NCBI GenBank assembly: GCA_964429815.1
Contig: CAYSCM010000001.1
Location: 384,001 to 448,000 of the forward strand
Direction of reading: 5' to 3'
DNA length: 64,000 nucleotides
DNA from: an uncultured Candidatus Saccharibacteria bacterium
Lineage (GTDB): Bacteria > Patescibacteriota > Minisyncoccia > Phycocordibacterales > CAYSCM01
Part shown: piece by piece, positions 1 through 64,000 of the stretch
Layout of the letters: every line of letters starts with the position of its first letter
Numbering within the stretch: position 1 is the stretch's first letter
Program-made: the position numbers and the translations under genes
The notes under the pieces: generated by a model
Database searches by the model: none
Told to the model about the DNA's origin: nothing
The model's input: only the letters and a program-made list of their open reading frames with translations

Positions 1-149
1 GGGGACGAAGCTCACCTTCGTTAGAAATTTTTTGACGAACTGACCGCACGTTAAGCGCCGCCGCGGCGCCCGAGCTTCGGGCGCCGCGGTCCCCATTTTT
101 TAAGAATTTCCGAAGGATTGACCCCTGTATATACACGTGTCGAAATACA

Positions 150-2615
150 TTGTCCACAATTTTCCACCGAGCATCACAGACGTACAATGGGACGACTTTA
201 GTAGATTGTTATTTATCCATGGAGGCACAGCAAAAGTCGATGAGCGCGCAGGAGCTTGTGAAGGACCAAGTCGATCAATTACTCAATGCTCCCGCCGTCG
301 AGGAGGAGCCGAGGCTCATTTCTTCGCAGGATTACACGAAATTCGTGCCGAGCGTTCAGAAACGCGACGCTTCTATCGCGATTTTCGACTTCCAAAAGAT
401 AGTCCGGGCCATCCACAAGGCCATGATCGCCTCCAATGAAGGCTCGCTTGGCGAAGCGGAGATCGTCGCGCATAAGGTGATGAGCGACATCACCCGCATC
501 GCACGCAAATACAAGACTTTCATGCCCACCGTGGAGGGCATCCAAGACACCGTCGAGACCGAGCTCATGTTCTCCGACTACACGGCGACGGCGAAAAACT
601 ACATCATCTATAGACAGAAGCGCTCTGAGCTCCGCTCGATCGGCGTCATCGTGCCCGAGCATGTGCGCAAACTCTCCGAAGAGTCCGCGACGTATTTCAA
701 AGATAATCCCTTAGGCGAGTTCGTGTACCTGCGCACGTACGCGAAGTGGGTCGAAAGCGAAAACCGCCGCGAAACATGGATCGAGACCGTCGATCGCTAC
801 GTGAACTTTATGAAAAAGAATCTTGGCGACAAGCTCACGGCTGACGAGTACGCCGAAGTGCGCGAGGCCATACTCAAACAAGAAGCAATGCCCTCGATGC
901 GCCTCCTTCAGTTCGCCGGCCCCGCGGTCGAGCGCTGCAACGTCGGCGCATACAACTGCTCCTTCATCGCGCCAAGCAAGCTCGAAGACTTCGCGGAGAT
1001 CATGTACGTCTCGATGTGCGGCACCGGTGCGGGCTACTCGGTCGAGAGCGCCAATATCCAGGAGCTCCCGCTCATCAAAAAGCAGACCGGCGAGAAACTT
1101 CCCTCTCATATCATCGGCGACAGCAAGGAAGGCTGGTGTGATGCACTCACTCTTGGGCTCAAGGTGTGGTTTGACGGCAAGGACGTCGACTTCGACTACT
1201 CGCTCATCCGTCCCGCAGGGGCCCGTCTCAAGACGATGGGCGGCAAAGCTTCCGGTCCCGAGCCCCTTCGAAACCTCCTTACTTTCGCTAGGCAGACCAT
1301 CATGGCCCGCCAAGGGCGCCGTCTCAGCAACCTCGATGCGCACGACATGATCTGCAAGATAGGAGACTGCGTCGTTGCCGGCGGGGTACGTCGCAGCGCC
1401 ATGATCTCGCTTTCGGACCTCGACGATGAGGGCGTGCGCGACGCAAAACGAGGACAGTTCTACCTGACGCATCCGCATCGAGCACTCGCCAATAACTCCG
1501 CAGTCTACGAACACAAGCCGACGGCATCGGAATTCATGCAGGAGTGGCTCTCACTCGTTCAAAGCGGCTCTGGCGAGCGCGGCATCTTCAACCGCGGCTC
1601 GCTTGAGAAGCAGCTTCCGAAGCGCCGCTCCGAACTTCTACGAAAAAAATACGGCGAGGACGGGGCGAACCCCATTGGCCGCCTCGGTACCAACCCTTGC
1701 GGCGAAATCATTCTCCAGAGCAAACAGTTCTGCAATCTCTCGGAGGTCGTCTGTCGCGCCGATGACACGGAAGAGACACTACTGCGAAAGATGCGCGTCG
1801 CCGCTATTTTGGGCACCTACCAATCGACCCTTACCGATTTCAAATATCTGTCGAAGGAGTGGCGGGAAAACTGCGAGCGTGAGCGGCTGCTTGGCGTATC
1901 GCTCACTGGCCAGTGGGATTCCCCGGTCGTCCAGGAAGACAAGATGCTTGAAAAACTACGCACGCGGGCCGTCGAGGTGAACCGAACCTACGCTAAGCGT
2001 TTCGGTATCGCACAGAGCAGTGCTATCACGTGCGTCAAACCCTCCGGCACGCTCTCGCAAATGGTCAACTGCGCTTCCGGCATGCATCCGCGCCATAGCC
2101 CCTACTACATCCGCCGCATCCGCATCAGCGCCACCGACTCGCTCTTCAAGATGCTCAAAGACCAGGGCGTGCCGTACCACCCCGAGGTTGGGCAGAGCAT
2201 AGAGACCGCGAACACCTACGTACTCGAGTTTCCGGTCAAAGCACCCGAGCACACAAAAGTCTTTAAGAATGATCTCACTGCGCTCAAACAGCTCAATCAC
2301 TGGAAGCAAGTGAAAAGTCACTACACTGAGCACAATCCTTCCGTCACCGTATCGGTGGGGGAAAGCGAATGGGTCGATGTCGCCCACTGGCTCTACAACA
2401 ACTGGGACATCATCGGCGGCCTCTCATTTCTGCCACGCGAAGACCATGTCTACCAGCTCGCACCATACGAGGCCATCACGAAGGAACAATATGAGGAGAT
2501 GAGCAAGCGTTTCGTGAACGTTGACTACAGCAAGCTCGTCACCTACGAGCTGCGCGACGAGACCGAGATGAAAAAGGAGCTTGCCTGCGCTGGCGGCGTG
2601 TGCGAGATTGTGTAA
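150..2615 (+). CDS. nrdJ: Ribonucleotide reductase, class II (adenosylcobalamin-type) with N-terminal ATP-cone
   Basis: 821-aa ORF. ATP-cone-like segment (VQKRDASIAIFDFQKIVRAIHKAM), active-site finger-loop motif TNPCGEI, C-terminal Cys pair (CAGGVC). The ORF track start at 150 is TTG; an ATG at 219 (MEAQQK...) is an alternative start. Confidence 0.8.
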   Translation: MSTIFHRASQTYNGTTLVDCYLSMEAQQKSMSAQELVKDQVDQLLNAPAVEEEPRLISSQDYTKFVPSVQKRDASIAIFDFQKIVRAIHKAMIASNEGSLGEAEIVAHKVMSDITRIARKYKTFMPTVEGIQDTVETELMFSDYTATAKNYIIYRQKRSELRSIGVIVPEHVRKLSEESATYFKDNPLGEFVYLRTYAKWVESENRRETWIETVDRYVNFMKKNLGDKLTADEYAEVREAILKQEAMPSMRLLQFAGPAVERCNVGAYNCSFIAPSKLEDFAEIMYVSMCGTGAGYSVESANIQELPLIKKQTGEKLPSHIIGDSKEGWCDALTLGLKVWFDGKDVDFDYSLIRPAGARLKTMGGKASGPEPLRNLLTFARQTIMARQGRRLSNLDAHDMICKIGDCVVAGGVRRSAMISLSDLDDEGVRDAKRGQFYLTHPHRALANNSAVYEHKPTASEFMQEWLSLVQSGSGERGIFNRGSLEKQLPKRRSELLRKKYGEDGANPIGRLGTNPCGEIILQSKQFCNLSEVVCRADDTEETLLRKMRVAAILGTYQSTLTDFKYLSKEWRENCERERLLGVSLTGQWDSPVVQEDKMLEKLRTRAVEVNRTYAKRFGIAQSSAITCVKPSGTLSQMVNCASGMHPRHSPYYIRRIRISATDSLFKMLKDQGVPYHPEVGQSIETANTYVLEFPVKAPEHTKVFKNDLTALKQLNHWKQVKSHYTEHNPSVTVSVGESEWVDVAHWLYNNWDIIGGLSFLPREDHVYQLAPYEAITKEQYEEMSKRFVNVDYSKLVTYELRDETEMKKELACAGGVCEIV

Positions 2616-2633
2616 CACCTCGCTCCCCTGATA

Positions 2634-2672
2634 CAACAACTGCCTGCGATCGCGGGCAGTTGTTGTATTTGT
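2634..2672 (+). terminator. Rho-independent terminator after nrdJ
   Basis: Perfect hairpin caacaactgcc...ggcagttgttg followed by tatttgt. Confidence 0.6.
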
Positions 2673-2694
2673 AAAAAGATGGTATAGTATTCCC

Positions 2695-3155
2695 CGTGCA
2701 CCGGATAATCGCGCACCCCAAAGGAATTTGAGGAGGTGAGGAAAGTCCGAACACAGCCGAGCACCTGTAAGGTCGTAGTGCCGCAGGGATGCACTATTGC
2801 TTTACAGGTGCTCGGAGCAGGTAGCGTCCTAAGCTTTCGCTCTGCGAAAGCCGGATCCGACACTCGCAAGAGTGTTCAGGAGGTAACGCCCGTCCACCGT
2901 AAGGTGCGAGATGCGAACAGAAACGTCGATGCCGAAAGGCTAGAGTCCCCTCGGGGATTGTCTCGTCGAGAGGCGAGGATGAAACGGCTAAACTCTTACT
3001 TCTGTGCAAGGCCGCGTCGAGCACCTTTAAGGTTGTATTGGAGCAAGAATCAATATTGCTTTAAAGGTGCTCGAAGTGCCGCTTGAACCGCACAGCGATG
3101 TGTGGTCCAGATAAATGATTATCGTCCGCCACTGGCGGATACAGAATTCGGCTTA
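2695..3155 (+). ncRNA. rnpB: RNase P RNA (bacterial type A-like, about 460 nt, with extra or duplicated hairpins)
   Basis: 5' gaggaaagtccgaacacagc matches the conserved GGAAAGUCCGGGC P4 strand, and 3' acagaattcggcttacag matches ACAGAACCCGGCUUA. The GG>AA / CC>TT change is compensatory. P1 candidate pairs gtgcacc (2696) with ggtgcac (3146). No ORF. A terminator hairpin follows. Confidence 0.75.
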
Positions 3156-3176
3156 CAGGTGCACGCACAAATGATG

Positions 3177-3206
3177 AAGGCCCGCGAAAGCGGGCCTTTG
3201 TCGTTT
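3177..3206 (+). terminator. Rho-independent terminator after rnpB
   Basis: aggcccgc-gaaa-gcgggcct hairpin followed by a T-rich tract. Confidence 0.55.
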
Positions 3207-3283
3207 AACCACAGGAATGCCTGTGGGGGCAGGAACCGTCGAGGTATACTTCCTGTATTACTTTTTAAGAGTTAGAGAGATTT

Positions 3284-5587
3284 ATGAGCACGTCGCGATT
3301 GCCCACCTACCTTCTTCTTATAGGACTCCTTCTTTCTCCCCTCTTTTTCATTCCGTCTGTCACCATACCCTTCGTTTTTGCCAAGGTGCATGTGCTGACC
3401 CTCCTTAGCTCTCTGGCGTTTCTTATCGCCGTCGTCGTCGCACTGCGGCGGCGGGCGGTATCGCTTACGTTTCATCCTGTCCTTCTCGCGCTCTGGACGG
3501 TCGTCGCCGCGTACCTCGTCTCAGCCCTCCTTACCAAAGCGCCGATGCTCTCGCTGGTGGGAATGCGCTTCGACGTGGATACCGTGGCATTCATGGCGCT
3601 TGCGGCGTTTTCAGCGACGCTCTGCGCTCACCTTTTCTCGGAGCGGCGGCACTTGTCGCTTCTCCTGCGGGGAGCCGCCATCGTCGCCGCGCTCGGCGGC
3701 CTTTTTGTGGGCGCGAGGCTCCTTTTCGGAGTTGGGTTTTTGGGCTTCGGGTTTTTCACCGATAAAACGAGCAATTTCTTCGGCAGTTGGAACGACCTTG
3801 CTCTTCTCTCCGGACTCTCAGCGATTCTTTGCCTCAATGCACTTCGCTCCGCGACGCTCGTCGGAGCGAAAAAAGTCCTGGTTATCGTGGGACTCGTCGC
3901 TTCGATCTTCTTCCTCGCTATCACCAACTACTTCACGGCGCTCCTCGTCGTCGCGGTAGTCTCGGCGGCCTTCTTCCTTCTCGAGATGCTCTCTTCGATA
4001 CGCGCACGCTCGACGGCGTCACTCTTCCACCTTTTTCCGATTTTCGCCCTCCTCACCGCGCTCGTGGCGGGCCTCTTCGCTTTTGAGAGCGGTATCGGCG
4101 GGTCCTTGGCGACCTCGGTCGGCATCTCCCAGCTCGAGGCGCGACCCTCCTGGGTCACCACGTTTGACATCGGCAAGGCGACCCTTAACGCTAACCCGCT
4201 CTTTGGCTCCGGACCAAACACGTTCGTGCGGGATTGGCTTCTCAATAAGCCCGCCGAGGTCAACACGACGGCGTTCTGGGCCGCCGACTTCATTCAAGGT
4301 GTCGGCACTATCCCAACCGGCTTTATCACGACCGGCATCGTGGGCACTGCTTTCTACGCAATATTCCTTCTCCTCCTCGTTCTTGCGAGCGTCCAATTCT
4401 TTGTTCGCTCCGGTCAGGCCTCCGGCGGAAGCTTCTACAGCACCACCTTCGCCCTTGCCGCTCTCTATCTCGTGCTCTTCACGTTCCTCTATACCCCCTC
4501 ACCGATACTCGTTCTCAGCGCGTACGCTTCCGTCGGACTCTTCATCGCCGCGCTCATCGCCGAAGGCTTCTTGATGAAGCGGCAAATCTCCCTTGCGATG
4601 CCGACGTGGGGGAGCTATCTCATGCAGCTTGCCATGGCGCTTGCGATAATCACGACCGTCGCCTATCTCGGCGAGAGCGGTATGCGGTTCATCGCTGCAC
4701 TGCAAGCCGGTCAGGCCTCCGCGGACATACAAGCGGGCGACGTGGTGAACGCAAAGCGTCATAGCGCCTCCGCTCTCTCCTTGGCGCACGTCGACGAGTA
4801 TGAGCGACTTGCGGCTCTCGCGAATCTTGCGGCGCTTCGTGACCTGGTCAACAAGAAAAATCCAACCGACGAGAACAAGGCGCAGGCGCAGCAAGAGTTG
4901 TCTGAGGCCGTTGCCCATGTTACGGCGGCCGTAAACGACAATAGCCAGAACTACCAAAACTGGCTCGCGCTCGCGCAGGTTTACATAACCGTGCTGCCTC
5001 TCCAGGTCCAAGGCGCCTACGAAAATGCCAAAACGGCATTGGGGAAGGCGATCGAGCTTGCTCCCAAAAACCCGGACCTCGAGCTTGCGTTCGCCCAGCT
5101 CGAGCTCGGCCAAAACAATACCGTCGAGGGACGAAAGCACCTCACCAACTCCCTCTCGCTCAAAGGAAACTACACCGCGGCGATTTACCTCCTGGCGCAG
5201 CTTGATATAGCCGAGGGCAAGTCTGATGAAGCACTCCAGGCGCTCGCGGTCGCCCAACAACTCATCCCCAACGAACCCTCCGTCTACTTCATGGCGGGCT
5301 ACCTTTTCTACGCGCGAAACGACGACAAAAACGCCATAGGAGCGCTCAAAGAGGCCGTCGCACTCAACAAGGACTACGCCAATGCGCACTACTTCCTCGG
5401 TCTTGCTCTCGCCCGTTCGGGTGACAGTGCCGGCGCCATTGCAGAATTCGAAGGGCTTGCGGCAGGTAACCCTGACAACGCCGATGTCGCGGCGATACTT
5501 AAGAATCTAAAAGCGGGGAAGCCGCCCTTCGCCGCGCAGACTCAGAGGCCGACCAAGAACTCGCCGCTTCCCATCAAGGGTGAATAA
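3284..5587 (+). CDS. Polytopic membrane protein, O-antigen-ligase-like (Wzy_C-type) with C-terminal TPR repeats
   Basis: 767 aa. About 10 predicted TM helices in the N-terminal 450 aa. C-terminal region has repeated TPR-like helices (NYQNWLALAQVYIT..., AIYLLAQLDIAEG..., ANAHYFLGLALARSGD). Confidence 0.5.
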   Translation: MSTSRLPTYLLLIGLLLSPLFFIPSVTIPFVFAKVHVLTLLSSLAFLIAVVVALRRRAVSLTFHPVLLALWTVVAAYLVSALLTKAPMLSLVGMRFDVDTVAFMALAAFSATLCAHLFSERRHLSLLLRGAAIVAALGGLFVGARLLFGVGFLGFGFFTDKTSNFFGSWNDLALLSGLSAILCLNALRSATLVGAKKVLVIVGLVASIFFLAITNYFTALLVVAVVSAAFFLLEMLSSIRARSTASLFHLFPIFALLTALVAGLFAFESGIGGSLATSVGISQLEARPSWVTTFDIGKATLNANPLFGSGPNTFVRDWLLNKPAEVNTTAFWAADFIQGVGTIPTGFITTGIVGTAFYAIFLLLLVLASVQFFVRSGQASGGSFYSTTFALAALYLVLFTFLYTPSPILVLSAYASVGLFIAALIAEGFLMKRQISLAMPTWGSYLMQLAMALAIITTVAYLGESGMRFIAALQAGQASADIQAGDVVNAKRHSASALSLAHVDEYERLAALANLAALRDLVNKKNPTDENKAQAQQELSEAVAHVTAAVNDNSQNYQNWLALAQVYITVLPLQVQGAYENAKTALGKAIELAPKNPDLELAFAQLELGQNNTVEGRKHLTNSLSLKGNYTAAIYLLAQLDIAEGKSDEALQALAVAQQLIPNEPSVYFMAGYLFYARNDDKNAIGALKEAVALNKDYANAHYFLGLALARSGDSAGAIAEFEGLAAGNPDNADVAAILKNLKAGKPPFAAQTQRPTKNSPLPIKGE

Positions 5588-5589
5588 GG

Positions 5590-7269
5590 ATGCCCCAGCG
5601 TATCTTCAATCTTTTTAACCGGGAAGTACGCGGCATACACCAAGCCGCGTACCTCCTCGGTATTTTCGCCATCATCTCTCAGCTTCTCGCGCTCCTGCGC
5701 GACCACCTCCTTGCCGGCGCTTTTGGCGCCGGGGCGACACTCGACCTCTACTACGCCTCGTTCCGACTCCCCGATCTTCTCTTTGCAGGCATCGCTTCGC
5801 TCGTCTCCGTCTACGTCCTTATTCCGTTCTTTTCTCAGAAAGTCGAAGGCGGCGGCGGGGAAGCACGCGCGTTCCTCTCGACCATGCTCACGGGCTATGT
5901 CGCTCTCATCGGCATCGCTTCCCTCATCGTGTTCTTTGCCGCGCCGTACCTCTTGCCCCGAGTGTTTCCCGGCTTCGCCACGCAATCGCACGAGCTCGTG
6001 TTTCTCACGAGACTCCTCCTATTGCAGCCGATACTTCTTGGTCTTTCTTCGCTCATCGGGACCATAACCCAGCACGATCGGAAATTTTTCCTGTACGCGT
6101 TTTCTCCCATTCTCTACAATGTCGGCATTATCCTGGGCATTGCGTTTCTCTACCCGCTCTGGGGCCTTCCTGGGCTCATTGTGGGCGTGATAGTTGGAGC
6201 TCTCATGCACGTGGGAATCCAGGTGCCCTACACGCTCTCGACCGGCTACTTTCCGGTCCTCACGAAAAAGGCTTCGTGGCGGGAGTTTCGTCAGGTCGTC
6301 ACGCTCTCGCTTCCGCGTACCATCGCACTTTCGGCGAACCAGGTAGCGCTTCTCGTCATTGCGACCCTGGCAGGCGGGATTACCGCAGGCTCCATCGCGG
6401 TTTTTAACCTCGCGCTCAACCTGCAATCGGTGCCGCTCTCCGTCATCGGCGTCTCCTATTCCGTCGCAGCTTTCCCGACACTCGCCAGGCTCTTCTCCTT
6501 AGGAGAGCGCGATGCCTTTTTTGCGCAAATCTCTGCCGCGTCGAGGCACATCATCTTCTGGTCTCTTCCAACACTCTCTCTCTTTATCGTGCTGCGCGCC
6601 CAGATCGTCCGCACCATCCTTGGCTCCGGCGCGTTCAACTGGAATGACACCCGCCTCACTGCCGCCGCAGTTGCCATTTTCGTCGTCTCTCTCTTGGCGC
6701 AGGGGCTGGTCCTTCTCATCGTGCGTGGCTACTACGCCGCCGGGCGTACTGCGGTGCCTCTTATCATCAATGTGGGCTCCGCGCTCCTCTCCATCGTCTT
6801 TTCCCTCTACTTTTTGTACTTGTTCCGTTCGTCTCCCGCGTTCGCCTCTTTCACCGAGTCGCTCCTGCGCGTTTCGGGAATCGAAGGGACAGCTGTTCTC
6901 ATGCTCCCCTTGGGGTACATGCTCGCCCAGATCGGGAACGCCGTGGCGCTCTTTCTTCTTTTTGAGCGGGACTTTCGACGCTTTGCCAGCGAGCTCCTCT
7001 CAGGGAGCCTCCAGAGCTTCTGCGCCGCTGTCGTTATGGGGCTTGTCGCCTACCTCCTCCTCAATATCTTCGATACCGTTTTTGACATAACCACGTTTGT
7101 CGGTATATTTTCCCAGGGACTATTCTCCGGACTTGGCGCTATCGTCGTGGGCGTTGTCGTGCTGTGGGTCCTTCGGAACCAGGAACTCTCCGAGATTGCC
7201 GGCTCGCTACGCTCACGCATATTCACCGCTCCCGCTACGGCTCCCGATGAGATAGAGCCTACCGTCTAG
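5590..7269 (+). CDS. murJ: Lipid II flippase MurJ/MviN
   Basis: 559 aa, polytopic. N-terminus IHQAAYLLGIFAIISQLLALLRDHLLAGAFGAGATLDLYYASFRLPDLLF is typical of the MurJ family. Confidence 0.8.
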   Translation: MPQRIFNLFNREVRGIHQAAYLLGIFAIISQLLALLRDHLLAGAFGAGATLDLYYASFRLPDLLFAGIASLVSVYVLIPFFSQKVEGGGGEARAFLSTMLTGYVALIGIASLIVFFAAPYLLPRVFPGFATQSHELVFLTRLLLLQPILLGLSSLIGTITQHDRKFFLYAFSPILYNVGIILGIAFLYPLWGLPGLIVGVIVGALMHVGIQVPYTLSTGYFPVLTKKASWREFRQVVTLSLPRTIALSANQVALLVIATLAGGITAGSIAVFNLALNLQSVPLSVIGVSYSVAAFPTLARLFSLGERDAFFAQISAASRHIIFWSLPTLSLFIVLRAQIVRTILGSGAFNWNDTRLTAAAVAIFVVSLLAQGLVLLIVRGYYAAGRTAVPLIINVGSALLSIVFSLYFLYLFRSSPAFASFTESLLRVSGIEGTAVLMLPLGYMLAQIGNAVALFLLFERDFRRFASELLSGSLQSFCAAVVMGLVAYLLLNIFDTVFDITTFVGIFSQGLFSGLGAIVVGVVVLWVLRNQELSEIAGSLRSRIFTAPATAPDEIEPTV

Positions 7270-7291
7270 GGGCTCCGGAATCCCCCCGTGT

Positions 7292-9085
7292 ATGGACGCT
7301 ATACGTAATTTTTCCATTATCGCTCACATTGACCACGGCAAGTCGACGCTCGCCGACCGCTTTTTGGAGCTGACCGGCACCATTGAAAAGCGGAAGATGA
7401 AAGACCAAGTGCTCGACTCAATGGAGCTTGAACGGGAGCGCGGCATTACGATAAAAATGCAGCCAGTGCGCATGCGACATAGCATTGGAAGCGCCGAATA
7501 CGTGCTCAATCTTATCGACACACCCGGGCATATCGATTTCTCCTACGAAGTCTCGCGCGCCCTTCGCGCCGTCGAAGGTGCGCTCCTCCTAGTCGACGCA
7601 ACCCAGGGCGTGCAGGCACAAACGCTCACCACGCTCGGAATGGCGCGTGAACAAGGGCTCGTCATCGTACCGGTCGTCTCGAAGATAGATTCCCCACTTG
7701 CACGTTCCGATGAAGTAAAGCTCGAGCTTGCGAACCTTCTTAGCGTCTCGCCGGAGGATGTGCTGGCCGTTTCCGGGCGCACGGGGGAAGGAGTGAGAGA
7801 GCTTCTCGACGCCATCGTCGCGCGCATTCCGCCGCCCAGGTGCAAATTCAGCGGCAAGGACGATTTTCGCGGCCTGGTGTTCGATTTCAAGTACAGCAAC
7901 CATCGGGGCATCATTGTGTACTTGCGTGTGTTCGATGGAGAAGTGGCGAGGAATACTCCGCTTATGTTCCGTGCGGCGAATCGGAGCTTTGTCGCTGCCG
8001 AGGTCGGTATTTTCACTCCGGAAGAGTTGCCAAAAGAGGAGCTCACGGCAGGGGAGATAGGCTACATCGTCACTGGCATCAAAGAGCCAGGTGTCGCCTC
8101 CGTCGGCGACACCCTTGCACGAAGCCCTTCAAAGGTTCCGACACTTCCCGGCTATTTGACTCCTGCACCGGTGGTGTGGGCTTCGGTGTATCCCGAGAGC
8201 CAAGACGATTTCGATTATTTACGACAGGCGCTCCTGCGACTGCGGCTCTCCGATTCCTCGCTCTCCTACGAGGAGGAATCATCGGGGAATCTTGGCAGGG
8301 GTTTCCGATGCGGATTTCTCGGCATGCTCCACCTCGAGATCGTGACTGAGCGCCTCAAGCGTGAATTTAATCTCTCTCTTGTTATTACGACACCGACCAT
8401 CGCTTATGAGGTTGAGACGTCCGATAAAAAAATACAGACCATTTATTCGCCGGCGCGCTTTCCCGCTGACGGACGGATAGCGCAGATCCGGGAACCGTGG
8501 GTCAAAGTGACGCTCTTTTGCCCGCCGGAGTACGTAAGTAATGTCATGCAGCTCCTCTACGACCACGAAGCGCAGCTCGGGGATTCGGAAACCTGGAGCG
8601 ACGGGCGCACCAAGATGACGGTACGGATGCCGATGCGTGAGCTCATGCGCAACTTCTTCGATAAGATAAAAAGCGTTTCCTCCGGCTTCGCCTCGCTCTC
8701 CTACGAGATAGAGGGGATGCGGATCGCGGACGTCGTGAAGCTCGAGATTCTCGTCGCGGAGGAAGTCATCCCCGCGTTCTCGCGCATCGTCTCACGTAGG
8801 AAAGTTGAGCACGAGGCGCAAGACGCGGTGGAGAAGCTCCACAAAGTGCTCCCGCGACAGCTTTTCGTCACCAAAATCCAGGGAAAGGCGATGGGGCGCA
8901 TCATCGCATCGCGGACCCTCTCAGCGCTGCGCAAGGACGTCACAGGATACCTCTACGGCGGCGATATCACCCGTAAGATGAAACTCCTTGAAAAACAGAA
9001 AAAGGGAAAGAAAAAAATGAAAGAACACGGCCGCGTAAACATCCCGCAGGACGTGTTTCTCAAAATGATCAAGCAAGAGGAGTAG
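7292..9085 (+). CDS. lepA: Elongation factor 4 (LepA)
   Basis: 597 aa. GTPase G1 [11 protein letters not shown], the DTPGHIDF motif, and the LepA-specific C-terminal domain. Confidence 0.9.
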   Translation: MDAIRNFSIIAHIDHGKSTLADRFLELTGTIEKRKMKDQVLDSMELERERGITIKMQPVRMRHSIGSAEYVLNLIDTPGHIDFSYEVSRALRAVEGALLLVDATQGVQAQTLTTLGMAREQGLVIVPVVSKIDSPLARSDEVKLELANLLSVSPEDVLAVSGRTGEGVRELLDAIVARIPPPRCKFSGKDDFRGLVFDFKYSNHRGIIVYLRVFDGEVARNTPLMFRAANRSFVAAEVGIFTPEELPKEELTAGEIGYIVTGIKEPGVASVGDTLARSPSKVPTLPGYLTPAPVVWASVYPESQDDFDYLRQALLRLRLSDSSLSYEEESSGNLGRGFRCGFLGMLHLEIVTERLKREFNLSLVITTPTIAYEVETSDKKIQTIYSPARFPADGRIAQIREPWVKVTLFCPPEYVSNVMQLLYDHEAQLGDSETWSDGRTKMTVRMPMRELMRNFFDKIKSVSSGFASLSYEIEGMRIADVVKLEILVAEEVIPAFSRIVSRRKVEHEAQDAVEKLHKVLPRQLFVTKIQGKAMGRIIASRTLSALRKDVTGYLYGGDITRKMKLLEKQKKGKKKMKEHGRVNIPQDVFLKMIKQEE

Positions 9086-9091
9086 TTTCCT

Positions 9092-9196
9092 AGCGGAATG
9101 CCGGGAAGTAGAGGAGCACCATCGAGACGATGATGATTACCGAGAGGGTGATCCAGATCGCCTTGAAAGCCGCTTTCGTACGCTTGTCGAACATGA
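9092..9196 (-). CDS. Possible small hydrophobic protein (34 aa)
   Basis: Minus-strand ATG at 9196, MFDKRTKAAFKAIWITLSVIIIVSMVLLYFPAFR, with a single TM segment. It lies between lepA and ftsB-like and is too short for the ORF track. Confidence 0.25.
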
Positions 9197-9212
9197 TGGT
9201 AGACTAGCACAT

Positions 9213-9590
9213 ATGTTGCGTCCCCGTGAAGTAAGCCCTTGGAAGAAGCTCCTCTTCAGCTACCCGACGCTCTTTCTTCTCATCCTCCTCGTGGCACTTC
9301 TCTTCCGCTCGGTGTATCTCGCGTATCTTCGGGAGCGGGCAACAGCGAAGCTCCTTTCCGAGCGTCGCAACGAATTAAACCAGGTCGAAACGCGGGTAGC
9401 TGCGGTCGCGGAGAGGGTCAGGCAACTCAACACACCACGCGGGGTCGAGGAGGAGGTGCGCTCGCGTTTCCAGGTTGCAAAGCCGGGCGAGAAAGTTATA
9501 GTCATCGTTGACCAAGATGCAACGTCTACGGCCGCTTCAGCCGACACAGCTCGGTTCTGGTCGCGGGTAAAAAAGTTTTTTGGTTTCTAA
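9213..9590 (+). CDS. Septum formation initiator family protein (FtsB/DivIC-like)
   Basis: 125 aa. N-terminal TM followed by a coiled-coil (AKLLSERRNELNQVETRVAAVAERVRQL...). Size and architecture fit FtsB/DivIC. Confidence 0.6.
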   Translation: MLRPREVSPWKKLLFSYPTLFLLILLVALLFRSVYLAYLRERATAKLLSERRNELNQVETRVAAVAERVRQLNTPRGVEEEVRSRFQVAKPGEKVIVIVDQDATSTAASADTARFWSRVKKFFGF

Positions 9591-9597
9591 GGAGAAA

Positions 9598-9668
9598 GCG
9601 GGATTAGTTTAGTGGCAAAATGAATGCTTCCCAAGCATTAGTCACCGGTCCGATTCCGGTATCCCGCA
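9598..9668 (+). tRNA. tRNA-Gly (anticodon CCC)
   Basis: Hand-folded cloverleaf: acceptor GCGGGAT/ATCCCGC, anticodon loop ttCCCaa, T-arm ccgg-tccgatt-ccgg. Confidence 0.8.
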
Positions 9669-9741
9669 CAAAATAAGGCTATTTTGCCAAATGTATCCAC
9701 AGGGGAGAGCGTGATATACTAAAAATCCCTAAGAAAATGAT

Positions 9742-9993
9742 ATGAAACCTGTCACTATGTACAGCACGCCGACCTGCCACTTTTGTCACATGGCAAAGGA
9801 TTTTTTCAGAGAGCACAACGTGCCGTTCACGGACTACAACGTGGCGACTGATCTCGTAAAACGCAAGGAGATGATAGAGCGATCTCGCCAGATGGGAGTG
9901 CCGGTCATATTCATAGGCGATGAGATGATCATCGGCTTTAACCAGGAACGCATCGAAAAAGCTCTCGGCCTCACCGCAAAAACCGCCCTCTAG
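9742..9993 (+). CDS. Glutaredoxin-like protein (NrdH/Grx family)
   Basis: 83 aa with a CHFC redox motif near the N-terminus (YSTPTCHFCHMAKDFF) and a thioredoxin-fold pattern (GVPVIFIGDEMIIG). Confidence 0.75.
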   Translation: MKPVTMYSTPTCHFCHMAKDFFREHNVPFTDYNVATDLVKRKEMIERSRQMGVPVIFIGDEMIIGFNQERIEKALGLTAKTAL

Positions 9994-10037
9994 GGCGGTT
10001 TTTGCTTTGCAGACCAGCGTGCTAGTGTTTTTGCATT

Positions 10038-10109
10038 GCCTCCGTAGTTCAATGGATAGAACGGACCCGTCCTAAGGGTTTGATGTCAGTTCGATTCTGG
10101 CCGGAGGCG
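10038..10109 (+). tRNA. tRNA-Arg (anticodon CCT)
   Basis: Acceptor gcctccg/cggaggc, anticodon stem gaccc/gggtt with loop gtCCTaa, T-arm gtcag-ttcgatt-ctggc. Confidence 0.8.
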
Positions 10110-10133
10110 CAGGAAGGACGCTATACTTACAGT

Positions 10134-10457
10134 ATGCCTCCCATTGGCCCCGAGCAGGGGTATCTCAAGGAAATTTATACGCTCACGAAAGAAAATAACC
10201 GCATGCTTAAGCGCATGAGGCGCAGCTCTATCTTTTGGGGCGTCGTTAAGTTTCTCTGGTGGGTTTTCCTTCTCATCGTCCTTCCAGTTCTCCTCTATCA
10301 GTACTACATCGCACCCTTCGTCGATCAGGCACAGCATACCTATCAGAGTGTTCAGCAAGGAGCGAATCAGGTGCAGAATTTTCAGCAGTACCTCACTAAG
10401 CTTCTCCACGACACCCTTGCCAGGTTTGGATTCGGGTCGAGTTCCTCGGGAAACTAG
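10134..10457 (+). CDS. Hypothetical small membrane protein
   Basis: ORF track start 10080 overlaps the tRNA-Arg gene. A start at ATG 10134 (MPPIGPEQ...) is more plausible. One strong TM segment (FWGVVKFLWWVFLLIVLPVLLY). Confidence 0.45.
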   Translation: MPPIGPEQGYLKEIYTLTKENNRMLKRMRRSSIFWGVVKFLWWVFLLIVLPVLLYQYYIAPFVDQAQHTYQSVQQGANQVQNFQQYLTKLLHDTLARFGFGSSSSGN

Positions 10458-10493
10458 CACGGAGAAAAATTTTGCGGTAAGGTATTCAGGTTC

Positions 10494-10566
10494 GCCGAGG
10501 TAGCTCAGTTGGTAGAGCATTTGTCTGAAGAACAAAGGGTCGCCGGTTCGATCCCGGCCCTCGGCA
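10494..10566 (+). tRNA. tRNA-Phe (anticodon GAA)
   Basis: gccgagg-ta-gctcagttggtagagc-a-tttgt-ctGAAga-acaaa-gggtc-gccgg-ttcgatc-ccggc-cctcggc-a. Canonical D and T arms. Confidence 0.9.
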
Positions 10567-10736
10567 CAAAATTGAAATTGCCTGGACTGGCTCCAGGCAA
10601 TTTCAACTTCTGATGAGGGATCGAACCTGGAAGGGGTCGGGAAACGGGAGTTTCCCGTCGAGGAAAACAGCGAGCTTGCGAGCGTTAGAAACCGCGGGTT
10701 TCTAAAGAGCTGCGCAGCAGCTCAGGAGTGAGATTC

Positions 10737-10761
10737 CCGGCCCTCGGCACAAAATTATGGG
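10737..10761. repeat. Direct repeat of the tRNA-Phe 3' end (second copy; first copy 10550-10573)
   Basis: gattcccggccctcggcacaaaatt versus tRNA 3' gatcccggccctcggcacaaaatt. 21 nt are identical, and 163 bp separate the copies. Confidence 0.8.
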
Positions 10762-10827
10762 TTGTTTTTTACAAACCTAGTCTGTATTTACGTCGGCACC
10801 ATAGGGTGGCCAGAAAGGAAGGTTGCT

Positions 10828-11136
10828 ATGGACCATAGCAATCATCAAGTACAAGAGCGTAACCATCAGGCATGTGCCCACGGCATGTGTCTGAATCACG
10901 ACCCGCAATGGGAGAAGGCAGAAGAAAGGCACTTCGAGCCTCGCCCGATGTGGTTCGGCCTCTATCAGGTCTATTGGACCGTACGTTGCTGCGGAAAGGC
11001 GATGAGGCGGGTTAAGGAAGTGATCACTCAACGATGCGCGAAGTGCGGCAGGTTTGGCGAAAAAGTTACAAAGTGGGAAATTGCACTTTGCTCCTGCTGC
11101 GGTCATCACGTAGATATGGGCGGTAGCTCACTGTGA
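10828..11136 (+). CDS. Hypothetical Cys/His-rich small protein (possible zinc-binding)
   Basis: Start moved to ATG 10828 (MDHSNHQ...) behind a gaaaggaagg SD. 11 Cys in 102 aa including CxxC-like pairs (CAKCGRF, CSCCGHH). A terminator follows. Confidence 0.5.
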   Translation: MDHSNHQVQERNHQACAHGMCLNHDPQWEKAEERHFEPRPMWFGLYQVYWTVRCCGKAMRRVKEVITQRCAKCGRFGEKVTKWEIALCSCCGHHVDMGGSSL

Positions 11137-11142
11137 ACTCGA

Positions 11143-11168
11143 AGGCCCGGACGTTGTCCGGGCCTTTC
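11143..11168. terminator. Bidirectional rho-independent terminator
   Basis: ggcccggacgttgtccgggcc hairpin between convergent genes. Confidence 0.55.
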
Positions 11169-11178
11169 AATCTTTACA

Positions 11179-11664
11179 TTAGTTCGATCTCACTTTGAGT
11201 TTTGTCTGGCGAGCCTTATCGATCTTTGGGAGTTTGATGATGAGCACGCCGTGCTTCTCTACCGCCTCTGCTTCCTCGCAATCCACTTCGGCAGGAAGGA
11301 GTATAGTACGTGAGAAGGCGCCCCAGTAGAGCTCGCGGTGGAAATAGTTTTCATCCATGACCTCCTTGGCCTCTTCGCGCCGCCCCTTTATGGTCACCAT
11401 ATCGCGGGTGATGGCGATGTCGAGGTCCTCGGGACGCACGCCGGCGACGATGGCCTTGATGACGATAGACTCCGGCGTCTGGTACATGTCCACCGTGAGC
11501 TCCCCGACCGCCTCGTCCTCTTCAGCACTGGAAGAAGCAGAAGTTGGGCGCTCGTCACGGGAAGCTCTGGAGGGGGATATGCGGCGCTCTTCTTCAAACG
11601 CATCGTACTCGTCCACGTTGACCGAGCCGGTGAGTCTTTCAAAAAATGATCGTCCACGTGCCAT
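11179..11664 (-). CDS. Small heat-shock protein (Hsp20/alpha-crystallin family)
   Basis: 161 aa. Alpha-crystallin domain pattern (ESIVIKAIVAGVRPEDLDIAITRDMVTIKG ... GVLIIKLPK). Confidence 0.8.
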   Translation of the reverse strand: MARGRSFFERLTGSVNVDEYDAFEEERRISPSRASRDERPTSASSSAEEDEAVGELTVDMYQTPESIVIKAIVAGVRPEDLDIAITRDMVTIKGRREEAKEVMDENYFHRELYWGAFSRTILLPAEVDCEEAEAVEKHGVLIIKLPKIDKARQTKLKVRSN

Positions 11665-11679
11665 GATTGTTTTTTTTGT

Positions 11680-12381
11680 TTACCCTACGCGGGTCCGAGG
11701 AGCCCGCAGGCGCTTTATATGTTCGAGGGTGAGGAAGAGGAATATTATCCCGACCCACACTCCGACGAACACGGAGAGCGTCTGGCTTCCGTTGGTCTGA
11801 ATTATAAGAAAATTGAAGAGCGTGTGCAAGAAAACGGCCAGGATAAGTCCCCCGGTGAGAAAAAGGAGGCGGACGCGATACGGGCGATAAAAAGAGAACG
11901 CCATAAAAACGCCGACGGTAGCGGAGGAGAGCACGTGAAGGAGCGAAGCTCCGAGGAAACGGAGATTTCCGGTGAGGATGGTATGGGAGAGTGAGCCTCC
12001 CGCAAGAGGGTCAAGAAGAAAAAAGGTATTCTCAAGAGCAGCGAAGCCGAGCGCAACCGTGATCATGTAGATGGGCGCGTCTATCGGTTCGTCGAACGCA
12101 CGACGGTGCAGGTCGATTATGTGCATAGCCTGAAATTTGGTGAATTCCTCTATCGCGGCCCAGGCGAGCACGATGAGAAGGCCCGGGGGAAGCCATAGCT
12201 GCGCGTAGTGCTCGAAGGGGATGACAAGCGGAACGCAGAGCATCCCGCCGAAAAAGGAGAGAGCGATGAATTTCTTCGGCTCGGGGTGGAGGCGGTCTTC
12301 CTTAAGCCAAAACCACAGCCACAAAAGGGCGGGGAGGAGCCCCCCGAGGAACGCGATGAGGATATTTTGAAGGGAAAACAT
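11680..12381 (-). CDS. PrsW-family intramembrane metalloprotease
   Basis: 233 aa, polytopic. Signature motifs EEFTKF (EExxK) and HTLFNF (HxxxN). Confidence 0.65.
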   Translation of the reverse strand: MFSLQNILIAFLGGLLPALLWLWFWLKEDRLHPEPKKFIALSFFGGMLCVPLVIPFEHYAQLWLPPGLLIVLAWAAIEEFTKFQAMHIIDLHRRAFDEPIDAPIYMITVALGFAALENTFFLLDPLAGGSLSHTILTGNLRFLGASLLHVLSSATVGVFMAFSFYRPYRVRLLFLTGGLILAVFLHTLFNFLIIQTNGSQTLSVFVGVWVGIIFLFLTLEHIKRLRAPRTRVG

Positions 12382-12384
12382 ACC

Positions 12385-14595
12385 CTATGCCTCATCTCTC
12401 GTTGCCGACACGGCTTCTTCCGTGCCCGGCCAGCGCTCCATCATGAGAAGCTCTCCGGAGCCACCGGGTAGCAGCGAGTGAATCTCTTCGGTAATAAAAG
12501 GCATGAAGGGGTGGAGAAGTTTGAGGAGTTTGGTCAGTATCTGGTAGAGCGCCCACGACCGTGCGCTCTTATGCTGAGAGGCGCCCTCTTTGAGGATGGA
12601 CTTGCTTTCTTCGAGTATAACATCAGCGAGCGTATGCCACGTGTAGTGGTAGAGCTTTTCAGCGGCAAGGTAGAGGCGGTACCCCTCGATGTCGGCCGTC
12701 ACGTCCTGCGCGAGATCTTCGAGCTGTCGGAGGTACGAAGCCTCCGCCGCAGAGAGCTCGGGAACCTCCTCGCCAAGCACCCCTTCTTGGAGATTTTCGA
12801 GAACGAAGCGGCTGATGTTCCAGAGCTTGTTTGCGAAGTGCTTATAGCCCTTTATTTTGTCCTCGGAAAGTTTTATGTCCGTCCCAGGCGCTGCGCCAAC
12901 GACAAGGGAAAGGCGCGTCGCATCGGCACCATATTTTTCTATCATCTCCACCGGGTCGATGATATTGCCGAGTGACTTACTCATCTTTTTTCCGTTTTTG
13001 TCGCGCACGAGCCCATGGAGGTACACAGCCCTGAAGGGTATCTGTCCCATGTGAAAGCCGGCCATAAGCACCATGCGTGCGACCCAGAAAAAGAGTATGT
13101 CGTAGCCGGTCTCGAGCACCGAGGTCGGGTGGTAGAGCTTGAGATCCTCCGTTCCCTTCGGCCAGCCGAGCGTTGAAAAGGTCCACAGTCCCGAGGAGAA
13201 CCAGGTGTCGAGGGTGTCTGGGTCCTGTTCCCATCCCGCTCCCTCGGGAGCCGAGACCCCCACGTAGCGCTCAGAATCGCGGTACCAGACAGGGATGCGG
13301 TGGCCGAACCATATCTGGCGGGAAATGCACCAAGGGCGCAGGTTGTCTATCCAGTGGAAGTAGGTTTTACCGAAGTACTCCGGAAGGATGGAGATAGCGC
13401 CCTGCGCGACGGCAGTGCGCATAAGTTCTTTGAGCGAGAGTTCAGCTCCCGACCCGATGCCGAAGATCTGTGAGTGCACGATGCGGAAAGGTTTATCGAC
13501 ATCGACGAACCACTGTTCCTTTATCTGCGGTTCAATGATGCCGCCGCCGCGGCTATTAGTCGCGACATTGTGAACGTAACCCTCGTCGACCTTTTCGAGG
13601 AGTCCCTTCTCCTTCAGCTTCTCGACTATTTTTGGACGTGCTTTTTTTATGTGGAGCCCTGCGAATTCTCCCGCGAGGCGAAGAAGCTTCCCCTTTTCAT
13701 CGATGATTTGCTCCTTATCGAGCTTGTGGCGCTCGGCTATCTCAAAGTCGATGAGGTCATGCCACGGAGTGATGGTCATGACACCGGTACCAAATTCCAT
13801 CGAGGCGGCGGCATCCTTGATGATGGTCGCCGTCACCGGGCCGTTTATCCATTCGAGCTCGAGCGTATCGCCGTGGCGGTAGTTCGCATAACGAGCATCG
13901 TCAGGATGCATTACAACGTACTTATCACCGAATTTAGTTTCGGGACGCGCGGTCGTGATGGTGAAGGGGCCGTACTTAAGATGGTAGAGCGGCTCCTTTT
14001 TCTCCACCCACTCGATCTCGTCATCGGAAACGGTCGTCTGAAATTCAGGATCCCAATTGACGATGCGTGCTCCGCGGAAAATGAGCCCAGCCTCGTACAT
14101 CCGCACGAACGCTTCCATGACGGCCCGGTAACGCTTCTCGTCCATGGTGTAGGCATAGCGGCTCCAATCGAGTGAGCTTCCCATACGGCGAAGCTGCGCG
14201 ATGATGGTCGCCTTACTCTCCTCAGTGAACTCATCGATACGCCGCAGAAGCTCCTCGCGACCGATGTCGTGGCGGGTTTTCTTCTCCTTCTTGTACACCA
14301 TGTCCTCTACCTTCGACTGCGTCGCGATGGCCGCTGAGTCCGTGCCGGGTACCCAGAGCGTTTTAAAACCCCGCATGCGCTTGTAGCGGATGAGGATATC
14401 CTCGATGGCGAGCATCGCCGCGTGTCCCATGTGGAGGGTGCCGGTGACGTTGGGAGGGGGAAGGACTATTGAGTACGGCTCCTTGTGGCTCTTGGGGAGA
14501 TTGTCAGGGTTGAAGTAGCCCGAATCCTCCCATTTTTTATAGATTTCAGGCTCCGTTTCCTTGGGGTTGTAGGGCTTAAGGAATTTCTGGTTCAC
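12385..14595 (-). CDS. valS: Valine--tRNA ligase (short form)
   Basis: 736 aa. PPPNVTGTLHMGHA (HIGH) and KMSKSLGN (KMSKS) motifs, with class I editing-domain-like regions. It is shorter than typical ValRS and lacks the C-terminal coiled-coil. Confidence 0.85.
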   Translation of the reverse strand: MNQKFLKPYNPKETEPEIYKKWEDSGYFNPDNLPKSHKEPYSIVLPPPNVTGTLHMGHAAMLAIEDILIRYKRMRGFKTLWVPGTDSAAIATQSKVEDMVYKKEKKTRHDIGREELLRRIDEFTEESKATIIAQLRRMGSSLDWSRYAYTMDEKRYRAVMEAFVRMYEAGLIFRGARIVNWDPEFQTTVSDDEIEWVEKKEPLYHLKYGPFTITTARPETKFGDKYVVMHPDDARYANYRHGDTLELEWINGPVTATIIKDAAASMEFGTGVMTITPWHDLIDFEIAERHKLDKEQIIDEKGKLLRLAGEFAGLHIKKARPKIVEKLKEKGLLEKVDEGYVHNVATNSRGGGIIEPQIKEQWFVDVDKPFRIVHSQIFGIGSGAELSLKELMRTAVAQGAISILPEYFGKTYFHWIDNLRPWCISRQIWFGHRIPVWYRDSERYVGVSAPEGAGWEQDPDTLDTWFSSGLWTFSTLGWPKGTEDLKLYHPTSVLETGYDILFFWVARMVLMAGFHMGQIPFRAVYLHGLVRDKNGKKMSKSLGNIIDPVEMIEKYGADATRLSLVVGAAPGTDIKLSEDKIKGYKHFANKLWNISRFVLENLQEGVLGEEVPELSAAEASYLRQLEDLAQDVTADIEGYRLYLAAEKLYHYTWHTLADVILEESKSILKEGASQHKSARSWALYQILTKLLKLLHPFMPFITEEIHSLLPGGSGELLMMERWPGTEEAVSATRDEA

Positions 14596-14691
14596 CTAAA
14601 AAGTCTAGCAAACTCAACGTATTTTCAAAAGCTATTCACTTTTTTTAGACTTCGGGTAGTCTTTTGCCTAGACCCTTAGCAGGAGAGAAAG

Positions 14692-15000
14692 ATGGCTACC
14701 TCAATGGTTACGCAAGAATCCCTTGAGACGCGCGCCAGCGACCCGCTGATCGCAGAAGTTGTGGGCGTCTACGAACATCACGTCACGCTGCGCACCCGCA
14801 TCTGCTTCGGAGCGATGTCCGTGCTGGTGCAGTACCCACGCACGGCGTTCACCTGGGGGGAGGGGGAGAGCCCACTCTATTTCAAAGGAGGCGCCGCGCC
14901 CACGTGGGCGCGCATCGATCCCGACCGAGTGGCCTCATTCGTGAATATTCCCCTCGCCGAGGAGGACACCATCAAGTTTCTCCTGGCGAAAAAGTCCTAG
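14692..15000 (+). CDS. Hypothetical protein
   Basis: 102-aa ORF with a good coding look, followed by a terminator. No recognisable motif. Confidence 0.35.
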   Translation: MATSMVTQESLETRASDPLIAEVVGVYEHHVTLRTRICFGAMSVLVQYPRTAFTWGEGESPLYFKGGAAPTWARIDPDRVASFVNIPLAEEDTIKFLLAKKS

Positions 15001-15004
15001 AATC

Positions 15005-15030
15005 GGGCCGCCCGCAGGGGCGGCCCTTTT
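15005..15030. terminator. Bidirectional rho-independent terminator
   Basis: gggccgcccgcaggggcggccc hairpin plus a T-run, between convergent genes. Confidence 0.55.
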
Positions 15031-16192
15031 ATATGAGCGAAAGGTTTCCTTCAGCGATAAAGTCTGCAGCGTTGGAAGCACCAAATTTCTTAAGCCGAAA
15101 GTATCCCGCCGCGGCTATCATGACCGCGTTATCAGTCGTGAGTTCCCGCGCGGGAATAAAAAGTTTTGCTCCCGGGAAATCTTGTGTGATCATCGCCTCA
15201 ATTTCTTTCCGAATGTTGTTGTTAGCAGACACGCCACCGCCCACAACAAGTGTTTTCGCGCCGCGCTCGTTCATCGCTCGGCGCGTCTTGCCGACGAGCA
15301 CGTCGGTCACGGCGTCCTCGAACTCTCTTGCGAAGGTTTCTTTCGTTTGGTCGGAAATCTCAGACAGCTCGCGGAGTGCATAGAGCGCGGCAGTTTTAAG
15401 CCCTGAGAACGAAAAATCGCAATTATTTGCCGAAAGCATGGGGCGGGGAAGCTGTATTGTGCCGCGGGCGTTTTTTGCACGGGCGGATTCAGCGAGTTTC
15501 GAGATCTGCGGCCCGCCGGGGTAGGGAAGCCCGAGCATGCGGGCGACTTTGTCGAACGCTTCCCCCACCGCATCATCGAGTGTCGAGCCGACAAGCTCAT
15601 AGGTGAGCCAGGCTTTCATAAGGACGAGCTCGGTGTGCCCGCCGGAAATGAGGAGCGCGAGTGCGGGGAATTCTATGTTCCCTATTTTGCCTTCTCGAAT
15701 GAGCGACGAGATGACGTGACCTTCCATGTGATTGATGGGGACGGTAGGGAGGCCCCATGCGAGCGCAAGCGCTTTTGCGAAATTGATGCCTACCCACAGC
15801 GCCGGCTCGAGCCCGGGGCCCGATGTCACGGCAATGGCATCAAGCGGCGGCTTCTCGTACGATTCGAAAAAGCCTACGAGAAATCGCGCCAAGTCATGCT
15901 CGCGTTCAAGAAGCTTTTCGATAGTCGCGCGAGCGTCATCGGATAGTTTTGAAGCACTGACATCGAGCATTCCCGCCTCCTCAAGAGCCTTGGTGAGGAT
16001 GGGGATGAGGTTTTTAGCATGTTCGCGCTTGGCGAGTGCAGGGAACACACCGCCGTATTCCCTATGTATCTCGACTTGCGAAAGGACGGCATTTCCAAGC
16101 ACGGTAAAACGGGCGTTTCCGATTTCGCCCTCCGCGTCGACTATGCTCACCGCGGTCTCATCGCAGGAGGTTTCTATGGCGAGGATTTTCAT
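15029..16192 (-). CDS. tsaD: tRNA N6-adenosine threonylcarbamoyltransferase TsaD (Kae1/Gcp family)
   Basis: Start moved to MKILAIETSCDETAVSIV, the canonical TsaD N-terminus. HxxH metal-binding region is present. Confidence 0.85.
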   Translation of the reverse strand: MKILAIETSCDETAVSIVDAEGEIGNARFTVLGNAVLSQVEIHREYGGVFPALAKREHAKNLIPILTKALEEAGMLDVSASKLSDDARATIEKLLEREHDLARFLVGFFESYEKPPLDAIAVTSGPGLEPALWVGINFAKALALAWGLPTVPINHMEGHVISSLIREGKIGNIEFPALALLISGGHTELVLMKAWLTYELVGSTLDDAVGEAFDKVARMLGLPYPGGPQISKLAESARAKNARGTIQLPRPMLSANNCDFSFSGLKTAALYALRELSEISDQTKETFAREFEDAVTDVLVGKTRRAMNERGAKTLVVGGGVSANNNIRKEIEAMITQDFPGAKLFIPARELTTDNAVMIAAAGYFRLKKFGASNAADFIAEGNLSLI

Positions 16193-16620
16193 AATGCTTC
16201 GTTGGAGATCTTCTTTTGCAACCAACAATCAATAACCCGTTTGCTTGAGGTAAACATTGGGGAGGGGAGATTCTTCGGGTCGACCCATTTCCAGTTCCTG
16301 CTTTTTTCCGGTTCAGCATCATATGGTTCGCCTTTTTCTGACTCAGCGAGAATTCCAATGGTGACGTAGTGCTTGTTTTTCGCAGGGTAAAAAATAATAT
16401 CGTTGTTGACGCAAATAATCCCTTTTATTCGAATATCTTTGAGTCCGGTTTCTTCTTGAACCTCCTGCCGAGCGCAATCGGCAAAGGATTGTTCAAATTC
16501 TAAATGGCCTCCAGGTATTTGGAATGTTCCTGCTCCGCCGGACTTAGATAGGCGCTCCCCAATGAGGATGGTATTGCCTCGAGTTATCAAAATTCCGATG
16601 CCGATGTATGGTCGATCCAT
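16189..16620 (-). CDS. NUDIX hydrolase
   Basis: 143 aa with a Nudix box (GGHLEFEQSFADCARQEVQEETG). Confidence 0.75.
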   Translation of the reverse strand: MDRPYIGIGILITRGNTILIGERLSKSGGAGTFQIPGGHLEFEQSFADCARQEVQEETGLKDIRIKGIICVNNDIIFYPAKNKHYVTIGILAESEKGEPYDAEPEKSRNWKWVDPKNLPSPMFTSSKRVIDCWLQKKISNEAL

Positions 16621-16621
16621 G

Positions 16622-16640
16622 GTGCGCGGTAAGGGACTCG
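16622..16640. repeat. Direct repeat of the tRNA-Val 3' end (copy; tRNA copy at 16820-16838)
   Basis: 19-nt exact repeat gtgcgcggtaagggactcg, lying 179 bp downstream (in tRNA orientation) of the tRNA-Val 3' end. Confidence 0.8.
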
Positions 16641-16820
16641 GTCACGAATAATCTACTCGTCGTCGCTCGCAGATTTTCGCGACCCCGGCTCGGTATCAAA
16701 AGCTGCTGCTTTTGATATACCTGCGCCCTTCGAGTCCCTTATGGAAGCGACACTGGTCGCTTCCTCCCGCGCAACAACGAAATTAAAAAACGATGGCAGA
16801 AGCCATATTTTTTAATTTAG

Positions 16821-16893
16821 TGCGCGGTAAGGGACTCGAACCCCTGGCCCTTCCCACGTCAAGGGAATGCTCTACCAACTGAGCTAACCGCGC
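16821..16893 (-). tRNA. tRNA-Val (anticodon GAC)
   Basis: Reverse complement reads gcgcggt-ta-gctcagttggtagagc-a-ttccc-ttGACgt-gggaa...aggggttcgagtccctt-accgcgc-a. Confidence 0.85.
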
Positions 16894-16952
16894 ATGAGAG
16901 ACTTCGGCATTCTAGCAAAAAGTTGCCGTTTTACCACCGCTAGGGTCGCACG

Positions 16953-17171
16953 CTACGATCGCTTTTTGGCAAAAAAAAGCAGATACAAAATTTCCAGAAC
17001 ACCGATGGAATTAACGAGGAGAAGGGCAACGAACCACACCGGTTGATTGTTGCGGCCGGCTCTCCAGAGCGCGAGCCCCTTCCAGACGATGGCCCAGAGG
17101 ATGAGGGCAACAAAAGCGATCATGTGCGTGAGAACCCAGCCGACGAAAAGCCCGAATGATGCGTAAGTCAT
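16953..17171 (-). CDS. Small membrane protein (two TM helices)
   Basis: 72 aa and very hydrophobic (FGLFVGWVLTHMIAFVALILWAIVW ... VWFVALLLVNSIGVLEILYLLFF). Confidence 0.5.
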   Translation of the reverse strand: MTYASFGLFVGWVLTHMIAFVALILWAIVWKGLALWRAGRNNQPVWFVALLLVNSIGVLEILYLLFFAKKRS

Positions 17172-17193
17172 AGAGATAGTGTAGCAGATTTCG

Positions 17194-17267
17194 GCGACCC
17201 TACCGGGATTCGAACCCGGGTTACCGCCGTGAGAGGGCGGTGTCCTAGACCACTAGACGATAGGGCC
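17194..17267 (-). tRNA. tRNA-Glu (anticodon CTC)
   Basis: Reverse complement reads ggcccta-tcgtctagtggtctaggac-a-ccgcc-ctCTCac-ggcgg-taac-ccggg-ttcgaat-cccgg-tagggtc-g. Confidence 0.8.
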
Positions 17268-17575
17268 TCGCTTCGCTCGGCCATGCCGCCGTCGCTCGTT
17301 CGGAAATGAAGGTGCACTTTCATTTCCCTCACTTCGCTAGACGATGGGGCCAAACACGGCGATTCTAGCATTTTCTCCTCCAAATGCTAGGATGACGTGC
17401 GTAGTTTATCAAACGGAGAGGTGGCTGAGTGGAGAAATCGCGAATAGCTTCGCGATTTCTCCGATCCGCGAAGCGGACGTGCCGATGTGAGCGAGCCTAC
17501 CGGCGAGCGAGAAGGCACGAGGTGGACGAACTTGTTCGACCCTCAGCTTCCATTTAGTATGGGCGAAGCCCATAT

Positions 17576-17662
17576 GGAGAGGTGGCTGAGTGGTCGAAAG
17601 CGGCGCCGTGCTAAGGCGTTAGGGGCGAAAGTCTCTCGTGGGTTCGAATCCCACCCTCTCCG
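17576..17662 (+). tRNA. tRNA-Ser (anticodon GCT), class II tRNA with a long variable arm
   Basis: ggagagg-tg-gctgagtggtcgaaagc-g-gcgcc-gtGCTaa-ggcgt, long variable arm, T-arm gtggg-ttcgaat-cccac, acceptor cctctcc-g. Confidence 0.85.
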
Positions 17663-17715
17663 CAAATGTTGCCTATAGGGACAGAACAATCTCGATTTCC
17701 TGTTATACTTTCGTT

Positions 17716-18441
17716 ATGGCGAACCTTGAAGGAGGACCCAATTCGAACGTCGAAAAAGAAAAGAAAATCCGAGAAGCAGAACAAGAGCTTGATTCAATCG
17801 ATCTGAATCCGGACAAACTTCGCCCTCTCTCGCCTGATGAGATCCACAGTCTTCATAGTAACCTCGCCGATCTTCTCTACTCAGCAGAAACAACTAGAAC
17901 GTTAGCTGACTTACCGGACTCTCCCGAAATTCGAGGGATCAGTGGGGAAGAACAAACCCGAATTGCGATTCAGAAACTCCATGAACGCGGTCAAGAGCTT
18001 CTTAAGAAGACCATTGACGACGAACGACTCCGTGCCGACCTGACTGAAAAAATTAGAGAGTATCATCGCTCAAACTGGCGTGAGGCTTTTGCGAATGAAA
18101 TCACCCAAGGACGAACGCCTTTCGGCGATGCGAGTAACTCGATTATTGAATTTTACCGAACCAAGGGGATCAATATTGAGAATCCGACGGAAGAGGACAT
18201 TGATAAGTATTTTGAGCGAAAAGAATACGACGCTGCAGCATTTGGCCTTGAATTTAAACGCCGACGTCGAAAACAGTTTGCGGATATGGATAACCAGAAG
18301 TTTTCCGATTTTCAAAGTTTATTTTGGCGGATGTTTAGGGTGCCTGATGGGCATGGATGGTTCACAACCCTTATGAACGGCAAGGCGTTTGTGCAGAAGC
18401 TCGACGAAATCAACGAAGCTCTGAAGCATAAAACTCCATAG
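17716..18441 (+). CDS. Hypothetical protein (island cargo)
   Basis: Start moved to MANLEGGPNS. The track's earlier start overlaps the tRNA-Ser 3' end. Charged and coiled-coil rich, with no known motif. Confidence 0.45.
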   Translation: MANLEGGPNSNVEKEKKIREAEQELDSIDLNPDKLRPLSPDEIHSLHSNLADLLYSAETTRTLADLPDSPEIRGISGEEQTRIAIQKLHERGQELLKKTIDDERLRADLTEKIREYHRSNWREAFANEITQGRTPFGDASNSIIEFYRTKGINIENPTEEDIDKYFERKEYDAAAFGLEFKRRRRKQFADMDNQKFSDFQSLFWRMFRVPDGHGWFTTLMNGKAFVQKLDEINEALKHKTP

Positions 18442-18773
18442 GGGCATAGGAGACTGTGTTTATTTATGCCAACACGATACCACTTTTTCTTTTTCTAGCC
18501 TGTATGGCCGATTTCCACGCCATGCAAAAGACAGATCTCTTTGATACACTCTAATCGCTCCATGAAGATTGGATCGCGTAGCTGTATCCGGGTTCGAACA
18601 TCGTTCAGGCCTGCCCGCTCGGACCGGTAAATGTCCAGATAGGTCAATTTTGAAAAAGAGCCTTATGAAATGGGCCTCTTTTTCGTCTCCCAAATTCGCC
18701 AAAAAGGTTCGAATCCTAACCAGTCTCTGCTTCCTCACCTTGGTGATGTATATTTAGGCCATCATTTTAATCT

Positions 18774-19427
18774 ATGGTGCCAACCGAGATTATCCTGGCT
18801 AGTGTAAGTTCTCCTTTTGAAATTGGCGCACAAATCGCCGAGATTATTATTGCGGCAGGGACAATTGTGGGGCTCGGGTTTTCGATATGGTTTTCGCGAA
18901 GAACTCTGCAACGATCGGATTGGAATTCAATAATGACTACCGCTCCCAGCATTGCGATCGAGTGTCGTAGTGATGGATTTTGGTTGAATGATAGGCCAAC
19001 TGCCGGAGGTTCTTGGGGAGAGCCCACACGCCATCTCGAACCTTCAGGAAAGTACGTCACCTTCGCGTTGAGATTTAGAATCTCAAATCAGGGGAGGGGT
19101 CTAGCACTTGCTATTAAGCCCGAAGTTTCTTGTAAGGCGAAAGCTTGGGTGGGAGGGATTCAGAATTTCCCTGTTTGGATGGGCACCGACAATGAGGACA
19201 AATCAGATCTTGCTGTTGACATACAGGAAGAGGACTTCAAATGGCTCGAACTGATGAAAAATCCTTTGCATTTGGCGCTGAGCATTAGCTACAAAAATGA
19301 CCAGGGCAACATTGCTTGCACCTCTAGGTGGTCGGCTAACCTGCAACCGTTTACAGTTAATGGAACTCGTCTTGAAATATGCCGGGACCGAATCCAAGAG
19401 CCTAGTATGCAAATTACTTATAGTTGA
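18774..19427 (+). CDS. Hypothetical membrane-anchored protein (island cargo), translationally coupled to the HNH gene
   Basis: 217 aa. N-terminal TM (IAEIIIAAGTIVGLGFSIWF). Its stop TGA overlaps the TTG start of the downstream gene (agTTGA). Confidence 0.5.
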   Translation: MVPTEIILASVSSPFEIGAQIAEIIIAAGTIVGLGFSIWFSRRTLQRSDWNSIMTTAPSIAIECRSDGFWLNDRPTAGGSWGEPTRHLEPSGKYVTFALRFRISNQGRGLALAIKPEVSCKAKAWVGGIQNFPVWMGTDNEDKSDLAVDIQEEDFKWLELMKNPLHLALSISYKNDQGNIACTSRWSANLQPFTVNGTRLEICRDRIQEPSMQITYS

Positions 19428-20107
19428 CTCGAAAAACTGTGAAATTCGAACTCAAAAAAATCAGAAGAAACACCCCAGATGACGAACTTCTTAGTGATCT
19501 GAAAACTACAGCAACAAAGTTAGGACAGCAATTTGTCACGAGGGCTCAGCAGGACCAATTTGGAAAATTTGATAGCTCGAACATGTCGAGGCGACTAGGG
19601 GGATGGGCAAAAGCTCATGAGCGTGCTGGTCTTAGGCTTGCACGTCATCAAAAGAGTCTGAAAGCTTCAGAAAACGAACTATTGCAAAATTTGGAAGAGG
19701 TTTGGACAAGGCTAGGACGACAACCGAATAGTCAGGATATGTTTGCTCCTATCTCACGCTTTGGCGTGAGTGCGTATAAACGCCACTTCGGCAGTTGGAT
19801 GAAAGCTCTCGAGAAGTTTGTTTCGATCGCAAATTTTGAGGGTGCTTTGACAAATGGATCGGATGAGGAGACTGTTGTTTCTGGGTCAAAGCGTAGGACA
19901 AAGCGAGAAGTCAATTGGAAGACGCGCTTTCTTGTAATGCGTCGGGATAATTTCAAATGCAAAAGTTGTGGACGGTCACCGGCTACGGACGCTGGAACTA
20001 TTCTCAATGTGGATCACATAAAGGCCTGGGCGAATGGGGGTGAAACTGTCCTAGACAATCTACAGACCCTATGTGCGGTCTGTAATCTGGGCAAAAGCAA
20101 TCTATAA
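19424..20107 (+). CDS. HNH endonuclease with N-terminal homing-endonuclease-associated repeats
   Basis: C-terminal HNH motif CKSCG...VDHIKAWANGGETVLDNLQTLCAVCNLGK. N-terminal repeats of the FGxxxxxxxRLGGWxxAxxxAGL type. Confidence 0.75.
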   Translation: MTRKTVKFELKKIRRNTPDDELLSDLKTTATKLGQQFVTRAQQDQFGKFDSSNMSRRLGGWAKAHERAGLRLARHQKSLKASENELLQNLEEVWTRLGRQPNSQDMFAPISRFGVSAYKRHFGSWMKALEKFVSIANFEGALTNGSDEETVVSGSKRRTKREVNWKTRFLVMRRDNFKCKSCGRSPATDAGTILNVDHIKAWANGGETVLDNLQTLCAVCNLGKSNL

Positions 20108-20199
20108 GGCATCCGGCGGCAACCCCATTCCTTCCTGTTTCAATATCCAGCGGATTTCCTCGCTCAATAATCACTCCTAGACAATCACACACGTTTTGG

Positions 20200-20517
20200 T
20201 TGTATGTGCTCAGAAGTACATTTGGCCATGCAAGGGAGTGTCTGCTAATGAGCATGAAACCTACCCGCATAACTTTTGAAAATCCAAAATACGGCAAGGT
20301 TGAGTGGACTTTGCCCGAACACGTTGAAACAGCGCTCGCCGCCAATGCTTCATCAAGTGCTGAGATGGAGGAGGCGGTGAAATTCTTAGCACGAACAACA
20401 GCCAAAGTGTTCGGCACGATTGTCTATTGCTTCACTCTAGGCAAATTGCCTGACCTCGACGCTTTCCTTGGTCAATTCGCGGAAAAAGGCGAAGCGAAGC
20501 CACCACCCTCTCACTGA
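20200..20517 (+). CDS. Hypothetical protein (island cargo)
   Basis: 105-aa ORF, with a likely start at ATG 20248 (MSMKPTRITFENPKYGKVEW...). A bidirectional terminator follows. Confidence 0.4.
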   Translation: MYVLRSTFGHARECLLMSMKPTRITFENPKYGKVEWTLPEHVETALAANASSSAEMEEAVKFLARTTAKVFGTIVYCFTLGKLPDLDAFLGQFAEKGEAKPPPSH

Positions 20518-20555
20518 GACTTTCAGGACGTACCCTAGCGGTACGTCCCTTCTTT

Positions 20556-20732
20556 TTAGTCAGACAGCTCCTTACCGTCTCGTCGGATTTCTTCCCGCAC
20601 CCACTCTCGAAGCCTCGCCTTTCTAACGGCTTCCTTTTCCAGTTTTCGCATCTCCTTCTCACTCTTGTCCGGCCAGTCAATTTTCACACCCTGGCGAGCG
20701 CAAACACGTTTGATAAGATGAAAGCGCTCCAT
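20556..20732 (-). CDS. Small basic protein (58 aa, possible DNA-binding)
   Basis: The 133-aa track ORF reads through the attR repeat. Only the C-terminal part from MERFHLIKRVCARQGVKIDWPDKSEKEMRKLEKEAVRKARLREWVREEIRRDGKELSD (Met codon at 20730-20732) is plausible. A truncated paralog (MERLECIKEICLLHGVEIGHTG*) with a conserved upstream leader lies at about 18480-18546. Confidence 0.4.
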   Translation of the reverse strand: MERFHLIKRVCARQGVKIDWPDKSEKEMRKLEKEAVRKARLREWVREEIRRDGKELSD

Positions 20733-21025
20733 GAACGATGGCTCGCGTAGCCATAGCCGGGTTCGAACGTCGTTCAGGCCTGCCCGCAACGGTTTGTAAG
20801 AATGCTCCGGTGGAGCATTCACGCAAAGCGTCGGATTTGTCGTGAGGTGGGATTCGAAAGGCGGAGCCCGACAAACGCAAAGCGTTTGTTTCGGGCGAGC
20901 CCGGGCAGGAGCCACTTTCCGCCGGAGGCGGATTAGTGAGCTGACGCCGAATCCCACCCTCTCCGCAGAAAGAAACTTCCGATTCGGACAGACCCGAGTA
21001 CTTCGGGAGTTAGTATAATGAATGT

Positions 21026-21331
21026 ATGAGGAGATATGTTTCCGGTGGCGTTGCGCATAAGCTACCGGCAGATTTACGGAGGGCTCTATCGTCTGATTCT
21101 AAAGCTCTGGCGGCTTGGGAAGATGTTACGCCACTTTCCCGCAACGAGTGGATTTGTTGGACTGTCTCCGTTAAAACTCCCAAGAAGAGGAGGGAGCATG
21201 TCGACAGGGTCATATCGGAACTAAAGGAAGGGATGCGACGCCCTTGCTGTTGGTACGGCTGCGTTCACCGGAAGGATAAGCCGCTAAACCCTTCGCAGAA
21301 GCTTGTACTCAGTAGAAAAGCGAGAAAATGA
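21026..21331 (+). CDS. YdeI/OmpD-associated family protein (DUF1801-like)
   Basis: LPADLRRALSSDSKALAAWEDVTPLSRNEWICWTVSVKTPKKRREHVDRVISELKEG matches the conserved pattern of that family. Confidence 0.5.
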   Translation: MRRYVSGGVAHKLPADLRRALSSDSKALAAWEDVTPLSRNEWICWTVSVKTPKKRREHVDRVISELKEGMRRPCCWYGCVHRKDKPLNPSQKLVLSRKARK

Positions 21332-21630
21332 GACGCGTCCACAAGAAACGCTGGATTGTCTTATTTGTCTTATTTCCAAAAATTACCCCAGCGACCCGAG
21401 AGCCTCAACAAATTGCCTTCGAAAGCGCTAGAATATCCTTATGGGGATTGACTGAGGTTCTCTGAATCCCGAGTGGTCCGCCCCCAGATTGGCAGCCTAG
21501 AATCGCGGGAAAATGAGGAGATTTTTGGTAAAATAAAGACAGGTTTTCGAAGCATAGCGGTCTTGCCTTATTTTATTCACAAAATTCACAGAAGATTTCC
21601 CCGGCTGCAGTGCCATAATTTACCCATATC

Positions 21631-22704
21631 ATGAATCGACGCGTCTTTTTTGCAGTCTTGATTATTACCGTCGGATTTATCGTAGTTCTCGCACAGTATT
21701 CAACGGGCTATCACACGAAGTATCACAACAGTCTCGCCGCGTCACTCCTCGCTGCAGTAGGCGTTCAGGATACAGCCTCATCATCGGACAACGGCGCTCC
21801 TACAGCTTCAACGACCCCCACCGTTTTGGACGTCCTCCGACAGCTCCAAGAGCAGCAACAGTATCTGGCGGATCAGGTTGCAAGGTTAGGTGCGCGGATG
21901 GGAGCTGCTGATCTGAGAGCGATGTTCACACGCACCCTCAAGCATGGCGATTCAGGCAGCGATGTGAGCGAATTGCAAACCCTCCTCGCCCGAACCCTGG
22001 GGAGTGCTTCGAGTTCTGTCACAGGATTCTACGGCCCCTTGACGGATAAAGCCGTTCGGCATTTTCAATCCCAGGTAGGAATGAAGGAGACAGGAGTCTT
22101 TGATTCTGGGTTACGGGACAAGCTTTTAGAGTCGATACAGGAGCAAGACGCCCAGGATGCCGTGCTATCGGATGCTGTCCCAATTGACCTATCGTCCATT
22201 GCCGACCTAGAACTTAGCATGCAAGACCTGCAGGGCCGCATAGCTCAACTCTCCTCGCAATTATCGGATACCCAAACGGCGGTCGGAGATTTGACGGGAC
22301 AGATTTCCCAACTCGAATCTCGGGTCTCGAATTTGGAAGAAAGCAACACGGCGGCGGCTTTACAGGCGGCGAGCAGCCCGCCCACCACGAGCCCGCCCGC
22401 CACAGGTTCATCCGTACAAACGCTTTCTATCACGAATGTGCAGGCGACCAACATCAGCAAAAATTCCGCCACGATCACCTGGGTAACCAACAGTTCAGCA
22501 ACCAGTGAAGTCGACTACTCACAAAACTCCAGTATGCCGACAAACCAAACGCAAATCGCAAGCACTAGCGCGCTGGTGACAAGTCATAGCATAACGATTA
22601 CATCGCTCAATGCTGGCTCAACGTACTATTACAACGTCACCTCCAAGGGGAGCACAGGCACCGTTGTGCACAGTAGCAATGCGACATTTCAAACAGCGCA
22701 CTGA
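21631..22704 (+). CDS. Secreted/membrane-anchored protein with peptidoglycan-binding domain, coiled-coil and C-terminal Fn3-like domain
   Basis: N-terminal TM. PG_binding_1-like segment (LKHGDSGSDVSELQTLLARTL...GFYGPLTDKAVRHFQSQVGMKETGVFD). Fn3/PKD-like segment ITWVTNSSATSEVDY. Confidence 0.55.
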   Translation: MNRRVFFAVLIITVGFIVVLAQYSTGYHTKYHNSLAASLLAAVGVQDTASSSDNGAPTASTTPTVLDVLRQLQEQQQYLADQVARLGARMGAADLRAMFTRTLKHGDSGSDVSELQTLLARTLGSASSSVTGFYGPLTDKAVRHFQSQVGMKETGVFDSGLRDKLLESIQEQDAQDAVLSDAVPIDLSSIADLELSMQDLQGRIAQLSSQLSDTQTAVGDLTGQISQLESRVSNLEESNTAAALQAASSPPTTSPPATGSSVQTLSITNVQATNISKNSATITWVTNSSATSEVDYSQNSSMPTNQTQIASTSALVTSHSITITSLNAGSTYYYNVTSKGSTGTVVHSSNATFQTAH

Positions 22705-22753
22705 GCTAGTCTTCGGTCCGGCCCCCTAGCTGGCCGGGAAGCCCCAGGCTCGT

Positions 22754-23608
22754 TCAGCGCGTGAGTTCTTTCACGAAGTCGTTGAGATCGTCGCTCACGA
22801 GGATCCCATACAGTCGCAGGGGGTTGTCTTGGTACACCCCCTTGTAGGTCGTCCGCGCCGTCGTGTAGCCGGCCGCTTTGAGGATTGCGATGATAGCCGG
22901 ATTGCTATAGCCGAATGGGGATGCAAAGTGGGTGACGGGCTTGCCGAGCTCGCGCTCGATTATTTTTTTACTCTCGGTAACCTCGACGGTGACCTTGTCG
23001 AGCGGGAGCGTCTTAAAGTACGGATGGGAAAGCGTATGATCGCCGATGGTCATGCCCGCCGCGTCCATGTCCTTGAGCTCTCCCCAGGTCAGGAAGTGCC
23101 TCTTTCCGATGGAGTTCGTGTAGATGAAGAATGTCGCCGTAGCGCCGTATTTCTTAAGAAGAGGGAAGGCGTACGCGTACTGATTGTGCCAGCCGTCGTC
23201 GAAGGTGAGCACGACTGGTTTTGTGGCGGGCGGTAGAGCCCCATGTTTCATATCCATTGCCAGCTCGTCCAACGTGATGGTCGTATATCCATTGTCGTGC
23301 AGGTACTTCAGCTGCTGCTCGAACAACTCCGGCGTAATATCGTACTGGTTCTGTATTTTTGATTCGCCCGCATAGTACGGTCGAACGCTATGGTAAATGA
23401 AGATGGGAATTTTAAGTGCGCCAGGTCCCGGCGCTTCCTCGGGCAAATTTTGGAATTGCGATTCGATCGCCGCCGCCGACTGCAGTTCAGGAGGAATCGA
23501 GGCGAAAACATAACCAAACTGGAGAACATTTTGGCCAACGACAAAAAACACTACTACAGCAGAGAATACTGCGCCCGCAGCTACTAACCAAGGATAGCGT
23601 CGCATCAC
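22754..23608 (-). CDS. Polysaccharide deacetylase (NodB-homology domain)
   Basis: VVLTFDDGWHNQY...TIGDHTLSHP motifs, with an N-terminal TM anchor. Confidence 0.75.
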   Translation of the reverse strand: MMRRYPWLVAAGAVFSAVVVFFVVGQNVLQFGYVFASIPPELQSAAAIESQFQNLPEEAPGPGALKIPIFIYHSVRPYYAGESKIQNQYDITPELFEQQLKYLHDNGYTTITLDELAMDMKHGALPPATKPVVLTFDDGWHNQYAYAFPLLKKYGATATFFIYTNSIGKRHFLTWGELKDMDAAGMTIGDHTLSHPYFKTLPLDKVTVEVTESKKIIERELGKPVTHFASPFGYSNPAIIAILKAAGYTTARTTYKGVYQDNPLRLYGILVSDDLNDFVKELTR

Positions 23609-23651
23609 CGAAGTATAACGCTTTCTGAGAGAAAGTGCCGTTTCACCTTAC

Positions 23652-24092
23652 TTAGTGGGCGCTTGTCGAAGTGGCATGATGCTCCATAGCCACGGGAGGC
23701 AGAGAGATGTCGCGGACGATCTGTGCCGCGATACTCGTTCCCGTTATCAGGCCGTACACGCGTACCTTGTCTCCAACTTTGATATCGGAGAGGGTGATTT
23801 TGTGCCATGTTCTATTGACAATGCGCGTAGAGGCGCTCGTCGTAACGGCATAGTTGGTATCACGAACAGTGAGCACAAAAGACCCCGATCCGATTTCCTT
23901 GATTGTCCCTTGGAGCGTTCTCTTTAATTTTGCCGCTGGCTTGCCGTGCTCCTCCGTGCGAACGCCCCCGGTTTTGCTCGTCGAAGTGGCAGCACTTGTC
24001 GTGGCATGTGAGTCCGGTCCCATGGCAAGTGCCGGAACCGCAAAGCCGAGGACAAGGAGAGTCGCGAGGCTCTTAGATACGAGATGTTTCAT
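23652..24092 (-). CDS. Hypothetical secreted protein
   Basis: Signal peptide MKHLVSKSLATLLVLGFAVPALA, followed by a Thr/Ser-rich linker and a beta-rich domain. Confidence 0.45.
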   Translation of the reverse strand: MKHLVSKSLATLLVLGFAVPALAMGPDSHATTSAATSTSKTGGVRTEEHGKPAAKLKRTLQGTIKEIGSGSFVLTVRDTNYAVTTSASTRIVNRTWHKITLSDIKVGDKVRVYGLITGTSIAAQIVRDISLPPVAMEHHATSTSAH

Positions 24093-24304
24093 ATGGTGCT
24101 ACTAGCTGTGGTCTATTGGTATTGATAATAGTTAATGGTACCACATCTACACTAAGCGCAAGGCTAGCCTGCGGGGACAGGACGGAATGAGGCAGCCCCC
24201 CTCCTTCGCAACTACTAAAGGGTGCTTCGGTGCGGCTCTAGCCAAAAGCCAAAATGTGCCGATTCCGCTTTAATTCGGGGGCGTTTACGTGATTTACTAG
24301 GGCT

Positions 24305-24772
24305 ATGTATCGGCGCTTAGCCCTCATGGCCGTCCTCTCGTTTAGTGCCATGTACCTCCTTATGTATATGATGGTCGACTCCTATGCGAACGTATTTCCG
24401 AACCTCAACGAGTTTTATATGGCGGCCATGATGACCTCACCTATGATCCTCATCGAGCTTTGGCTTATGGGCCGTATGTATGCCGACAAACGACTAAGCA
24501 GGGTAATAGGCTTCCTAAGCATAGCTCTCTTCGTCGCCAGCATAGTTCTCTTGCGGAACCAGATCGGCATCTCCGACCAAGAATTTGTGCGCTCCATGAT
24601 TCCTCATCATGCCGCGGCCCTTCTCATGTGCGAACGTTCAAAGCTTACTGACCAAGAACTTAAAACTCTGTGCCGCAATATCGTGGCAAATCAACAGGCG
24701 GAGATCTTGGAGATGAAGGCGGTTCTTGAGCGACTGCAGAAGAAGTCTACAGAGTCGTGGGCTAATTTGTGA
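24305..24772 (+). CDS. DUF305-family protein (membrane-anchored)
   Basis: MIPHHAAALLMCE motif typical of DUF305. Two N-terminal TM helices. Confidence 0.6.
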   Translation: MYRRLALMAVLSFSAMYLLMYMMVDSYANVFPNLNEFYMAAMMTSPMILIELWLMGRMYADKRLSRVIGFLSIALFVASIVLLRNQIGISDQEFVRSMIPHHAAALLMCERSKLTDQELKTLCRNIVANQQAEILEMKAVLERLQKKSTESWANL

Positions 24773-24950
24773 GGGCGTGTGCGTTTTGGGAGCGCCGCGT
24801 CACAGCTTGTATAGAAGGGCCGAAGTAGCCGGTGACGAAGCCTTCGGGGAGGACGGACGGATTTAGAGCGAGGGTGGTATACCTGATACAGCGCATTGCC
24901 ACATGCACGGATTTTCATTAGGCTGACGGAGAAACAGAGAAAGGAGGGCG

Positions 24951-25172
24951 TTGATGGACGACCAAGAGTATTTCGTCTACGTCGAAGAGGCGGCGAAGCT
25001 CCTCGGACATTCGCCGATCCCTCGGGAGTTCATTAGTGAAGCCCTCCGACGCATTCGACAGGGGAACATGACCGTCGAATACTATCCCGCCTCCGCGTAC
25101 CCGCTCATCCGCGAGGTCCTCACTGCGGCGCGGCGTCTCGAGCGCGCGCGAGCCATCCATGAGGGATGCTGA
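24951..25172 (+). CDS. Hypothetical small protein
   Basis: 73-aa ORF followed by a terminator hairpin (ggccgcccagtaataatctgggcggcc). Confidence 0.35.
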   Translation: MMDDQEYFVYVEEAAKLLGHSPIPREFISEALRRIRQGNMTVEYYPASAYPLIREVLTAARRLERARAIHEGC

Positions 25173-25270
25173 TGCGTTTCTATCTTCGGATTCGGGCCGC
25201 CCAGTAATAATCTGGGCGGCCCTTTTGTATGGAACGAAGGAGTGGTATCGTAGGGGCTCCTTAGATTCCC

Positions 25271-25774
25271 ATGAGCTTTCTCAAACGGGTTTCTCTCTAC
25301 ATCTCTATCAGTATCATGTACGTAGCGCATGTCGCGCGGCACACCTATCTTAGGATTTTCCATCGGCAAAAATTCGCACATGGCGTGCGTGTTATCCTGA
25401 TCCACACGGGACGTGTGGTGCTTGTGCGACACTGGTATGCACCGGGTGTCTGGACGCTCCCCGGAGGGGGCATTCAAGGAACCGAGACGGCGGAAGACGC
25501 AGGACGTCGCGAGGCGTTTGAAGAGACGGGCCTTACCGTCGATTCCTGGGGAGGGGAGGTAGGCACCTACAGAGGCGTGCTTGGCTCTCGTGATACAGTG
25601 ACCGTGTTTTTCTCCGAAGACGTGCAGGGAAGCATGAAGCTTCTGCCAAGCTTTGAGATCATGGAGCGTGGATTTTTCGACCTCACGCATTTGCCCGGTA
25701 CTATTTCTCCGGCGAACCGACGTCGGATCGAAGCGTATCAACGTGGTGTGCGCAATGAACGGGGAACATGGTGA
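25271..25774 (+). CDS. NUDIX hydrolase
   Basis: Nudix box GGGIQGTETAEDAGRREAFEETG. The true start may be downstream (MYVAHV...). Confidence 0.7.
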   Translation: MSFLKRVSLYISISIMYVAHVARHTYLRIFHRQKFAHGVRVILIHTGRVVLVRHWYAPGVWTLPGGGIQGTETAEDAGRREAFEETGLTVDSWGGEVGTYRGVLGSRDTVTVFFSEDVQGSMKLLPSFEIMERGFFDLTHLPGTISPANRRRIEAYQRGVRNERGTW

Positions 25775-25775
25775 T

Positions 25776-26390
25776 ATGAAACGAAGGACGTCTACTGTGG
25801 GCATCGCCCTTCAGCATCTGAAACGCGACCGGCGACTCGCAAAAATCATAGCCAGGGTGGGCAAGCCTGAACTTCGGCACACAAAAAATTCCTACGAGGC
25901 GCTCGTGCGGGCCATCATATACCAGCAAATTTCGGGAAAAGCCGCGGCTTCTATTCTCGCGAAATTTCTTGCTACCGTGCCGCACCGCACCTATCCTACA
26001 GCGCAGCAGGTTCTTAAGGTGCCGATGCGCAAGCTCCGTGCCGCCGGTCTCTCGAGACAAAAAGCGCTCTATATTCGCGACCTCTCCGCGAAATTCGCAA
26101 GCGGCTACATCGCGCCGCACCATTTTCCGCACATGAGCGACGAGGATATCCGAGAGCACCTCATTGCCGTGAAGGGAATCGGGCGCTGGAGCGCCGACAT
26201 GTTCCTTATGTTCTCACTCAACCGTCTCGATGTGCTCCCGACCGGCGATCTCGGCATCCAACGCGGCATGAAGATCCTTTTTAATTTGCGGGTGATGCCT
26301 AAGCCTGCGCGAATGGAAGAGCTCGCCGCAGCGTGGAAACCATATCGTACGCTAGCGTGTTGGTATCTGTGGAGAATGCAGGATACTTAA
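25776..26390 (+). CDS. DNA-3-methyladenine glycosylase II / HhH-GPD family base-excision glycosylase
   Basis: HhH-GPD motif LIAVKGIGRWSADMFLMFSLNRLDVLPTGDLGIQRG. Alternative start at 25755. Confidence 0.75.
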   Translation: MKRRTSTVGIALQHLKRDRRLAKIIARVGKPELRHTKNSYEALVRAIIYQQISGKAAASILAKFLATVPHRTYPTAQQVLKVPMRKLRAAGLSRQKALYIRDLSAKFASGYIAPHHFPHMSDEDIREHLIAVKGIGRWSADMFLMFSLNRLDVLPTGDLGIQRGMKILFNLRVMPKPARMEELAAAWKPYRTLACWYLWRMQDT

Positions 26391-26464
26391 GACACCTGGC
26401 GCGCAGTTGCGCGAGACAGCGTTTATCGGCATGCTAGATCACGGATTTCATAAGGAGCCAACCC

Positions 26465-26743
26465 ATGCTCCTCACGGAGCTCTTTGTACGAAAGGTGCGG
26501 CCCAAGAAGAAGCGCGAAGCGAAAGAGCATGCGCTCCGCAGCCTCACGAAAGCACTCTCGTGGCGTATCCTCGGGACCCTTGATACCTTCGTTCTCGCAT
26601 GGCTTATCACCGGAAGCGCAAAAACCGGCGCCGCCATCGGCGCCGTCGAGCTTTTCACGAAGATTTTTCTCTTTTACGTGCACGAGCGCGCCTGGGCTCA
26701 CGTGAGCTGGGGCCGCCCGAAACTGAAAAATCCGCCTCCCTAG
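26465..26743 (+). CDS. Small membrane protein (DUF2061-like)
   Basis: 92 aa with two TM helices and a basic N-terminus. Confidence 0.4.
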   Translation: MLLTELFVRKVRPKKKREAKEHALRSLTKALSWRILGTLDTFVLAWLITGSAKTGAAIGAVELFTKIFLFYVHERAWAHVSWGRPKLKNPPP

Positions 26744-26755
26744 GCGGATTTTCCT

Positions 26756-27679
26756 TTACCGCGCTCGAAGCTCCATGTAAATATCCTCGAGCGCTTTCAC
26801 CGCATCACCTGCCGCGATGTTGTTCTGGTGGTAGAGCTCGTTGGTGCAATCGCCCGCAGCCCACACGAAGGATGTTTTAGTTTTCTGGTTCTTGGGGTCG
26901 ACGATGACGCGTCCGACCGTATCGAGCTCCACGAGGTCTTTCACGAACTCGGTATTAGGAATGAGCCCTATCTCGACGAAAATGCCGTTGACGGAAAGCT
27001 CTTTCGTCTCGCCACTTTCTTTGTCTTTGTAGGAAAGTCCGGTCACGAAGCCGTCGCCCTTTACAGCGAGAATCTCGGCGTTTTTTATGCCGGTCATCTT
27101 GGGATGTGCCAATACTTTCTCGACGGTAACGGGATCGGCTCGATAATCGCTGCCGTGTGTGAGGAGCGTCACGCTCTTGCAGTAGGCAAGGAGCTGTGCG
27201 GCTGTTTCAAACCCTGCGTTGCCGCCGCCGATGACCACGACATCCATATCCGCAAAAAGCGGCCCGTCGCAGGAGGCGCAGTAGGTGAGGCCCTTGTTGT
27301 CGAACTCGGCTGCGCCCGGGACGTCGAGCTTGCGGCGGTGTGCACCCGAAGCGATAAGGAGAGCCTTCGCCTCAAAGGAGGTGCCGTCCTTAGTGGTCAC
27401 GCGGAAGCCGCCGTCTATCGTTTCGGCCTGCACCGCACGGTCGGGGGAGACTATCTTAAGACAGTCGCTCTGGTAGGCGCGCAGGTGCGCCTCGAGGGAT
27501 TTCGCGAGGTCTGGCCCCGAGATTTTCACCGTCCCTACCCAGTTTTCGATGCCGAAGGATTCAATGCTCTGTCCGCCGAAAGCCTCCGTGATGAGGACGG
27601 TATCGAGGCGTTTGCGGCACGCATAGACGCCGCCGGCGACACCCGCCGGTCCCCCGCCGACGATGATGAGGTCATGCAT
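26756..27679 (-). CDS. trxB: Thioredoxin-disulfide reductase
   Basis: FAD motif IIVGGGPAG, redox-active CASCDG, NAD(P)H motif VVVIGGGNAG. 307 aa. Confidence 0.85.
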   Translation of the reverse strand: MHDLIIVGGGPAGVAGGVYACRKRLDTVLITEAFGGQSIESFGIENWVGTVKISGPDLAKSLEAHLRAYQSDCLKIVSPDRAVQAETIDGGFRVTTKDGTSFEAKALLIASGAHRRKLDVPGAAEFDNKGLTYCASCDGPLFADMDVVVIGGGNAGFETAAQLLAYCKSVTLLTHGSDYRADPVTVEKVLAHPKMTGIKNAEILAVKGDGFVTGLSYKDKESGETKELSVNGIFVEIGLIPNTEFVKDLVELDTVGRVIVDPKNQKTKTSFVWAAGDCTNELYHQNNIAAGDAVKALEDIYMELRAR

Positions 27680-27856
27680 GCGAGAGAGTATAGCGCACCG
27701 TCCGACAAACGCGAAAAAACCACCCCTGCGGGCAGCTCTCGCATTTGCACTTCTTTATCCTTGTCACCTTTCAAACACCTTGCGCAGCCGTCGCGACGGC
27801 GAGCAAAGCAGATTTTGCTCCAGCAAAATACGCGTGTATTTTACATGTGAAAAAAA

Positions 27857-29026
27857 CTACTTAAGTTTGCTCCTACGGAGGAAGGAAGGTACCGCTCCCC
27901 AGTCGTCGTCCGCCTCGACTTCGGCGGCGACAGCCGGCTCACGTCTCTTTTCTTCAACAAGAGGCTCCGCAGCTTTTTCTTTTTTGGAAACGATGGGTGT
28001 ATTGAATATCTTGCCATCCTCTTCAGCCCGCCTGCCGATCGTAAAGAGAGAGGAACTGCGGTGGCCGGAACCCTCGGGGAAGCCGGTCGCGATGACCGTG
28101 ACCTTGAGCTCCCCTTTCTTGAGATTTTCGTCCTTGGTAGCGCCGAAGATGACCCTGGCATTGGGGTCGATTGATTCGGTGATGATTTTCGCGGCTTCCT
28201 GAACTTCAAGCATGCCGAGGTCGTCGGAACCGGCAACCGCAAAGAGGACCCCCTTGGCTCCCGTGACCGAGATCTCGAGGAGCGGCGAGTTGATGGCCAT
28301 GCGCGCGGCCTCCTCGGCGCGCTTGTCGCCGGTCGCGATGCCCACCCCCATGAGCGCGCTTCCAGCGTTTTCCATAATGGCGCGGATATCGGCAAAGTCG
28401 AGGTTGATGATGCCCGGGGTCGTGATGAGGTCGGAAATACCCTCGACGGCGAGCCGCAGGATGTCGTCGCACATCGCAAACGCGCTCTTCACGGTCGTAT
28501 TTTTGTCGACCACCGCGAGGAGGCGGTCATTGGGGATGACGATGAGAGCGTCAACCTCTTTTTTGAGCTCATCGATACCTCCCTCGGCGAGCCGCATGCG
28601 CTGCTGACCTTCGAAGGAGAAGGGTTTCGTGACGACGCCGACCGTAAGGGAGCCGGCCTCACGCGCCGCGCGCGCGACGACGGACGCCGCGCCGGTCCCG
28701 GTGCCGCCACCCATGCCGCAGGCGATAAAAATCATGTCGGCGTTTTTCACCGAGTCGAAAATTTCTTCCTTGGTCTCTTCCGCGGCGCGACGGCCTAGGT
28801 CGGGGTTCATGCCCGCGCCGAGGCCGCGGGTCAGGTTCTTGCCGATGTGGATTTTGCGCTTGGCTTGCGATTGGTGGAGATCCTGCGCGTCAGTGTTGAT
28901 GACCACGAACTCGACGCCGCGCATCTTCGAGCTGATCATGTGGTTTATGGCGTTTTTTCCCGAGCCGCCCACCCCGATGACCCTAATTCGCGCGAACGTT
29001 TCAACTTCAGGTCGGATTTGTTGCAT
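27857..29026 (-). CDS. ftsZ: Cell division protein FtsZ
   Basis: IRVIGVGGSGKNAINHM, NTDAQDL and the tubulin signature GGGTGTG. Start moved to MQQIRPEV. Confidence 0.9.
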   Translation of the reverse strand: MQQIRPEVETFARIRVIGVGGSGKNAINHMISSKMRGVEFVVINTDAQDLHQSQAKRKIHIGKNLTRGLGAGMNPDLGRRAAEETKEEIFDSVKNADMIFIACGMGGGTGTGAASVVARAAREAGSLTVGVVTKPFSFEGQQRMRLAEGGIDELKKEVDALIVIPNDRLLAVVDKNTTVKSAFAMCDDILRLAVEGISDLITTPGIINLDFADIRAIMENAGSALMGVGIATGDKRAEEAARMAINSPLLEISVTGAKGVLFAVAGSDDLGMLEVQEAAKIITESIDPNARVIFGATKDENLKKGELKVTVIATGFPEGSGHRSSSLFTIGRRAEEDGKIFNTPIVSKKEKAAEPLVEEKRREPAVAAEVEADDDWGAVPSFLRRSKLK

Positions 29027-29160
29027 GACGATACGTGAGCTGTTAGTAGCGCCATCATACCAGGCCGCTTTCAAAAGGGAACTTTGACAAAAAAGGGTTT
29101 ACGTATCCCAGTGGCTTATCGATGAAAACAAAAAACGCCCGTCCTTCGGGCGCTCTAGCG

Positions 29161-30327
29161 CTACGGCAAGAACTGAGAAAGGCTCCGCCAGAGGTCTTTG
29201 AAGAGCTCTTTGGCGCTGTGTGAGCCGACCTCCTCGCTTACGGTGAGCCCGGAGACAGCAAGGCCGTACGCGGTTGCCCAGGAAGCATCTTTGAGCTTTG
29301 AATTGATCCGGAAGCTCGGTAGGTAGAGGCGGGCGGGGAGCTTGAGGACGCTCTTCGCGGCGTCGACGATGCCGGTAATACCGGAGCCGCCTCCGGTGAT
29401 GATGGCACCCGCGGGGAGGAGCTGTGCCCGGCCGATTTTCTTCAAGTGGGTCTCGATGAGCCGGAATAGTTCAACGAGCCGCGAGGCAATGATGTCGTCA
29501 AGCTTTTTTTTCGGATACGTCGCGCCGATGATGGAGCCGATTTTTATCTGCTCCGCCTCAGGAAGAGAGATTTTGAGCCCAAGCGCGATCGCATGCGTGA
29601 TGTCGGAGGAACCGGTGGGGAAGATTTTCACCGACATCGGCAGCCCGTTCTCGTAGATAGCAATAGTCGTCGTCTCGGAACCGATGTTGATCAACACACA
29701 GCCCGCCTTTTTGTCTGCCTTGCCAAGCATCACGAGGCTCCCAGCCAAGGGGGAGGCGATGACGTCTTCCACCGAAACGCCCCCCTCCTCGACGGCGCTT
29801 ATGAGATCGTTGAGGTGCTGCTCAAGCATGGTCACCATGAGAACGTCGGTCTCGAGCTTGGTGCCCTTCATACCTTGGGGTTTCCCCATGACCGGAGCTC
29901 CGTCGAGGCGATAGGAGAGCGGGATGGTGTGGAGCACTTTGCGATTAACGAGCTTGTCTTTGGCCTTTCCCTCTGCGACCGCAAGCGCTTTTTCCAGGTC
30001 GAGGTCGGTCACCTCGTAGTCAGCCCGGGATATCACAACCTCGCCGCGGGAGGTCGCTTCGTCGACGCCCGCCCCTCCCGCGCAAATGTAGGCGCGGCGT
30101 ATCTTCATGCCGGAAGATTTTTCGGCCTGGCCGACAGCCGCGGCGATCGATTTTGTCGCTTCGGCGGCATTCACGATGTAGCCGTGCCGCAGTCCCCGGG
30201 TCTCAGAGGCGCCGATACCGATGATGGAGGGAAGCTGGCCCGGCTTATCCTCCTTGCTAATAGCCGCGACGACCACCTTTATGTAGGACGTTCCAATATC
30301 TATACCGACCGCGACTCGTTGCGCCAT
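29161..30327 (-). CDS. ftsA: Cell division protein FtsA
   Basis: Actin-like ATPase motifs (VGIDIGTSYIKVVV, IITGGGSGITG), located immediately upstream of ftsZ. Confidence 0.85.
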   Translation of the reverse strand: MAQRVAVGIDIGTSYIKVVVAAISKEDKPGQLPSIIGIGASETRGLRHGYIVNAAEATKSIAAAVGQAEKSSGMKIRRAYICAGGAGVDEATSRGEVVISRADYEVTDLDLEKALAVAEGKAKDKLVNRKVLHTIPLSYRLDGAPVMGKPQGMKGTKLETDVLMVTMLEQHLNDLISAVEEGGVSVEDVIASPLAGSLVMLGKADKKAGCVLINIGSETTTIAIYENGLPMSVKIFPTGSSDITHAIALGLKISLPEAEQIKIGSIIGATYPKKKLDDIIASRLVELFRLIETHLKKIGRAQLLPAGAIITGGGSGITGIVDAAKSVLKLPARLYLPSFRINSKLKDASWATAYGLAVSGLTVSEEVGSHSAKELFKDLWRSLSQFLP

Positions 30328-30353
30328 GAGAAATTTGCAAGGAGGAGAGGGGA

Positions 30354-30731
30354 TTAGAAAGAAATCCGCAGAAGCCGCCTCTCTTCGTCCTCCATTCTAG
30401 CGCCATGGGCGAGCCCCTTCAAATGGAGGAGTCCGTGGATAAAAAGGTGGGCGAGGTGTATGCGCGGCGTGTGCCCGTAGCGGGAGGCTTCTCGTTTGGC
30501 GACGGCCGGGGCGATGAGTATTTCTCCGGAAGTTTTCGCCATAGAAAACGAGAGGACATTGGCTGGTTTGTTTTTTCCCCGCAGGGAACGATTGAGACGT
30601 TGCGACTCTTTCGCCGAGACAAAGGCCAGTGAGAGCTCGTAGTTCGTGCCAAGCACCCGCTTTGCAAGTTCGGTAAAAGGCAAGCGGGGAAGCTTGCCTT
30701 TCGTCTTGTTTACTATGGAGAGTCGTGCCAT
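30354..30731 (-). CDS. ybeY: rRNA maturation RNase YbeY
   Basis: HLFIHGLLHLKGLAH zinc-binding motif, 125 aa. Confidence 0.8.
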   Translation of the reverse strand: MARLSIVNKTKGKLPRLPFTELAKRVLGTNYELSLAFVSAKESQRLNRSLRGKNKPANVLSFSMAKTSGEILIAPAVAKREASRYGHTPRIHLAHLFIHGLLHLKGLAHGARMEDEERRLLRISF

Positions 30732-30982
30732 TAGCGGCGCTCGGGCTTCAGCTCTACTTTGCCGAGCTTCACGAGCTCGTTGAATTTCTCACGGCGCTCG
30801 ATTTTTTTAAGAGCCTTCTTCTTGCGTACGTAGGGAGAAGTTGGGCGTGCGCGGTAGCGGATGGAGCGCACGCGCGGCAAAATACCGGAACTCTGCACCT
30901 TCTTGGTGAAACGGCGAATGACGCTCCCCGTCGATTCGGAGGGAGCGCGCGTCACTTCGGCATTTATGCCCGAAATCTTCAT
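30731..30982 (-). CDS. rpsU: 30S ribosomal protein S21
   Basis: VIRRFTKKVQSSGILPRVRSIRYRARPTSP...KKKALKKIERREK resembles S21. Start chosen at MKISGINAEV. Confidence 0.65.
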   Translation of the reverse strand: MKISGINAEVTRAPSESTGSVIRRFTKKVQSSGILPRVRSIRYRARPTSPYVRKKKALKKIERREKFNELVKLGKVELKPERR

Positions 30983-31024
30983 GCGGGGCATCCTACCATA
31001 GGGGTGTGACCCTTTCAACTAAAA

Positions 31025-31058
31025 AGCAACCCGCAGTTTTTGCTGCGGGTGCCGTTGT
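31025..31058 (-). terminator. Rho-independent terminator (minus strand) between the 300-nt spacer and rpsU
   Basis: Minus-strand sequence ggcacccgcagcaaaaactgcgggttgcttttt. Confidence 0.55.
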
Positions 31059-31365
31059 GGCCTACACTTCCTTCCTTAAGAGCTCTGAGCAGGCAGTGTA
31101 GGCGTCGTGTCGTCCTTGTAAACGACCGTCTCGGCACCCCAAACCATACGCCTTGTTAAATAGGCGAGTTAGACGTCTTGCCGCGGATCTGAGTGTCCCT
31201 GGGAGAAACTCAAAAACCACTTGCCTGCCTAAAGGATCGTCGGGATACGTTTCGATGCAGAAGATGCTATCCCTGAGTCGAAGGAAGTAATGAGGTCGGA
31301 GAGGCTTCATTTCTTGTCCTCACTTGTAACTTCTAAGACCCTACCAGTTTGGGAAATGGAGTCAA

Positions 31366-32529
31366 TCAGAGCACTTCTTTCTTGAGGTACACGGAGAGCT
31401 GCGGTAGCGGAATGATCTCCTGGGAGCGGGTCTCCATGTGACGGACGATAACGGTGCCGTCGAGCGCTTCCTTATGTCCCATGATGATGGTCCAGGGAAC
31501 GCGAAGCTTTTCCGCGGTAGTGAGCTGGGCAGAGAGCTTGTCGCGTCCCAGCGACTGCTCGAGCGGAATACGGCTCTCACGGAGCATATCAAGAACAGTG
31601 AAAGATTTACGCTTGGCCTCAGGGCCGACGTAGATGAAAAAGATTTTCGGCCTGCGGACCGGTCTTGTGGACACGGAAGCCGCCGAAAGAGCGCGCGCGG
31701 GGGCCTTGAAGGTGAAAACGACACCTATCGCGGGAATGGGCACCCGCAAGAGCCGCCGCGACACTTCGTCGTAGCGGCCCCCGCGCGCAATGCGGTCCGT
31801 GCCGGAGCTGCCGTAGCGTATCTCGAAAAGCGTATGGGTCGCGCTGTCGCGAGCGGAGACGAGGGAGGTATCAAGCTCGTAGGGGACGCTCATACTTTCG
31901 AGAAACTCGAGGATCTCGGAGAGGTGCCGGCGAGAGGGCTCGGAGAGGTAATCAATGGAGCGCGGCGCGCCGGAGCACGCCTCATGCCCCTTCTCGCGAA
32001 GCTCAGCGAGACAGTCGAAGCAATCGTCGCGGATGAGCGCGCGCGCCGCCGCGGGGAGCTCGTTGATATTTTTGCGCAAGTAGACTTGGAGCTCGCGGGC
32101 AAAGCGCGCTGCCGAATCGCGGTCGCCGACGCTGTTGAGACGGATAGATATGTTCTTGACCCCGAGTTCGTCGAGTATCGCAAGCGAGGCCTTCATAATG
32201 AGCGCTTCCGCGACGCTCTTACCGTTCCCCACTATGTCGAGGGATAGGCGTGTGGTATCGCGCTCGGCGCGAAGCGTATAGAGAAGGAGCGGGTTGGGGC
32301 TCTCCGTGCGAGGCAAATCCGAGAAATGGACGAGCGCAGCGAGAGCTTCCTGGGTAAGCGGGGCGAAACTGCGCGGCAAATCCTTGAGCGCGCGCACGCC
32401 GAACTCGCGCGTTTTCTTTTCGACGTCGTGGACGACCGCCTCGAGGGGGGAAAATCCGAAGTGCCGCGCGGCGAGGAGCGCGCGCTTCACGGACGCTGCC
32501 GAGGGAACTTCGAAAATGGTTTCTGGCAT
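31366..32529 (-). CDS. Histidyl-tRNA synthetase-like protein (HisS/HisZ family) with degenerate motif 2
   Basis: Class II aaRS HisRS-like fold. Motif 3 GGRYDEV is present. The motif-2 region is divergent (LYTLRAERDTTRLSLDIVG). The INSxG-like segment is ISIRLNSVGD. 387 aa, shorter than canonical HisRS. Confidence 0.55.
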   Translation of the reverse strand: MPETIFEVPSAASVKRALLAARHFGFSPLEAVVHDVEKKTREFGVRALKDLPRSFAPLTQEALAALVHFSDLPRTESPNPLLLYTLRAERDTTRLSLDIVGNGKSVAEALIMKASLAILDELGVKNISIRLNSVGDRDSAARFARELQVYLRKNINELPAAARALIRDDCFDCLAELREKGHEACSGAPRSIDYLSEPSRRHLSEILEFLESMSVPYELDTSLVSARDSATHTLFEIRYGSSGTDRIARGGRYDEVSRRLLRVPIPAIGVVFTFKAPARALSAASVSTRPVRRPKIFFIYVGPEAKRKSFTVLDMLRESRIPLEQSLGRDKLSAQLTTAEKLRVPWTIIMGHKEALDGTVIVRHMETRSQEIIPLPQLSVYLKKEVL

Positions 32530-32535
32530 CCCGAC

Positions 32536-33120
32536 TTAGAGTGATGGCGTCGGCGTGACTTTACCGGGAAGAAGTTCAATGGAGGAAAGAGGGAAGAGGC
32601 GTACCAGTGCGCGACCCACGAGGTCGCGTGCGGGAAGCGTTCCCCAGTAGCGAGAATCGGAACTTGCCTTGCGGTTGTCACCGAGAACGTAGTACTCGTT
32701 GGGACCGAGCGTGACGCTCAAGTGGTCATTGCTTTGACGCTCTGGCGCAATGAAAGACTGGTTGAAGGCGGCCCCTTCGGGGTGTTCCTTGTTCACGATG
32801 ACGATAGAAGAACCGTTTATCTTCAGCGTATCTCCGGGGAGCCCGATGATGCGTTTTATGAAAAATTTACTCCTGTCTTTTGGGTAGCGGAAAATAACCA
32901 CGTCGCCATACGCCGGCTGCCCCAGCCGGTAGGAGAGCTCGTCGACGATGAGGTAGTCGGCATTCTCGAAGGTCGGCTCCATAGAAGCGCCGGAGACGAT
33001 AAAGGGCTGCGCGATGAAAGTGCGGATAGGAGCCACGATAATGAACGCGAGCACCGCGAATTTGATGAGCTCCCAGAGAAAGTTTCCTTGCTGCTTCGGG
33101 ATCTCAACGAAAGGTTCCAT
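32536..33120 (-). CDS. lepB: Signal peptidase I
   Basis: SGASMEPTF catalytic Ser box, GDNRKASSDSRYWG box E. Confidence 0.85.
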   Translation of the reverse strand: MEPFVEIPKQQGNFLWELIKFAVLAFIIVAPIRTFIAQPFIVSGASMEPTFENADYLIVDELSYRLGQPAYGDVVIFRYPKDRSKFFIKRIIGLPGDTLKINGSSIVIVNKEHPEGAAFNQSFIAPERQSNDHLSVTLGPNEYYVLGDNRKASSDSRYWGTLPARDLVGRALVRLFPLSSIELLPGKVTPTPSL

Positions 33121-33217
33121 ACGACTTGGGCACCATTATAGGCGCGTGGCTTCGTTGACGCAATAGATTTTCTCGTGTCGTAGCGCGTCCGTGGCGATTT
33201 TTGGTACAATCGCACGC

Positions 33218-33808
33218 ATGCAGCCGATACTGGTGGGACTTGGAAATCCCGGGGAAGAGTACGAATCGACCCGTCACAACTCAGGGCGCGACTTTTGCGC
33301 GTACGTTTTGCGCAAGATGGGCGCGGGTGAGCCCGAGGCTCATAAAAAGAGCAACGCGCTCTTAGGTGAGACCAAGATCGGGAAGAAGAAGGTGCTCGTC
33401 GCCATGCCTCAAACGTACATGAACAGCTCTGGGAAGGCCGTGAAAGCGTTGGTGAAGAGTAAAAAGGCGGCCCAAAACCTCACCGTTGCCTACGATGACC
33501 TCGATTTACCGCTCGGCGCCATAAAAATATCCTATGGGCGCTCCTCGGGAGGGCATAACGGGGTGGATTCTATAATAAAGAGTCTCGGCACGAGGGAGTT
33601 TGTGCGCATCCGCATCGGCGTGTCGCCGGGAACTCCCTCCGGCAAAACAAAAAAGCCCTCCGGTGAGAAGGCCATACTCGACTTTTTAATGGGGAAGCGC
33701 CGCCCAATGGAAGAAGAAGTTCTTAAAAAAGTTTTCAAAAAGGCTCTCGAAGCTTTCGAGACAGTCGTTAACGAGGGCCGCGATGTCGCGATGAGCAGGT
33801 TCAATTAA
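33218..33808 (+). CDS. pth: Peptidyl-tRNA hydrolase
   Basis: LVGLGNPGEEYESTRHNSG N-terminal signature. Confidence 0.85.
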   Translation: MQPILVGLGNPGEEYESTRHNSGRDFCAYVLRKMGAGEPEAHKKSNALLGETKIGKKKVLVAMPQTYMNSSGKAVKALVKSKKAAQNLTVAYDDLDLPLGAIKISYGRSSGGHNGVDSIIKSLGTREFVRIRIGVSPGTPSGKTKKPSGEKAILDFLMGKRRPMEEEVLKKVFKKALEAFETVVNEGRDVAMSRFN

Positions 33809-33860
33809 GAATGAGAAAACCCGATTCGCGCTTGCGCGAATCGGGTTTCAGCAGACCAGC

Positions 33861-35000
33861 TTACTTCTTTCCAGCAAACGAGAGCGTCATACGATGCTCT
33901 TTCGGCTCGAATACGTTGATGGTGAAGGGGTAGGATTTGCCAAGCTCGAGCGCGGAACGCAATTCTGCCTCACTTTTGAACTCGGAGATGTGCACCAAGC
34001 CTGCAACACCCTCTTCAATAGAGGCGAGCGCGCCGTGCTTGTTGTACTTGATGATCACAGCGTTCACGGTTTGGCCCTTGGCATACTTCCCAGCTGCCTC
34101 AACCCACGGATTCTGCTTGAGCGCCTTGATGGAGAGAGAAATCTTTCCGTCCTTTATTTCGATGACTTTCACCTTCATCTTATCGCCGACACGGAAGAGC
34201 GCCTTCGGGTCTTCCACAAGACCCCAGTCAATTTCCGAAATATGCACGAGCCCCTCGAGGCCCTCTTCGAGCTTCACGAAGATGCCGAAGTCGACGGCGC
34301 CGGTCACCGTGCCCGTTACCTCATCGCCCACGCTGTAGCGGTCGATGAGCTTCGCTTTCTCTTTTTCGGCTTCACCTTTCTCGGAAAAGATAAGTTTTCC
34401 CTCCCGCGGGTCTGCGGTGATGATCATGACCGAGAGTTTCTCTCCGACGAGCTTTCGGAGTTCATCAAGAATCTTATCTTTGTCGGCATCCGGCACCCGT
34501 GGGTAGTGCTCGGCCTTGAGCTGGGAGGCGGGCAGGAACCCCGGGATGCCCTGCCACTCGAGAATGAGCCCGCCCTTGTTTGCCTCTTTGACCGGAAGCT
34601 CGAAGACTTTCTTTTCCTTGATGGCGCTGTCGGCCTCGCCCCAGATGACCGCTTGACGTGCCTCTTTGAGTGAGAGCTCGATATAGCCGTCTTTGTTTTC
34701 CGTCTCGACAACTTTCGCAGCGATCATGTCACCGGGGTTTACCTTGCGCAAAATCTCGCGCGCGTTCATGTACTCGCGTCCGTAAATGACGCCTGTGCCA
34801 AAAGGCGCGAGGTCTATGTAAATGCGAGCGCGGTCGATCGCGATGACGGGACCCTCGACGAGCTCGCCCACTTTCGGCGGCTCGTTGGTTTCGGCCAAGA
34901 GACGGCCCATGAGGCTCTCGTCTTTCTGTTTTTGCTCGGCCTGTGCGAGGAGTTCCTCCTCGGAAAGCTCGACCGGCGCTTTGGTTGCTGCTTCTGCCAT
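33861..35000 (-). CDS. rpsA: 30S ribosomal protein S1 (four S1 domains)
   Basis: Repeated S1 OB-fold motifs (GxV.G.V..I..FG.FV.L..G..GLVHISE) repeated four times. Confidence 0.8.
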   Translation of the reverse strand: MAEAATKAPVELSEEELLAQAEQKQKDESLMGRLLAETNEPPKVGELVEGPVIAIDRARIYIDLAPFGTGVIYGREYMNAREILRKVNPGDMIAAKVVETENKDGYIELSLKEARQAVIWGEADSAIKEKKVFELPVKEANKGGLILEWQGIPGFLPASQLKAEHYPRVPDADKDKILDELRKLVGEKLSVMIITADPREGKLIFSEKGEAEKEKAKLIDRYSVGDEVTGTVTGAVDFGIFVKLEEGLEGLVHISEIDWGLVEDPKALFRVGDKMKVKVIEIKDGKISLSIKALKQNPWVEAAGKYAKGQTVNAVIIKYNKHGALASIEEGVAGLVHISEFKSEAELRSALELGKSYPFTINVFEPKEHRMTLSFAGKK

Positions 35001-35298
35001 GTTTCTTAAAAATTAAAGGCCGCAGAGATTTCTCTCATGCGAGCCGTCCGCACAGTTTCTCCAGAATTCTCCCGTGACCGTCTCCGAAGGGGTTACTGCA
35101 CGCGCTCTAATAAGATATGTGACTTGTTTGCCCGGCATCGAAGATGCTTAGGGTTATCCGACGCCCGAAGGGCGTTTAGGATCCCGGCGCCCGGGCTCCC
35201 AGGACTATACACCAACGGGGGAAATAGAAAAGGCCCGTCCTTCCGTTTGCGCTGTAACGCAAACTTAGGACGGGCCCGCCCACCGCCATGGGACTCGG

Positions 35299-35433
35299 TC
35301 AAATCTCGGTACCGCCGTCACCGTTGGTGTGGCCGCCGATGAGCATGGAGCCGCCGTCGATATAGCCGAGGTCTTTCTCGATGCCGCCCCAGCCCTCGCT
35401 GATATCGTCGCCGATCGGTCTGAAGAACAACAT
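35299..35433 (-). CDS. Small Gly-rich peptide (44 aa) with its own SD and terminator
   Basis: Minus strand aaaggaggaagtc-ATG...TGA encodes MLFFRPIGDDISEGWGGIEKDLGYIDGGSMLIGGHTNGDGGTEI. Immediately downstream is the hairpin ggcccgtcc...ggacgggcc plus a T-run. Confidence 0.45.
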   Translation of the reverse strand: MLFFRPIGDDISEGWGGIEKDLGYIDGGSMLIGGHTNGDGGTEI

Positions 35434-36043
35434 GACTTCCTCCTTTCGTTTACGTAAGCGTAGCAATAAGGAGAAAAGCCCGCCACAGGGGGTGGCGGGC
35501 TTCCACTGATCAACGGGTACGTTTGTGACCGAATCGAGCCTCCCTGGTAGTTTGCTGCTGTGGGTATACAAAAGAAAGCCGCCCCGTCGCGCATTTGATT
35601 GCAGCTGACGGGGCGGGGGCTCGACGGCACATCCTCGGAGGATATGCGAGAGCGCGTTCATTTTTTCCCGCGCGTACGCGGAGTAAGACTCAGTAACTAT
35701 GTCAATCTCGGGCGAGGCATGTTTCATCCCCGCTTGCTAGCGTCGATTTGCGGACCGATTAAGACCCGTGCCGGGGCCTACTTCCGGCTGCGCCTACGTA
35801 GGCTTCATATCCCCTCTTTGGCGCCACGAGCGCGGTCGGGTGGCGGGCCTGCCCCCCAGACTTCTACCCGAATGGTAGCATATAGTTACTACATTGTCAA
35901 TGTACCCCTATGGAATCTATACGTCACCTAATTTGTCCACATTTTAAGCCATTTTTCAGATATTTTAAGCCGTGCATTCACCGGTTGTTTATGCTAGAAT
36001 GGCCCTACAAGCGGCATACGCTTTTTTCGTTAAACTACCCCTC

Positions 36044-36676
36044 ATGGTCATCAGCTACCACGGCGCAGAATTCATAAAAGCCTCCTTCGGCAACACGACG
36101 CTCGCCTTTAACCCTGTCTCGAAAGATTCTAAGCTCGCTAAAACCCGCTTCGGCGCCGATCTGGCGCTTGTTTCCCTCGACGATCCGGACATGAACGGCA
36201 TCGACCAGGTGACCCACGGGACGACGGTGCCCTTTCTCATCGACGGAGCAGGGGAATATGAAGTGAAGGGCGTTACGGTACGGGGCTATCCAAGCGTCTC
36301 CAAATACATGGGCGATGAGCGCCCCAACACCATTTACTTTGTCGAGCTCGAGGGGATGAACCTTTGCTTTCTTGGCGCGCTTGGCGATAAAAAACTCCCT
36401 GTCGAGGCGAAAGAGGGCAGTGCCTCCGTCGATATTCTCTTCGTCCCTATTGGGGGAGAGGGCGTGCTCACCCCGGCGGAAGCTGCGGAAGTAGCCGCCC
36501 AGATAGAACCCTCTCTCGTCATCCCCATCCACTTCGGCGACATCGGAAAAAGAGATGTCCTCAAAGCGTTCCTTAAAGAAGAGGGGGAAGAAGGACTCAA
36601 GCCGATCGATAAGCTCACCCTTAAAAAGAAAGACCTTGAAGGCAAGGAAGGAGAGGTCGTCGTACTTCAGGCATAA
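36044..36676 (+). CDS. MBL-fold metallo-hydrolase (UPF0173-like)
   Basis: Beta-lactamase-fold pattern. N-terminus MVISYHGAEFIKASFGNTTLAFNP resembles the MKITWLGHS-type start of that family. Confidence 0.55.
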   Translation: MVISYHGAEFIKASFGNTTLAFNPVSKDSKLAKTRFGADLALVSLDDPDMNGIDQVTHGTTVPFLIDGAGEYEVKGVTVRGYPSVSKYMGDERPNTIYFVELEGMNLCFLGALGDKKLPVEAKEGSASVDILFVPIGGEGVLTPAEAAEVAAQIEPSLVIPIHFGDIGKRDVLKAFLKEEGEEGLKPIDKLTLKKKDLEGKEGEVVVLQA

Positions 36677-36678
36677 CC

Positions 36679-37083
36679 ATGTTCGAGCTTATCGCGAGAC
36701 TGCAAAAGAAATCCGAGCACGAGCGTCAGGCGATCGCTTTTTGGGTCGCCGCAAGCGTGACCGGCGTCATCGCGCTTGGCTGGTTTGTCTCCGTCATGAC
36801 GCTCCGGAGTGCACCGGCGGCGAATACCGCAGCCTCGGATTCATCGCTTCCCGGTACCGGGCAACTTCAAAATATCGGGACATCCGCCGTGAATTTCTAC
36901 GAACAATTCAAACAAAATCTTGACCAGGTCCGCTCGGGCCTCTCGGGCCAGACTCAAACTGAAGGTAGCGTACAGCCGGCACCCCCAGGGGGGAGTGTCA
37001 CTGATACGACCTCATCAAATAACGAGCCCCCGCCCGCGCGAGCGCCCTCTCAGCCTATATGGGAGGGGAATGGAGGGCAATAA
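36679..37083 (+). CDS. Hypothetical membrane-anchored protein
   Basis: N-terminal TM ([21 protein letters not shown]) followed by a low-complexity tail. Confidence 0.4.
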
Positions 37084-37085
37084 CC

Positions 37086-39554
37086 ATGGCTGACGATAAA
37101 AAAACGAACTACGAGCACCAAAGCATCCTTCCGCGCAGCATCAGCGCGGAGATGAAAGAAGCGTACCTCGACTACGCGATGAGCGTTATTACGAGTCGCG
37201 CACTCCCTGATGCACGTGACGGCTTAAAGCCGGTGCACCGCCGCATTCTCTACACGATGCATCGACTCGGACTCGCCTCGACCGCGAAGGCACGCAAATC
37301 AGCGACCGTCGTCGGCGATGTGCTCGGTAAGTTCCATCCGCATGGCGATGTGGCAGTCTACGATGCGATGGTGAAGATGGCCCAAGATTTCGTCATGCGC
37401 TACCCGCTCATCGTGGGGCAGGGCAACTTCGGTTCGATAGACGGCGACTCCGCCGCAGCCATGCGCTACACCGAGGCAAAAATGTCGCGCATCGCCGTCG
37501 AGCTCCTGCGCGACCTCGACAAAGAAACGGTCGAGTGGCGTCCCAACTACGATGGCACGCTCAAAGAGCCCGTCGTGCTGCCCTCTGCGGTTCCGAACCT
37601 TCTCTTAAACGGCACTCTCGGCATCGCGGTCGGCATGGCAACGAACGTTCCCCCGCACAACCTCGGTGAGGTGATCGATGCGACCATCCACCTCATTGAA
37701 AACGACGAAGCGGGAAATGAAGATCTTCTCCAGTTCGTCAAAGGCCCCGATTTTCCAACCGGCGGCATCGCGTACAACCAAAAAGATATTTCGCACGCCT
37801 ATGCGAGCGGGAAGGGGGGCGTGGTTGTTCGCGGCGAGACGGAAATTTCTGAAGATAAGAAAGGGCAGTTCCGCATCGTCATTTCCTCCATCCCGTACCG
37901 CGTTAATAAAAGTGATCTCATTGTAAAGGTTGCCGATCTGGTGCGCGAGAAGAAGCTCGAAGGCATCCGCGACATCCGCGACGAATCGACCAAGGACATC
38001 CACATCGTCGTTGAACTGAAGCAGGGTGCTCAGCCGCAGAAGGTACTCAACTATCTCTTCAAGCACACGCCGCTTGAGGAAACCTTCCACTACAACATGC
38101 TCGCACTTGTCGACGGCGTACCGCAGACGCTCTCGCTCAAGGGCATTCTCGAGGAATTTATCAAGCATCGTCGCGAGGTGGTAAAGCGCCGCACGGAGTT
38201 TGACCTCAAGGTCGCCGAGGATCGCGAACATATTTTGCTCGGTCTTTCCAAGGCGCTTGATCATATCGATGCCATCATAAAGATCATAAAGGCGGCTAAA
38301 GACGTGCCGACCGCTAAGGTGGATTTGATGAAGAAGTTTAAGTTTTCTGATCGCCAGGCGGATGCGATCTTGGAAATGCGACTTTCAAGGCTTGCGGGGC
38401 TTGAGCGCAAAAAGATCGAGGATGAACTCACCGAGGTACAAGCGCTCATCAAAAAGCTCAAAGATATTCTCTCGAGCCCGAAGAAAATCCTTGCCGTCGT
38501 CAAAGAGGAGCTCGTCGCGATTCGAGAAAAGTACGCGGACGACCGAAGGACGAAAGTCGTGAAGGGCGGCGTGAAAGAGATATCCGATGAGGATCTCATT
38601 CCGGATGAGGAGAGTGTGCTCGTTCTCACCGCTGGCGGCTACGTGAAGCGCACCAACCCTTCTGAGTACCGCAAACAGAAGCGCGGCGGTGTCGGCGTCG
38701 TCGACCTCGATACGAAAGAAGAAGATTTTGTCACGACCTTCCTCACCACCTCGACCCATGCGGACCTTCTCTTCTTCACCGACCGCGGCAAAGCCTACCA
38801 AATAAAAATGTACGACATTGCGGAGGGGCGCCGCGCGACGAAGGGGAAGTCCATCATGAACTACCTGCCGCTCAGCGACGGTGAAAAGGTCTCGTCCATC
38901 CTCGCGATGCCAAAATCAGCAAAGAAAGCCGAGGGACTCGCACTTCTCATGGTCACCAAAAACGGTGTCGCGAAAAAGGTGAAGGCCCAGAGCTTCTACG
39001 ACGTGCGCCGCTCAGGCCTCATCGCCATTACCCTTAAAGAAAAGGGTGATGAACTCATTTCCGCAAACTTTGTCGAGAAGGGGGACCATGTGATCGTCGC
39101 CACCAGCAAGGGCCAATCCATCCGCTTTAAGGAAAGCGATATTCGCGAAATGGGGCGCACCGCCGCAGGAGTGCGCGCTATGAAACTTGGGAAGAAGGGA
39201 GACGCGGTTGTCGCTGCAGAAATCATCAAAAAAGGTGACAACACCGCGGAGCTCCTCGTGCTTAGTAAAAAAGGCTACGGTAAAAAAACCAAAGCGAGCG
39301 AATACAAAGTACAGCACCGTGGCGGCTCGGGCATTAAGACTTCGAAAGTCACGGACAAAACAGGAGAAATTATTGCCTCGCGCATCGTGACCCCGGAAGA
39401 TGTCGCGGAGGGTGAGCTTGTCGTCATTTCTAAGAAGAGCCAGGTTATCCGCACCGACCTCAAGGCCGTGCCGACACTCTCTCGCGCAACGCAGGGGGTG
39501 CGTATTATGAAGCTTCGCGAGGGAGACGCGATCGCAAGCTTCGTCTGTCTGTAG
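37086..39554 (+). CDS. gyrA: DNA gyrase subunit A
   Basis: MADDKK..., [26 protein letters not shown] (active-site Tyr region), C-terminal beta-pinwheel repeats. Confidence 0.9.
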
Positions 39555-39602
39555 TGGATTAAGAAAGAACACTCCCTCCTACTCGCGCTATACTAATTCT
39601 GT

Positions 39603-40130
39603 ATGGCCTTTTTAGAACCGAAGAAGGCGGTGAAGTTCTTTGGTGTTAACGAAGGCATGAAGGTTGCCGATTTTGGTGCGGGTATCGGCGCATTTGCGCT
39701 CGCGGCCGCCGAAGCGGTCGGGGGAAGCGGCATTGTCTTCGCCATCGACCTCCAGAAAGAACTCCTCGCAGGGCTCAAGAAAGAGGCTCGACGCAGAAAA
39801 CTCAACCTCGAAGTGCTCTGGGGCGACCTTGAGAAAGAAGGCGGAAGTCATATCAAAGATGATCTTCTCGACCTCGTCATTGCGACCAATATTCTTTTCC
39901 AGCTCTCCGAGCGACCGGCGTTTTTGCGCGAGGGGAAGCGTATTCTCCACCCCAAGGGCCGTCTCATTCTCATCGACTGGAGCGATTCTTTCGGAGGACT
40001 GGGGCCGCGGCCGGAGGATGTTGTCACCGATACCCACGCCCGCAAGCTCGCCGAGGAAGCGGGCTTCGTTTACGATAAAGATATTCCTGCGGGGGACCAC
40101 CACTGGGGAGCTATTTTTAGAAAACCATGA
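39603..40130 (+). CDS. Class I SAM-dependent methyltransferase
   Basis: Motif I VADFGAGIGAF and post-I acidic FAIDL. Confidence 0.65.
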   Translation: MAFLEPKKAVKFFGVNEGMKVADFGAGIGAFALAAAEAVGGSGIVFAIDLQKELLAGLKKEARRRKLNLEVLWGDLEKEGGSHIKDDLLDLVIATNILFQLSERPAFLREGKRILHPKGRLILIDWSDSFGGLGPRPEDVVTDTHARKLAEEAGFVYDKDIPAGDHHWGAIFRKP

Positions 40131-40256
40131 ATCCCGTAGTAGAATTTTTGCTTGCGCGAAGCGCGATACGAAACCTCAAACCATGAGCGGCACGATCATC
40201 AGCTTCTCGTTACGAAATGCTATTTTTAGTTTATCTAGCCGAAATCTCACCACAGG

Positions 40257-41552
40257 ATGAAGACCTTTCAAACCGCCATTTTGCTTATTTTTGGGGCGCT
40301 CGCGCTCATCGGGGTGCTTGTCTTTGCGACCGTGAGCAACCAGAGCTCCGGCGGTATCGGAGCGGTTGCCGTTTGGGGGACGCTCCCGAAGGATTCCGTC
40401 GACTCGCTCCTCGCGCAAATAGAGACAAACCGTCATGACTTCGACCAGGTGCGCTACACTTACATCGACCCGGCGCTCTATGAGCAAAAGCTTCTTGAGG
40501 GGTTTGCCTCCGGCACAGGCCCCGATCTTTTCCTCGTACCGCAGGAGTCCCTTCTTGCACAAACGTCCCATATCGCTCCGATAGGTTATTCAACACTCTC
40601 GCAACGGGCGTTCAAGGACCGGTTCGTCCAGGAAGGGGAGCTCTACCTCAAGGACTCCGGCGCCCTGGCGCTTCCTCTTACGATCGACCCGCTAGTTCTC
40701 TATTGGAATCGGGACATGCTGGCGAATGGAGGCATCGCCAAACCGCCAAGCTTTTGGGATGAGCTCGTGACGCTCGCGCCGAAGCTCTCCGTGCGCGACA
40801 GCAAGGGGACCGTAACGCAATCGGCTATTGCACTTGGCGAGTACCGCAATATCACCAACGCAAAAGCCATTCTCTCCGCTCTTTTCATGCAGGCGGGGGA
40901 TTCTATCGTTTCTCGTGATGCGGACGGCAACCCCTACGCGTCGCTCGCGGCGGAAAATTCCTCGCTTACCTCCGCGGGACCCTCGGCGATTCGCTTCTAT
41001 ACGCAGTTCGCGAACCCCATCAACACCATCTATTCCTGGAACCGCGCGCTTCCCGAATCGCAAAAAGCGTTTTTGGCAGGGAGTCTGGCGTTTTATGTGG
41101 GGTTCGCGAGCGAAGCGGCAGGACTCCGCGCCCAAAATCCCAACCTAAACTTTGATGTCGCTCCATTGCCGCAAACGCGCGACATAAAAAATAAGCTCAC
41201 TTACGGCGCGATGCAGGCCATTTCGGTCCCCAAGACGACGCACAACCTCTCCGGCGCCACAGCGGTCGCGCTCGAGCTAGTGTCGGACGCCAACCTCGCA
41301 TATCTCGCCGACAAGCTCGGACTTCCGCCAGTGTCCCGCGCAGATCTTTCCTCACAGCCCCCCAGTGCCGCTCAGCAAGTGTTTTATGCGAGTGCGCTCA
41401 TAGCACGTGGATGGCTCGATCCGGCTCCGGAAAAAACGAATACTATCTTCCAGGATATGATCGAGGGGGTGACGAGCGGGAAGTTTGAAATTTCCGACGC
41501 ACTCTCTCGTGCATCCCTTGCGCTCGATGAGCTTTTACGAGGTAATCAATAG
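40257..41552 (+). CDS. Extracellular solute-binding protein (SBP family 1-like), membrane-anchored
   Basis: N-terminal TM/signal anchor, then a periplasmic-binding-protein-like pattern. Its stop abuts the start of the first pilin-like gene (tagtATG). Confidence 0.6.
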   Translation: MKTFQTAILLIFGALALIGVLVFATVSNQSSGGIGAVAVWGTLPKDSVDSLLAQIETNRHDFDQVRYTYIDPALYEQKLLEGFASGTGPDLFLVPQESLLAQTSHIAPIGYSTLSQRAFKDRFVQEGELYLKDSGALALPLTIDPLVLYWNRDMLANGGIAKPPSFWDELVTLAPKLSVRDSKGTVTQSAIALGEYRNITNAKAILSALFMQAGDSIVSRDADGNPYASLAAENSSLTSAGPSAIRFYTQFANPINTIYSWNRALPESQKAFLAGSLAFYVGFASEAAGLRAQNPNLNFDVAPLPQTRDIKNKLTYGAMQAISVPKTTHNLSGATAVALELVSDANLAYLADKLGLPPVSRADLSSQPPSAAQQVFYASALIARGWLDPAPEKTNTIFQDMIEGVTSGKFEISDALSRASLALDELLRGNQ

Positions 41553-41553
41553 T

Positions 41554-41964
41554 ATGTTTCGCAAAAACCGTATTGCCTTATCCGCTCTTGCACTACTTTT
41601 AGCACCGGCCCTTACACTTGCGCAGCAAGGCAGTTTTTCGGGAAATGGCGTTCAATTTTCATTCCGAAACCCCCTTGGTCCAAATGTGAATGATCTCGGC
41701 ACCTTCCTTAAGCTCCTCCTTAATTTTGTGACTGAGCTAGCGATCCCCATAATTGTCCTCATGCTCATCTACACCGGCTTTAAATTCGTCGCGGCACAGG
41801 GGAATTCAGACAAACTCGCGGAAGCGCGGCGCATACTCTTGTGGACTCTCATCGGCGCGGGCATTATTCTCGGGGCCAACGCGATACTCCTTGCCATTCA
41901 AGGCACGGTGACCCAAATACGGGGGGCAACGGGGCTTGTCGATATCTTCTCGCACCTCACGTAG
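41554..41964 (+). CDS. TrbC/VirB2-like pilin-family protein (paralog 1)
   Basis: Signal peptide MFRKNRIALSALALLLAPALTLA. TM1 (IPIIVLMLIYTGFKFV), loop GNSDKLAEARRIL, TM2 (LWTLIGAGIILGANAILLAI). Confidence 0.55.
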   Translation: MFRKNRIALSALALLLAPALTLAQQGSFSGNGVQFSFRNPLGPNVNDLGTFLKLLLNFVTELAIPIIVLMLIYTGFKFVAAQGNSDKLAEARRILLWTLIGAGIILGANAILLAIQGTVTQIRGATGLVDIFSHLT

Positions 41965-41967
41965 CCC

Positions 41968-42306
41968 ATGAAGCGACCACTTCGAACGCTTGTCCTCACA
42001 CTGCCACTCCTCGCGCCTTCCGTAGCGCTCGCGGCGGCGCGGCCGCAAAATTTCGCCGACTTCGTCCACCACCTCACGAGGCTCCTTAACCTTACGATCC
42101 CCATCGCATTCGCTATCGCACTTCTTGCGTTCTTCTGGGGGCTAGTGAAATTCATATACCTCTCCTCCGAGAGCGATTCGGCCCGTGAAGATGCCAAAAA
42201 CATCATGCTCTACGGAGTGCTCGCGCTTTTCGTCATGCTCTCGGTGTGGGGCTTCGTGCGGATTCTCCAGGAGACTATCTTTGGTACCTCGGGCATTCTT
42301 CCGTAG
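41968..42306 (+). CDS. TrbC/VirB2-like pilin-family protein (paralog 2)
   Basis: Signal peptide, then TM1 IPIAFAIALLAFFWGLVKFIY, loop SESDSAREDAKNIM, TM2 LYGVLALFVMLSVWGFVRIL. Confidence 0.55.
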   Translation: MKRPLRTLVLTLPLLAPSVALAAARPQNFADFVHHLTRLLNLTIPIAFAIALLAFFWGLVKFIYLSSESDSAREDAKNIMLYGVLALFVMLSVWGFVRILQETIFGTSGILP

Positions 42307-42405
42307 AGAGCTTGTCCACATTGACCCTTTTACGCTCCGAGAGCGAGGGCGTACTATAAGCTCGTACAACAATTAGCAAACCTTAGCCCATAAATCGACA
42401 TTTTC

Positions 42406-42759
42406 ATGCGTAAATACGCTTTACTCGCAACCGCCTATCTTCTCCCCGTCGTTGTATTCGCGCAGGGGAGCGGCGTTGAAGGGCTTCTCAACAAGCTCTC
42501 CCGCTGGATAAACATCGCGACCCCGATAGTTTTTGCGCTTGCACTCCTAGCGTTTTTCTGGGGCCTCGCGGTCTATGTTTTTAACACCGGTGATGAAGAA
42601 AAGCGCAAGCAGGGCAAGGACATCATGATCTGGGGCGTCATCGCGCTTTTCGTCATGGTCTCGGTCTTCGGCATCGTGCGCATTATTCGCGAGACTTTCG
42701 GCATTAGCGCCAACGAAACCGCTCATATCCCGACCGTTCAAGGGACGAACGCTCAATAG
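42406..42759 (+). CDS. TrbC/VirB2-like pilin-family protein (paralog 3)
   Basis: Signal peptide MRKYALLATAYLLPVVVFAQG. TM1 PIVFALALLAFFWGLAVYVF, loop GDEEKRKQGKDIM, TM2 IWGVIALFVMVSVFGIVRII. Confidence 0.55.
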   Translation: MRKYALLATAYLLPVVVFAQGSGVEGLLNKLSRWINIATPIVFALALLAFFWGLAVYVFNTGDEEKRKQGKDIMIWGVIALFVMVSVFGIVRIIRETFGISANETAHIPTVQGTNAQ

Positions 42760-42768
42760 CGTTGGCCA

Positions 42769-43032
42769 ATGACCGCGGCCACCACTTTCGTCAGGGCGAT
42801 AAACGACTACATCATCAACCCTATCATCGGGCTCCTCTTTGCTGCGGCCATGGTCCTTTTTATCTGGGGCGGCGCGCAAATGATTTTCTACCCTGGCACC
42901 GAAGATAAGCGCGAGGACGGCAAGCGTCACCTCTTTTGGGGCATCATCGGGATGTTCATCATGGTCTCGGTCTACGGACTCCTCAATCTCATCACGAGCA
43001 CATTCGGCCTCCCGCACGTCGTCAGCCACTAA
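42769..43032 (+). CDS. TrbC/VirB2-like pilin-family protein (paralog 4, no obvious cleavable leader)
   Basis: TM1 IIGLLFAAAMVLFIWGGAQMIF, loop GTEDKREDGKRHLF, TM2 WGIIGMFIMVSVYGLLNLI. Confidence 0.5.
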   Translation: MTAATTFVRAINDYIINPIIGLLFAAAMVLFIWGGAQMIFYPGTEDKREDGKRHLFWGIIGMFIMVSVYGLLNLITSTFGLPHVVSH

Positions 43033-43080
43033 AAGAAAACGGGCCGCACTTGCGTGCGACCCGTTGGTCGTAAAGAACAG

Positions 43081-44109
43081 TTAGAGCTTGTTGTACCAAT
43101 ACTTGAGTGGAACCGGTTCACCCACGATCGAGCGGAACCGAATGCACTTAGTGGGCTTCATTCCTTCGTTGAAGAAGCCCTGATACACCTTGATGGTACC
43201 GTCGTGGAAGTATGCTGCGGCGACTATCTTCAAAATGCCCGGATTCTCCGTCCGGTACATCAAGTTGTAGCCGTCAGGAATGGGCACGCAGCGTGACCAC
43301 TCGGTCGGTACCAGGAAGGTTGAACCTTCAGCCGTAAAGGCAGGGTGGACACGTGGTTGGACCCGCGTTGGTGCCGCCTTGGCCTCCTGGAAGTAGTGGG
43401 GGAACATCTTCGGTGCGGTGTAGATCGCAATTGCGATTGCGAGCAGTGCCGCGAATCCGCCGGCGAAATAGTGACCGACTTCCTGCTTCGTCTTTCCCTT
43501 GCGCGACCCGAGGATGACCACCAACGCAACGGCCGCCACGAATGCGTAGTAAAACGCGAGGTAGGGCTTGAAGTTGTTGATCCACCAGAATTTAAGCTCG
43601 GGGTCGCCCTTCCAGTAGGCAAAAAAGTAGAGGATCGCTGGGATGAAGATCCCCATGAAGGCGATCCATACCATTGTGCCACCCGTGAGGTTGCCCTTAA
43701 TGAACTTGCCGATCTTCGGCAGGGTCCAAAGAAGGATGAACGCAACAAACAGGATGATGCCCGCTTGCATCAGGAAGTCGACGAGTGGCTCACCGGTGAG
43801 GGTGAGTAGGTCGAGCTCCTCCATAGTGTTGTACGTCCAGAGCGAAAGCACGGGGTAGTAGGCGTAGACGAGCAGGCCCACGATCGTCGCAAAGATGATC
43901 GCGAGGATTACGATGCGACGCCGTTGCTTTTTCGGCGCAGTGGTTGTGGTTTGGGTCGTCGTGGTCTGCTGAGCCTGCTGCGATTGTGCGGGCGGTTGAG
44001 CGGAAGCTTGCGCTTGCCCACCCTTGACGGTAGCGATGGTGCCCGAGGCGACCGCCCCGGTCATTTTCATTGCCGCCGTGCTCGCTGAGTAGCGTTGTAC
44101 GGCCATCAC
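43081..44109 (-). CDS. Polytopic membrane protein co-transcribed with the SPFH protein (possible NfeD-like partner)
   Basis: 342 aa. Gln/Thr-rich N-terminus, then at least 5 TM helices, and a C-terminal soluble beta-rich domain. Overlaps the SPFH gene by 4 nt. Confidence 0.4.
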   Translation of the reverse strand: MMAVQRYSASTAAMKMTGAVASGTIATVKGGQAQASAQPPAQSQQAQQTTTTQTTTTAPKKQRRRIVILAIIFATIVGLLVYAYYPVLSLWTYNTMEELDLLTLTGEPLVDFLMQAGIILFVAFILLWTLPKIGKFIKGNLTGGTMVWIAFMGIFIPAILYFFAYWKGDPELKFWWINNFKPYLAFYYAFVAAVALVVILGSRKGKTKQEVGHYFAGGFAALLAIAIAIYTAPKMFPHYFQEAKAAPTRVQPRVHPAFTAEGSTFLVPTEWSRCVPIPDGYNLMYRTENPGILKIVAAAYFHDGTIKVYQGFFNEGMKPTKCIRFRSIVGEPVPLKYWYNKL

Positions 44110-45299
44110 TTATCTCCTTCTTTTGGCTTGAGACCTTGGGGGACGGCTTTGATCACCGCCCCGAGCGTGGCCGCGGGGGATGCGAGACCGTCGGCGCCGA
44201 CGGCGATGAAGGTATCGACTTCCTTAGCCACTTGGACTGCAGTGTCGCGTGCGAAGATGAGTTCGAGCGCACGCGGCTTGTCGCCGCCTTGCGCCGCGAG
44301 CTTTTCGATCGCTTGTGCGTCTCCTTCCGCCTCGTACGAGGTAGCATCTCCCTTCGCCCGACCAGCAATACGGGTGGCCTCACCCTCGGCAAGCGCCTGA
44401 GCGGGCTTCTGTATCGACGTATTGAGCGCGTGAGAGAAATTGAAGAGCTTGATGTTGGCGGTATCGACTTCGACGCCGCCCTTGCCAAGTTTCTCTTCAA
44501 TGAGTGTTCGCAGGTCTACGTTGATAGTCGACGTGCCCCGAAGGGCCTCGGCTGCCGTCCTCGACGGAAGTGTTTCGCTCAGCCCCGTCACGATTGTGTC
44601 TTCAGCTTGCTTCATGGCGGCCGCAAGGTCGCCATTGTACAGGACGAAGAACTCTCGCAAATTTCCTTTTTCGGGTCTGATCTTAAGGATCGCAGCGACC
44701 TCCGCAGTGATGCGGCGGTCGAGCGGATCCTGACCATCCTTGCCGGCGAACGTGATACGCACCGGCGGGTAGTACCCCTCAGCGACGGTGTCTTTGTCGC
44801 CACGATCAACGAGTTCCGGCTCGCTCGGGATCTCTTTTTGCAGCAGCTCGAGATCGGTGATCCGGAGCATGCTGAGAAAGAGGGGAGCATAAACGGGCCC
44901 GTTGGGAAGTTCGCAAACGACCCAGCCGAAGATGCTGAGCACTGCTCCTTCGTTGATATCTACCTCCTCGAAGCTCTTCCACGTGTAGAGTGTGAAGAGC
45001 ACAAGAAGGATCGGGATCACGGGAATGTTGAGCTGGCCGAGCTTGATTGAACTTGCCCCGAGGTTGGAGTAAACGACCAGCAAGGCAAAACTAAGAAGGA
45101 GGATGTTGGCGAAGAGTGCAGCAAGGTGCCAGACGAACCAATTTCTGGTCAAGCGCCCCATCACCGAAGCCTTGTGCCGTTCCTCGTCGGAACCGCCTGA
45201 GGCGGGACCTGCAGGGGGCGTTGGTGGGGTGGGAGGGGCTGGAGGTGTTGGAGTCCCAGCGCCGTTTGGCGGCTGGGTTGGCGTTGCTGTCTGTTGCAT
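44106..45299 (-). CDS. SPFH/Band-7 (stomatin/prohibitin-like) domain protein
   Basis: Pro-rich N-terminus, then a TM, then a band-7-like core and a long Ala/Glu-rich coiled-coil tail. Confidence 0.55.
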   Translation of the reverse strand: MQQTATPTQPPNGAGTPTPPAPPTPPTPPAGPASGGSDEERHKASVMGRLTRNWFVWHLAALFANILLLSFALLVVYSNLGASSIKLGQLNIPVIPILLVLFTLYTWKSFEEVDINEGAVLSIFGWVVCELPNGPVYAPLFLSMLRITDLELLQKEIPSEPELVDRGDKDTVAEGYYPPVRITFAGKDGQDPLDRRITAEVAAILKIRPEKGNLREFFVLYNGDLAAAMKQAEDTIVTGLSETLPSRTAAEALRGTSTINVDLRTLIEEKLGKGGVEVDTANIKLFNFSHALNTSIQKPAQALAEGEATRIAGRAKGDATSYEAEGDAQAIEKLAAQGGDKPRALELIFARDTAVQVAKEVDTFIAVGADGLASPAATLGAVIKAVPQGLKPKEGDK

Positions 45300-45434
45300 A
45301 ATGAACCTCTATGCAGTTGTGTGGGAACGGGATACTGCCTGGAATTCAAGCATAAAATTTCAAAAAAGTCAAGGATTGCGCGGCGGAATGGCAAAAAAGC
45401 CCTCAAAATGGGCTTTTTTGCGTAGAGCACAATG

Positions 45435-45516
45435 TGGGCGAGAGAGGACTTGAACCTCCACCCCTTGCGGGACGCGGTCCTAAGCCGCGCGCGTATACCA
45501 ATTCCGCCACTCGCCC
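45435..45516 (-). tRNA. tRNA-Leu (anticodon TAG), class II
   Basis: Reverse complement reads gggcgag-tg-gcggaattggtatacgc-g-cgcgg-ctTAGga-ccgcg, long variable arm, ggagg-ttcaagt-cctct-ctcgccc-a. Confidence 0.8.
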
Positions 45517-45703
45517 GTATGTGTATTCTACATCCTTGCCGTCACGAATAATTTGATTGCCGTCGAAGAGGACTCGGTCCTTACAGGACCAGTACCCCGA
45601 TTGGATAGTTTGCTTCGGCTCCTCGCAAACTATACTCAATCGGGCTTCGAGTCCTGCACGCAAACGCACCGCGTTTGCTCGGGCGGCACTCGCTGCGCTC
45701 GTG

Positions 45704-45776
45704 TCCGCCCAGCAGGACTCGAACCTGCGACCAATTGCTTAAGAGGCAACTGCTCTACCAACTGAGCTATGGGCGG
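45704..45776 (-). tRNA. tRNA-Lys (anticodon CTT)
   Basis: Reverse complement reads ccgccca-ta-gctcagttggtagagc-a-gttgc-ctCTTaa-gcaat-tggtc-gcagg-ttcgagt-cctgc-tgggcgg-a. Close to bacterial tRNA-Lys consensus. Confidence 0.85.
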
Positions 45777-45844
45777 AAAAACAGAAACGATAGTAGCACG
45801 CTCTTCCGTATGAATGAAGCCCCGCATTGCTGCGGGGCTTTAGC

Positions 45845-46187
45845 CTAGGCGGCCATGAGGTTTTCGATGAGGACGACACCATCCCGGTAGCGTGGGTGTG
45901 TGCTTTCGAGTCCCCAGGCATGTACCGGCGTCGAGTTCTGGTTGTCGCTCTTGAGGACGATTTTCTTCCCGGATTCGTCGGTGAGCGTAAGATGCCACTG
46001 GTCGACGATCCAGAACTTGATAAAGTTGATCTTCTGTTCCTTCGCGAACCGAACAAAGGCCTTGGGATCGCGCGAGGTGAATTCGAGGCGATTCTCGTGA
46101 ACGGCTCGATCCTCGTATTCGCCTTCCCAGCGCTGGAAGATAACGACATGCTTCAGCTCCGGTGCACCCACTTCCATATTCGGCATG
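45845..46187 (-). CDS. Hypothetical protein
   Basis: Start moved to MPNMEVGAPEL (113 aa). No motif recognised. Confidence 0.4.
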
Positions 46188-46263
46188 TTAGCCTCCTGTT
46201 TCTTGTTCCTGCCCGACTCTAGCAGGAAGCATTCTTTTTTCAATAGTGCCGGGGGTGGGGGTC

Positions 46264-46339
46264 GGCACATCCGGCTTCCAAAATGCCGAACACGGCGCCT
46301 GCCCGTCCGAAGCTTTAGCGAAGGAGGGAGGCCGCTTCG
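46264..46339. repeat. 76-bp inverted repeat, left copy (partner 47543-47619)
   Basis: cggcacatccggcttccaaaatgccgaacacggcgcctgcccgtccgaagctttagcgaaggagggaggccgcttcg is the reverse complement of 47543-47619, with one mismatch. Confidence 0.85.
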
Positions 46340-46470
46340 TTGACAATATAAAATTTTTCTTTGGCGGACTAATTCGAGAATGCGCGGAGCGTATACAATA
46401 TTGTTCTTTGAAAAAATAAAGAGCGCCCCATCGCTGGAGCGCTCTGTGTCGAGTTGAACGGCGCGAGCCG

Positions 46471-46810
46471 CTACTTGTCGGACTTTTCGGCCCCTTGCAG
46501 CTTGCAGTCGGCGTAGGCCCAGACGTAGCGGGTGCAGGTGAATGCGCCGGGTTTCTGGAGATATGCCGAGATGAACTTCGGCTCCTTGGTCTCGTCCTCC
46601 TTGCCGCCGCAGTCGAGCTTCATCACCACTTTGGTATTGGTGGCATCGTAGGATTTCGCGGTGCAGATCGCGTCACGAGCGACGACGGTATTGCTGACGA
46701 TAGCCGCGTGGACGCCCCACTGAATGCCACCGCTGACGGCGATGACGATGCCGAAGCCGAACAGCTGCTTCCACGTCATGACGAAGTTGCCGACGAATCG
46801 GTTCCTCATG
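46471..46810 (-). CDS. Hypothetical signal-anchored Cys-containing small protein (island cargo)
   Basis: Start at MRNRFVGNFVMTWKQLFGFGIVIAVSG (TM/signal). 4 Cys in the mature part. Its own terminator lies at about 46426-46455. Confidence 0.45.
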
Positions 46811-47310
46811 ACACCGCTCCCTGTGCTTGGTGGTTGAAGGTGATGATCGGGCAGACCTTCTGCTTGGCCGCCACGATGTATTGCCACACGACCTGCCAGA
46901 AGCCGGGACCCGTCGGCGCCGGAGCGGCGACCTTGGGCGGTTCCTTCTTCTTTTCAGGCTTGGGCGCGGGAGAAGGTTGCCGCCCCCACTCCTTCAGCCG
47001 TCGGAACAGCGCCTTCAGACCGATGATAACGCCGACGACGATTGCGAGTGCGCCGACGACATACGCATAGCCGGTGCCGCCCCAGAAGTAGATGGGTAGC
47101 GCCGTCAGTGCGGCGACACCCGAGCCGTACACCACTGCGTTGAGCAGCAGCACGAGCGGGCACCAGACCAGCATAACGCGCAGGAAATGGCACAAGTTTG
47201 TGCCGTCCCGATAGTGCCACGAGTCGTCGCCGCGGTCCTTGAACTCGTCCCAGACCGTCAAAGACCAGAAGAACCAACGGACGTACCACTGGCGTTTGTC
47301 CAACTCCATG
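46806..47310 (-). CDS. Hypothetical membrane protein (island cargo)
   Basis: Start at MELDKRQWY. 2-3 TM helices. Lys/Pro-rich tail (PSPAPKPEKKKEPPKVAAPAPTGP). Confidence 0.45.
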
Positions 47311-47542
47311 ATGTTTCTCCCCTTGAAAATTGGCCAAAACAAGCCAAGGATTGTGTACCACTTCCAAGCATCAGTGTCAAGTTGTGGCGAACTGTCGCAC
47401 CGAAAGAGTGTTTAGTAGCTAATCGTTCTGTATGCCAAAAAGTTTTCTTTTTCCTGACATAGATTCAGAGCGGGCTTCGCCCGCACCGAGTGAGAATGGT
47501 TTGCACCGATGTTTTTCTCCGGGCTCTTTTGCGGTTTTCGAG

Positions 47543-47619
47543 CGAAGCGGCCTCCCTCCTTCGCTAAAGCTTCGGACGGGCAGGCGCCGCGTTCGGCATT
47601 TTGGAAGCCGGATGTGCCG
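47543..47619. repeat. 76-bp inverted repeat, right copy
   Basis: Reverse complement of 46264-46339. Confidence 0.85.
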
Positions 47620-47809
47620 CGCCGCCGCCCTCGCCACCGACGGCGCGGCTGGTTCGAGTTATTTCTAGTATTCTGCACTATAGCAGGCAACTGCTTGCCT
47701 GCGTGTGGGCATCGAAGGCCGCAGTGATGTTTCGTTAGGAGACGAAACCGCGGGGCGGGGTCGCGACCGAGGCGAGCGGCGGCGAGCTCTGATTTGTAGT
47801 TTCAAACTT

Positions 47810-47894
47810 GGTGCCGGGGGTGGGGGTCGAACCCACATCTCTTGCGAGGCACGATTTTAAGTCGTGTGCGTATACCAATTCCGCCACCCCGGCG
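47810..47894 (-). tRNA. tRNA-Leu (anticodon TAA), class II, CCA encoded
   Basis: Reverse complement reads gccgggg-tg-gcggaattggtatacgc-a-cacga-ctTAAaa-tcgtg, long variable arm, gtggg-ttcgacc-cccac-ccccggc-a-cca. Confidence 0.85.
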
Positions 47895-47899
47895 TTCGT

Positions 47900-48295
47900 C
47901 TATTGTAAAACCTTTTCGAGTTTACTCGGAAGCGCGGGGTATGCAAACGGATAGTTTTGAAGCTCAGCGATCGAGACAAATGCATACTCCTGGTGCTCGT
48001 GGCTAAGTTTTAGTTGCGATAGGTCTTTGATTTGAACATCAAACACGACCGCGTACGTAAGCCCTGATGTACTAATGTCGACATCCACAATTTTATTCAT
48101 CCCGCCCACTTCGAGATCGGTCTCTTCTCGCGTCTCTCTCTGTAGTGCTTCAAAACATCCCTTATCGCGATGCTCCATGCGGCCGCCGGGCAGCATCCAA
48201 CCGTTTTTATTTTTCAAAATCAAAATTTTACCGTCCCCACTTCGGATGATTGTCTGCTGGCTGATGAAATGAGGTTTGTGATCGGTTTGATTCAT
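47900..48295 (-). CDS. NUDIX hydrolase
   Basis: Nudix box GGRMEHRDKGCFEALQRETREETD. Start moved to MNQTDHK to avoid overlap with tRNA-Cys. Confidence 0.7.
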   Translation of the reverse strand: MNQTDHKPHFISQQTIIRSGDGKILILKNKNGWMLPGGRMEHRDKGCFEALQRETREETDLEVGGMNKIVDVDISTSGLTYAVVFDVQIKDLSQLKLSHEHQEYAFVSIAELQNYPFAYPALPSKLEKVLQ

Positions 48296-48299
48296 GTAG

Positions 48300-48374
48300 T
48301 GGAGGCCCAGACCGGAATCGAACCGGCGCATCGCGGTTTTGCAGACCGCTGTGTTACCACTTCACCACTGGGCC
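48300..48374 (-). tRNA. tRNA-Cys (anticodon GCA), CCA encoded
   Basis: Reverse complement reads ggcccag-tg-gtgaagtggtaacac-a-gcggt-ctGCAaa-accgc-gatgc-gccgg-ttcgatt-ccggt-ctgggcc-t-cca. Confidence 0.8.
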
Positions 48375-48379
48375 AAGTA

Positions 48380-48712
48380 TTACTTTTCGCTATCTTCCTC
48401 GACAAGGCGATCTAGACGTTGCCGATTCCTTTCGCCCTGGTCAAGTGTAACACTAAGCGACGGTACCCTCGCGATGCGGGATTCCTTGGCAACGTACGTG
48501 CGAAGGTCGCCGAGGTTGCGCTTTAAGAATGCGAGTGCGGGTTTTTCTTTTTCCGTCGGAAACACGGTGACAAAAATAGTCGCGTACTTAAGGTCGGGGC
48601 TAAGTTGTATGCGCGTCACCGTAATAAGCGACGTGCGGTTGCTCTCCGAGGCTATATAACGACCGATAACGGTTCGAAGCTCCTCGCTCACTTTTTCCTG
48701 GCGCTCGCTCAT
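48380..48712 (-). CDS. rbfA: Ribosome-binding factor A
   Basis: 110 aa. ITVTRIQLSPDLKYATIFVTVFP resembles the RbfA core. Located immediately downstream of infB. Confidence 0.75.
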   Translation of the reverse strand: MSERQEKVSEELRTVIGRYIASESNRTSLITVTRIQLSPDLKYATIFVTVFPTEKEKPALAFLKRNLGDLRTYVAKESRIARVPSLSVTLDQGERNRQRLDRLVEEDSEK

Positions 48713-50214
48713 TAGCGTTTGACGACGACAAAGCTCTGGAGTTCGTCTCCGGGCATTATTTCAATCTTTGATTGCACTTCGGCGCCGAATTCTCCATCGG
48801 TTACCTTCTTTACATCAACTTTCTGCTGCTGGAGGTTGGTGATTTTACCCTTGCCGACCTCGAGCTTTTGGCGAATAATCTTTACCTGATCGCCGAGCGC
48901 GATGGCTCCTTCCTCCATCCGCGCGCCGATAACGTGCTTGTCCTTAGTCGTATTGAATTTTCGCAGCACTTTGAGACGAGCAGAGCTTTCTTCGACGTCG
49001 ACCTTCGGCGCGGCCGTGGTCAGTTTTTCAGCGAGCCACTCGGAGAGTTTGTAGATGATATCGAAAGTCGCTACTTCGACGCCATCGCGTTCCGCCAAAA
49101 TTTTCGCCGCCGACTCGACCGGGGAATTGAACCCGACAATAATGCCCTTTTCCGTACCAAGGGCCTTTACGTCGGCCTCGGAGACGGGTCCGACACCGCG
49201 CTCTACGATCTTCATAGTGATGCGTTCGTGGGAGAATTTCGCAAGCTCATGCTCGATGGCTTCAAGCGAGCCCGCGGTGTCCGCTTTTATTACGATAGGC
49301 AGCCGAAGTTTTTCACCCTCCGACGCGCTCACCGGAGTTTTCTTTTTCATGGCGAGACGTTCGGTCTTGGTTATTTCCTCGGCCTCCTTTTTCTTTTCGA
49401 CCGCTGTGAAGGGCGAGCCGACCTCGGGGAGTTCGCTCCAGCCGATGATGCGCGCGGGGGTGCCTGCAACGATCTTCTTTGCGGGCTTTCCCAAAAAATT
49501 TTCCATAATACGAACGGGGGAGTATGCCGCCCCCGCGATCACAAAGCTGCCGCTCGCCAAGGTACCGTCTTTGACGATAAGGGTCGCTGCGATGCCGCGC
49601 TTGGGGTCGCGGTGCGCTTCGATGACAACCCCGGAGGCAGGCGCGCGCGGATCTGCTCGAAGCTCTGCGAGGTCGGCGACGAGGAGAAGAATGTCGAGAA
49701 GTTGCGGAATACCCTCGCCCGATTTCGAAGAAATGGGAACGTACGGTACATCGCCACCCATGCCTTCAAGATAGATTTCATTCTCAATCAAATTTGCTTT
49801 GACGCGTTCGACGTTGGCGTTTGGCTTATCGATCTTGGTGATAGCGACGACGAAGGGACGCTTAGCGTCTCTGATCGATTTGAGCGCTTCGAGCGTCTGC
49901 GGTTTTACGCCGTCCTCTGCGGATACCACAAGGATGGCAATGTCGGCAGCATCCGCGCCGCGCGAGCGCATTTTTACGAACGCCTCGTGGCCGGGCGTGT
50001 CGAGGAAGGTGATCGTGCGCAAAGCGCCTTTCTCACCCTTATGCGTGACCTCGTACGCAGAGAGGTGCTGCGTTATGCCACCCGCCTCTTTTTCGACGAC
50101 GTTTGTTTTACGAAGGTAATCGAGAAGTGTCGATTTGCCGTGGTCGATGTGTCCCAACACGGCGATAACAGGAGCTCGCGTTGAAAGGGAAATAGCTTGT
50201 GTCGTTTTTTCCAT
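48712..50214 (-). CDS. infB: Translation initiation factor IF-2 (short form lacking the N-terminal extension)
   Basis: G domain [29 protein letters not shown]. 500 aa. Confidence 0.85.
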
Positions 50215-50231
50215 ACAAAACGTGATGAAAT

Positions 50232-50711
50232 CTACTTGTCGCCGAGATACTCTTTAGCATCTTTGATCGCTGCCTTCTCTTCGTCGGTAAGCTCGTAGGA
50301 GGAGCTGCCTTTTTGGAGCGGCTTTCCAAACACACTCATACGATCCCTACTCCAGAGTGTCGAGAGGATCATGCCGTCTCCATCTTCGTTGAGGAATGCG
50401 GTAGCAAAGCTCTGAAATCCTCCCTCGCCGGTTCCCTTAAAAGGATTGAAGCGGATGGTTTTCACACCCTGCACGGCACGTCGGAGTCTTCGCTCGACGC
50501 GCGAGAGATATTTCTCCATCTCATCCTGCCACTCCCGCATCTCGATGAGCGACTTACCATGCTCGGCGATCGCGGACTCAAGGTCGGCGCCTTTCTTTCC
50601 GCGCGTGAGGCGATGAAGTCGCATTTCGAGGCGAATGATCCACAGCGTCGCGATGATGAGTGCGCCCGTAAGAATAAGAAGAAGCGTCGTGGTTTCAAAA
50701 GGAGCGGTCAC
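50232..50711 (-). CDS. Hypothetical membrane-anchored coiled-coil protein
   Basis: N-terminal TM (LLLILTGALIIATLWII) followed by a charged helical region. Confidence 0.4.
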   Translation of the reverse strand: MTAPFETTTLLLILTGALIIATLWIIRLEMRLHRLTRGKKGADLESAIAEHGKSLIEMREWQDEMEKYLSRVERRLRRAVQGVKTIRFNPFKGTGEGGFQSFATAFLNEDGDGMILSTLWSRDRMSVFGKPLQKGSSSYELTDEEKAAIKDAKEYLGDK

Positions 50712-50776
50712 GGCATAGCCATACTACACGCGGGGGACGCTTTTGCAAAACGGCACTCCCTGCGTAGAATGGCGCA

Positions 50777-51982
50777 ATGGTTTGGTTTCTGCGCCGAAAA
50801 GCGCCAGCATTGAAGCGAGTATACCTCGACTACGCATCGACTACGCCGGTCGACCCGCGCGTCAGCGCGGCCATGGCGCCATACCTTTCGGAGACCTTTG
50901 GGAATCCGAGCTCGCAGCACGAAGAGGGATTCGCGGCTCGCGACGCGCTCGCTATATTTCGCCGATCCATCGCGCGCACGATAGAGGCGCACGCGGACGA
51001 GATAACGTTCACCGGAAGCGGCTCGGAAGCAAACAATCTCGCCATTCTCGGTCTTGCGCGCGCGCTTGAGAGGAAGGGAAGAAAACTCTCCGACATGCAT
51101 GCCGTCGCCTCGGCCATCGAGCATCCCTCCGTGCTCGAGTGCCTTGCCAAGCTTCGTCGGCGGAGTCTCTCGGTCACTTTGGTGCGCCCCACCAAGGAGG
51201 GCATCGTAACGGCAGAGGCGATCGTGAAAGAGCTTACGGAGAGGACGGTGCTCGTTTCGGTTGGGCTCGTAAACGGCGAGATAGGGACGATCGCGCCATT
51301 GCGCAAGATCTCTCAGGTGCTCAGGGCCCGGAAGGGGGAGACGATCTACCTCCATACGGATGCGTCACAAGCGCCGCTCTACCTGTCGCTTCTTGTCGAT
51401 TCCCTTGGCATCGACCTCATGACGGTTGATGCACAAAAAATCTATGGACCCAAGGGCGTAGGGTTCCTCTACCACAAGCGCGGCGTGCCGCTCTCGCCAC
51501 AAACTCTCGGCGGTTCGCAAGAGTCGGGGCTACGCGCCGGCACTGAGCCGCTCTCGCTCATCGCGGGGCTCGCGACGGCACTTCGCCTCGCTCAGGAAGG
51601 GTGGAAAGAGCGTCGCGAGAGTACCATGTCGCTGCGTGACTATCTTATAGAAGGGTTGGAAGCGCGCATTCCCAAGGCTGTTCTCAACGGAAGCCGCAGC
51701 AAGCGCGTCGCGAACAACGTCAACATGTCGTTTCCAGGGATGGACGGAGAGTATCTGGCGGCGCTTCTCAATGCCGCGGGCTTTGCGGTCGCGACCAAAA
51801 GCGCATGCCTTAACAGAGAGCGTGTCTCCTACGTTATCGAGGCGTTGGGAGCGGACGAGGCCCGCTCTTCATCGGCGATTCGCATCACTCTTGGTATACA
51901 TGTAGGTCATGGGGAGCTCAATGCGTTCCTCAAATCACTCGCGACGATCGTTGCAAAATTTGACAAATCGCCTCAAAAGTGA
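50777..51982 (+). CDS. Cysteine desulfurase (class V aminotransferase, IscS/NifS-like)
   Basis: VYLDYASTTPVDPRV, the PLP-lysine region, and active-site Cys in ...SACLNRERVSYV... Confidence 0.75.
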   Translation: MVWFLRRKAPALKRVYLDYASTTPVDPRVSAAMAPYLSETFGNPSSQHEEGFAARDALAIFRRSIARTIEAHADEITFTGSGSEANNLAILGLARALERKGRKLSDMHAVASAIEHPSVLECLAKLRRRSLSVTLVRPTKEGIVTAEAIVKELTERTVLVSVGLVNGEIGTIAPLRKISQVLRARKGETIYLHTDASQAPLYLSLLVDSLGIDLMTVDAQKIYGPKGVGFLYHKRGVPLSPQTLGGSQESGLRAGTEPLSLIAGLATALRLAQEGWKERRESTMSLRDYLIEGLEARIPKAVLNGSRSKRVANNVNMSFPGMDGEYLAALLNAAGFAVATKSACLNRERVSYVIEALGADEARSSSAIRITLGIHVGHGELNAFLKSLATIVAKFDKSPQK

Positions 51983-52059
51983 CACGATGACGACATCGGT
52001 GCGCACTCCGTAAACGCTAGCAGTTGTAGAGGGAAGCGGCCCGGCTTACAATATTTCCA

Positions 52060-52905
52060 ATGAATATCGAAGAACTCACGAAAACCCAGCTCATTCTCCT
52101 CACGCTCCTCGTGGCCTTCGTGACCTCGATCGCGACCGGCATCGTGACCGCTTCGCTTCTCCAGGAAGCCCCGCAAACTCTCACCCAGACCATCAACCGC
52201 GTCGTTGAGCGCACGGTAGAGCGGGTCGTTCCCGACACCTCGACCGCTGCGGCGACCGTCGCCAAGGAAAAAGAGACGACCGTGGTCGTCAAAGAGGATG
52301 ACCTTGTGACGAGTGCCATCGCTAAAAACAGCGCCTCGCTCGTGCGCCTCACGCGCCACATTCCAAACGGCGGCACGGAGGAGTTCTCCTTTGCCGCGAT
52401 CGGCGTCATTCTCACGAAAGACGGGCTCGTGGCGACCGACGATGCGCAAATAAGCGCCGGCGGCTCCTATATAGCTTTGCTTCCGGACGGAACCCAGGTG
52501 AACGCTAAGGTAGTTACGGAGGGTGCGGGCCCGATAGCCCTTCTGTCCCTCGATATGACCTCCGCGACGACGACCAAGCTCACGCCCATCACGATCGGCG
52601 GCTCGGATTCGCTCAAACTCGGACAATCCATCGTCGGGCTCTCTGGGCGCGAGCGCACCACAGTCGCGACCGGCATCATTTCGGGCATCATCTCCGGAAA
52701 GGGCGGTACACCGGCCTTCATCGAAACCACAGTCGGGGGGCTCGCCGCCGGCGCGCCCGTCATAAACGTCTTCGGTGACGTTGTCGGGCTTTCGACCGGA
52801 AATTCACGCGAACACGACCCGTCTACGTTCACACCGGGCTCGGTCATCAGTGCCGAGCTCAAGAGCCTCTCCGGCACGGCGACGAGCACCCAAACAGGGA
52901 CTTAG
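52060..52905 (+). CDS. Membrane-anchored trypsin-like (DegP/S1C-like) domain protein, apparently catalytically inactive
   Basis: N-terminal TM. The fold pattern resembles HtrA (…KDGLVATDDAQI…, …GGLAAGAPVINVFGDVVGLSTG…). The catalytic His is replaced by Asp (ATDDA instead of TNNHV), and the Ser motif GNSGGP is replaced by GGLAAGAP. Confidence 0.45.
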   Translation: MNIEELTKTQLILLTLLVAFVTSIATGIVTASLLQEAPQTLTQTINRVVERTVERVVPDTSTAAATVAKEKETTVVVKEDDLVTSAIAKNSASLVRLTRHIPNGGTEEFSFAAIGVILTKDGLVATDDAQISAGGSYIALLPDGTQVNAKVVTEGAGPIALLSLDMTSATTTKLTPITIGGSDSLKLGQSIVGLSGRERTTVATGIISGIISGKGGTPAFIETTVGGLAAGAPVINVFGDVVGLSTGNSREHDPSTFTPGSVISAELKSLSGTATSTQTGT

Positions 52906-52923
52906 CACGTAAAAGAAATTACC

Positions 52924-55602
52924 ATGCCTCCATTCAGCAATTTCACAACTAAAGCGCGGGAAGCTATCCGGAAAGCACACGAACTCGCCATCGAGCGGGG
53001 GCAAAACCATGTGAACCCGCTCCACCTCCTCGCGGCCCTCGCTCTCCAAGAGGAGTCGATGGTCTTTTCCATTCTTGAAAAACTCGACATCGATACGATA
53101 CTCCTCACTGACTCCGTGCTCGAAGCGCTCGAAACGCCCGAAAACGCCTCGGTGCTCTCACCCTCTTACCAACTCTACCTGACGCCGGAGTTCGCACAGG
53201 TGCTTGAGAGCTCGACCAAGATCGCAGGGAACCTCGGGGAGAATTTCGTCTCGACCGAGCACCTCTTCGTCGGCATCATCGACAATCCGGGCCCGGCCCG
53301 CGACGTCCTTTCGCGCTTCAAGCTCGACCGCACCAGTGTCCTTAACGTTCTCTCGGAGCTTAAAAACAGCAAGGTCGCTGAGACGAAAGAGCCCAAGCGC
53401 TTCCGTGCACTCGGCAAATACACGCGCTCGCTCACCAAGCTCGCCGCGGAGAATAAGCTCGACCCGGTCATCGGCCGCGACAGTGAAATAAACCGCGTCA
53501 TTCAGATAATTTCCCGCCGTACGAAGAATAACCCGATCCTCATCGGCGAGGCCGGCGTGGGAAAGACGGCCATCGCGGAGGGTCTCGCTCAGCGCATCGC
53601 GAGCGGCGACGTTCCGGACTCTATTCGTGAAAAAGAGCTTCTCTCGCTCGATCTCGGGCTCCTCATCGCCGGCACTAAGTATCGTGGTGAGTTCGAGGAG
53701 CGTCTCAAGAATGTTATGAAAGAGGTGGAACGCGCGGAAGGGAAGGTCATTCTCTTCATCGATGAGCTTCACACGATCGTCGGTGCTGGGGCCGCTGAGG
53801 GCGCCATGGATGCTAGCAATATGCTCAAGCCCGCTCTTGCGCGCGGCGAGCTTCGTGTTGTCGGGGCGACGACTCTCAAGGAGTATCAAAAGCACATCGA
53901 ACGCGATCCGGCGCTTACGCGACGCTTCCAGCCGATCTACGTCCAAGAGCCGAGCCTCGACGATGCTATCGCCATTTTGCGGGGTCTCAAGGAGAAATAC
54001 GAGCTTTTCCATGGCGTGCACATCACCGATGACGCCATCGTCGCGGCGGCACAGCTCAGCTCCCGCTACATCAGCGATCGCTATCTCCCCGACAAAGCCA
54101 TCGACCTCATCGACGAAGCCGCTTCCGGACTGCGCATATCGCTTGAGAACAAGCCTCCCATCCTCGAAGAAGCCCATCGGAAAATCTTGCGCCTCGAAAT
54201 AGAGAAGGAAGCGCTCAAAAAGGATGTCGAAGCAGGCACCAATTCCGCCAAAAATCGCGTTAAGAAAATAGACAAAGAGATCGCCGACCTCAAGGAGAAA
54301 ACTTCCGAGCTCTCGCTCAAGTGGAGCAACGAAAAGGCGACCCTCGGGGAAATAAAGGAGGCAAAAAAGACGCTCGAGAGTTTGCGCGTCGAAGCGGACG
54401 CTGCGGAAGCGCGCGCCGACCTCGCCCGTGCGGCCGAGATCCGTTACGGCCGCATCCCGAACCTCGAAAAGGACCTCGATGCAAAAAGCAAGCGCCTCAA
54501 GAAGCTCCAGAGCTCGCGTCGCATACTTAAGGAAGAAGTCACTGAGTCCGATATCGCCTCGGTCGTCGCGCGTTGGACCGGCATTCCGGTCGCCCGCATG
54601 CTCGAGGAGGAGGCCGCGAAGCTCTCTCGCATGGAGGAGGAGCTCAGGAAGCGCATCATCGGCCAGGACGATGCCGTGAAGCGCGTCGCGGACGCCGTGA
54701 AGCGCTCACGTGCCGGCATCTCCGACCCCCACCGCCCCATAGGCTCTTTTCTCTTCCTTGGCCCCACCGGAGTGGGAAAGACCGAGCTCACCAAGGCGCT
54801 TGCTGAGTTTATGTTCGACGACGAGAAAGCTCTCATCCGCGTCGATATGTCGGAGTATATGGAGCGCCACGCGGTCTCTAAGATCATCGGGGCTCCTCCG
54901 GGCTACGTCGGGCACGACGAAGGAGGCTCGCTCACGGAGATGATCCGTCACCGACCGTACTCGGTGGTCCTCTTCGATGAGATAGAGAAGGCTCACCCGG
55001 AGGTCTTCAACATCCTTCTCCAAGTGCTCGACAACGGCCGCCTCACGGACGCAAAAGGACGCGTGGTGAACTTCAAAAACACCATAATCATCCTCACGAG
55101 CAACATCGGTGCCGAATTCATGGACAAAGGGAGCTCTATCGGCTTTGCCGCGAAGGGGGGCGAGGTTGCCGAATACGAGCAGATAAAAGAGAAAGTGACG
55201 GGCCGCCTCAAGGATTACTTCCGTCCCGAGTTCATCAATCGCCTCGACGAGATCATCAACTTCAACATTCTTTCGCAGGAAGCTATAGCCAATATCGTAA
55301 AGCTTCAGGTCGAGGTCGTGCGCAAGCGGCTCCTCGAAAAAGAAATCGAGCTCGAGATTGCGCCGGAGGTTTATGCCTACCTCGGCAAGGAGGGCTATAA
55401 CCCGCAGTATGGTGCTCGACCACTGAAGCGCTTGATCCAGAACAAAATTCTCACCCCCATTGCCTCACTTATGGTGTCCCACGGAGTCATGGAAGGAGGT
55501 CTTATCTCGATCGGCCTCAAGGGCGAAGAGTTTACCTTCGAGGTAAAGAAAGGGAAGATCCGCTCGCACTTCTCGGCAAAGAAGCAAAAAGCCACAGCAT
55601 AG
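52924..55602 (+). CDS. clpB: ATP-dependent chaperone ClpB
   Basis: Two AAA+ modules ([16 protein letters not shown]) separated by a long coiled-coil M domain, plus a Clp-N domain. 892 aa. Confidence 0.9.
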
Positions 55603-55664
55603 GTGGGGTTTGTAAAAAGAAAGCCGCCCAATGTGGGACGGCCTTTAGTCGGTCATCACGATGC

Positions 55665-56156
55665 CTAAAGTGGTACAGCTTCGTGAGCGATGTTCTCCAT
55701 GAAGTTTGAATCGCGGTGGGGGAGTAGACATTGGAGTGTCGACAGATTCTGCCTCCAGTTTGGAGGAAAGCAGAATATATCGAGGACTCCACAGTAGTGA
55801 GCGCTCAGTTTGTAAATGAGGTCATCGGCCGTGGGGCCAAAGGTATCACGAAGAAGTTCTCTCCAGGCCCCGAAGTCTTCATGTTGGAAGGTGGGATCTT
55901 GGTTGTCGTCGTAGTCATCGAGATCGCTGATTTCAAACGAGGTCCATCGCGTCTCGACCCCAGCTGCTATGTGAGCAGCTTCCTGGCGTTTTGCGACAAA
56001 AAAATGGGCAGCGATAAAATCTGGGACGGTCAGGATGATGTCAATATCGCCACCCCTTCCTTCGCGCGCGATGCTACCGAACAACTCTACCGATTGCACG
56101 TATGGACAACTGCGCAGTACCTCGGCCACCTTTTTTGCGTCCGCAAGTGTAGGCAT
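55665..56156 (-). CDS. Nucleotidyltransferase-domain protein (Pol-beta/MNT-like)
   Basis: GSIAREGRGGDIDI motif (GS...D.D). No HEPN partner is visible nearby. Confidence 0.55.
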   Translation of the reverse strand: MPTLADAKKVAEVLRSCPYVQSVELFGSIAREGRGGDIDIILTVPDFIAAHFFVAKRQEAAHIAAGVETRWTSFEISDLDDYDDNQDPTFQHEDFGAWRELLRDTFGPTADDLIYKLSAHYCGVLDIFCFPPNWRQNLSTLQCLLPHRDSNFMENIAHEAVPL

Positions 56157-56273
56157 GCTAGCCTCCTTACATGTTCATTCTCTGAAAAATATTATATCAA
56201 TAAAAATTTAAAATGTCAAAGCTCGCCAGCGAGGGATTTTAAAAAGACAAAAAAAATGCTAGCCTAGCTTCGC

Positions 56274-56357
56274 GCGTCGGTGGCGGAGTGGTCAATCGCA
56301 CCTGACTGTAAATCAGGCGGCTTTATGCCTACGGGGGTTCGAATCCCTCCCGGCGCA
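56274..56357 (+). tRNA. tRNA-Tyr (anticodon GTA), class II
   Basis: gcgtcgg-tg-gcgg-agtggtcaa-tcgc-a-cctga-ctGTAaa-tcagg, variable arm cggctttatgcctac, ggggg-ttcgaat-ccctc-ccggcgc-a. One U-G pair in the acceptor. Confidence 0.75.
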
Positions 56358-56489
56358 CTACGTGACAAGTACTCTAAATAAGAGTACTGTTAAGAGCAGA
56401 GTACCTGTAGCGCGACGCTGCAGGTGCGTTCCTAGGGCAAGCGTGATGCTTGTCTAACAATACGGCGCGATGCCGTAAGGAGTAGTACC

Positions 56490-56915
56490 ATGAGACGTTC
56501 GAATGTTGACGCAATTTATGCGGAAAATCCCTTTCTGTCGAAAGTGATCGCGAGAGTCAAGGTTCCAGATGCGCAGGTGAAGCGCTGGAACGAAGATTTC
56601 CTCGGCAGCACACCCGACACCTACCCTGATTCAGGAACTGAAAAGATTTACCTGATCGACGGACAAGGCAACAAGATCGTACGCGTGGGAAGTCTTTCTG
56701 ATCGAATCACTGGATTCTTTGGACTCCACCAGAACAGCGAAACGGTCGGACAGGCCTTAGCGCGTATCGGCGACAAAACTCGCCAGGTGCAGTACGCGGT
56801 CGGAGAGTGGAACGGGAGGGTCATTTTGTGGAAACTCCCGAACGGCTACAACAACGCAGCCGATTGGTTGAGGTCGCGGATTGCGGAAGCTCGGGCTGAG
56901 CTGAAAGCATCCTGA
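56490..56915 (+). CDS. Hypothetical protein
   Basis: 141-aa ORF followed by two terminator hairpins (about 56938-56966 and 57025-57055). Confidence 0.4.
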   Translation: MRRSNVDAIYAENPFLSKVIARVKVPDAQVKRWNEDFLGSTPDTYPDSGTEKIYLIDGQGNKIVRVGSLSDRITGFFGLHQNSETVGQALARIGDKTRQVQYAVGEWNGRVILWKLPNGYNNAADWLRSRIAEARAELKAS

Positions 56916-57073
56916 TCAACCTACCAGAATAATTGTTTGACCCCAGGCAATCCGGCCTGGGGTTTTATGTTTTCTGATCTAAAACCATTCCGATATCGTT
57001 CCATACGGCGCACCAAAACAAAAACCCACAGCGAAAGGCTGTGGGTTTTTGTTTTGGCTCTATACTTAACTCA

Positions 57074-58366
57074 ATGAGCAAAAAGCTCGCCTTCTTTATA
57101 TTTATTGTGTCTGTCGTTGCCGTGTTGGTCGCGACAGCAGTGCAGACATCCGCGGCTCCCATCGTGCCGCAGGTATCCGCCCAGCCCGGCTCTGTTGAAG
57201 GCGGTCCGCTTCGCGCCTGCGACCTCCTCACCCTCTACAACAACATCCTCCGGTTCGGGATCTATGCTGCGACGGTTATTGCGACCCTCATGCTTACCTA
57301 CGCGGGCTTCCTCTACATCACCTCCTCGGCCAAGATAGGAAACATTGAAAAGGCACACGGGATTTTTACCAATGTCATCATCGGCTTCATCATTGTCCTC
57401 GTCGCGTGGCTTATCGTCTCGACTCTTTTGCGCGTGTTTACCGCGCAATCGAACTACAATCCGTTCGCCGCGATACAGTGCAATGTTGAAACACCGACGA
57501 CGACGCGCAACGTCACCCCTGCCGGATTTGAAACACAGTCCTATTCTGACTATCCCACCGGTCTTCCCGCCGGAGAGGTTCCGGTGTGCCTCACCGCCGA
57601 TAGCGACAGCAATTGCACCACCTACGCTTCCATCGGGCTGCAAGACTCGACCCTTCTTGAGTGCCAGGATCCCGGAGCAACCGGCGAGCAGTACTGTTGC
57701 TCGATGACTAACGCCGACGGCTCATGTAAGCTAGCGGTCACGGTCGGGCCAAATGGCCAACCTTCCTACAACAACGATGTGGGTGAGAATCTCTACGTAA
57801 ATCCGAATGTGGGGCTCACTGGCGTTGCCCCGACAGAAGGTATTTGCTCCCCGGATGCGCTCCAGAGCGTGTGGGGAGATAACGCCGCAACCGCTGGGTG
57901 CATATGCGCTTCAGAAAGTGGTGGGGGGCTCTACAACGGCATTACGGGCCCGCGCACGGACGTCATGCTCATCGATCAACAGCAGCCAGATGGTTTTTAT
58001 CCAGGTTTTTCGGCATGCCCATTCCAGCTCAACGTCACGAGCCTTCCGGCACAATATGGTGGATGTGGCGCGTATACCTGCAATACCAACACACAGGCGT
58101 GTATGATAAACGGTGTATTAACGCCACCCAATCCCACGAAATGCGATACAAATGTATCAGCCTATGAGCAAACCCTTGGATACAAGGAAGGGGCTCTGAG
58201 TCGAAACGGAGGCTATTGCCATGTGATAACCAATCAACCCGCCTTTAACTCCTGCGTGCAAAACCTTCTTACACCCGGGGGATGTGCCAAGGGAGCTCAA
58301 TATCTTCTTGCCAATGGCGGCTGGGCGCACTGGAGTACGAGCGCTAAAAAATGCCGAGCTATATGA
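57074..58366 (+). CDS. Pilin-like (TrbC/VirB2-type N-terminal module) protein with large Cys-rich extracellular C-terminal domain
   Basis: Signal peptide, then a two-TM module LLTLYNNILRFGIYAATVIATLMLTYAGFLYITSSAKIGNIEKAHGIFTNVIIGFIIVLVAWLIVSTLL. This matches the modules of 58920-59813 and the four small paralogs at 41.5-43 kb. The C-terminal ~300 aa contain more than 20 Cys. Confidence 0.55.
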   Translation: MSKKLAFFIFIVSVVAVLVATAVQTSAAPIVPQVSAQPGSVEGGPLRACDLLTLYNNILRFGIYAATVIATLMLTYAGFLYITSSAKIGNIEKAHGIFTNVIIGFIIVLVAWLIVSTLLRVFTAQSNYNPFAAIQCNVETPTTTRNVTPAGFETQSYSDYPTGLPAGEVPVCLTADSDSNCTTYASIGLQDSTLLECQDPGATGEQYCCSMTNADGSCKLAVTVGPNGQPSYNNDVGENLYVNPNVGLTGVAPTEGICSPDALQSVWGDNAATAGCICASESGGGLYNGITGPRTDVMLIDQQQPDGFYPGFSACPFQLNVTSLPAQYGGCGAYTCNTNTQACMINGVLTPPNPTKCDTNVSAYEQTLGYKEGALSRNGGYCHVITNQPAFNSCVQNLLTPGGCAKGAQYLLANGGWAHWSTSAKKCRAI

Positions 58367-58923
58367 GAAAACTATTACTCACCATCGTGCTCCTTCTTGT
58401 AGCGGTTGTCATCGGTGGTGGAATCTACGTATTCCTCGTTTCGCGCAGCACCCAGCCGGCAAGCGTACAAAACGAAACGGGAACTTCGCCTTTTGGCAGC
58501 GGCGCAGGAGCTATTCCTTCTGGCGGCAGCGGGCAAGGAAATACCACGTCCAGCCAAACCTCGGAGCAATTCATCGTCCTGGGAGCTGACGGTAGCATGA
58601 TTTCGGTAGCTGACTTCCGCTCAGAGCCGGGAGTGCAAGAGCTTTCTGACGGGAGCTATCGGCTCGGTCCATTCACCGGAAGCTCGACGTATCAAATTCT
58701 CTACTATGCCGCCGACAAGAGCTTCACGGTGACTCTTCTCGAGGAGCCACTGGGAGCCACGAGAGAGAGCGCAGAGCAGTACCTCATGAATGCTCTCCAA
58801 ATCGGCAAACCCCAGATGTGCAGATTGCGCTATGGTGTCTACGTGCCCATCAAGATCAGCCAGTTCTATGCGGCCACCAATCTCGGATTTAGTTTCTGTC
58901 CTCGCGCGATAAAACTACCATGA
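58363..58923 (+). CDS. Hypothetical membrane-anchored protein
   Basis: Start at MRKLLLTIVLLLVAVVIGGGIYVF (TM), then a Ser/Gly-rich linker and a small globular domain. Confidence 0.4.
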   Translation: MRKLLLTIVLLLVAVVIGGGIYVFLVSRSTQPASVQNETGTSPFGSGAGAIPSGGSGQGNTTSSQTSEQFIVLGADGSMISVADFRSEPGVQELSDGSYRLGPFTGSSTYQILYYAADKSFTVTLLEEPLGATRESAEQYLMNALQIGKPQMCRLRYGVYVPIKISQFYAATNLGFSFCPRAIKLP

Positions 58924-59813
58924 TACGCACCGCCGCAATCGCGCTCATTCTCTTGTGCGTCTTTGTCGTGACACCCTTTGCGCACGCGCAGAGTTTTGCT
59001 GGTCCCATAGTCCCCGATTGTGGTGGTGGCCCGTGCCAAGCCTGCCACCTCGTAAAGCTTGCGGACAACCTCCTGCGTTTCGGCATCTATCTGGCGACCG
59101 TCATTGCGACTCTAATCCTTGTCTATGCGGGTATTCTCTACATCACCTCAGCGAGCAACCCCAGCAATATTTCGAAAGCACACAGTTTATTTGGGAATGT
59201 CATTCTCGGTTTTATCATCATACTCATCGCTTGGATCGTCGTTGCTACGCTGCTGCGGGTTTTTCTCGGACAGGGCAAAGCTCTTCCGTGGGAGCAGCTC
59301 ACCTGTAACGTCACGGCGAATCCTGGCCCGACACCCTCGACCACGCCTCCAGGACTAACCGTAGCACCCCTTGCAGCTCCGCCAGGGGAAGGACAGCTCA
59401 CTGATCCGCAGGCGCGCCTTTCAATTGCCGCCTATAATGAGTCTCATCCTGACGCGCAGGTGTTAACTTGTGGTGATACAGCTTCCTGCCCGGCAATTCG
59501 CGACCGCGTCCTGTACGGCGGTATTGATAACGGCCTTCTCCAAAATGTCCTTGATACTACCTCTGCGGCCAATAGGGGGAACACCATTGTTACCTCCGCG
59601 GCAAATGAGCGTACTTCAGCTTCCAATCACCCAAGCGGCAATGCAATTGATATATACGGCACAAGCGCTTTCAATGCCTATGTTCAAAGCTTTCCGGCGG
59701 TCCCAGGTCTTTCAAACACATACCAGGTCGGGAATTATCGATACTGGTGGGAGCCATCAGGCACGGCTAATTCAACAGGGGACCATTGGCATATCTCAAA
59801 GACCGGACGTTGA
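58920..59813 (+). CDS. Pilin-like (TrbC/VirB2-type module) protein fused to a LAS/M15-family zinc peptidase-like domain
   Basis: N-terminal signal peptide plus two-TM module (LRFGIYLATVIATLILVYAGILYITSASNPSNISKAHSLFGNVILGFIIILIAWIVVATLL). C-terminal SNHPSGNAIDIYG ... GDHWHISK resembles the SxHxxGxAxD ... HxH zinc-binding signature of D-Ala-D-Ala peptidase-like (LAS) cell-wall hydrolases. Confidence 0.5.
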   Translation: MIRTAAIALILLCVFVVTPFAHAQSFAGPIVPDCGGGPCQACHLVKLADNLLRFGIYLATVIATLILVYAGILYITSASNPSNISKAHSLFGNVILGFIIILIAWIVVATLLRVFLGQGKALPWEQLTCNVTANPGPTPSTTPPGLTVAPLAAPPGEGQLTDPQARLSIAAYNESHPDAQVLTCGDTASCPAIRDRVLYGGIDNGLLQNVLDTTSAANRGNTIVTSAANERTSASNHPSGNAIDIYGTSAFNAYVQSFPAVPGLSNTYQVGNYRYWWEPSGTANSTGDHWHISKTGR

Positions 59814-59873
59814 CGCCTTCCTCGCGGTCTTGTATATTCTCCTTCACAGGGCAAGGCCCTTATTTTAATTTTC

Positions 59874-60032
59874 ATGTCACAAGATAGGCTTCTCAGGCTC
59901 AATTGCAGCGTCTGTAAGAACACCAATTATTGGACGAGCAAAAATAAAAAACTTGTCGAGCGCAAACTCGAGTTTAAAAAGTATTGCAAATTCTGCCGCA
60001 AGCAGACTATCCACAAGGAGGCAAAGAAATAA
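59874..60032 (+). CDS. rpmG: 50S ribosomal protein L33
   Basis: 52 aa MSQDRLLRLNCSVCKNTNYWTSKNKKLVERKLEFKKYCKFCRKQTIHKEAKK with the L33 zinc-ribbon pattern (CxxC...CxxC, TxKNKK..ErLELKKY). Terminator at 60037-60066. Confidence 0.8.
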   Translation: MSQDRLLRLNCSVCKNTNYWTSKNKKLVERKLEFKKYCKFCRKQTIHKEAKK

Positions 60033-60098
60033 TCAAAACACCGCCCCCAGGGGCGGTGTTTTGATTTGAGGAGGGGAGTAAGGTAATTTAGATACGTT

Positions 60099-60170
60099 GG
60101 GCCTATAGTTTAATTGGTAAAACAGCGGTCTCCAAAACCGCCATTCCCCGTTCAAGTCGGGGTGGGCCCG
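60099..60170 (+). tRNA. tRNA-Trp (anticodon CCA)
   Basis: gggccta-ta-gtttaattggtaaaac-a-gcggt-ctCCAaa-accgc-catt-ccccg-ttcaagt-cgggg-tgggccc-g. Confidence 0.8.
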
Positions 60171-61071
60171 CCTGGAATTTATACGAGAGCGCTTTCTTCG
60201 CGGACGAAAACCAACGTATGCCGTTGTCACGTTTCCACCACGTCATCTGTCGACGCGAGAACTGCCAAATGGCAGCCTCAAGCCGCGTGAGCATCTCCTC
60301 TTTGGATAGTTTCCCCTCAAGGTAGTCGGCGAGATAGCGATACTCAAGTCCAAGCTCACGCATGCGCTTCAAGCGGAGCCCCCTTCGTCGTAGGCGCTTC
60401 GCCTCAGCGACCATTCCCTCTCGTATACGGGCATGAAGACGTTTCGCAATGTTGGCTCGGAGTTGCGAGTCTTTTGGCCGTATCCCGATTGTTACTGCCT
60501 CGTAGCGTGGTTTCGGGAGCTCTGCGGTTTTTTCTGCTGCGAGTGCGACCTCGATGGCGCGAATGAGACGCACGGGATTTTGCTTGTCGATAGTGAGATA
60601 GCGACGCGGGGCGAGCTCTTTAAGGAGTGTTTTGAGTTCTGGGAGCGTCTTCTTTCTTAAATGATGTCTGAGAGCGGCGTCTGGCCGGACATTGGCAAGC
60701 TTTGTCTTACCGAGTGCGGCATCGATGTAAAACGCCGAGCCGCCGACCATGATGGGCAGTTTACCGCGCCGCGCTATATCCTCGATAGCGGCGCGGGCAG
60801 CGATAGCGAAATCATACGCAGTGAAGACCCGCTTAGGGTCAGCGATGTCGAGGAGGTGATGGCGGACACCTTTCATCTCACGTTTCGTAATTTTGCCCGT
60901 GCCAATCGTGAGACCGCGATATACCTGTCGAGAATCCGCGGAAATTATCTCGCCGTTAAGTTTTTTTGCCAGTCGCACACCCAGGCCGCTTTTCCCAGAG
61001 GCTGTGGGGCCGACTATAACGAGCACTTTTGTTCTTACGGACCTGTTTTTGTATACTTCTTTCGTACTCAT
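60103..61071 (-). CDS. miaA: tRNA dimethylallyltransferase
   Basis: P-loop VGPTASGKSGLG, DSRQVYRGLTIGTGK. The last ~22 codons are antisense to tRNA-Trp, so the annotated C-terminus may be an ORF-extension artefact. Confidence 0.8.
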   Translation of the reverse strand: MSTKEVYKNRSVRTKVLVIVGPTASGKSGLGVRLAKKLNGEIISADSRQVYRGLTIGTGKITKREMKGVRHHLLDIADPKRVFTAYDFAIAARAAIEDIARRGKLPIMVGGSAFYIDAALGKTKLANVRPDAALRHHLRKKTLPELKTLLKELAPRRYLTIDKQNPVRLIRAIEVALAAEKTAELPKPRYEAVTIGIRPKDSQLRANIAKRLHARIREGMVAEAKRLRRRGLRLKRMRELGLEYRYLADYLEGKLSKEEMLTRLEAAIWQFSRRQMTWWKRDNGIRWFSSAKKALSYKFQAGPPRLERGMAVLETAVLPIKL

Positions 61072-61084
61072 TAACTACATACTT

Positions 61085-61663
61085 ATGGAAACCATCACAC
61101 CGATCCACATCGGACAAAAAGTCCCAGATCTAGCCTTCAATGTCTACCACAATGATAAGGAGAAGAAAATGAGCCTCTCTGATTTCAAAGGGAAGTGGCT
61201 TATCCTCTTCTTCTATCCAAAGGACTTTACCTTCGTGTGCCCGACCGAGCTCGAAGAGATGGCCGGCCTTTATGATAAGTTCAAAAAAGAGGGGGCAGAG
61301 ATCGTCTCGGTCTCAACCGATACCGTGCAGGTGCATAAAGCCTGGCATGACACGTCCGAAGCTATCAAAACGATAACCTTTCCGATGGCTGCGGACCCAA
61401 CGCACGCCCTCACGCACACCTTCGGTGTCCATATCGAGGAGGAGGGTGTGGCACTACGCGGCTCATTCGTGGTTGACCCTGAGGGAGTGCTTCAGGCGCT
61501 TGAGATAAACCCCGATGGGGTAGGGCGTAATGCGAAGGAACTTTTGCGCAAGGTGCAGGCGCTCAAATTCGTCCGGGAGCACGGGGACAAAGTGTGTCCG
61601 GCGAGCTGGGAACCGGGGGACGAGACTCTTACTCCCGGAATGGACCTTGTCGGGAAAATATAG
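61085..61663 (+). CDS. Peroxiredoxin (2-Cys Prx / AhpC-TSA family)
   Basis: Start at METITPIH. Peroxidatic Cys motif FTFVCPTE. Resolving Cys in VCPASW. Confidence 0.85.
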   Translation: METITPIHIGQKVPDLAFNVYHNDKEKKMSLSDFKGKWLILFFYPKDFTFVCPTELEEMAGLYDKFKKEGAEIVSVSTDTVQVHKAWHDTSEAIKTITFPMAADPTHALTHTFGVHIEEEGVALRGSFVVDPEGVLQALEINPDGVGRNAKELLRKVQALKFVREHGDKVCPASWEPGDETLTPGMDLVGKI

Positions 61664-61815
61664 CCGCTAGAGAAGTACCCTCTCCGGGTCTTCTGATCTA
61701 CTAACTCCATATTCTAGTTTTTTGCAAAAAACTAGAATATGAGATTTCTATTATATATAGCGTCGCGGTCGGGGAATAAAAAGAAAAGCGGCGGCTCGTG
61801 AGAGCCGCCGCGGCA

Positions 61816-62559
61816 TTACCGGCGGTACAAATCCGTGTACTTGGTGATTATCTCAAGGGGTGACTTTTCATACCTTGGGTGAAAGAGCATTCGTCCCAAA
61901 ATATGATTCACCACTCGACCGTCCATGAGTGCAATAAGTTCTTCGGGCGTGATGGTATGGATTTGGTCGTCCTCCGCGATCCACGTGACCCACGTCGGGC
62001 GAATAGCGGGGATCCAAAAGATAACCTTATCGAAGCGAGGCTTTTCGAGCAGTGTCGGCAGATCCCTTCCCGAACAAACAATGTCATTGATACCGGCGTT
62101 GACTGCCTCGGTCGCGAGGAGTTCCACCGCCTCAGCTCGTGTCTCGACCTTGTGAAGTCGTCTGGTCTCAACAAGGGGCTGCGTCGTCGGAACCGTGACT
62201 GCAATCAGGGTAAGGTCGTGAGCTTTGGCAAGTGCGGCTCGCATCATGTGCTGCCCACCGACGGCAGCGACCGTGAGGTACTTCGCTCCAGCAAAGCGCG
62301 CTTTTTCAACGCGCTCCACCACGTCACTGTCGGCGCCATATCCTTTGTCGTCAACGAACACTCCTAGTGGGTCGAGTGGTCTTGCCGAGTGGATCGCGTT
62401 GACACCTCCTTTTAGGTTATGAGAGCGAAAGGGTCCGTGGATCTTGATACCCCGAACATGTGGATTCCTCGCGAGTTCAACTGCGAGGTTTTCATGCGTG
62501 TCTGGGAGCGGATGACCCAATCGCTCGTCAAGCGCTGGCCAAATTCTGAGTTCCTGCAT
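61816..62559 (-). CDS. Orotidine-5'-phosphate decarboxylase family protein (divergent)
   Basis: PyrF-like pattern (GIKIHGPF, LTVAAVGGQHMMRAA, LIAVTVPT, IPAIRP, DDQIHTITPEELI). The catalytic DxKxxD region is atypical (VDDKGYGAD). Confidence 0.45.
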   Translation of the reverse strand: MQELRIWPALDERLGHPLPDTHENLAVELARNPHVRGIKIHGPFRSHNLKGGVNAIHSARPLDPLGVFVDDKGYGADSDVVERVEKARFAGAKYLTVAAVGGQHMMRAALAKAHDLTLIAVTVPTTQPLVETRRLHKVETRAEAVELLATEAVNAGINDIVCSGRDLPTLLEKPRFDKVIFWIPAIRPTWVTWIAEDDQIHTITPEELIALMDGRVVNHILGRMLFHPRYEKSPLEIITKYTDLYRR

Positions 62560-62626
62560 TTCTCACCTCAGATGAACAGAGAATCTCGCGGTATAGTACG
62601 CTCCAAGAAAGGAAATGCAAGTTTGT

Positions 62627-62709
62627 GCCGGGGGAGAGAATCGAACTCTCATGACCGTGAGGTCGCACGATTTTGAGTCGTGTGCGTCTACCAATTCCGC
62701 CACCCCGGC
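62627..62709 (-). tRNA. tRNA-Leu (anticodon CAA), class II
   Basis: Reverse complement reads gccgggg-tg-gcggaattggtagacgc-a-cacga-ctCAAaa-tcgtg, long variable arm, gagag-ttcgatt-ctctc-ccccggc-a. The 5' half is nearly identical to tRNA-Leu(TAA). Confidence 0.8.
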
Positions 62710-62810
62710 AATTGGCTCCAATCTACACCACGCTGGATATTAAAGAAAATTCTTGCCGGCAGCGATAAGTTCGTGTAGATTCGGCGTAGCAGCTCTTAAG
62801 GGAGATCAAG

Positions 62811-63620
62811 ATGTCAGAGTCACTCACTAAGCGGCTCCGATTCGTGGAGACGTTTCAACGTCAAGCTGAACGAGAAAGTGAGAGGGACGAGTTTCAAATC
62901 GGGCGCCTCAAAGAACAACAGAGGCGGCGCAAGGAACGTGTCTATCAAATCCTTCGTCGCCTGAAGAGCGATCTGTCGACTGGAAGAATCCCGGTTCACA
63001 ACCGATTTCTCGCGTACGCCGCGCAGACGACCCACGCCGAAGGTCTGCACAATATTCCCTATCATTCCGCAGCTCTGAAGGCTCTCCACGGCGACTTATT
63101 GAAAAAGGAAGGGGAGTTGGCACTGGTAGCCACACTCTACATGCCCGAGTACCGACCGAGCGTCATAGTGGGTGTAATTGCTGCCGGCGGGTTACTAATC
63201 GGAGTAAACTCGCGAGGCGATCGCACCTGCTTCATTGATACTTCAAAACTCTCTCTCTGCTTCGGCGAGGAGGCTCATGATATGCCGGACGGACCGATGG
63301 CGATTGATGTTCCCCTTAGTCCCAGGTGGAGCAAGGATGACGGTCCACGACCTGAAGCGGGGTTTAACTGGCACTTTAAATTTTTCTTGGAGAACCACTT
63401 TGGTTGGCCAAAGCGGCGTGGGATTAAGGCGTTCGTCGCCGAATTACGTCGGGTGTGGTCCGGAGAAGGGATGCCGGAGAAAGGGTCTCAGTACCTTCTT
63501 TTGGGAAATGACGCCATCCGTAAAGCACAATACTTACTACAGCGTAGTGGAGTTGATCTTGGTCAGGTCAAAAAACTTTTTGGAGTCGATCTGAGCAAAT
63601 CAATTTCGGCGGCAGCCTAA
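62811..63620 (+). CDS. Hypothetical protein
   Basis: 269-aa ORF with a basic coiled-coil N-terminus. No motif recognised. Confidence 0.4.
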   Translation: MSESLTKRLRFVETFQRQAERESERDEFQIGRLKEQQRRRKERVYQILRRLKSDLSTGRIPVHNRFLAYAAQTTHAEGLHNIPYHSAALKALHGDLLKKEGELALVATLYMPEYRPSVIVGVIAAGGLLIGVNSRGDRTCFIDTSKLSLCFGEEAHDMPDGPMAIDVPLSPRWSKDDGPRPEAGFNWHFKFFLENHFGWPKRRGIKAFVAELRRVWSGEGMPEKGSQYLLLGNDAIRKAQYLLQRSGVDLGQVKKLFGVDLSKSISAAA

Positions 63621-63672
63621 TTCACCTACAAGCCCAGTGCGCAAGCGCTGGGCTTTTTGTTACAATATCGAA

Positions 63673-64000
63673 ATGACCCCCTACGTCGGAGACTCCATTT
63701 TTTGGGTCGAGCTCGATCGCATCAAGCCCAACCCCTACCAGCCGCGGCGAGAGTTCGACGAGGGGAAACTTTCCGACCTCGCTGAGTCGATACGGCAGTA
63801 CGGCGTGTTGCAGCCCATCGTCGTTACGCGCAAAGAGGTCCGCAAGGAGGACGGTGGCATCGTAAGCGAGTACGAGCTCATCGCTGGCGAGCGTAGGCTC
63901 CGCGCCAGCAGGCTTGCTGGCCTTTCCCAAATTCCGGCCATTATTCGCAACGAAGCGGAAAGTGATCGGATGAAGCTCGAGCTCGCCATCATCGAAAATT
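63673..64000 (+). CDS. parB: ParB/Spo0J-family partition protein (N-terminal part; runs off the window end)
   Basis: MTPYVGDSIFWVELDRIKPNPYQPRREFDEGKLSDLAESIRQYGVLQPIVV...LIAGERRLRASRLAG carries the ParB box I/II signatures. No stop codon before the window end. Confidence 0.8.
   Translation, partial: MTPYVGDSIFWVELDRIKPNPYQPRREFDEGKLSDLAESIRQYGVLQPIVVTRKEVRKEDGGIVSEYELIAGERRLRASRLAGLSQIPAIIRNEAESDRMKLELAIIEN

Follow-up and report, generated by a model that had tools for sequence, protein, structure and literature searches.

In Paceibacterota, a family of miniature elements without genes of their own inserts into the T-loop of tRNA genes, and the AT-rich island that follows a tRNA-Ser(GCT) gene in this genome is probably a copy of such an element that carries cargo. 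Our comparisons establish the family itself, its conserved structure, its linkage to tRNA 3' ends, its insertion behaviour and the lack of an encoded recombinase. A folded single-strand attachment site like that of the CTX phage is our preferred and as yet unproven mechanism, proposed by analogy.

An AT-rich island between two copies of a tRNA-Ser 3' end

Within the window (the whole 64-kb stretch of DNA that was analysed), an intact tRNA-Ser(GCT) gene occupies positions 17576-17663 of the forward strand (ARAGORN; Rfam RF00005, 57.2 bits). As the original prediction had stated, the last 20 nt of this tRNA (CGAATCCCACCCTCTCCGCA, running from within the T-loop, TT/CGAAT, to the discriminator and CA) recur exactly, at 17645-17664 and 20948-20967. 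These are the only two copies in the window, even with up to three mismatches allowed, against a chance expectation of 0.01 matches and with two copies reached in none of 100 shuffles; the 20-mer is thus not the dispersed motif that had been named as a possible refutation. Repeats of this type, as distinct from the 20-mer itself, recur at tRNA genes of this clade, and the tRNA-Phe, tRNA-Val and tRNA-Leu-taa genes of the window have 3'-end repeats of the same kind.

The low GC content predicted for the interior was borne out by GC and k-mer profiles. Positions 17700-20520 have a GC content of 46.3%, compared to 55.1% for the whole window, which is the lowest value among 612 sliding windows of 2.82 kb and lies 3.4 standard deviations below the mean, and their tetranucleotide distance is effectively the largest among sliding windows of that length. 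Judged by composition, the sequence that the repeats enclose is foreign, and the island genes are missing from 80 of 80 related loci. The features of the region are as follows.

17415-17432, forward: copy of tRNA-Ser nt 1-18 (displaced 5' end; outer arm of the 5' module)
17433-17575, forward: body of the 5' module, with a hairpin at 17433-17460 and further hairpins
17645-17664, forward: tRNA-proximal repeat copy, from T-loop CGAAT to the 3' end
17716-18441, forward: cargo ORF1, 241 aa, predicted all-helical
18540-18618 (copy A) and 20709-20787 (copy B): internal direct repeat, 79 nt, 82% identity
18706-18730, forward: degenerate third tRNA-Ser-like 3' end, GGTTCGAATCCTAACCAGTCTCTGC
18774-19427, forward: cargo ORF2, 217 aa, N-terminal membrane helix and beta-sandwich
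19439-20107, forward: cargo HNH endonuclease with two homing-endonuclease-associated repeats (PF18780, 1.3e-20; PF01844, 1.5e-11)
20248-20517, forward: cargo ORF4, 89 aa, no Pfam, PHROG or PADLOC family match
20526-20548: terminator-like hairpin after ORF4 (terminator scan)
20556-20732, reverse: small basic ORF, 58 aa, its frame staying open up to 20957
20789-20831, forward: hairpin before the module, GAATGCTCC-GGT-GGAGCATTC
20846-20858, forward: inverted arm GGTGGGATTCGAA, 5' strand of helix P1
20859-20947, forward: module core, P2 (20860-20901) and P3 (20904-20945)
20948-20967, forward: distal repeat copy, 3' strand of P1 followed by a single-stranded acceptor tail

The degenerate third tRNA end matches the tRNA-Ser 3' end at about 19 of 24 positions with a 2-nt gap, and it is the sole place in the window outside tRNAs where GGTTCGAATCC occurs. 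This copy suggests two tandem units, and we regard the island as probably composed of two accreted units. Beyond the distal repeat, the sequence at 20968-21000 resembles that following a degenerate Ser fragment in a related locus (L023).

The cargo proteins gave few clues to their function. ORF1 had no Pfam, PHROG or PADLOC match, and a search of 1.84e9 representatives turned up about 10 distant homologues at 30-38% identity; its AlphaFold model has a pLDDT of 46, and the context of one homologue, seen in two contigs, is without tRNA linkage. For ORF2 (pLDDT 82) we found eight homologues at 33-58% identity in unrelated contexts, one of them adjoining a large serine recombinase, and a Foldseek search of the PDB returned weak beta-sandwich matches only (E > 0.004) and no recombinase fold. 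The HNH protein also matches PHROG HNH families. The 58-aa ORF, whose 5' part and upstream region coincide with repeat copy B, may not be a gene: it had no homologue in 5.8e9 proteins, no Pfam match at E<=10 and no PDB sequence match.

The predicted lack of a tyrosine or serine recombinase was confirmed: none was found among the island ORFs using Pfam (also at E<=10), PHROGs and PADLOC, nor in the roughly 10 kb to each side of the island, nor among ten further window ORFs of 250-430 aa, a search that covered 64 kb of the 501.7-kb contig. Any mobilisation must therefore act in trans, in keeping with the original suggestion. Nor did we see a gene for single-strand replication.

The right end of the island carries a structured module

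The inverted fragment of the tRNA T-arm near the right end, previously taken to be degraded, proved to be intact. GGTGGGATTCGAA is a perfect 13-nt complement of 17643-17655, the T-loop and the 3' strand of the T-stem of tRNA-Ser, and forms one arm of a conserved structured module of about 115 nt. In the predicted fold, a three-way junction of helices P1, P2 and P3 (z = -5.4 to -5.6; RNA fold -67.7 kcal/mol, z = -5.4), positions 20846-20858 pair with 20948-20960, and the inverted piece and the 20-nt repeat are modelled as opposite strands of the helix that closes the module, P1. P2 is a hairpin with a G/A-rich internal loop, and the core ends in TGACGC, which directly abuts the junction. A hairpin similar to the one preceding this module precedes the module of a tRNA-Ser(GCT) gene in locus L226.

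A covariance model, R1, matched the window module over its full length (20846-20960) with 36.5 bits (E = 2.5e-8), a score to be read alongside the 30-45 bits that R1 also gives unrelated miniature inverted-repeat elements (MITEs). Its membership of the family therefore rests mainly on its architecture and its similarity to locus L046, where the core is 79% identical to 9176-9248 and 82% identical to 7329-7389. In L046 the module with 79% identity has no cargo, and only 53 nt separate it from the syntenic tRNA-Ser(CGA) that precedes it. The window module starts 3183 nt after tRNA-Ser, so that its strand and cognate tRNA are as expected but its spacing lies outside the usual 13-90 nt; L068 and L226 depart from the usual range as well, with spacings of 1890 nt and about 1.1 kb respectively.

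Related modules accompany tRNA genes across the Patescibacteria

We surveyed the tRNAs of the window and of 84 fetched loci, 295 in total; 80 of these loci came from relatives and four were same-strain contigs. Copies of a tRNA's own 3' end were found exclusively downstream of it, mostly 105-195 nt away, and copies of the 5' end exclusively upstream. Over 1.27 Mb from 80 genomes, R1 gave 48 matches, and 24 of the best 41 have a tRNA on the same strand 13-90 nt before their start, typically at about 50 nt; the module of the window's tRNA-Val (16628-16741) scored 62 bits. A pattern scan of metagenomes yielded at least 120 loci, with 80 of 121 modules at most 400 nt downstream of a same-strand tRNA, these spanning 15 isotypes, and 36 modules continuing into at least 18 nt identical to their own tRNA from the T-loop CGA. 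In Paceibacterota the module thus occurs after tRNAs of almost all isotypes, and it always closes with a copy of the 3' end of its own tRNA that begins in the T-loop. The minimal element measures 125-215 bp and is gene-less, without integrase remnants, in more than 100 members; the earlier suggestion that the element may have lost its integrase is not upheld by a family in this state.

The alignment of type-1 modules supports a conserved fold. Paired cells make up 86.6% of it, compared to 32-44% in slid controls, and 18 of 32 pairs vary on both sides, values reached in none of 500 shuffles; the 3'-module core alignment was also folded with RNAalifold. One G.T wobble and the P3 base beside the junction are invariant while the distal stems covary, a pattern that would fit a protein site on the folded top strand. 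Rfam matched only tRNAs, both in the window (16400-21400, E<=5) and in locus L081 (7700-9800, E<=10), and we found no description of the tRNA 3'-end module family in the literature. The family is widespread in Paceibacterota (Patescibacteria) and apparently new to the literature.

A second kind of module lies upstream of the same tRNA. The outer arm at 17415-17432 repeats 17576-17593 exactly over 18 nt and sits upstream of the tRNA at a distance of 143 nt, and an inverted copy of the D-arm region, CCTCAGC, at 17541-17547 is followed by about 28 nt leading to the gene. This architecture recurs upstream of tRNA-Ser in L012, L050 and L081, and 17413-17665 is 69.5% identical to L012 over 256 nt. 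The body of this putative 5' module was delineated from the sequence and by comparison with the 5' modules of relatives.

Filled and empty sites point to insertion

At an orthologous tRNA-Gly(CCC)-glutaredoxin locus, L030 has about 170 nt of extra sequence and a displaced fragment, whereas in L023, L009 and L033 the same promoter and gene come immediately after the tRNA. The same core subtype is also present in L046 at the ftsZ 3' end, where a duplication of 36 nt rebuilds the final 12 codons. As far as sequence comparison goes, the filled and empty sites and the ftsZ copy show that the modules behave as insertions that restore their target, in comparisons made between species rather than strains, the relatives being distant (TsaD identity <=63%). 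By extension from these sites, the proximal repeat copy at 17645-17664 would be element-borne and restore the tRNA, and under the insertion model the distal copy at 20948-20967 is the original tRNA-Ser 3' end, now displaced.

Among the contigs found for this strain we saw neither an excised form nor an empty tRNA-Ser site, nor a variant lacking the cargo, and all three contigs with the right-flank protein also carry the island. In the nearest genomes (TsaD <=63%) the genes flanking the island are not syntenic. The cargo-bearing copies in L068, L226 and L246 contain no obvious recombinase ORF, judged by size and sequence inspection. The cargo of L226 is a separate transposon bounded by terminal inverted repeats, and the window island has no terminal inverted repeats like these.

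The syntenic cargo-less module of L046 and the norm of the family together indicate that the duplication is the signature of a miniature element and that the 3.3 kb is cargo. What had been described as an att-like repeat thus stands as a true tRNA 3'-end duplication of the T-loop site-specific insertion type, but not as the footprint of the 3.3-kb island itself.

A probable cargo-carrying miniature element and its alternatives

In the explanation that we favour, the element would begin with a copy of the tRNA that spans T-loop CGA to 3' end and so makes the gene whole again. After this copy would come an intrinsic-terminator hairpin, then an inverted copy of the T-loop and the 3' strand of the T-stem, and last the conserved two-hairpin core, which abuts the tRNA's original 3' end in its displaced position. 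The inverted arm would pair with the displaced (or element-borne) tRNA end, making the right end a three-way junction in which the insertion junction is the exact meeting point of helices P3 and P1. Here, about 3.1 kb of low-GC cargo (two hypothetical proteins, the HNH endonuclease and small ORFs) would have come to lie between the restored tRNA-Ser and the module. We infer that a host-encoded site-specific recombinase acts in trans, cutting at TT/CGA, and that its substrate would be the folded top strand, a duplex mimic of the tRNA T-arm. That this amounts to an undescribed class of element, with a folded-strand att site and a T-arm-mimicking closing helix recombined by a host enzyme at TT/CGA, is a tentative proposal that we would not yet bet on. 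The covariation counts against the mechanism insofar as it suits a functional RNA equally with folded DNA. If the proposal is true, the element would be the counterpart, directed at tRNAs, of CTX-phage attP(+) or integron attC. A change of the inverted arm would redirect it to any tRNA (and to ftsZ), and it could carry kilobases of accessory genes, this island among them, into streamlined genomes devoid of integrases, plasmids and prophages.

Two other accounts of the island deserve weight. The module could be a host non-coding RNA gene placed after tRNAs, such as a tRNA-related regulatory or processing RNA, with a closing helix that mimics or pairs with the T-arm and a 20-nt repeat maintained by selection on the RNA rather than made by integration; the 3.1 kb would then be an unrelated insertion by HNH homing, transposition or illegitimate recombination. 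Strong covariation, an orientation that is always that of the tRNA, a conserved G.U wobble readable on the tRNA-sense strand only and the stable RNA fold (-67.7 kcal/mol, z = -5.4) all suit such a gene, as does the independent transposon in the L226 spacer, which makes the spacer look like a permissive landing site. We nevertheless consider this account unlikely, since an intrinsic terminator precedes the module in most copies, a conserved promoter was not seen, no Rfam family matched, the distribution over orthologous tRNAs is patchy, the tail of the acceptor strand has decayed in copies that keep the core (L069 and L046 are examples), and the same core occurs beside the 36-nt ftsZ 3'-end duplication and in 5'-end contexts. 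Less plausible again is that the island is a relic comparable to a cis-mobilisable element (CIME), whose own tyrosine integrase inserted it at tRNA-Ser before int and the transfer genes were deleted, leaving attL, attR and cargo, with the inverted piece and hairpins as leftovers of attP arms. The exact 20-bp repeat begins in the T-loop, which is one of the crossover positions known for tyrosine integrases that target tRNAs, and the foreign composition of the island fits this account too. So do the third degenerate tRNA 3' copy (18706-18730), which resembles CIME accretion (PMC5704250), and the partial tRNAs known to be scattered through the islands called tycheposons. Against it, an integrase remnant was absent at any sensitivity searched, and a cargo-less homologous module sits at the syntenic tRNA-Ser of L046. 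Furthermore, repeat, inverted arm and core are present without cargo at more than 100 tRNAs in a uniform format of 125-215 bp with covarying stems, which random decay of large islands would not yield.

A chance or dispersed-motif repeat, beside an AT-rich region that is merely an ancestral variable intergenic or accessory segment, was also considered and has next to no credibility. The T-loop motif GGTTCGAATCC is common to several tRNAs, and the 3' ends of Ser(GCT) and Ser(CGA) are identical in relatives; however, two copies of the 20-mer in 64 kb compare with 0.01 expected, the repeat sits within a conserved module, and the composition is extreme, with the island genes present in 0 of 80 related loci. 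Copy count, the R1 match and composition refute this reading.

Relationship to known mobile elements

The proposed cargo-carrying miniature element resembles the integrative mobile elements exploiting Xer (IMEX) of the CTX-phage type, whose attP(+) consists of two inverted sites 90 nt apart that fold and are used by host XerCD (PMC4246890). The arms in the window (20846-20858 and 20948-20960) are 89 nt apart, and both systems lack a recombinase of their own, have two inverted target-like sites capable of intrastrand pairing and carry both site copies at one element end after integration. Here, however, the target is the T-loop of tRNA-Ser and not dif, the arms are tRNA sequence with no XerC/XerD-type 11-bp arms identified, a conserved, covarying two-hairpin core replaces the spacer, and there are no phage genes and no gene for rolling-circle replication, the empty element measuring 125-215 bp.

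Integron attC sites are recognised as folded single strands. Like them, the module is a structured site whose ends are inverse complements and whose fold is conserved beyond sequence, and as in integron cassettes, the cargo associated with it is promoterless and the recombinase gene lies in another place. Unlike attC, it has no RYYYAAC/GTTRRRY core sites and its arms copy the local tRNA; there are no arrays beside an intI/attI platform but one copy per tRNA gene. Neither CTX attP nor attC has a counterpart of the conserved P2/P3 core.

CIMEs possess attL and attR at tRNA 3' ends, lack integration and transfer genes and accrete in tandem (PMC5704250). The island likewise keeps attL and attR without such genes, but CIMEs are heterogeneous decay products of ICEs and IMEs with no conserved structured end, whereas the gene-less form here is uniform, conserved and the commonest state of the family. 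No int, relaxase or conjugation remnants of the sort expected from a decayed ICE or IME were found in the island, and the contexts in which ORF1 and ORF2 have homologues are unrelated ones. Tycheposons of Prochlorococcus are tRNA-adjacent cargo islands with full and partial tRNAs, in which tandem insertions push older ones outward in streamlined genomes (bioRxiv 10.1101/2020.12.28.424599); they encode their own tyrosine or serine recombinase, often replication genes, and span 10-20 kb, none of which applies here. Compared to an integrase-bearing tRNA island or prophage, the direct tRNA 3' repeat at both ends is present and the recombinase gene absent.

Finally, the family shares with MITEs its small size, lack of genes, many copies, structure and presumed mobilisation in trans. 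In contrast to MITEs, the terminal inverted repeat matches each target tRNA instead of being element-specific, and 16-36 nt of the target 3' end are duplicated, restoring the gene. A gene-restoring duplication of this length is typical of site-specific recombination and not of the short target duplication made by a transposase.

The island at tRNA-Ser(GCT)

The original prediction described a 20-nt repeat of the tRNA-Ser 3' end enclosing an AT-rich interior that encodes hypothetical proteins, an HNH endonuclease and a small basic protein, and each of these features was confirmed. ARAGORN and Rfam place tRNA-Ser(GCT) at 17576-17663, and the 20-mer CGAATCCCACCCTCTCCGCA, starting within the T-loop (TT|CGAAT) and covering the 3' strand of the T-stem, the 3' strand of the acceptor and the discriminator, occurs exactly at 17645-17664 and 20948-20967. 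No further copy was found in the 64-kb window at up to three mismatches; with 0.01 copies expected there by chance, a chance repeat is excluded and the dispersed motif that had been raised as a possibility is not supported. The GC content of 17700-20520 is 46.3%, compared to 55.1% for the whole window, the lowest among 612 sliding windows of the same size and with effectively the largest tetranucleotide distance. In addition to ORF1 (241 aa), ORF2 (217 aa) and ORF4 (89 aa), the island encodes:

Island, minus strand: basic ORF of 58 aa
Island: HNH endonuclease and two homing-endonuclease repeats

The island also contains a 79-nt direct repeat (18540-18618 and 20709-20787), with a hairpin after each copy, and, at 18706-18730, a third, degenerate tRNA-Ser-like 3' end, which is the sole non-tRNA occurrence of GGTTCGAATCC in the window. 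Based on these two features, the island can be read as two tandem units, 17665-18730 (ORF1) and 18731-20947 (ORF2, HNH, ORF4 and the module described below).

As had also been claimed, no recombinase was detected in the island by Pfam (also at E<=10), PHROGs or PADLOC, nor within ~10 kb on either side (precomputed Pfam) or in ten further window ORFs of 250-430 aa. A minus-strand frame across the 79-nt repeat has what we take to be a loose likeness to the C-terminal box II of tyrosine recombinases; its reading as an integrase remnant was dropped because the frame had no Pfam match at E<=10, no PDB sequence match and no homologue among 5.8e9 proteins. Defence-system cargo was likewise rejected, PADLOC giving generic HNH matches only.

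DUF5652, TsaD and the tRNA layout of the window indicate Patescibacteria, and the closest TsaD relatives among 185,579 species genomes are Paceibacterota/Kaiserbacteria MAGs at no more than 63% identity. The same strain occurs in two Logan assemblies (SRR12313480 and SRR12313482), where the island is present in all contigs bearing the right-flank protein and no empty-site variant was seen. Same-strain contigs from the two runs (L001-L004) break within tRNA-Ser (~17576-17662), yet are continuous through the distal repeat; these breaks could reflect a tRNA sequence common to co-occurring species, rather than an empty-site variant. For an empty-site comparison at tRNA-Ser the relatives are too distant, with unconserved flanking genes and short non-coding similarities only. 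The ~35 nt after tRNA-Ser (17665-17700) weakly resemble the leader and start of a DedA-like gene that follows tRNA-Ser(CGA) in relatives' loci L010, L012 and L019, and the ~33 nt past the distal repeat (20968-21000, GAAAGAAACTTCCGATTCGGACAG) resemble the DNA that follows a degenerate Ser fragment in L023. Both similarities are short and of uncertain weight.

Copies of tRNA ends in the window and its relatives

A copy of the tRNA's own 3' end lies downstream of four of the 13 window tRNAs:

tRNA-Phe (10494-10567): 3'-end copy, spacer 166 nt
tRNA-Val (16820-16893, minus strand): 3'-end copy, 19 nt exact, at 16622-16640, spacer 181 nt
tRNA-Ser (17576-17663): 3'-end copy at 20948-20967, spacer 3286 nt
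tRNA-Leu(taa) (minus strand): 3'-end copy, 19 nt exact, at 46246-46264, ~1.55 kb away

Upstream of the window Ser and Glu tRNAs, their first 15-18 nt recur. Across 295 tRNAs in the window and 84 fetched loci (80 from relatives' genomes and four same-strain contigs), copies of 3' ends were found only downstream, mostly 105-195 nt away, and copies of 5' ends only upstream, with no instance of the opposite arrangement. The spacer leads from the tRNA through a terminator-like hairpin, an inverted arm and a conserved core to the direct 3'-end copy. The inverted arm, 8-14 nt long and ending in TCGAA, repeats the T-loop and the 3' strand of the T-stem in inverted orientation. It is the Watson-Crick complement of the tRNA 3' strand rather than a copy of the 5' strand of the T-stem; the arm of the window Val module reads AAGGG, where the tRNA 5' strand has AGGGG. 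At tRNA-Ser, the inverted piece GGTGGGATTCGAA (20846-20858), previously described as a degraded inverted T-arm fragment, proved to be a perfect 13-nt complement of 17643-17655 and part of this conserved module.

The Val module (16622-16838, minus strand) is complete and cargo-less, with its inverted arm TAAGGGACTCGAA at 16729-16741 and its direct copy abutting the start codon of a Nudix gene. At tRNA-Phe (spacer region 10568-10757), the 3' end TCCCGGCCCTCGGCAC is repeated with 6-7 nt of flank, and inverted GGGATCGAACC and a hairpin-rich spacer lie in between; this is a divergent subtype that R1, our covariance model of type-1 modules, does not detect. The tRNA-Leu(taa) site (46246-47893) has an 88-nt inverted repeat (46252-46339 and 47543-47630, 93%) bracketing 1.2 kb with two ORFs, as well as a weak R1 match in the opposite orientation (47704-47780), and may be a second cargo-bearing site of different architecture.

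Mirror-image 5'-end modules occur in the window (17337-17351, minus; 17415-17575, plus) and in L012, L046, L050, L060, L081 and L084. They consist of a copy of tRNA nt 1-18 (1-39 in some Glu cases), a hairpin, CCGR, more hairpins, an inverted 5' copy, ~30 nt and the intact tRNA, and some Glu 5' modules (L029, L288 and L290) also have the type-1 core of the 3' modules. Separated by 65 nt, the two window 5' fragments are oriented towards each other, in the manner of the ancestral divergent Ser/Glu pair. That pair lies by TsaD, as Glu(CTC) (17193-17267) and Ser(GCT) in the window and as Glu(TTC) and Ser(CGA) in more than 50 relatives among L005-L084. In its acceptor, D, variable and T arms, the window tRNA-Ser agrees with the CGA type of relatives (L028 and L010); the anticodon arm alone differs, and an anticodon-arm swap is suggested.

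A conserved three-way junction

The alignment of nine type-1 cores reads GCCGGAG-hairpin-GAGGCGGGGTCGC-long hairpin-GTGAC|CGA. Together with helix P1, formed by the inverted arm and the tRNA 3'-end copy, the two core hairpins (P2 and P3) give a three-way junction in which 86.6% of alignment cells are paired, compared to 32-44% with slid partners. Both sides have changed in 18 of the 32 pairs, and the observed pairing values were reached by none of 500 shuffles. The six P3 pairs adjoining the junction show no or almost no variation while distal stems covary, and the base of P3 contains an invariant G.T wobble that is readable on the tRNA-sense strand only.

The same junction is predicted for the window Ser module whether it is folded as DNA (-38.5 kcal/mol, z = -5.6) or RNA (-67.7 kcal/mol, z = -5.4). 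By blastn, window 20842-20917 is 79% identical to positions 9176-9248 of the relatives' locus L046, and 20896-20955 is 82% identical to L046 7329-7389. The window module and the two L046 copies display compensatory changes, among them CACT/AGTG versus CACC/GGTG in P3 and P2 stems that are entirely different yet paired, and all end in CTGACGC|CG. Rfam, searched at permissive thresholds, contained nothing like the module, so that a known RNA family was rejected, and no description emerged from literature searches. At ~65 nt, the conserved core is a candidate new structured nucleic-acid motif, absent from Rfam.

Specificity of R1 and extent of the family

R1 gave 48 matches in 1.27 Mb of related genomes, and 24 of the 41 best matches start 13-90 nt past a same-strand tRNA. 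Its window matches include the Val module at 16628-16741 (62 bits) and, at full length, 20846-20960 (36.5 bits, E = 2.5e-8). Since an unrelated palindromic MITE of L027/L061 likewise scores 30-45 bits, R1 is not specific on its own; for the window Ser module, independent sequence support comes from the blastn identity to the L046 copies.

Copies of this MITE, which has terminal inverted repeats of the form CCCCGCGAGGGnTATGCGGCAGAAAG and yields false-positive R1 scores of 34-42 bits, lie at L061 16044-16181, 516-632 and 13592-13804 and at L027 405-598 and 16350-16564. One site is polymorphic, filled at L061 16044-16181 and empty at L027 18795-18803, in genomes that are 89% identical. As to strain-level polymorphism of the module, the closest pairs of the set, L027/L061 (89%) and L035/L042 (86%), had no bona fide modules at tRNAs, and the polymorphic insertion in L027/L061 is the unrelated MITE.

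In metagenomes, an exact pattern for the type-1 core matched at least 120 loci. Among the matches listed, 80 of 121 modules have a same-strand tRNA no more than 400 nt upstream, these tRNAs representing 15 isotypes and the median tRNA end-to-core distance being 70 nt. In 36 of these tRNA-linked modules, the core is followed by 18-21 nt that match the tRNA exactly, beginning at the T-loop CGA. The remaining listed matches include a few arising by chance in GC-rich genes and others with a degenerate or uncalled tRNA or a 5'-end context. A phage origin was rejected, since the same scan of IMG/VR gave chance matches only, in GC-rich coding DNA. The module family is widespread and appears undescribed.

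Modules as insertions and the placement of cargo

At the orthologous tRNA-Gly(CCC)-glutaredoxin locus, the tRNA is followed directly by the promoter and gene in L023, L009 and L033. L030 has the identical tRNA end, ~170 nt comprising terminator, inverted arm and core, a displaced CGGTTCTCCCATTCCGCAC, and then the same promoter and gene. In L046 (7168-7420), a module with a core of the window subtype is inserted at the 3' end of ftsZ; a direct repeat of 36 nt, encoding the last 12 codons (...VPAFLRRSKLK*), flanks it and restores the gene. This copy lacks the 14-nt inverted T-arm piece, and its junction GC|CGGTTCCC resembles the tRNA junction TT|CGAATCCC. Carrying along a copy of the target's 3' end is a hallmark of site-specific integration. 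The elements, 125-215 bp in length, encode nothing, and their sequence arrangement identifies them as target-restoring insertions.

At the L046 site syntenic to the window, the divergent Ser/Glu pair by TsaD, tRNA-Ser is followed by a 53-nt spacer and a homologous module, where the window has 3183 nt. Longer spacers were also found at a tRNA-Glu of L068 (1.9 kb, with one 514-aa orphan) and in L226 (2641-3960), where tRNA-Ser(GCT) is followed by 1.1 kb and a type-1 module, preceded by a hairpin that resembles that of the window. The intervening DNA of L226 has ~30-bp terminal inverted repeats at its ends, indicating that a separate transposon landed in the spacer; in contrast, no convincing terminal inverted repeats surround the window cargo. 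The island is cargo within one copy of the module family. On its own it is ordinary, and its interest lies in the family that it reveals.

None of the island proteins occurs in the 80 related loci, and the cargo genes are accessory. ORF1 has ~10 distant homologues and a structure model of unusably low confidence. ORF2, predicted to be a membrane-anchored beta-sandwich, has eight homologues in unrelated contexts, one adjoining a large serine recombinase. In L326 (2148-3736) and L327 (2164-3866), an ORF2 homologue (48% identity) adjoins such a recombinase (Resolvase, Recombinase, Zn_ribbon_recom), showing that ORF2-family genes travel with other mobile elements elsewhere. The cargo genes were rejected as a conserved element backbone, the contexts of ORF1 and ORF2 homologues having no tRNAs or convincing modules. 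One such context, L329, contains a single weak R1 match of 28 bits, in a score range where R1 also matches unrelated MITEs.

Competing explanations and significance

We favour, with moderate confidence, a gene-less, tRNA-targeting insertion element that is mobilised in trans and carries cargo. The earlier integrative-element reading survives insofar as foreign DNA lies at a tRNA with no integrase and would be moved in trans; what had been taken as its att-like repeat is part of the module, and the island is cargo. A classical island that has lost its integrase (CIME-like; PMC5704250) would account for the repeat and the composition, but would leave unexplained both the uniform gene-less format conserved across more than 100 tRNAs and the cargo-less homologue in L046, and we consider it quite improbable. 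It is also unlikely that the module is a host non-coding RNA gene located downstream of tRNAs and the island an insertion unrelated to it. Such a gene would explain the covariation and strand bias; the terminators upstream of modules, their patchy distribution, the decay of acceptor tails, the copy at ftsZ and the occurrence in 5'-end contexts are harder to reconcile with it.

In Patescibacteria, genomes are tiny and recognisable mobile elements few, and the favoured trans-mobilised element bears on how they gain accessory genes. A gene-less family present at a sizeable minority of tRNA genes would account for many partial tRNA fragments, a source of annotation error, for the landing place of cargo such as the HNH-bearing island, and for cargo movement by a recombinase encoded elsewhere.

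More tentatively, and by analogy, the element may integrate as a folded strand of the CTX attP(+) type, cut between the core and the tRNA copy and joined at TT|CGA. The 3' strand of P3 continues directly into that of P1 at this junction; P1 is fitted to each individual target, and no recombinase is encoded. A recombinase encoded elsewhere would recognise the T-arm duplex on one side and, on the opposite side, the invariant base of P3. Cleavage of a circular or single-stranded element between its core and the tRNA copy that it carries, followed by joining into the tRNA at TT|CGA, would give exactly the observed order. Movement of the whole 3.3 kb as a unit would produce an empty site ...GTGGGTTCGAATCCCACCCTCTCCGCAGAAAGAAACTTCC and a circle junction ...GATTAGTGAGCTGACGC|CGAATCCCACCCTCTCCGCAAATGTTGCCTATAGG, and a resident mini-element to which cargo was added would have a cargo-less form in which tRNA-Ser is followed by GGTGGGATTCGAAAGGCGGAG within ~60 nt. 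To our knowledge, single-strand site-specific recombination has so far been known from integrons and Xer-exploiting phages; if this mechanism is true, it would extend to tRNA targets and provide a naturally programmable attachment site.

In the integrated element, the inverted target-like arm, ~70-90 nt and the direct target copy all lie at one end. CTX phage is integrated by host XerCD without a phage integrase, and the two inverted sites of its attP(+), 90 bp apart, fold in the single strand (PMC4246890). The inverted arm and direct copy of the module have the same geometry as CTX attP(+), a geometry that also recalls integron attC sites.

Follow-up and report, generated by a model that had tools for sequence, protein, structure and literature searches.

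The closest described counterparts of the locus analysed here are the arrays of VirB2-like genes found in Patescibacteria. Quinonero-Coronel et al. (2025, PMC12102498) reported arrays of 2-11 such genes in 383 assemblies, and in the same study VirB4 was widespread in Patescibacteria and located near dnaA in Paceibacteria, being present in some Kaiserbacteria/Adlerbacteria and absent in others according to the supplements. Elsewhere in Patescibacteria, pilins of the PF18895 type lie within T4SS clusters and are essential together with them (PMC10633639, PMC12102498), as in Ca. Southlakia epibionticum, whose pilin array in the SEML1_0006-0019 region proved essential (Wang et al. 2023, PMC10633639; PMC12857230). 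In cultured Paceibacteria, T4SS pilins, with one adjacent pair, ranked in the top five of the signal-peptide genes by expression (PMC10936435). The preliminary description of the present locus had taken its pilin-like family for a candidate apparatus typical of poorly characterised CPR biology; this novelty did not hold, since PF18895 is a curated family (~27,800 representatives at 50% identity) whose tandem Patescibacteria arrays (PMC12102498, PMC10633639, PMC12857230) and high expression (PMC10936435) had already been published. A pilus built of PF18895 proteins was not visualised in any of this literature.

The locus lies in a stretch of 64,000 nt, analysed as a whole and referred to here as the window. 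It comprises a gene for a solute-binding protein (SBP) followed by four small genes, P1-P4, and all five ORFs were present where the preliminary description had placed them (Table 1).

Table 1. Positions of the SBP-pilin locus, its flanking features and the pilin-domain fusions in the window
Feature	Position	Strand	Basis
Class I SAM-dependent methyltransferase, small, cytoplasmic, 175 aa	39603..40130	+	Pfam Methyltransf_31/11/25
SBP, membrane-anchored, 431 aa, predicted oligosaccharide-type (CUT1-like) fold	40257..41552	+	PF13416, AF2, Foldseek
P1, TrbC/VirB2-like pilin paralog, 136 aa, signal peptide + 2 TM, loop GNSDKLAEARR	41554..41964	+	PF18895, PF04956
P2, T4SS_pilin paralog, 112 aa, signal peptide + 2 TM	41968..42306	+	PF18895
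Intra-array spacer, 99 nt, candidate internal promoter/regulatory region	42307..42405	+	Gap statistics, motif enrichment in spacers
P3, T4SS_pilin paralog, 117 aa, best family match, candidate major subunit	42406..42759	+	PF18895
P4, leaderless T4SS_pilin paralog, 87 aa, 2 TM only	42769..43032	+	PF18895
GC-rich hairpin, 12-bp stem, between the array and a convergent gene	43038..43065		Terminator-like scan (flagged minus strand), sequence reading
Fusion: signal peptide, TrbC-like 2-TM domain, ~300-aa Cys-rich C-terminal domain	57041..58366	+	PF18895 31.0 bits, residues 64-129
190-aa protein, N-terminal TM segment	58351..58923	+	ORF overlaps
Fusion: signal peptide, TrbC-like 2-TM domain, ~175-aa orphan C-terminal domain	58920..59813	+	PF18895 24.1 bits, below cut-off

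All four small proteins passed the gathering threshold of PF18895 (T4SS_pilin, 26.6 bits), with 30.7 bits for P1, 35.1 for P2, 46.6 for P3 and 40.7 for P4, and P1 also passed that of TrbC/VirB2 (PF04956, 27.9 bits) with 29.4 bits, P2 reaching 13.8 bits and P3 and P4 giving no match. Four neighbouring PF18895 matches, with E-values from 3e-7 to 4e-12, lie far outside what chance would produce. Similarly, the P1-type profile was aligned with that of the P2-P4 type at 98.8% in hhalign (E=8e-17), every one of the 31 P1-type orthologues matched PF18895, with 22/31 passing or approaching the PF04956 cut-off, and PF18895 was found in all of the homologue matches listed, one of them being called 'pilin' by NCBI. 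At the level of sequence profiles, which the preliminary description had proposed to search, P1-P4 were thus assigned to the TrbC/VirB2 superfamily (PF18895), as it had suggested.

P1-P3 were read as Sec-type AxA leaders ahead of a pair of hydrophobic helices that a short charged loop connects, and the loop sequences quoted in the preliminary description were found in the paralogs. A signal peptide had been ascribed to each of the four; it is present in P1-P3 and missing from P4, whose ORF opens just 3 codons before the ATG, so that the protein begins right before the first TM helix. Type IV pilins (class III leader), which had been set apart from these proteins from the start, were ruled out by the AxA Sec leaders and the two TM helices, and the Pfam matches listed for P1-P4 include no type IV pilin family. 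Holins, bacteriocin-immunity proteins or small membrane proteins of another, unrelated kind, the first two having been named beforehand as an outcome that would speak against pilins, are a practically negligible alternative: only small size and two TM helices would favour it, whereas PF18895 was passed by all four paralogs, no such family appeared in their Pfam lists, P3 (the only paralog scanned) had no PHROGs match below E=0.07, the families touched being of no known function, and the locus stands in a core-genome housekeeping context without phage or bacteriocin genes.

In the AF2 model of P3, a signal helix (residues 3-21) precedes a predicted helix-loop-helix hairpin (helices 23-59 and 64-98) with a core pLDDT above 90. 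Foldseek comparison of this model with the PDB gave no match at E<=0.001, a two-helix hairpin being too simple to discriminate, and the best pilin match was 8dfu, the Aeropyrum conjugation pilus (E=1.4, TM-score 0.65 by target length). When solved pilins were sought by sequence, a profile of 42 pilin sequences found no match in the PDB and returned noise only (GPCRs, cytochrome oxidase). The NCBIfam search yielded only sub-threshold matches, to the Mycoplasma ICE pilin-like family NF045849 (Mbov_0395/MMCAP2_0565): with 34.2 and 31.8 bits, P3 and P4 fall under its 40-bit cut-off and are therefore not members. Mycoplasma ICE pilin-like proteins belong to a monoderm MPF-FATA-type system; the NF045849 protein is a small 2-TM pilin-like protein, as here, but it is carried on a mobile element, whereas the present array is part of the core genome. 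RP4 TrbC and Agrobacterium VirB2 (PF04956) share with P1-P3 the leader, the two hydrophobic helices and the short basic loop. These two, however, serve Gram-negative T4SS, and the host here is reported to be monoderm (PMC12857230); moreover, unlike them, the present paralogs are several, differentiated and located outside a virB operon, with no sign of cyclisation, acetylation or a pilus.

The arrangement of the array resembles that of the published Patescibacteria arrays in its tandem PF18895/PF04956 genes (four here versus 2-11), its low inter-copy identity (17-40%), its chromosomal location in a CPR genome and the lack of a relaxase nearby. Identity to P3 was 39-40% for P2, 34% for P4 and 17-21% for P1, and an identical P3 protein was found on three Logan contigs. 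What distinguishes the locus from those arrays is that it is fixed beside gyrA and away from any virB4 cluster, that it always stands behind an SBP gene and usually a methyltransferase gene too, and that it has fixed first and last subunit types with an internal spacer. The main text of PMC12102498 contains none of the words 'solute', 'SBP', 'substrate-binding' and 'gyrA', nor was an SBP term found in those of its supplements that were searched.

The SBP-pilin association was followed in SBP orthologues taken from 80 species genomes, 77 of which were followed by arrays. The three apparent exceptions were two contigs ending just past the SBP and one pilin-domain protein under the threshold used; a pilin-domain gene was found directly after the SBP orthologue in 78/78 assessable species-level genomes. 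The closest relatives were Kaiserbacteria, Adlerbacteria and Paceibacterota MAGs, which agrees with the CPR lineage proposed in the preliminary description. The arrays had 3-7 genes wherever the contig runs on (1-8 genes over whole arrays), and the SBP and the pilins were tightly packed on the same strand in every assessable relative, the gap between the SBP and the first pilin having a median of 3 nt, with -4 overlaps frequent. Likewise, look-ups begun from three of the pilins reached SBP-pilin operons. In the window, P1 begins at the ATG at 41554, 1 nt after the SBP stop (TAG, 41550-41552), as had been observed before, with a GAGG 11 nt upstream. An alternative in-frame ATG at 41527 would make P1 overlap the SBP gene, and the start differs among the gene callers' choices on the Logan contigs; P2 starts 3 nt past the P1 stop.

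In 79/80 related loci the module begins, as it usually does, with a methyltransferase gene directly upstream of the SBP; the median distance between the methyltransferase stop and the start of the SBP was 6 nt (n=78), compared with 170 nt between GyrA and the methyltransferase. The corresponding gap to the SBP here is 126 nt and holds a weak promoter-like match at 40116-40145. At the other end, the hairpin past P4 likely marks the end of the operon. The 341-aa membrane protein encoded downstream had no relatives in the other loci (jackhmmer) and so does not belong to the conserved module, nor did it have a PHROGs match. Synteny extends over much of the neighbourhood, from HisRS to ClpB, in many relatives, so the SBP-pilin linkage could partly be inherited gene order. 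Nevertheless, the SBP-pilin module remained intact where the flanks are rearranged, and the pair was retained at a locus without the methyltransferase. The SBP-pilin link, undervalued in the preliminary description, is a conserved operon across a whole Paceibacteria clade and no local accident, and the presence of an SBP directly ahead of the pilin array across ~80 related species appears to be new.

Gene order is also conserved within the arrays, which likewise appears not to have been reported: the P1-type gene was first in 62/64 related arrays and the P4-type last in 56/64, while the number of P2/P3-type genes in the middle differed between arrays. Variable middle genes and low paralog identity would suit a variation cassette like the Bartonella/Anaplasma VirB2 paralogs, an idea put forward in PMC12102498, in which interchangeable variants would serve host range or defence evasion. 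It is highly unlikely to apply here, given that the genes at either end of the array are orthologous among species with only 35-45% SBP identity, which argues for old, fixed and non-equivalent roles and not for rapid turnover. These results showed that P1-P4 are differentiated paralogs with conserved positions.

The order of the genes is accompanied by a peculiar spacing. The largest intra-array gap was placed just ahead of the penultimate gene in 57/65 arrays. Its median length was 91 nt, versus 5 nt for the remaining gaps, and this spacer carries -10-like boxes and a TATCCACA box. Among the spacers, ATCCACA occurred in 19/53 against 0.2 expected, and TATACT and GGTATAC were also enriched. 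In the window, TCCACA is found at 42315-42320 and TACTATAAG at 42353-42361; a scan for the sigma-70 consensus did not flag the spacer. A spacer of ~90 nt with such boxes ahead of the penultimate gene appears to be a further new feature of these arrays.

The SBP scored 65.7 bits against PF13416 (Pfam), and its N-terminus is a TM helix without a lipobox Cys. Its AF2 model (mean pLDDT 92.1, with a helix at residues 2-25) had oligosaccharide ABC SBPs as best PDB matches in Foldseek, at E=1e-20 to 4e-22. The CUT1 oligosaccharide SBPs 5ci5, 7bvt, 4r9g (CpMnBP1), 2zyo and MalE have the same modelled fold (TM-score 0.65-0.83) and the same PF13416 domain, at just 15-20% identity. The model thus showed a two-lobed ABC-SBP fold of the oligosaccharide-binding kind, held by a TM anchor, whereas CUT1 SBPs are lipid-anchored or free in the periplasm. 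CUT1 SBP genes normally adjoin their two permease genes. No permease was found beside the SBP by Pfam scan of the 64-kb window, as the preliminary description had stated, nor was a conserved permease-like multi-TM protein or cluster found in the 80 SBP loci of ~20 kb each, where pilin genes come next instead. It is doubtful that the SBP merely serves a carbohydrate ABC importer as its usual receptor, with permease and ATPase encoded elsewhere, and is co-transcribed with the pilins through the inherited order of a compact genome while being functionally uncoupled from them. Such an importer would account for the canonical fold with its invariant aromatic residues, numerous across 58 SBP orthologues, for the annotation of relatives as sugar or glycerol-3-phosphate SBPs, for the HisRS-ClpB synteny and for the equally tight packing of an unrelated methyltransferase. 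It fits poorly, however, with the lack of an adjoining permease, with an adjacency that is universal in the assessable loci at a median gap of 3 nt, and with a pair that outlasts flank rearrangement and the absence of the methyltransferase.

The search for secretion machinery covered the window, its flanks and related loci. The Pfam scan took in 39 ORFs of the window, among them all the long ones considered genuine genes, and identified no VirB4, VirB11, VirD4, VirB6 or ABC permease; the absence from the window of the permease, VirB4, VirB11 and VirD4 noted in the preliminary description was thereby confirmed. VirB4, VirB6 and VirD4 were also absent from ~10 kb to the right of the window, occupied by housekeeping genes (ParB, RelA/SpoT, TopA, DprA, SerRS), from 7 kb to the left (MscL, MsrB, RluA-like and others, again housekeeping), and from the ORFs of 420 aa or more in ~85 related loci. 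Neither flank contained an ABC permease. The large Walker-A proteins in the related loci were RecG and tRNA synthetases, thus not VirB4. Consequently, the link to a T4SS comes from the family name and the literature. Strict linkage to the SBP and no linkage to VirB4 in the clade, a leaderless P4, a fixed, stoichiometry-like gene order and the lack of a significant structural match among solved pilins could be taken to mean that the 2-TM proteins are not pilus subunits but remain in the membrane, oligomerising into a channel or scaffold that acts with the SBP as a T4SS-independent, SBP-dependent device for uptake or attachment. This is nonetheless quite unlikely in view of the profile homology to TrbC/VirB2 and of the T4SS clusters in which the same family is found, and with which it is essential, in other Patescibacteria (PMC10633639, PMC12102498); the DctQ match of P1 (E=0.034) is at noise level.

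Two additional family members had been proposed at 57-60 kb. The first fusion was confirmed as such, with a PF18895 score above the cut-off; the second scored below it and was found by a profile built from the window (E=5e-4), its sole homologue in 5.8 billion proteins being a PF18895 relative that spans the pilin domain alone. The 190-aa gene between them overlaps both, and all three probably form one operon; its product had no family match in Pfam, NCBIfam or PHROGs. The C-terminal domains, previously described as enzymatic or Cys-rich, gave no enzymatic assignment: neither had a Pfam match at E<=5 or a PHROGs match, that of the second fusion had no PDB match by phmmer, and the whole fusion proteins matched no relevant NCBIfam family. 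Separately, the second fusion contains an SxHxxGxAxD...HWH motif, a candidate LAS/M15 peptidase-like signature.

Taken as a whole, the locus is probably the Paceibacteria version of the VirB2-like pilin array, a core-genome operon by gyrA that would join a T4SS pilus to glycan binding by the SBP. The genes are laid out as (methyltransferase)-SBP-P1-P2 / P3-P4 and fixed next to gyrA. P1-P3 would use Sec for export and signal peptidase I for leader removal, whereas the leaderless P4 would insert into the membrane directly. A VirB4-driven T4SS of Gram-positive (MPF-FATA-like) type encoded elsewhere, which in Paceibacteria would lie near dnaA (PMC12102498), may polymerise the mature helical hairpins from a store in the membrane, to yield a short pilus or conduit touching the host cell. 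In this arrangement the P1-type and P4-type proteins would act as minor components with a fixed role as initiator, base or tip, and the bulk subunits would come from P3 and P4, promoted separately as a pair. The co-expressed SBP may bind a cell-surface glycan, either recognising a host envelope sugar or capturing a released oligosaccharide, and would so couple sugar binding to the pilus apparatus. More tentatively, the SBP could belong integrally to the VirB2-like filament or conduit, devoted to glycan recognition or capture and not part of a transporter, being co-translated with the ordered set of differentiated pilins, with tuning perhaps exerted by the methyltransferase and a TATCCACA-box promoter; in its radical form, this would be a T4SS-independent surface organelle of the SBP and 2-TM proteins for host attachment or nutrient uptake.

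The pilin family is an ordinary one and the conserved operon apparently unreported. If the linkage were mere synteny, the locus would be just another member of a very large described family. Few gene sets have been shown to be essential for CPR epibiotic life, T4SS pilin arrays being one of them, and the SBP-pilin operon provides a testable handle on these arrays in the largest CPR class, through the sugar bound by the SBP, a possible contact between SBP and pilins and the role of the last two genes as possible major subunits. Moreover, the conserved gene order argues that the paralogs are specialised parts and not interchangeable variants, which would alter the interpretation of pilin arrays.

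The five co-directional genes of the preliminary description, encoding a membrane-anchored solute-binding protein (SBP) and four small tandem paralogs (P1 to P4), were found in both the ORF list and the sequence. The TAG stop codon of the SBP gene ends at 41552, and the P1 ATG at 41554 has a GAGG 11 nt on its 5′ side. An in-frame ATG at 41527, overlapping the SBP gene, offers an alternative P1 start, and gene callers placed this start differently on identical Logan contigs; from 41554, P1 carries a canonical signal peptide resembling those of P2 and P3. The signal peptide initially ascribed to every paralog is missing from P4, because its reading frame is open for no more than three codons before the ATG. 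The intergenic gaps are of 3 nt (P1-P2), 99 nt (P2-P3) and 9 nt (P3-P4).

Features of the SBP-pilin array and of other segments of the window
Feature	Position	Description	Source
Low-GC segment	18000-20107	lowest GC of the window (0.457); probably a small mobile insertion
HNH endonuclease	19424-20107	homing-endonuclease repeats
Peptidoglycan-binding protein	21631-22704	PG_binding_1 and fn3-like domains
Methyltransferase	39603-40130	small class I SAM methyltransferase
SBP	40257-41552	co-directional with P1-P4	ORF list and sequence
P1	41554-41964	co-directional with SBP	ORF list and sequence
P2	41968-42306	co-directional with SBP	ORF list and sequence
Spacer	42307-42405
TCCACA	42315-42320	in spacer
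TACTATAAG	42353-42361	in spacer
P3	42406-42759	co-directional with SBP	ORF list and sequence
P4	42769-43032	co-directional with SBP	ORF list and sequence
Hairpin	43038-43065	12 bp, GC-rich; between array and convergent gene
Lineage-specific stretch	43081-48374	array to RbfA/IF2
Probable four-gene operon	56490-59813	in region 56274-60172; includes both fusions
Fusion 1	57041-58366	pilin domain; Cys-rich domain with 'CASESGGG'
Fusion 2	58920-59813	pilin domain; SNHPSGNAID...DHWH motif in C-terminal domain

The assignment of the paralogs to the TrbC/VirB2 type was borne out by Pfam, since all four exceeded the 26.6-bit cut-off of PF18895 (T4SS_pilin), with 30.7, 35.1, 46.6 and 40.7 bits for P1 to P4, and P1 also exceeded that of PF04956 (TrbC/VirB2; 29.4 versus 27.9 bits). 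Moreover, a profile of 31 sequences closest to P1 aligned with one of 69 P2-P4-type sequences at a hhalign probability of 98.8% (E=7.8e-17), and PF18895 was matched in 31/31 of the P1-type sequences and PF04956 in 22/31. Taken together, these comparisons support, at the profile level, membership of P1-P4 in the TrbC/VirB2 superfamily. The AF2 model of P3, built from 69 sequences (mean pLDDT 79.9, core above 90), predicted that a signal helix (residues 3-21) precedes a helix-loop-helix hairpin (23-59 and 64-98). A PDB profile search retrieved no solved structure resembling the pilin profile, and the best Foldseek pilin match of P3, the Aeropyrum conjugation pilus 8dfu, had an E-value of 1.4, which makes the comparison with solved structures uninformative. 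Below the cut-off of 40 bits, P3 (34.2) and P4 (31.8) resembled NCBIfam NF045849, a Mycoplasma ICE pilin-like conjugal transfer protein, hinting that monoderm MPF-FATA-type systems may already have possessed pilin-like proteins of this sort.

The SBP matched PF13416 at 65.7 bits, and its AF2 model (pLDDT 92.1, pTM 0.87) placed a TM helix at the N-terminus (residues 2-25). Its closest Foldseek matches were oligosaccharide-binding SBPs of ABC importers (E=1e-20 to 4e-22, identity 15-20%), including Tlet_1705, a cyclic maltosyl-maltose binder, the mannooligosaccharide binder CpMnBP1 and a cyclo/maltodextrin binder. Many aromatic residues are invariant among 58 SBP orthologues (W40, Y67, Y149, W167, F251, Y259, W261 and Y280), which would be compatible with a putative conserved sugar site. 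Based on the predicted fold matches and these aromatics, the SBP is very probably a glycan binder.

Scanning one genome per GTDB species revealed 80 full-length SBP orthologues (34-44% identity) in Kaiserbacteria, Adlerbacteria, Nomurabacteria, Campbellbacteria and other Paceibacteria MAGs. Same-strand PF18895-like ORFs followed the SBP gene in 77/80 loci, most often four to six where the contig continues. In two of the three remaining loci the contig stops right after the SBP gene, and in the third (L061) the SBP gene is followed by that of a 413-aa protein whose C-terminal TrbC-like 2-TM domain scored below the threshold used; therefore, the pairing is kept in 78/78 assessable loci. The first pilin starts a median of 3 nt after the SBP stop, with many -4 overlaps, and in relatives the median distance is 6 nt from the methyltransferase stop to the SBP start (relaxed to 126 nt in the window) and 170 nt from the GyrA stop to the methyltransferase start. 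These gap statistics support a discrete (methyltransferase)-SBP-pilin module. The methyltransferase gene closely adjoins the SBP gene in 79/80 related loci, and its product may belong to the module, for instance as a modifier of a cytoplasmic loop of the pilins.

Adjacency alone is a weaker argument for the SBP-pilin link, given that many relatives share a syntenic block of HisRS, LepB, Pth, S1, MBL, GyrA, methyltransferase, SBP, pilins, about 3 kb of variable DNA, RbfA and IF2, up to ClpB. This inherited HisRS-to-ClpB synteny would suit an ordinary importer SBP feeding a permease encoded elsewhere, but the module remains intact in L038, L039 and L043, related loci with other flanks (RecG upstream; LysRS, GluRS and an M23 peptidase downstream). 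In addition, a Zambryskibacteria contig lacks the methyltransferase but keeps the SBP and pilins side by side, and all three look-ups begun with pilins instead of the SBP arrived at SBP-pilin operons. The altered flanks, the Zambryskibacteria case and these look-ups restore the adjacency argument.

With the array members typed by their best-matching paralog in the window, the first gene was P1-type in 62/64 complete arrays and the last P4-type in 56/64, with a variable number of middle P2/P3-type genes. This conserved order indicates that the paralogs are old and non-equivalent, which argues against reading the array as a simple variation cassette. In 57/65 arrays the widest gap between members is the one just before the penultimate gene, and this spacer has a median of 91 nt versus 5 nt for the other gaps. 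Among 53 such spacers from the related loci L004-L083, a TATCCACA box was strongly enriched (ATCCACA in 19/53 versus 0.2 expected), as were TGGTATACT/TATAAT -10-like boxes (TATACT 19 versus 2.9 expected, GGTATAC 11 versus 0.1, TATAAT 18 versus 6.7), the TCCACA usually starting about 35 nt upstream of the start of the -10-like box. Across the whole window, TCCACA was only marginally commoner than expected (28 versus 19.7; 28 was reached in 3/100 shuffles). The spacer would be an internal promoter driving P3 and P4 separately, which stays putative because a generic sigma-70 scan did not flag the spacer of the window, and it may combine an activator site with that promoter. Separate transcription of P3 and P4 would agree with the report that T4SS pilins, an adjacent pair included, rank in the top five signal-peptide genes by expression in cultured Paceibacteria (PMC10936435).

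Pfam scans of 39 ORFs of the window detected no VirB4, VirB6, VirB11, VirD4, relaxase or ABC permease, and apart from the array returned housekeeping genes only (among them RNR, MurJ, LepA, a class I tRNA synthetase, TsaD, TrxB, FtsZ, FtsA, GyrA, the methyltransferase, RbfA, IF2, a NifS-like gene and ClpB). HisRS, signal peptidase I, Pth, an S1-domain protein and an MBL-fold protein were added from the genes called on matching contigs, and thirteen tRNA genes are present. Within the 501,704-bp source contig, the flanks scanned, about 10 kb past the right end and 7 kb past the left, are likewise housekeeping. Similarly, the SBP-pilin loci of relatives contained no VirB4-like ATPase and no conserved permease-like multi-TM family. 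The four paralogs could alternatively form a T4SS-independent membrane device.

From the array to RbfA/IF2, the window contains four tRNA genes and encodes an SPFH/Band 7 protein, a NUDIX protein and a 341-aa multi-TM protein. The last has a Q/T-rich N-terminus and lacks relatives in the other loci; in several other species the corresponding position is occupied by unrelated multi-TM proteins encoded convergently to the array. The low-GC segment also holds two ORFs with no family match. The peptidoglycan-binding protein belongs to a class reported to be highly expressed in archaea-parasitising Paceibacteria (PMC10936435).

Searching all six-frame ORFs of the window with the four-paralog profile yielded exactly two further members, the pilin-domain fusions at 57-60 kb, the first of which passes Pfam while the second falls just under the cut-off. 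Their operon lies between tRNA-Tyr and tRNA-Trp in DNA of slightly lower GC. The C-terminal domain of the second fusion had zero homologues among 5.8 billion proteins, and its motif looks LAS/M15 peptidase-like by eye only; both fusions may be candidate VirB1-like wall hydrolases tethered through the pilin domain. This architecture also occurs inside arrays, since long fusions of 250-500 aa form the first two or three members directly after the SBP in several relatives (L063, L066, L069, L072, L080 and others). Some proteins of 200-600 aa from the global search (P0244-P0252, P0288, P0349, P0377) bear 2 to 7 tandem pilin domains per polypeptide, which could reflect either genuine fusion or read-through in gene calling.

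The 'expanded pilin-like family' proposed in the preliminary description is real but not new, being of a kind already published (PF18895; PMC12102498; PMC10633639; PMC12857230). PF18895 is a curated Pfam family, and when 1.84 billion cluster representatives were searched by profile, 27,839 members were retrieved with E<=1e-3 and 7,809 with E<=1e-10. Quinonero-Coronel et al. (2025) ran PF18895 and PF04956 on 3,035 Patescibacteria genomes, reporting VirB2-like genes in 1,948 VirB4-containing assemblies, a pilin near virB4 in 1,135, and 441 arrays, comprising 2-11 pilin genes and averaging 25% identity (PMC12102498). Wang et al. (2023) showed the pilin genes within the Southlakia T4SS cluster to be essential (PMC10633639), and a 2025 review described these systems as unique among monoderm T4SSs in having VirB2-like pilins (PMC12857230). 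No mention of the SBP partner, the gyrA-adjacent position, the positional orthology or the spacer motif was found in the open-access papers searched, and a search of the main text and supplements of PMC12102498 gave no SBP term.

The analysis showed the family of the four proteins, the P3 hairpin model, the SBP fold, the tight conserved operon, its gene order and the lack of linked T4SS or permease genes; the mechanism that follows is a proposed one. P1-P3 would be exported by Sec and cleaved by signal peptidase I, P4 would insert into the membrane without a leader, and the pilins would be polymerised by a distant VirB4-type T4SS; VirB4 is reported to be encoded by some genomes of Kaiserbacteria and Adlerbacteria, and to lie close to dnaA in Paceibacteria (PMC12102498). 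P3 and P4 would be the bulk subunits and P1 a specialised one, and the SBP would recognise or capture a glycan, coupled to the apparatus. Arrays of this kind have been described before, and the family has many members. The added value lies in the clade-wide (methyltransferase)-SBP-pilin operon, in which the subunits are ordered and a putative regulatory spacer is present, apparently not previously reported.

Follow-up and report, generated by a model that had tools for sequence, protein, structure and literature searches.

A 1.56-kb island behind the tRNA-Leu(UAA) gene of a Patescibacteria genome, read as a probable decayed or non-autonomous integrative element

At the 3′ end of the tRNA-Leu(UAA) gene in a Patescibacteria (CPR) genome lies a 1.56-kb island that combines a direct repeat of the tRNA end with a long inverted repeat around a two-gene operon, which raises the question of how it was formed and whether it is a mobile element, a remnant of one, or a genetic switch. 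We analysed it together with its surroundings in a 64-kb stretch of DNA, hereafter called the window. The features of the island are collected in Table 1. Its GC content (0.584 versus 0.551 ± 0.029) does not set it apart.

Table 1. Layout of the island and of the adjoining tRNA gene (positions refer to the window)
Feature	Position	Strand	Basis
tRNA-Leu(UAA), intact; probable integration target	47809-47893	-	ARAGORN; Rfam tRNA, 59.2 bits
Proximal 19-bp direct repeat, attL-like, inside the tRNA	47811-47829	-	0 matches expected by chance
Conserved left-end module of the element, +13 to +43 nt past the tRNA 3′ end	47766-47796	-	
Window-specific block, missing in L006 and L015	47619-47765	+	Alignments, blastn
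Right (tRNA-proximal) arm of the 76-bp inverted repeat	47543-47618		
Sigma-70-type operon promoter	47352-47380	-	Read from sequence; upstream-region comparison
Gene B, 167-aa membrane protein, PHROG 944	46806-47309	-	
Gene A, 112-aa four-Cys protein	46471-46809	-	
Intrinsic terminator of the operon, 11-bp stem then TTATTTTTT	46410-46445	-	
Left (distal) arm of the inverted repeat, adjoining the distal direct repeat	46264-46339		
Distal 19-bp tRNA-end repeat, attR-like, followed by TA instead of CA	46246-46264	-	

Two exact copies of the direct repeat, GTGCCGGGGGTGGGGGTCG, are present in the window, against none expected from 100 shuffles. On the opposite strand it reads as the 3′ part of tRNA-Leu(taa), extending from the CGA of the T-loop up to the initial C of CCA, and its position is the classical one for att duplications, at which attL and attR are left by tRNA-targeting integrases. 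The exact 19-bp copy of the tRNA end described in the earlier note is thus real, with the right copy at 47811-47829, one base from where it had been placed. The self-alignment that the same note had called for reproduced both the direct and the inverted repeats, beyond what shuffles yield by chance.

The tRNA-Leu(UAA) gene is not the only one with such a scar. Exact 3′-end duplications of 19-22 bp that start in the T-loop were found for 4 of the 13 tRNAs in the window, that is, for three tRNAs besides tRNA-Leu(UAA), and each of these duplications also holds an inverted copy of the T-arm. Three of the four repeats end at the discriminator or the first CCA base; the tRNA-Phe repeat runs 6 nt beyond the tRNA end. 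At the loci of relatives, a 3′-end duplication of this kind was seen for none of about 50 tRNAs. An att arm common to the four inserts was considered and rejected (Leu-Ser, p=0.12; Ser-Val, p=0.014 but driven by the T-arm).

The inverted repeat consists of a 75-mer (46265-46339) that recurs reverse-complemented at 47543-47617 with a single mismatch (A versus G at 46292); a G shared at 46264 brings the near-perfect arms to 76 nt, and a weaker extension reaches 88 nt at 93%. No such repeat is expected by chance, and the 76-bp inverted repeat with one mismatch that had been reported around the operon was recovered computationally at 46264-46339 and 47543-47618. There is no third copy of the arm in the window, and an exact 33-mer scan of GTDB genomes found no further one. 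Matches of 17 nt to the arm in viral contigs showed no similarity beyond the 17-mer and were dismissed as chance. Two other explanations of the arms were also discarded. Structured RNA was rejected because Rfam finds only tRNAs and folding of both arms on both strands gives z-scores of -0.5 to -1.2; a genome-wide repeat family was rejected since the motif GCCAAAGAAAA is not enriched and the outer module pattern described below is unique within the window.

Inverted chimeras can arise in metagenome assemblies, so that the arrangement might be an assembly artefact or else a chance resemblance. We regard this as scarcely credible: shuffles predict zero matches, the source contig is about 500 kb long, and an independent Logan unitig, L011 (1263 bp; 100% identity), reaches exactly 30 nt into each arm before it stops. 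A k=31 graph breaks 30 nt into the arms if both arms exist in the reads, and the ends of the unitig are therefore as expected if the reads contain both; stopping within both arms, it is uninformative on the orientation of the segment between them.

Comparison with related cassettes indicates where the long inverted repeat may have come from. The distal arm, which directly abuts its direct repeat, is the inner part of the right-end module of the cassette; the proximal arm is not flush with the tRNA-end repeat and lies 192 bp from it. The block between the proximal arm and the left-end module has three components: the outer part of the right-end module in inverted copy (GCTGGTTCG..GTATTCTGCAC at 47648-47678), a C-rich stretch resembling a tRNA 3′ end (about 47619-47637) and a unique spacer of about 75 nt with a hairpin. 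In blastn comparisons, positions 3796-3885 of L006 and 7027-7064 of L015 match 47585-47683 of the window in the opposite relative orientation. The right arm thus belongs to a longer module that is single, distal and differently oriented in these two relatives. The long inverted repeat is missing in the closest relatives, and only a short one of ~15-17 bp, CGRAGCGGCYYCC, is visible in L006 and L015. The two arms in the window are 99% identical to each other, whereas orthologous modules share about 75-87%, which argues that the inverted duplication is young. From these sequence comparisons, we infer that the long inverted repeat goes back to a recent duplication of the right-end module, in inverted orientation and specific to this lineage. 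An ancestral inverted repeat of ~15-17 bp would have been extended by this duplication on the tRNA-proximal side, and the event behind the tRNA-Leu attR may then have truncated the distal module precisely at the edge of the arm. The earlier note had spoken of a hybrid architecture; both types of repeat are indeed present, but they are best read as two layers, an att-type duplication and a recent inverted duplication.

The operon between the arms is a self-contained unit comprising promoter, B, A and terminator. Its promoter reads TTGACA (47380-47375), 17 nt ending in TGG, and TACACA (47357-47352). A consensus scan missed it because the -10 element lacks the final T; the pattern TTGACA-17-TAnAnn is kept upstream of B in at least ten loci. 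Genes B and A lie on the minus strand and overlap by an ATGA stop/start. Of the two overlapping minus-strand genes proposed before, the overlap and the four cysteines stand, while the lengths are corrected to 167 aa (not 168) for B and 112 aa (not 113) for A. Hydropathy shows B to be hydrophobic over about 37-73 and 77-105, and the protein also has a Lys/Pro-rich linker. It has no Pfam match above the cut-off but matches phrog_944 (E=2.4e-12; category moron/host takeover), a family of phage "moron" membrane proteins, and its family numbers 637 representatives. A begins with a hydrophobic helix, carries four cysteines that are invariant in the alignment (C49, C67, C92 and C102) and always follows B; it has no match in Pfam, PHROG, PADLOC or the PDB. 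The PADLOC defence search gave no match, and tblastn found no match to B in GenBank phages. AlphaFold models (pLDDT of 59 for B and 41 for A) were too poor for fold searches. Pairs of B and A occur in phage contigs, one of them with terminase and portal genes nearby. Judged from sequence, expression of the cargo is probably constitutive, and its products would act at the cell membrane; superinfection exclusion and modification of the envelope are possible roles.

In CPR relatives, the cassette is much better conserved than the core genes of these genomes. Its DNA is 82-87% identical in four of them (L006, L007, L009 and L015), and the proteins share 86-93% (B) and 76-80% (A) identity; the corresponding backbone values in the same relatives are 42% for RbfA, 47% for IF-2, 65% for LepA and 67% for glutaredoxin. 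A tRNA gene on the same strand, different in each of five independent contexts (Leu-taa, Val-tac, Arg-cct, Leu-tag and His-gtg), lies 117-500 bp upstream of B, and a recombinase-bearing copy is preceded by a sixth, Arg-ccg. The unit therefore adjoins at least six different tRNA genes, five of them beyond tRNA-Leu(UAA) and in other CPR genomes. Three syntenic neighbourhoods have the cassette at three different positions. The left-end module is found at an equal offset behind tRNA-Leu(UAA), tRNA-Val(tac) in L015 and tRNA-Arg(cct) in L006, and its local alignments beat 1000 of 1000 dinucleotide shuffles. At more distant copies, we observed flanking repeats of other kinds (a 24-bp direct repeat in L003, a 22-bp palindrome in L005 and a 33-bp direct repeat in L014), which we left uninterpreted because their sequences are unrelated and some are terminator hairpins. 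A neighbouring 113-aa gene is an ORFan.

A large serine recombinase is part of the element in L001, L002 and L028 only, where the order is tRNA-Arg(ccg), terminal inverted repeat, recombinase, HTH gene, B, A and terminal inverted repeat. The enzyme (536 aa; Resolvase, Recombinase and Zn_ribbon_recom domains) is located at one element end by the attachment site, and the terminal inverted repeats of ~155 bp are flush with the tRNA. The cargo of L001 is homologous to that of the window (73% at the nucleotide level); the ends of the two types of element are alike at the motif level only (CCTCCCTCC..CTTCGG). L007 joins cargo of the window type to ends of the L001 type.

Collectively, the varied tRNA contexts, the conservation above that of core genes, the serine recombinase in one relative and the presence in phages demonstrate that the cargo is mobile, and the retention of the left end at an equal offset behind three tRNAs leads us to see in the region an integrative element that targets tRNAs and is decayed or non-autonomous. 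To this reading, in which 46246-47810 is an integrated mobile cassette now lacking a recombinase at the tRNA-Leu(UAA) 3′ end, we assign a probability of about 0.65. Of the origins suggested in the earlier note, a decayed integrative element is thus the one that the mobile cargo and the att-positioned 19-bp repeat support. Site-specific recombination at the tRNA end would have delivered the cassette, which may have lost its recombinase or never had one, and which would now be fixed or movable only in trans. A tRNA-end direct repeat was not found at the relatives' copies of the cassette, so that repeat and cassette may stem from separate events.

The claim that the island holds no recombinase is borne out: it encodes only B and A, neither with a Pfam recombinase domain, and tblastn with the serine recombinase of L001 found no homologue in the window. 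A Pfam scan of 34 window proteins, covering the large ORFs except three, likewise found none. A non-autonomous but still active mini-element, MITE-like or of the miniature integrative kind, would have functional recombination sites in its repeats and could be excised, inverted or re-integrated in trans by a recombinase of phage origin or from another part of the ~0.5-Mb genome. Its arms are nearly perfect (99% identity), the exact duplications at four tRNAs within 64 kb suggest recent or ongoing activity, the cassette occupies many tRNA sites in relatives, and in three assemblies of the recombinase-bearing relative the contig breaks off at the distal inverted repeat. We nevertheless consider such activity unlikely, since the window is without a detected recombinase, no other copy of the arm is present in the window, the GTDB genome scan or viral contigs, and the four inserts have no demonstrable common arm. 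Moreover, exact-pattern scans found neither the predicted empty site (46245|47830, ...TTTCAATAGTGCCGGGGGTGGGGGTCGAACCC...) in metagenomes nor the predicted circle junction (47810|46265, ...CTTGGTGCCGGGGGTGGGGGTCGGCACATCC...) in viral contigs. The large MITE-like cassette proposed earlier fits only in part: inverted ends do exist, but the proximal arm is 192 bp off and further arm copies are lacking in the window and the public collections searched; the inverted repeats do not abut the duplication at both ends, as those of a MITE or IS would.

The same spacing bears on the possibility that, instead of conservative site-specific integration, a transposon with terminal inverted repeats inserted at the tRNA 3′ end and produced a long target-site duplication there. 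Casposons combine terminal inverted repeats, duplications of 14-15 bp and tRNA 3′-end targets, and the distal arm of the island directly abuts the direct repeat. In the island, however, 192 bp separate the proximal arm from the repeat, neither the Cas1 integrase of casposons nor a transposase is encoded, and 19-22-bp repeats with varied ends fit att identity blocks that rebuild the tRNA rather than a fixed staggered cut. An origin by casposon-like logic is accordingly very improbable.

A further possibility is that the 76-bp repeats flip the 1.2-kb segment of promoter, B, A and terminator through RecA or a site-specific invertase, thereby acting as a phase-variation switch. The segment is flanked by long, near-identical inverted repeats, as are the ~1-kb segments of the Hin and Gin systems, and the position of the L001 serine recombinase inside its repeat-bounded element recalls Hin; a flip would also restore a collinear arrangement of B, A and the full right-end module as in L006 and L015. 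Against this, promoter and terminator are both internal, so that inversion would bring no obvious change of expression, no recombinase lies nearby, the left side as now oriented is already collinear with L006 and L015, and the long repeat is missing in the closest relatives. Unlike the repeats of Hin and Gin (26-34 bp), the arms here measure 76-155 bp, and there are neither outward promoters or alternative gene ends nor an invertase in the window. We hence judge an invertible segment quite unlikely, and the invertible promoter or gene segment suggested in the earlier note is not upheld.

The preferred reading, a decayed or non-autonomous tRNA-targeting element, places the island closest to Islander-type tRNA islands and prophage remnants of the T-loop sublocation, which likewise have an intact tRNA at one end, a copy of its 3′ segment at the other and foreign cargo in between. 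The boundary tRNA, the 3′-segment repeat and a cargo found in other contexts and conserved above the backbone are all present. The island differs in that it has no integrase, measures only 1.56 kb with one two-gene cargo and contains the internal 76-bp inverted duplication, and in that the relatives' cassettes lack the direct repeat. Tycheposons of Prochlorococcus also target several tRNAs of a streamlined genome and carry cargo between partial tRNAs; they leave degenerate remnants and extra partial tRNAs at tRNA loci, and a minority use a large serine recombinase (Hackl et al., bioRxiv 10.1101/2020.12.28.424599). Here there is no replication module or integrase and the host belongs to another phylum; the resemblance is one of lifestyle, not of membership. 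Phage morons share with the B-A unit its own sigma-70 promoter and intrinsic terminator, the PHROG 944 match and homologues in phage genomes, but the unit here stands alone in a bacterial chromosome, outside any prophage.

The large serine recombinase at the element end in L001, L002 and L028 is reminiscent of Tn4451/TnpX-type transposons and serine-integrase prophages. The half-sites of such enzymes measure ~25 bp and their crossover normally leaves only 2 bp. The ~155-bp terminal inverted repeats of L001 extend far beyond such half-sites, and the copy in the window has no recombinase. Its 19-bp repeat is unlike a 2-bp crossover unless the element carries a replacement tRNA end, and the L001 recombinase may therefore not be the maker of this repeat.

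Taken together, the island represents a familiar type of element, here in a group that has been little studied, and reveals no new principle; if it is merely a decayed islet, the result is an ordinary one. Patescibacteria have tiny genomes and are thought to hold few mobile elements. A more far-reaching view, which we put forward as doubtful, is that of an undescribed CPR/phage family of tRNA-3′-end elements, in which a moron is distributed among at least six tRNAs at a fixed offset with a large serine recombinase and inverted repeats of 76-155 bp, the scars at 4 of 13 tRNAs would record ongoing activity, and the mini-island could be mobilised in trans. If true, it would suggest a serine recombinase whose targeting is relaxed and directed to tRNAs, and a tRNA-hopping, phage-shared and scar-leaving cassette would show how accessory membrane functions spread in Patescibacteria.

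The 19-bp 3' end of tRNA-Leu(taa), GTGCCGGGGGTGGGGGTCG in plus-strand writing, occurs exactly twice in the 64-kb window, and shuffled sequences predict no such repeat. Inside this direct repeat, an inverted repeat with two arms, left (distal from the tRNA) and right (proximal), encloses a two-gene operon. An independent Logan unitig is 100% identical to the locus across 1263 bp and ends exactly 30 nt into each arm; with both arms present in the reads, a k=31 graph is bound to break there. These matches, the shuffles and the unitig show that the arrangement described in the earlier note is real, although its coordinates were off by one and its protein lengths need correction to 167 and 112 residues; an artefact is extremely unlikely. 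The window holds no third arm copy. Neither arm matched an Rfam family or folded more stably than shuffled sequence, and an exact 33-mer scan of 185,579 GTDB genomes gave zero matches. Six 17-mer matches in viral contigs were dismissed as relatives, as they had no further similarity.

Features of the tRNA-Leu island, of the other tRNA-end repeats and of a recombinase-bearing relative (window positions unless stated)
Feature	Position	Strand	Remarks
tRNA-Leu(taa)	47809-47893	minus	
Direct repeat, proximal copy	47811-47829		inside tRNA-Leu(taa); last 19 nt up to first C of CCA
Direct repeat, distal copy	46246-46264		exact match
Left arm	46264-46339		75-76 nt; begins directly inside distal direct-repeat copy
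Right arm	47543-47618		reverse complement of left arm, one mismatch (at 46292)
Sigma-70-type promoter	TTGACA 47380-47375, TACACA 47357-47352	minus	17-nt spacer ending TGG
Gene B	46806-47309	minus	167 aa; hydrophobic stretches ~37-73 and 77-105; Lys/Pro-rich linker
Gene A	46471-46809	minus	112 aa; four Cys; ATGA overlap with B
Intrinsic terminator	46445-46420 + T tract	minus	
113-aa gene	45845-46186	minus	just outside distal repeat; own promoter-like site 46243-46216
tRNA-Phe(gaa) repeat	10552-10573, 10735-10756		22 bp, exact
tRNA-Val(gac) repeat	16820-16838, 16622-16640		19 bp, exact
tRNA-Ser(gct) repeat	17645-17664, 20948-20967		20 bp, exact
tRNA-Ser island	17665-20947		3.3 kb, low GC (0.475)
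HNH homing endonuclease	19424-20107		in tRNA-Ser island
Type IV secretion system pilin domains (PF18895)	57041-58366, 58920-59813		adjacent proteins
L001 terminal inverted repeats	8106-8256, 10992-11147 (L001)		~155 bp; proximal one flush with tRNA-Arg(ccg) end

Promoter, B, A and terminator all lie between the arms on the minus strand. The earlier note had also considered an invertible promoter or gene segment; with promoter and terminator both internal, this reading is weakened and we regard it as quite improbable. The promoter is kept upstream of B in at least 10 loci, and A always follows B and has four invariant cysteines. B matched nothing in Pfam above the cut-off and matched PHROG 944 ('membrane protein', category moron / host takeover) with E=2.4e-12; a profile search yielded a family of 637 representatives at 50% clustering. 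Its named members belong to Minisyncoccia, Kaiserbacteria and one MAG labelled Saccharibacteria, which makes the host one of the Patescibacteria (CPR). A had no match in Pfam, PHROGs, PADLOC or PDB, and structure predictions of both proteins were too poor to hint at function. IMG/VR contigs contain B-A pairs as well, and in one of them the region 3-5 kb downstream encodes a portal protein and a terminase large subunit (E=2e-118). Morons are self-contained units of promoter, gene or genes, and terminator; since the B-A operon is self-contained in the same manner, it is a moron-type unit. Judged by sequence comparison, the cargo is a mobile unit of phage type.

Between the window and other CPR genomes, the cassette together with its non-coding leader shows 82-87% DNA identity (B 86-93%, A 76-80% in protein), compared with 42% for RbfA, 47% for IF-2, 65% for LepA and 67% for glutaredoxin in the same genome pairs; the cassette is therefore far younger than its carrier genomes. 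It lies behind tRNA-Leu(taa) in the window, tRNA-Val(tac) in L015, tRNA-Arg(cct) in L006, tRNA-Leu(tag) in L007 and L008, and tRNA-His(gtg) in L032, and each of these tRNAs lies on B's strand, 117-500 bp upstream of the gene; in the remaining contexts, apart from the recombinase-bearing loci considered below, the tRNA is downstream or missing. L015, L001 and L032 share the synteny tRNA-Arg(tct), tRNA-Val(tac), L19, tRNA-Leu(gag) and tRNA-His, within which the cassette occupies three different places. Past the tRNA end, the window shares 30 conserved nt (+13 to +43) with L015 and 20 nt (+20 to +39) with L006; within each pair the offset is identical, and both stretches beat 1000 of 1000 shuffles (alignment A7). 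Mobile DNA thus begins at most ~12 nt from the tRNA 3' end at three tRNAs. As read from these comparisons, the cassette moves between tRNA genes.

In L009 (825-1842, compared with window 45702-47364), L010 and L027, tRNA-Lys(ctt) follows the operon after 105 nt on the same strand; it also follows in the window, but beyond the arm, the direct repeat and the 113-aa gene. Relative to the cassette, RbfA and IF-2 are placed on opposite sides in the L009 genome and the window. Distant B-A copies are flanked by a 24-bp direct repeat in L003 (9866-9889/12023-12046), a 22-bp palindrome in L005 (59-80/1224-1245) and a 33-bp direct repeat in L014 (4040-4072/5082-5114), all short repeats of unrelated sequence.

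Three relatives (L001, L002 and L028; B 70% identical) have the order tRNA-Arg(ccg), inverted repeat, large serine recombinase (536 aa; Resolvase, Recombinase and Zn_ribbon_recom domains), HTH protein (67 aa), B, A, second inverted repeat. The open reading frame of the recombinase spans the proximal repeat and extends into the tRNA, and all three independent assemblies break at or just past the distal repeat. No trace of either the recombinase or the HTH gene was detected in the window, and none of the 34 window proteins scanned is a recombinase. A mini-element still mobilised in trans is rather unlikely. Between the L001 repeats and the window arms, the inner ends have only the motif CCTCCCTCC..CTTCGG in common. 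In L007 a window-type operon is joined to end pieces of the L001 type, among them a 36-nt stretch that matches L001 (28 nt invariant in alignment A3) and the hairpin GTTTTYTTTG..CAAAGAAAAC (p=0.009), which argues that both types of end recombine within one element family.

The right arm belongs to a longer module (47543 to ~47690), of which it forms the inner part. In L006 (3796-3885) and L015 (7027-7064) this module is present in single copy, on the operon's distal side and oriented like the left arm of the window. On the proximal side, just ~15-17 nt from the inner end of the arm survive in L006, and no clear counterpart is seen in L015; compared with both, the window has ~210 bp of additional sequence, an inverted module copy plus spacer (alignment A7). 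Because the arms are 99% identical to each other and orthologous modules only ~75-87%, the long inverted repeat is a recent, lineage-specific duplication. A short ancestral inverted repeat would probably have seeded it, for example by template switching. Distally, the module breaks off precisely where the arm ends on its outer side (..GGATGTGC), and the 3' end of tRNA-Leu comes next; the proximal copy runs on into a C-rich, tRNA-3'-end-like stretch of only ~60% similarity.

Three further tRNAs in the window have duplicated 3' ends. All four repeats reach the tRNA 3' end, that of tRNA-Phe running 6 nt beyond; three start at the T-loop CGA and that of tRNA-Phe 3 nt later. Such an identity block is expected where an integrating element rebuilds the tRNA. 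The tRNA-Ser island encodes the HNH endonuclease and three ORFs without Pfam match, and no integrase. None of ~50 tRNAs in the relatives' loci, cassette-adjacent ones included, has a 3'-end repeat. The locus therefore probably consists of two layers, an att-type repeat and an inverted-repeat cassette, and not of the single 'hybrid' architecture described in the earlier note. A casposon-like transposon, with the arms as TIR and the direct repeat as TSD, is very unlikely.

The tRNA-Phe repeats enclose a gene-less, hairpin-rich insert of 161 bp with an inverted 11-nt T-arm copy (~10617-10627). Those of tRNA-Val enclose 179 bp in which the same tRNA end recurs inverted and interrupted by a hairpin (16730-16743 onward); of the two repeat copies, the distal one encodes CCA and the gene copy does not. 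In the tRNA-Ser island, a 13-nt T-arm copy in inverted orientation precedes the distal repeat by ~90 nt, spaced as at tRNA-Val; a 23-nt copy (91%) of the tRNA-Ser 5' end (17410-17432) lies 161 nt upstream of the gene, beside a 21-bp hairpin.

GC content was uninformative about the tRNA-Leu island, and exact-pattern scans for an empty site and a circle junction were negative. The adjacent 113-aa gene is an ORFan, with no homologue except itself in 5.8 billion protein clusters, and hence no orthologous empty locus was found. Taken together, the mobile cargo and the tRNA-end repeat best support the earlier suggestion of a decayed integrative element: with a probability of roughly 0.65, the island is an integrative element that targets tRNAs, has decayed or is non-autonomous, and has a moron of phage type as its cargo. 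Prochlorococcus tycheposons have several tRNAs as their targets, leave both remnants and partial tRNAs behind, and in a minority of cases use large serine recombinases (bioRxiv 10.1101/2020.12.28.424599); they would be its closest described analogue, a likeness of lifestyle alone that implies no membership.
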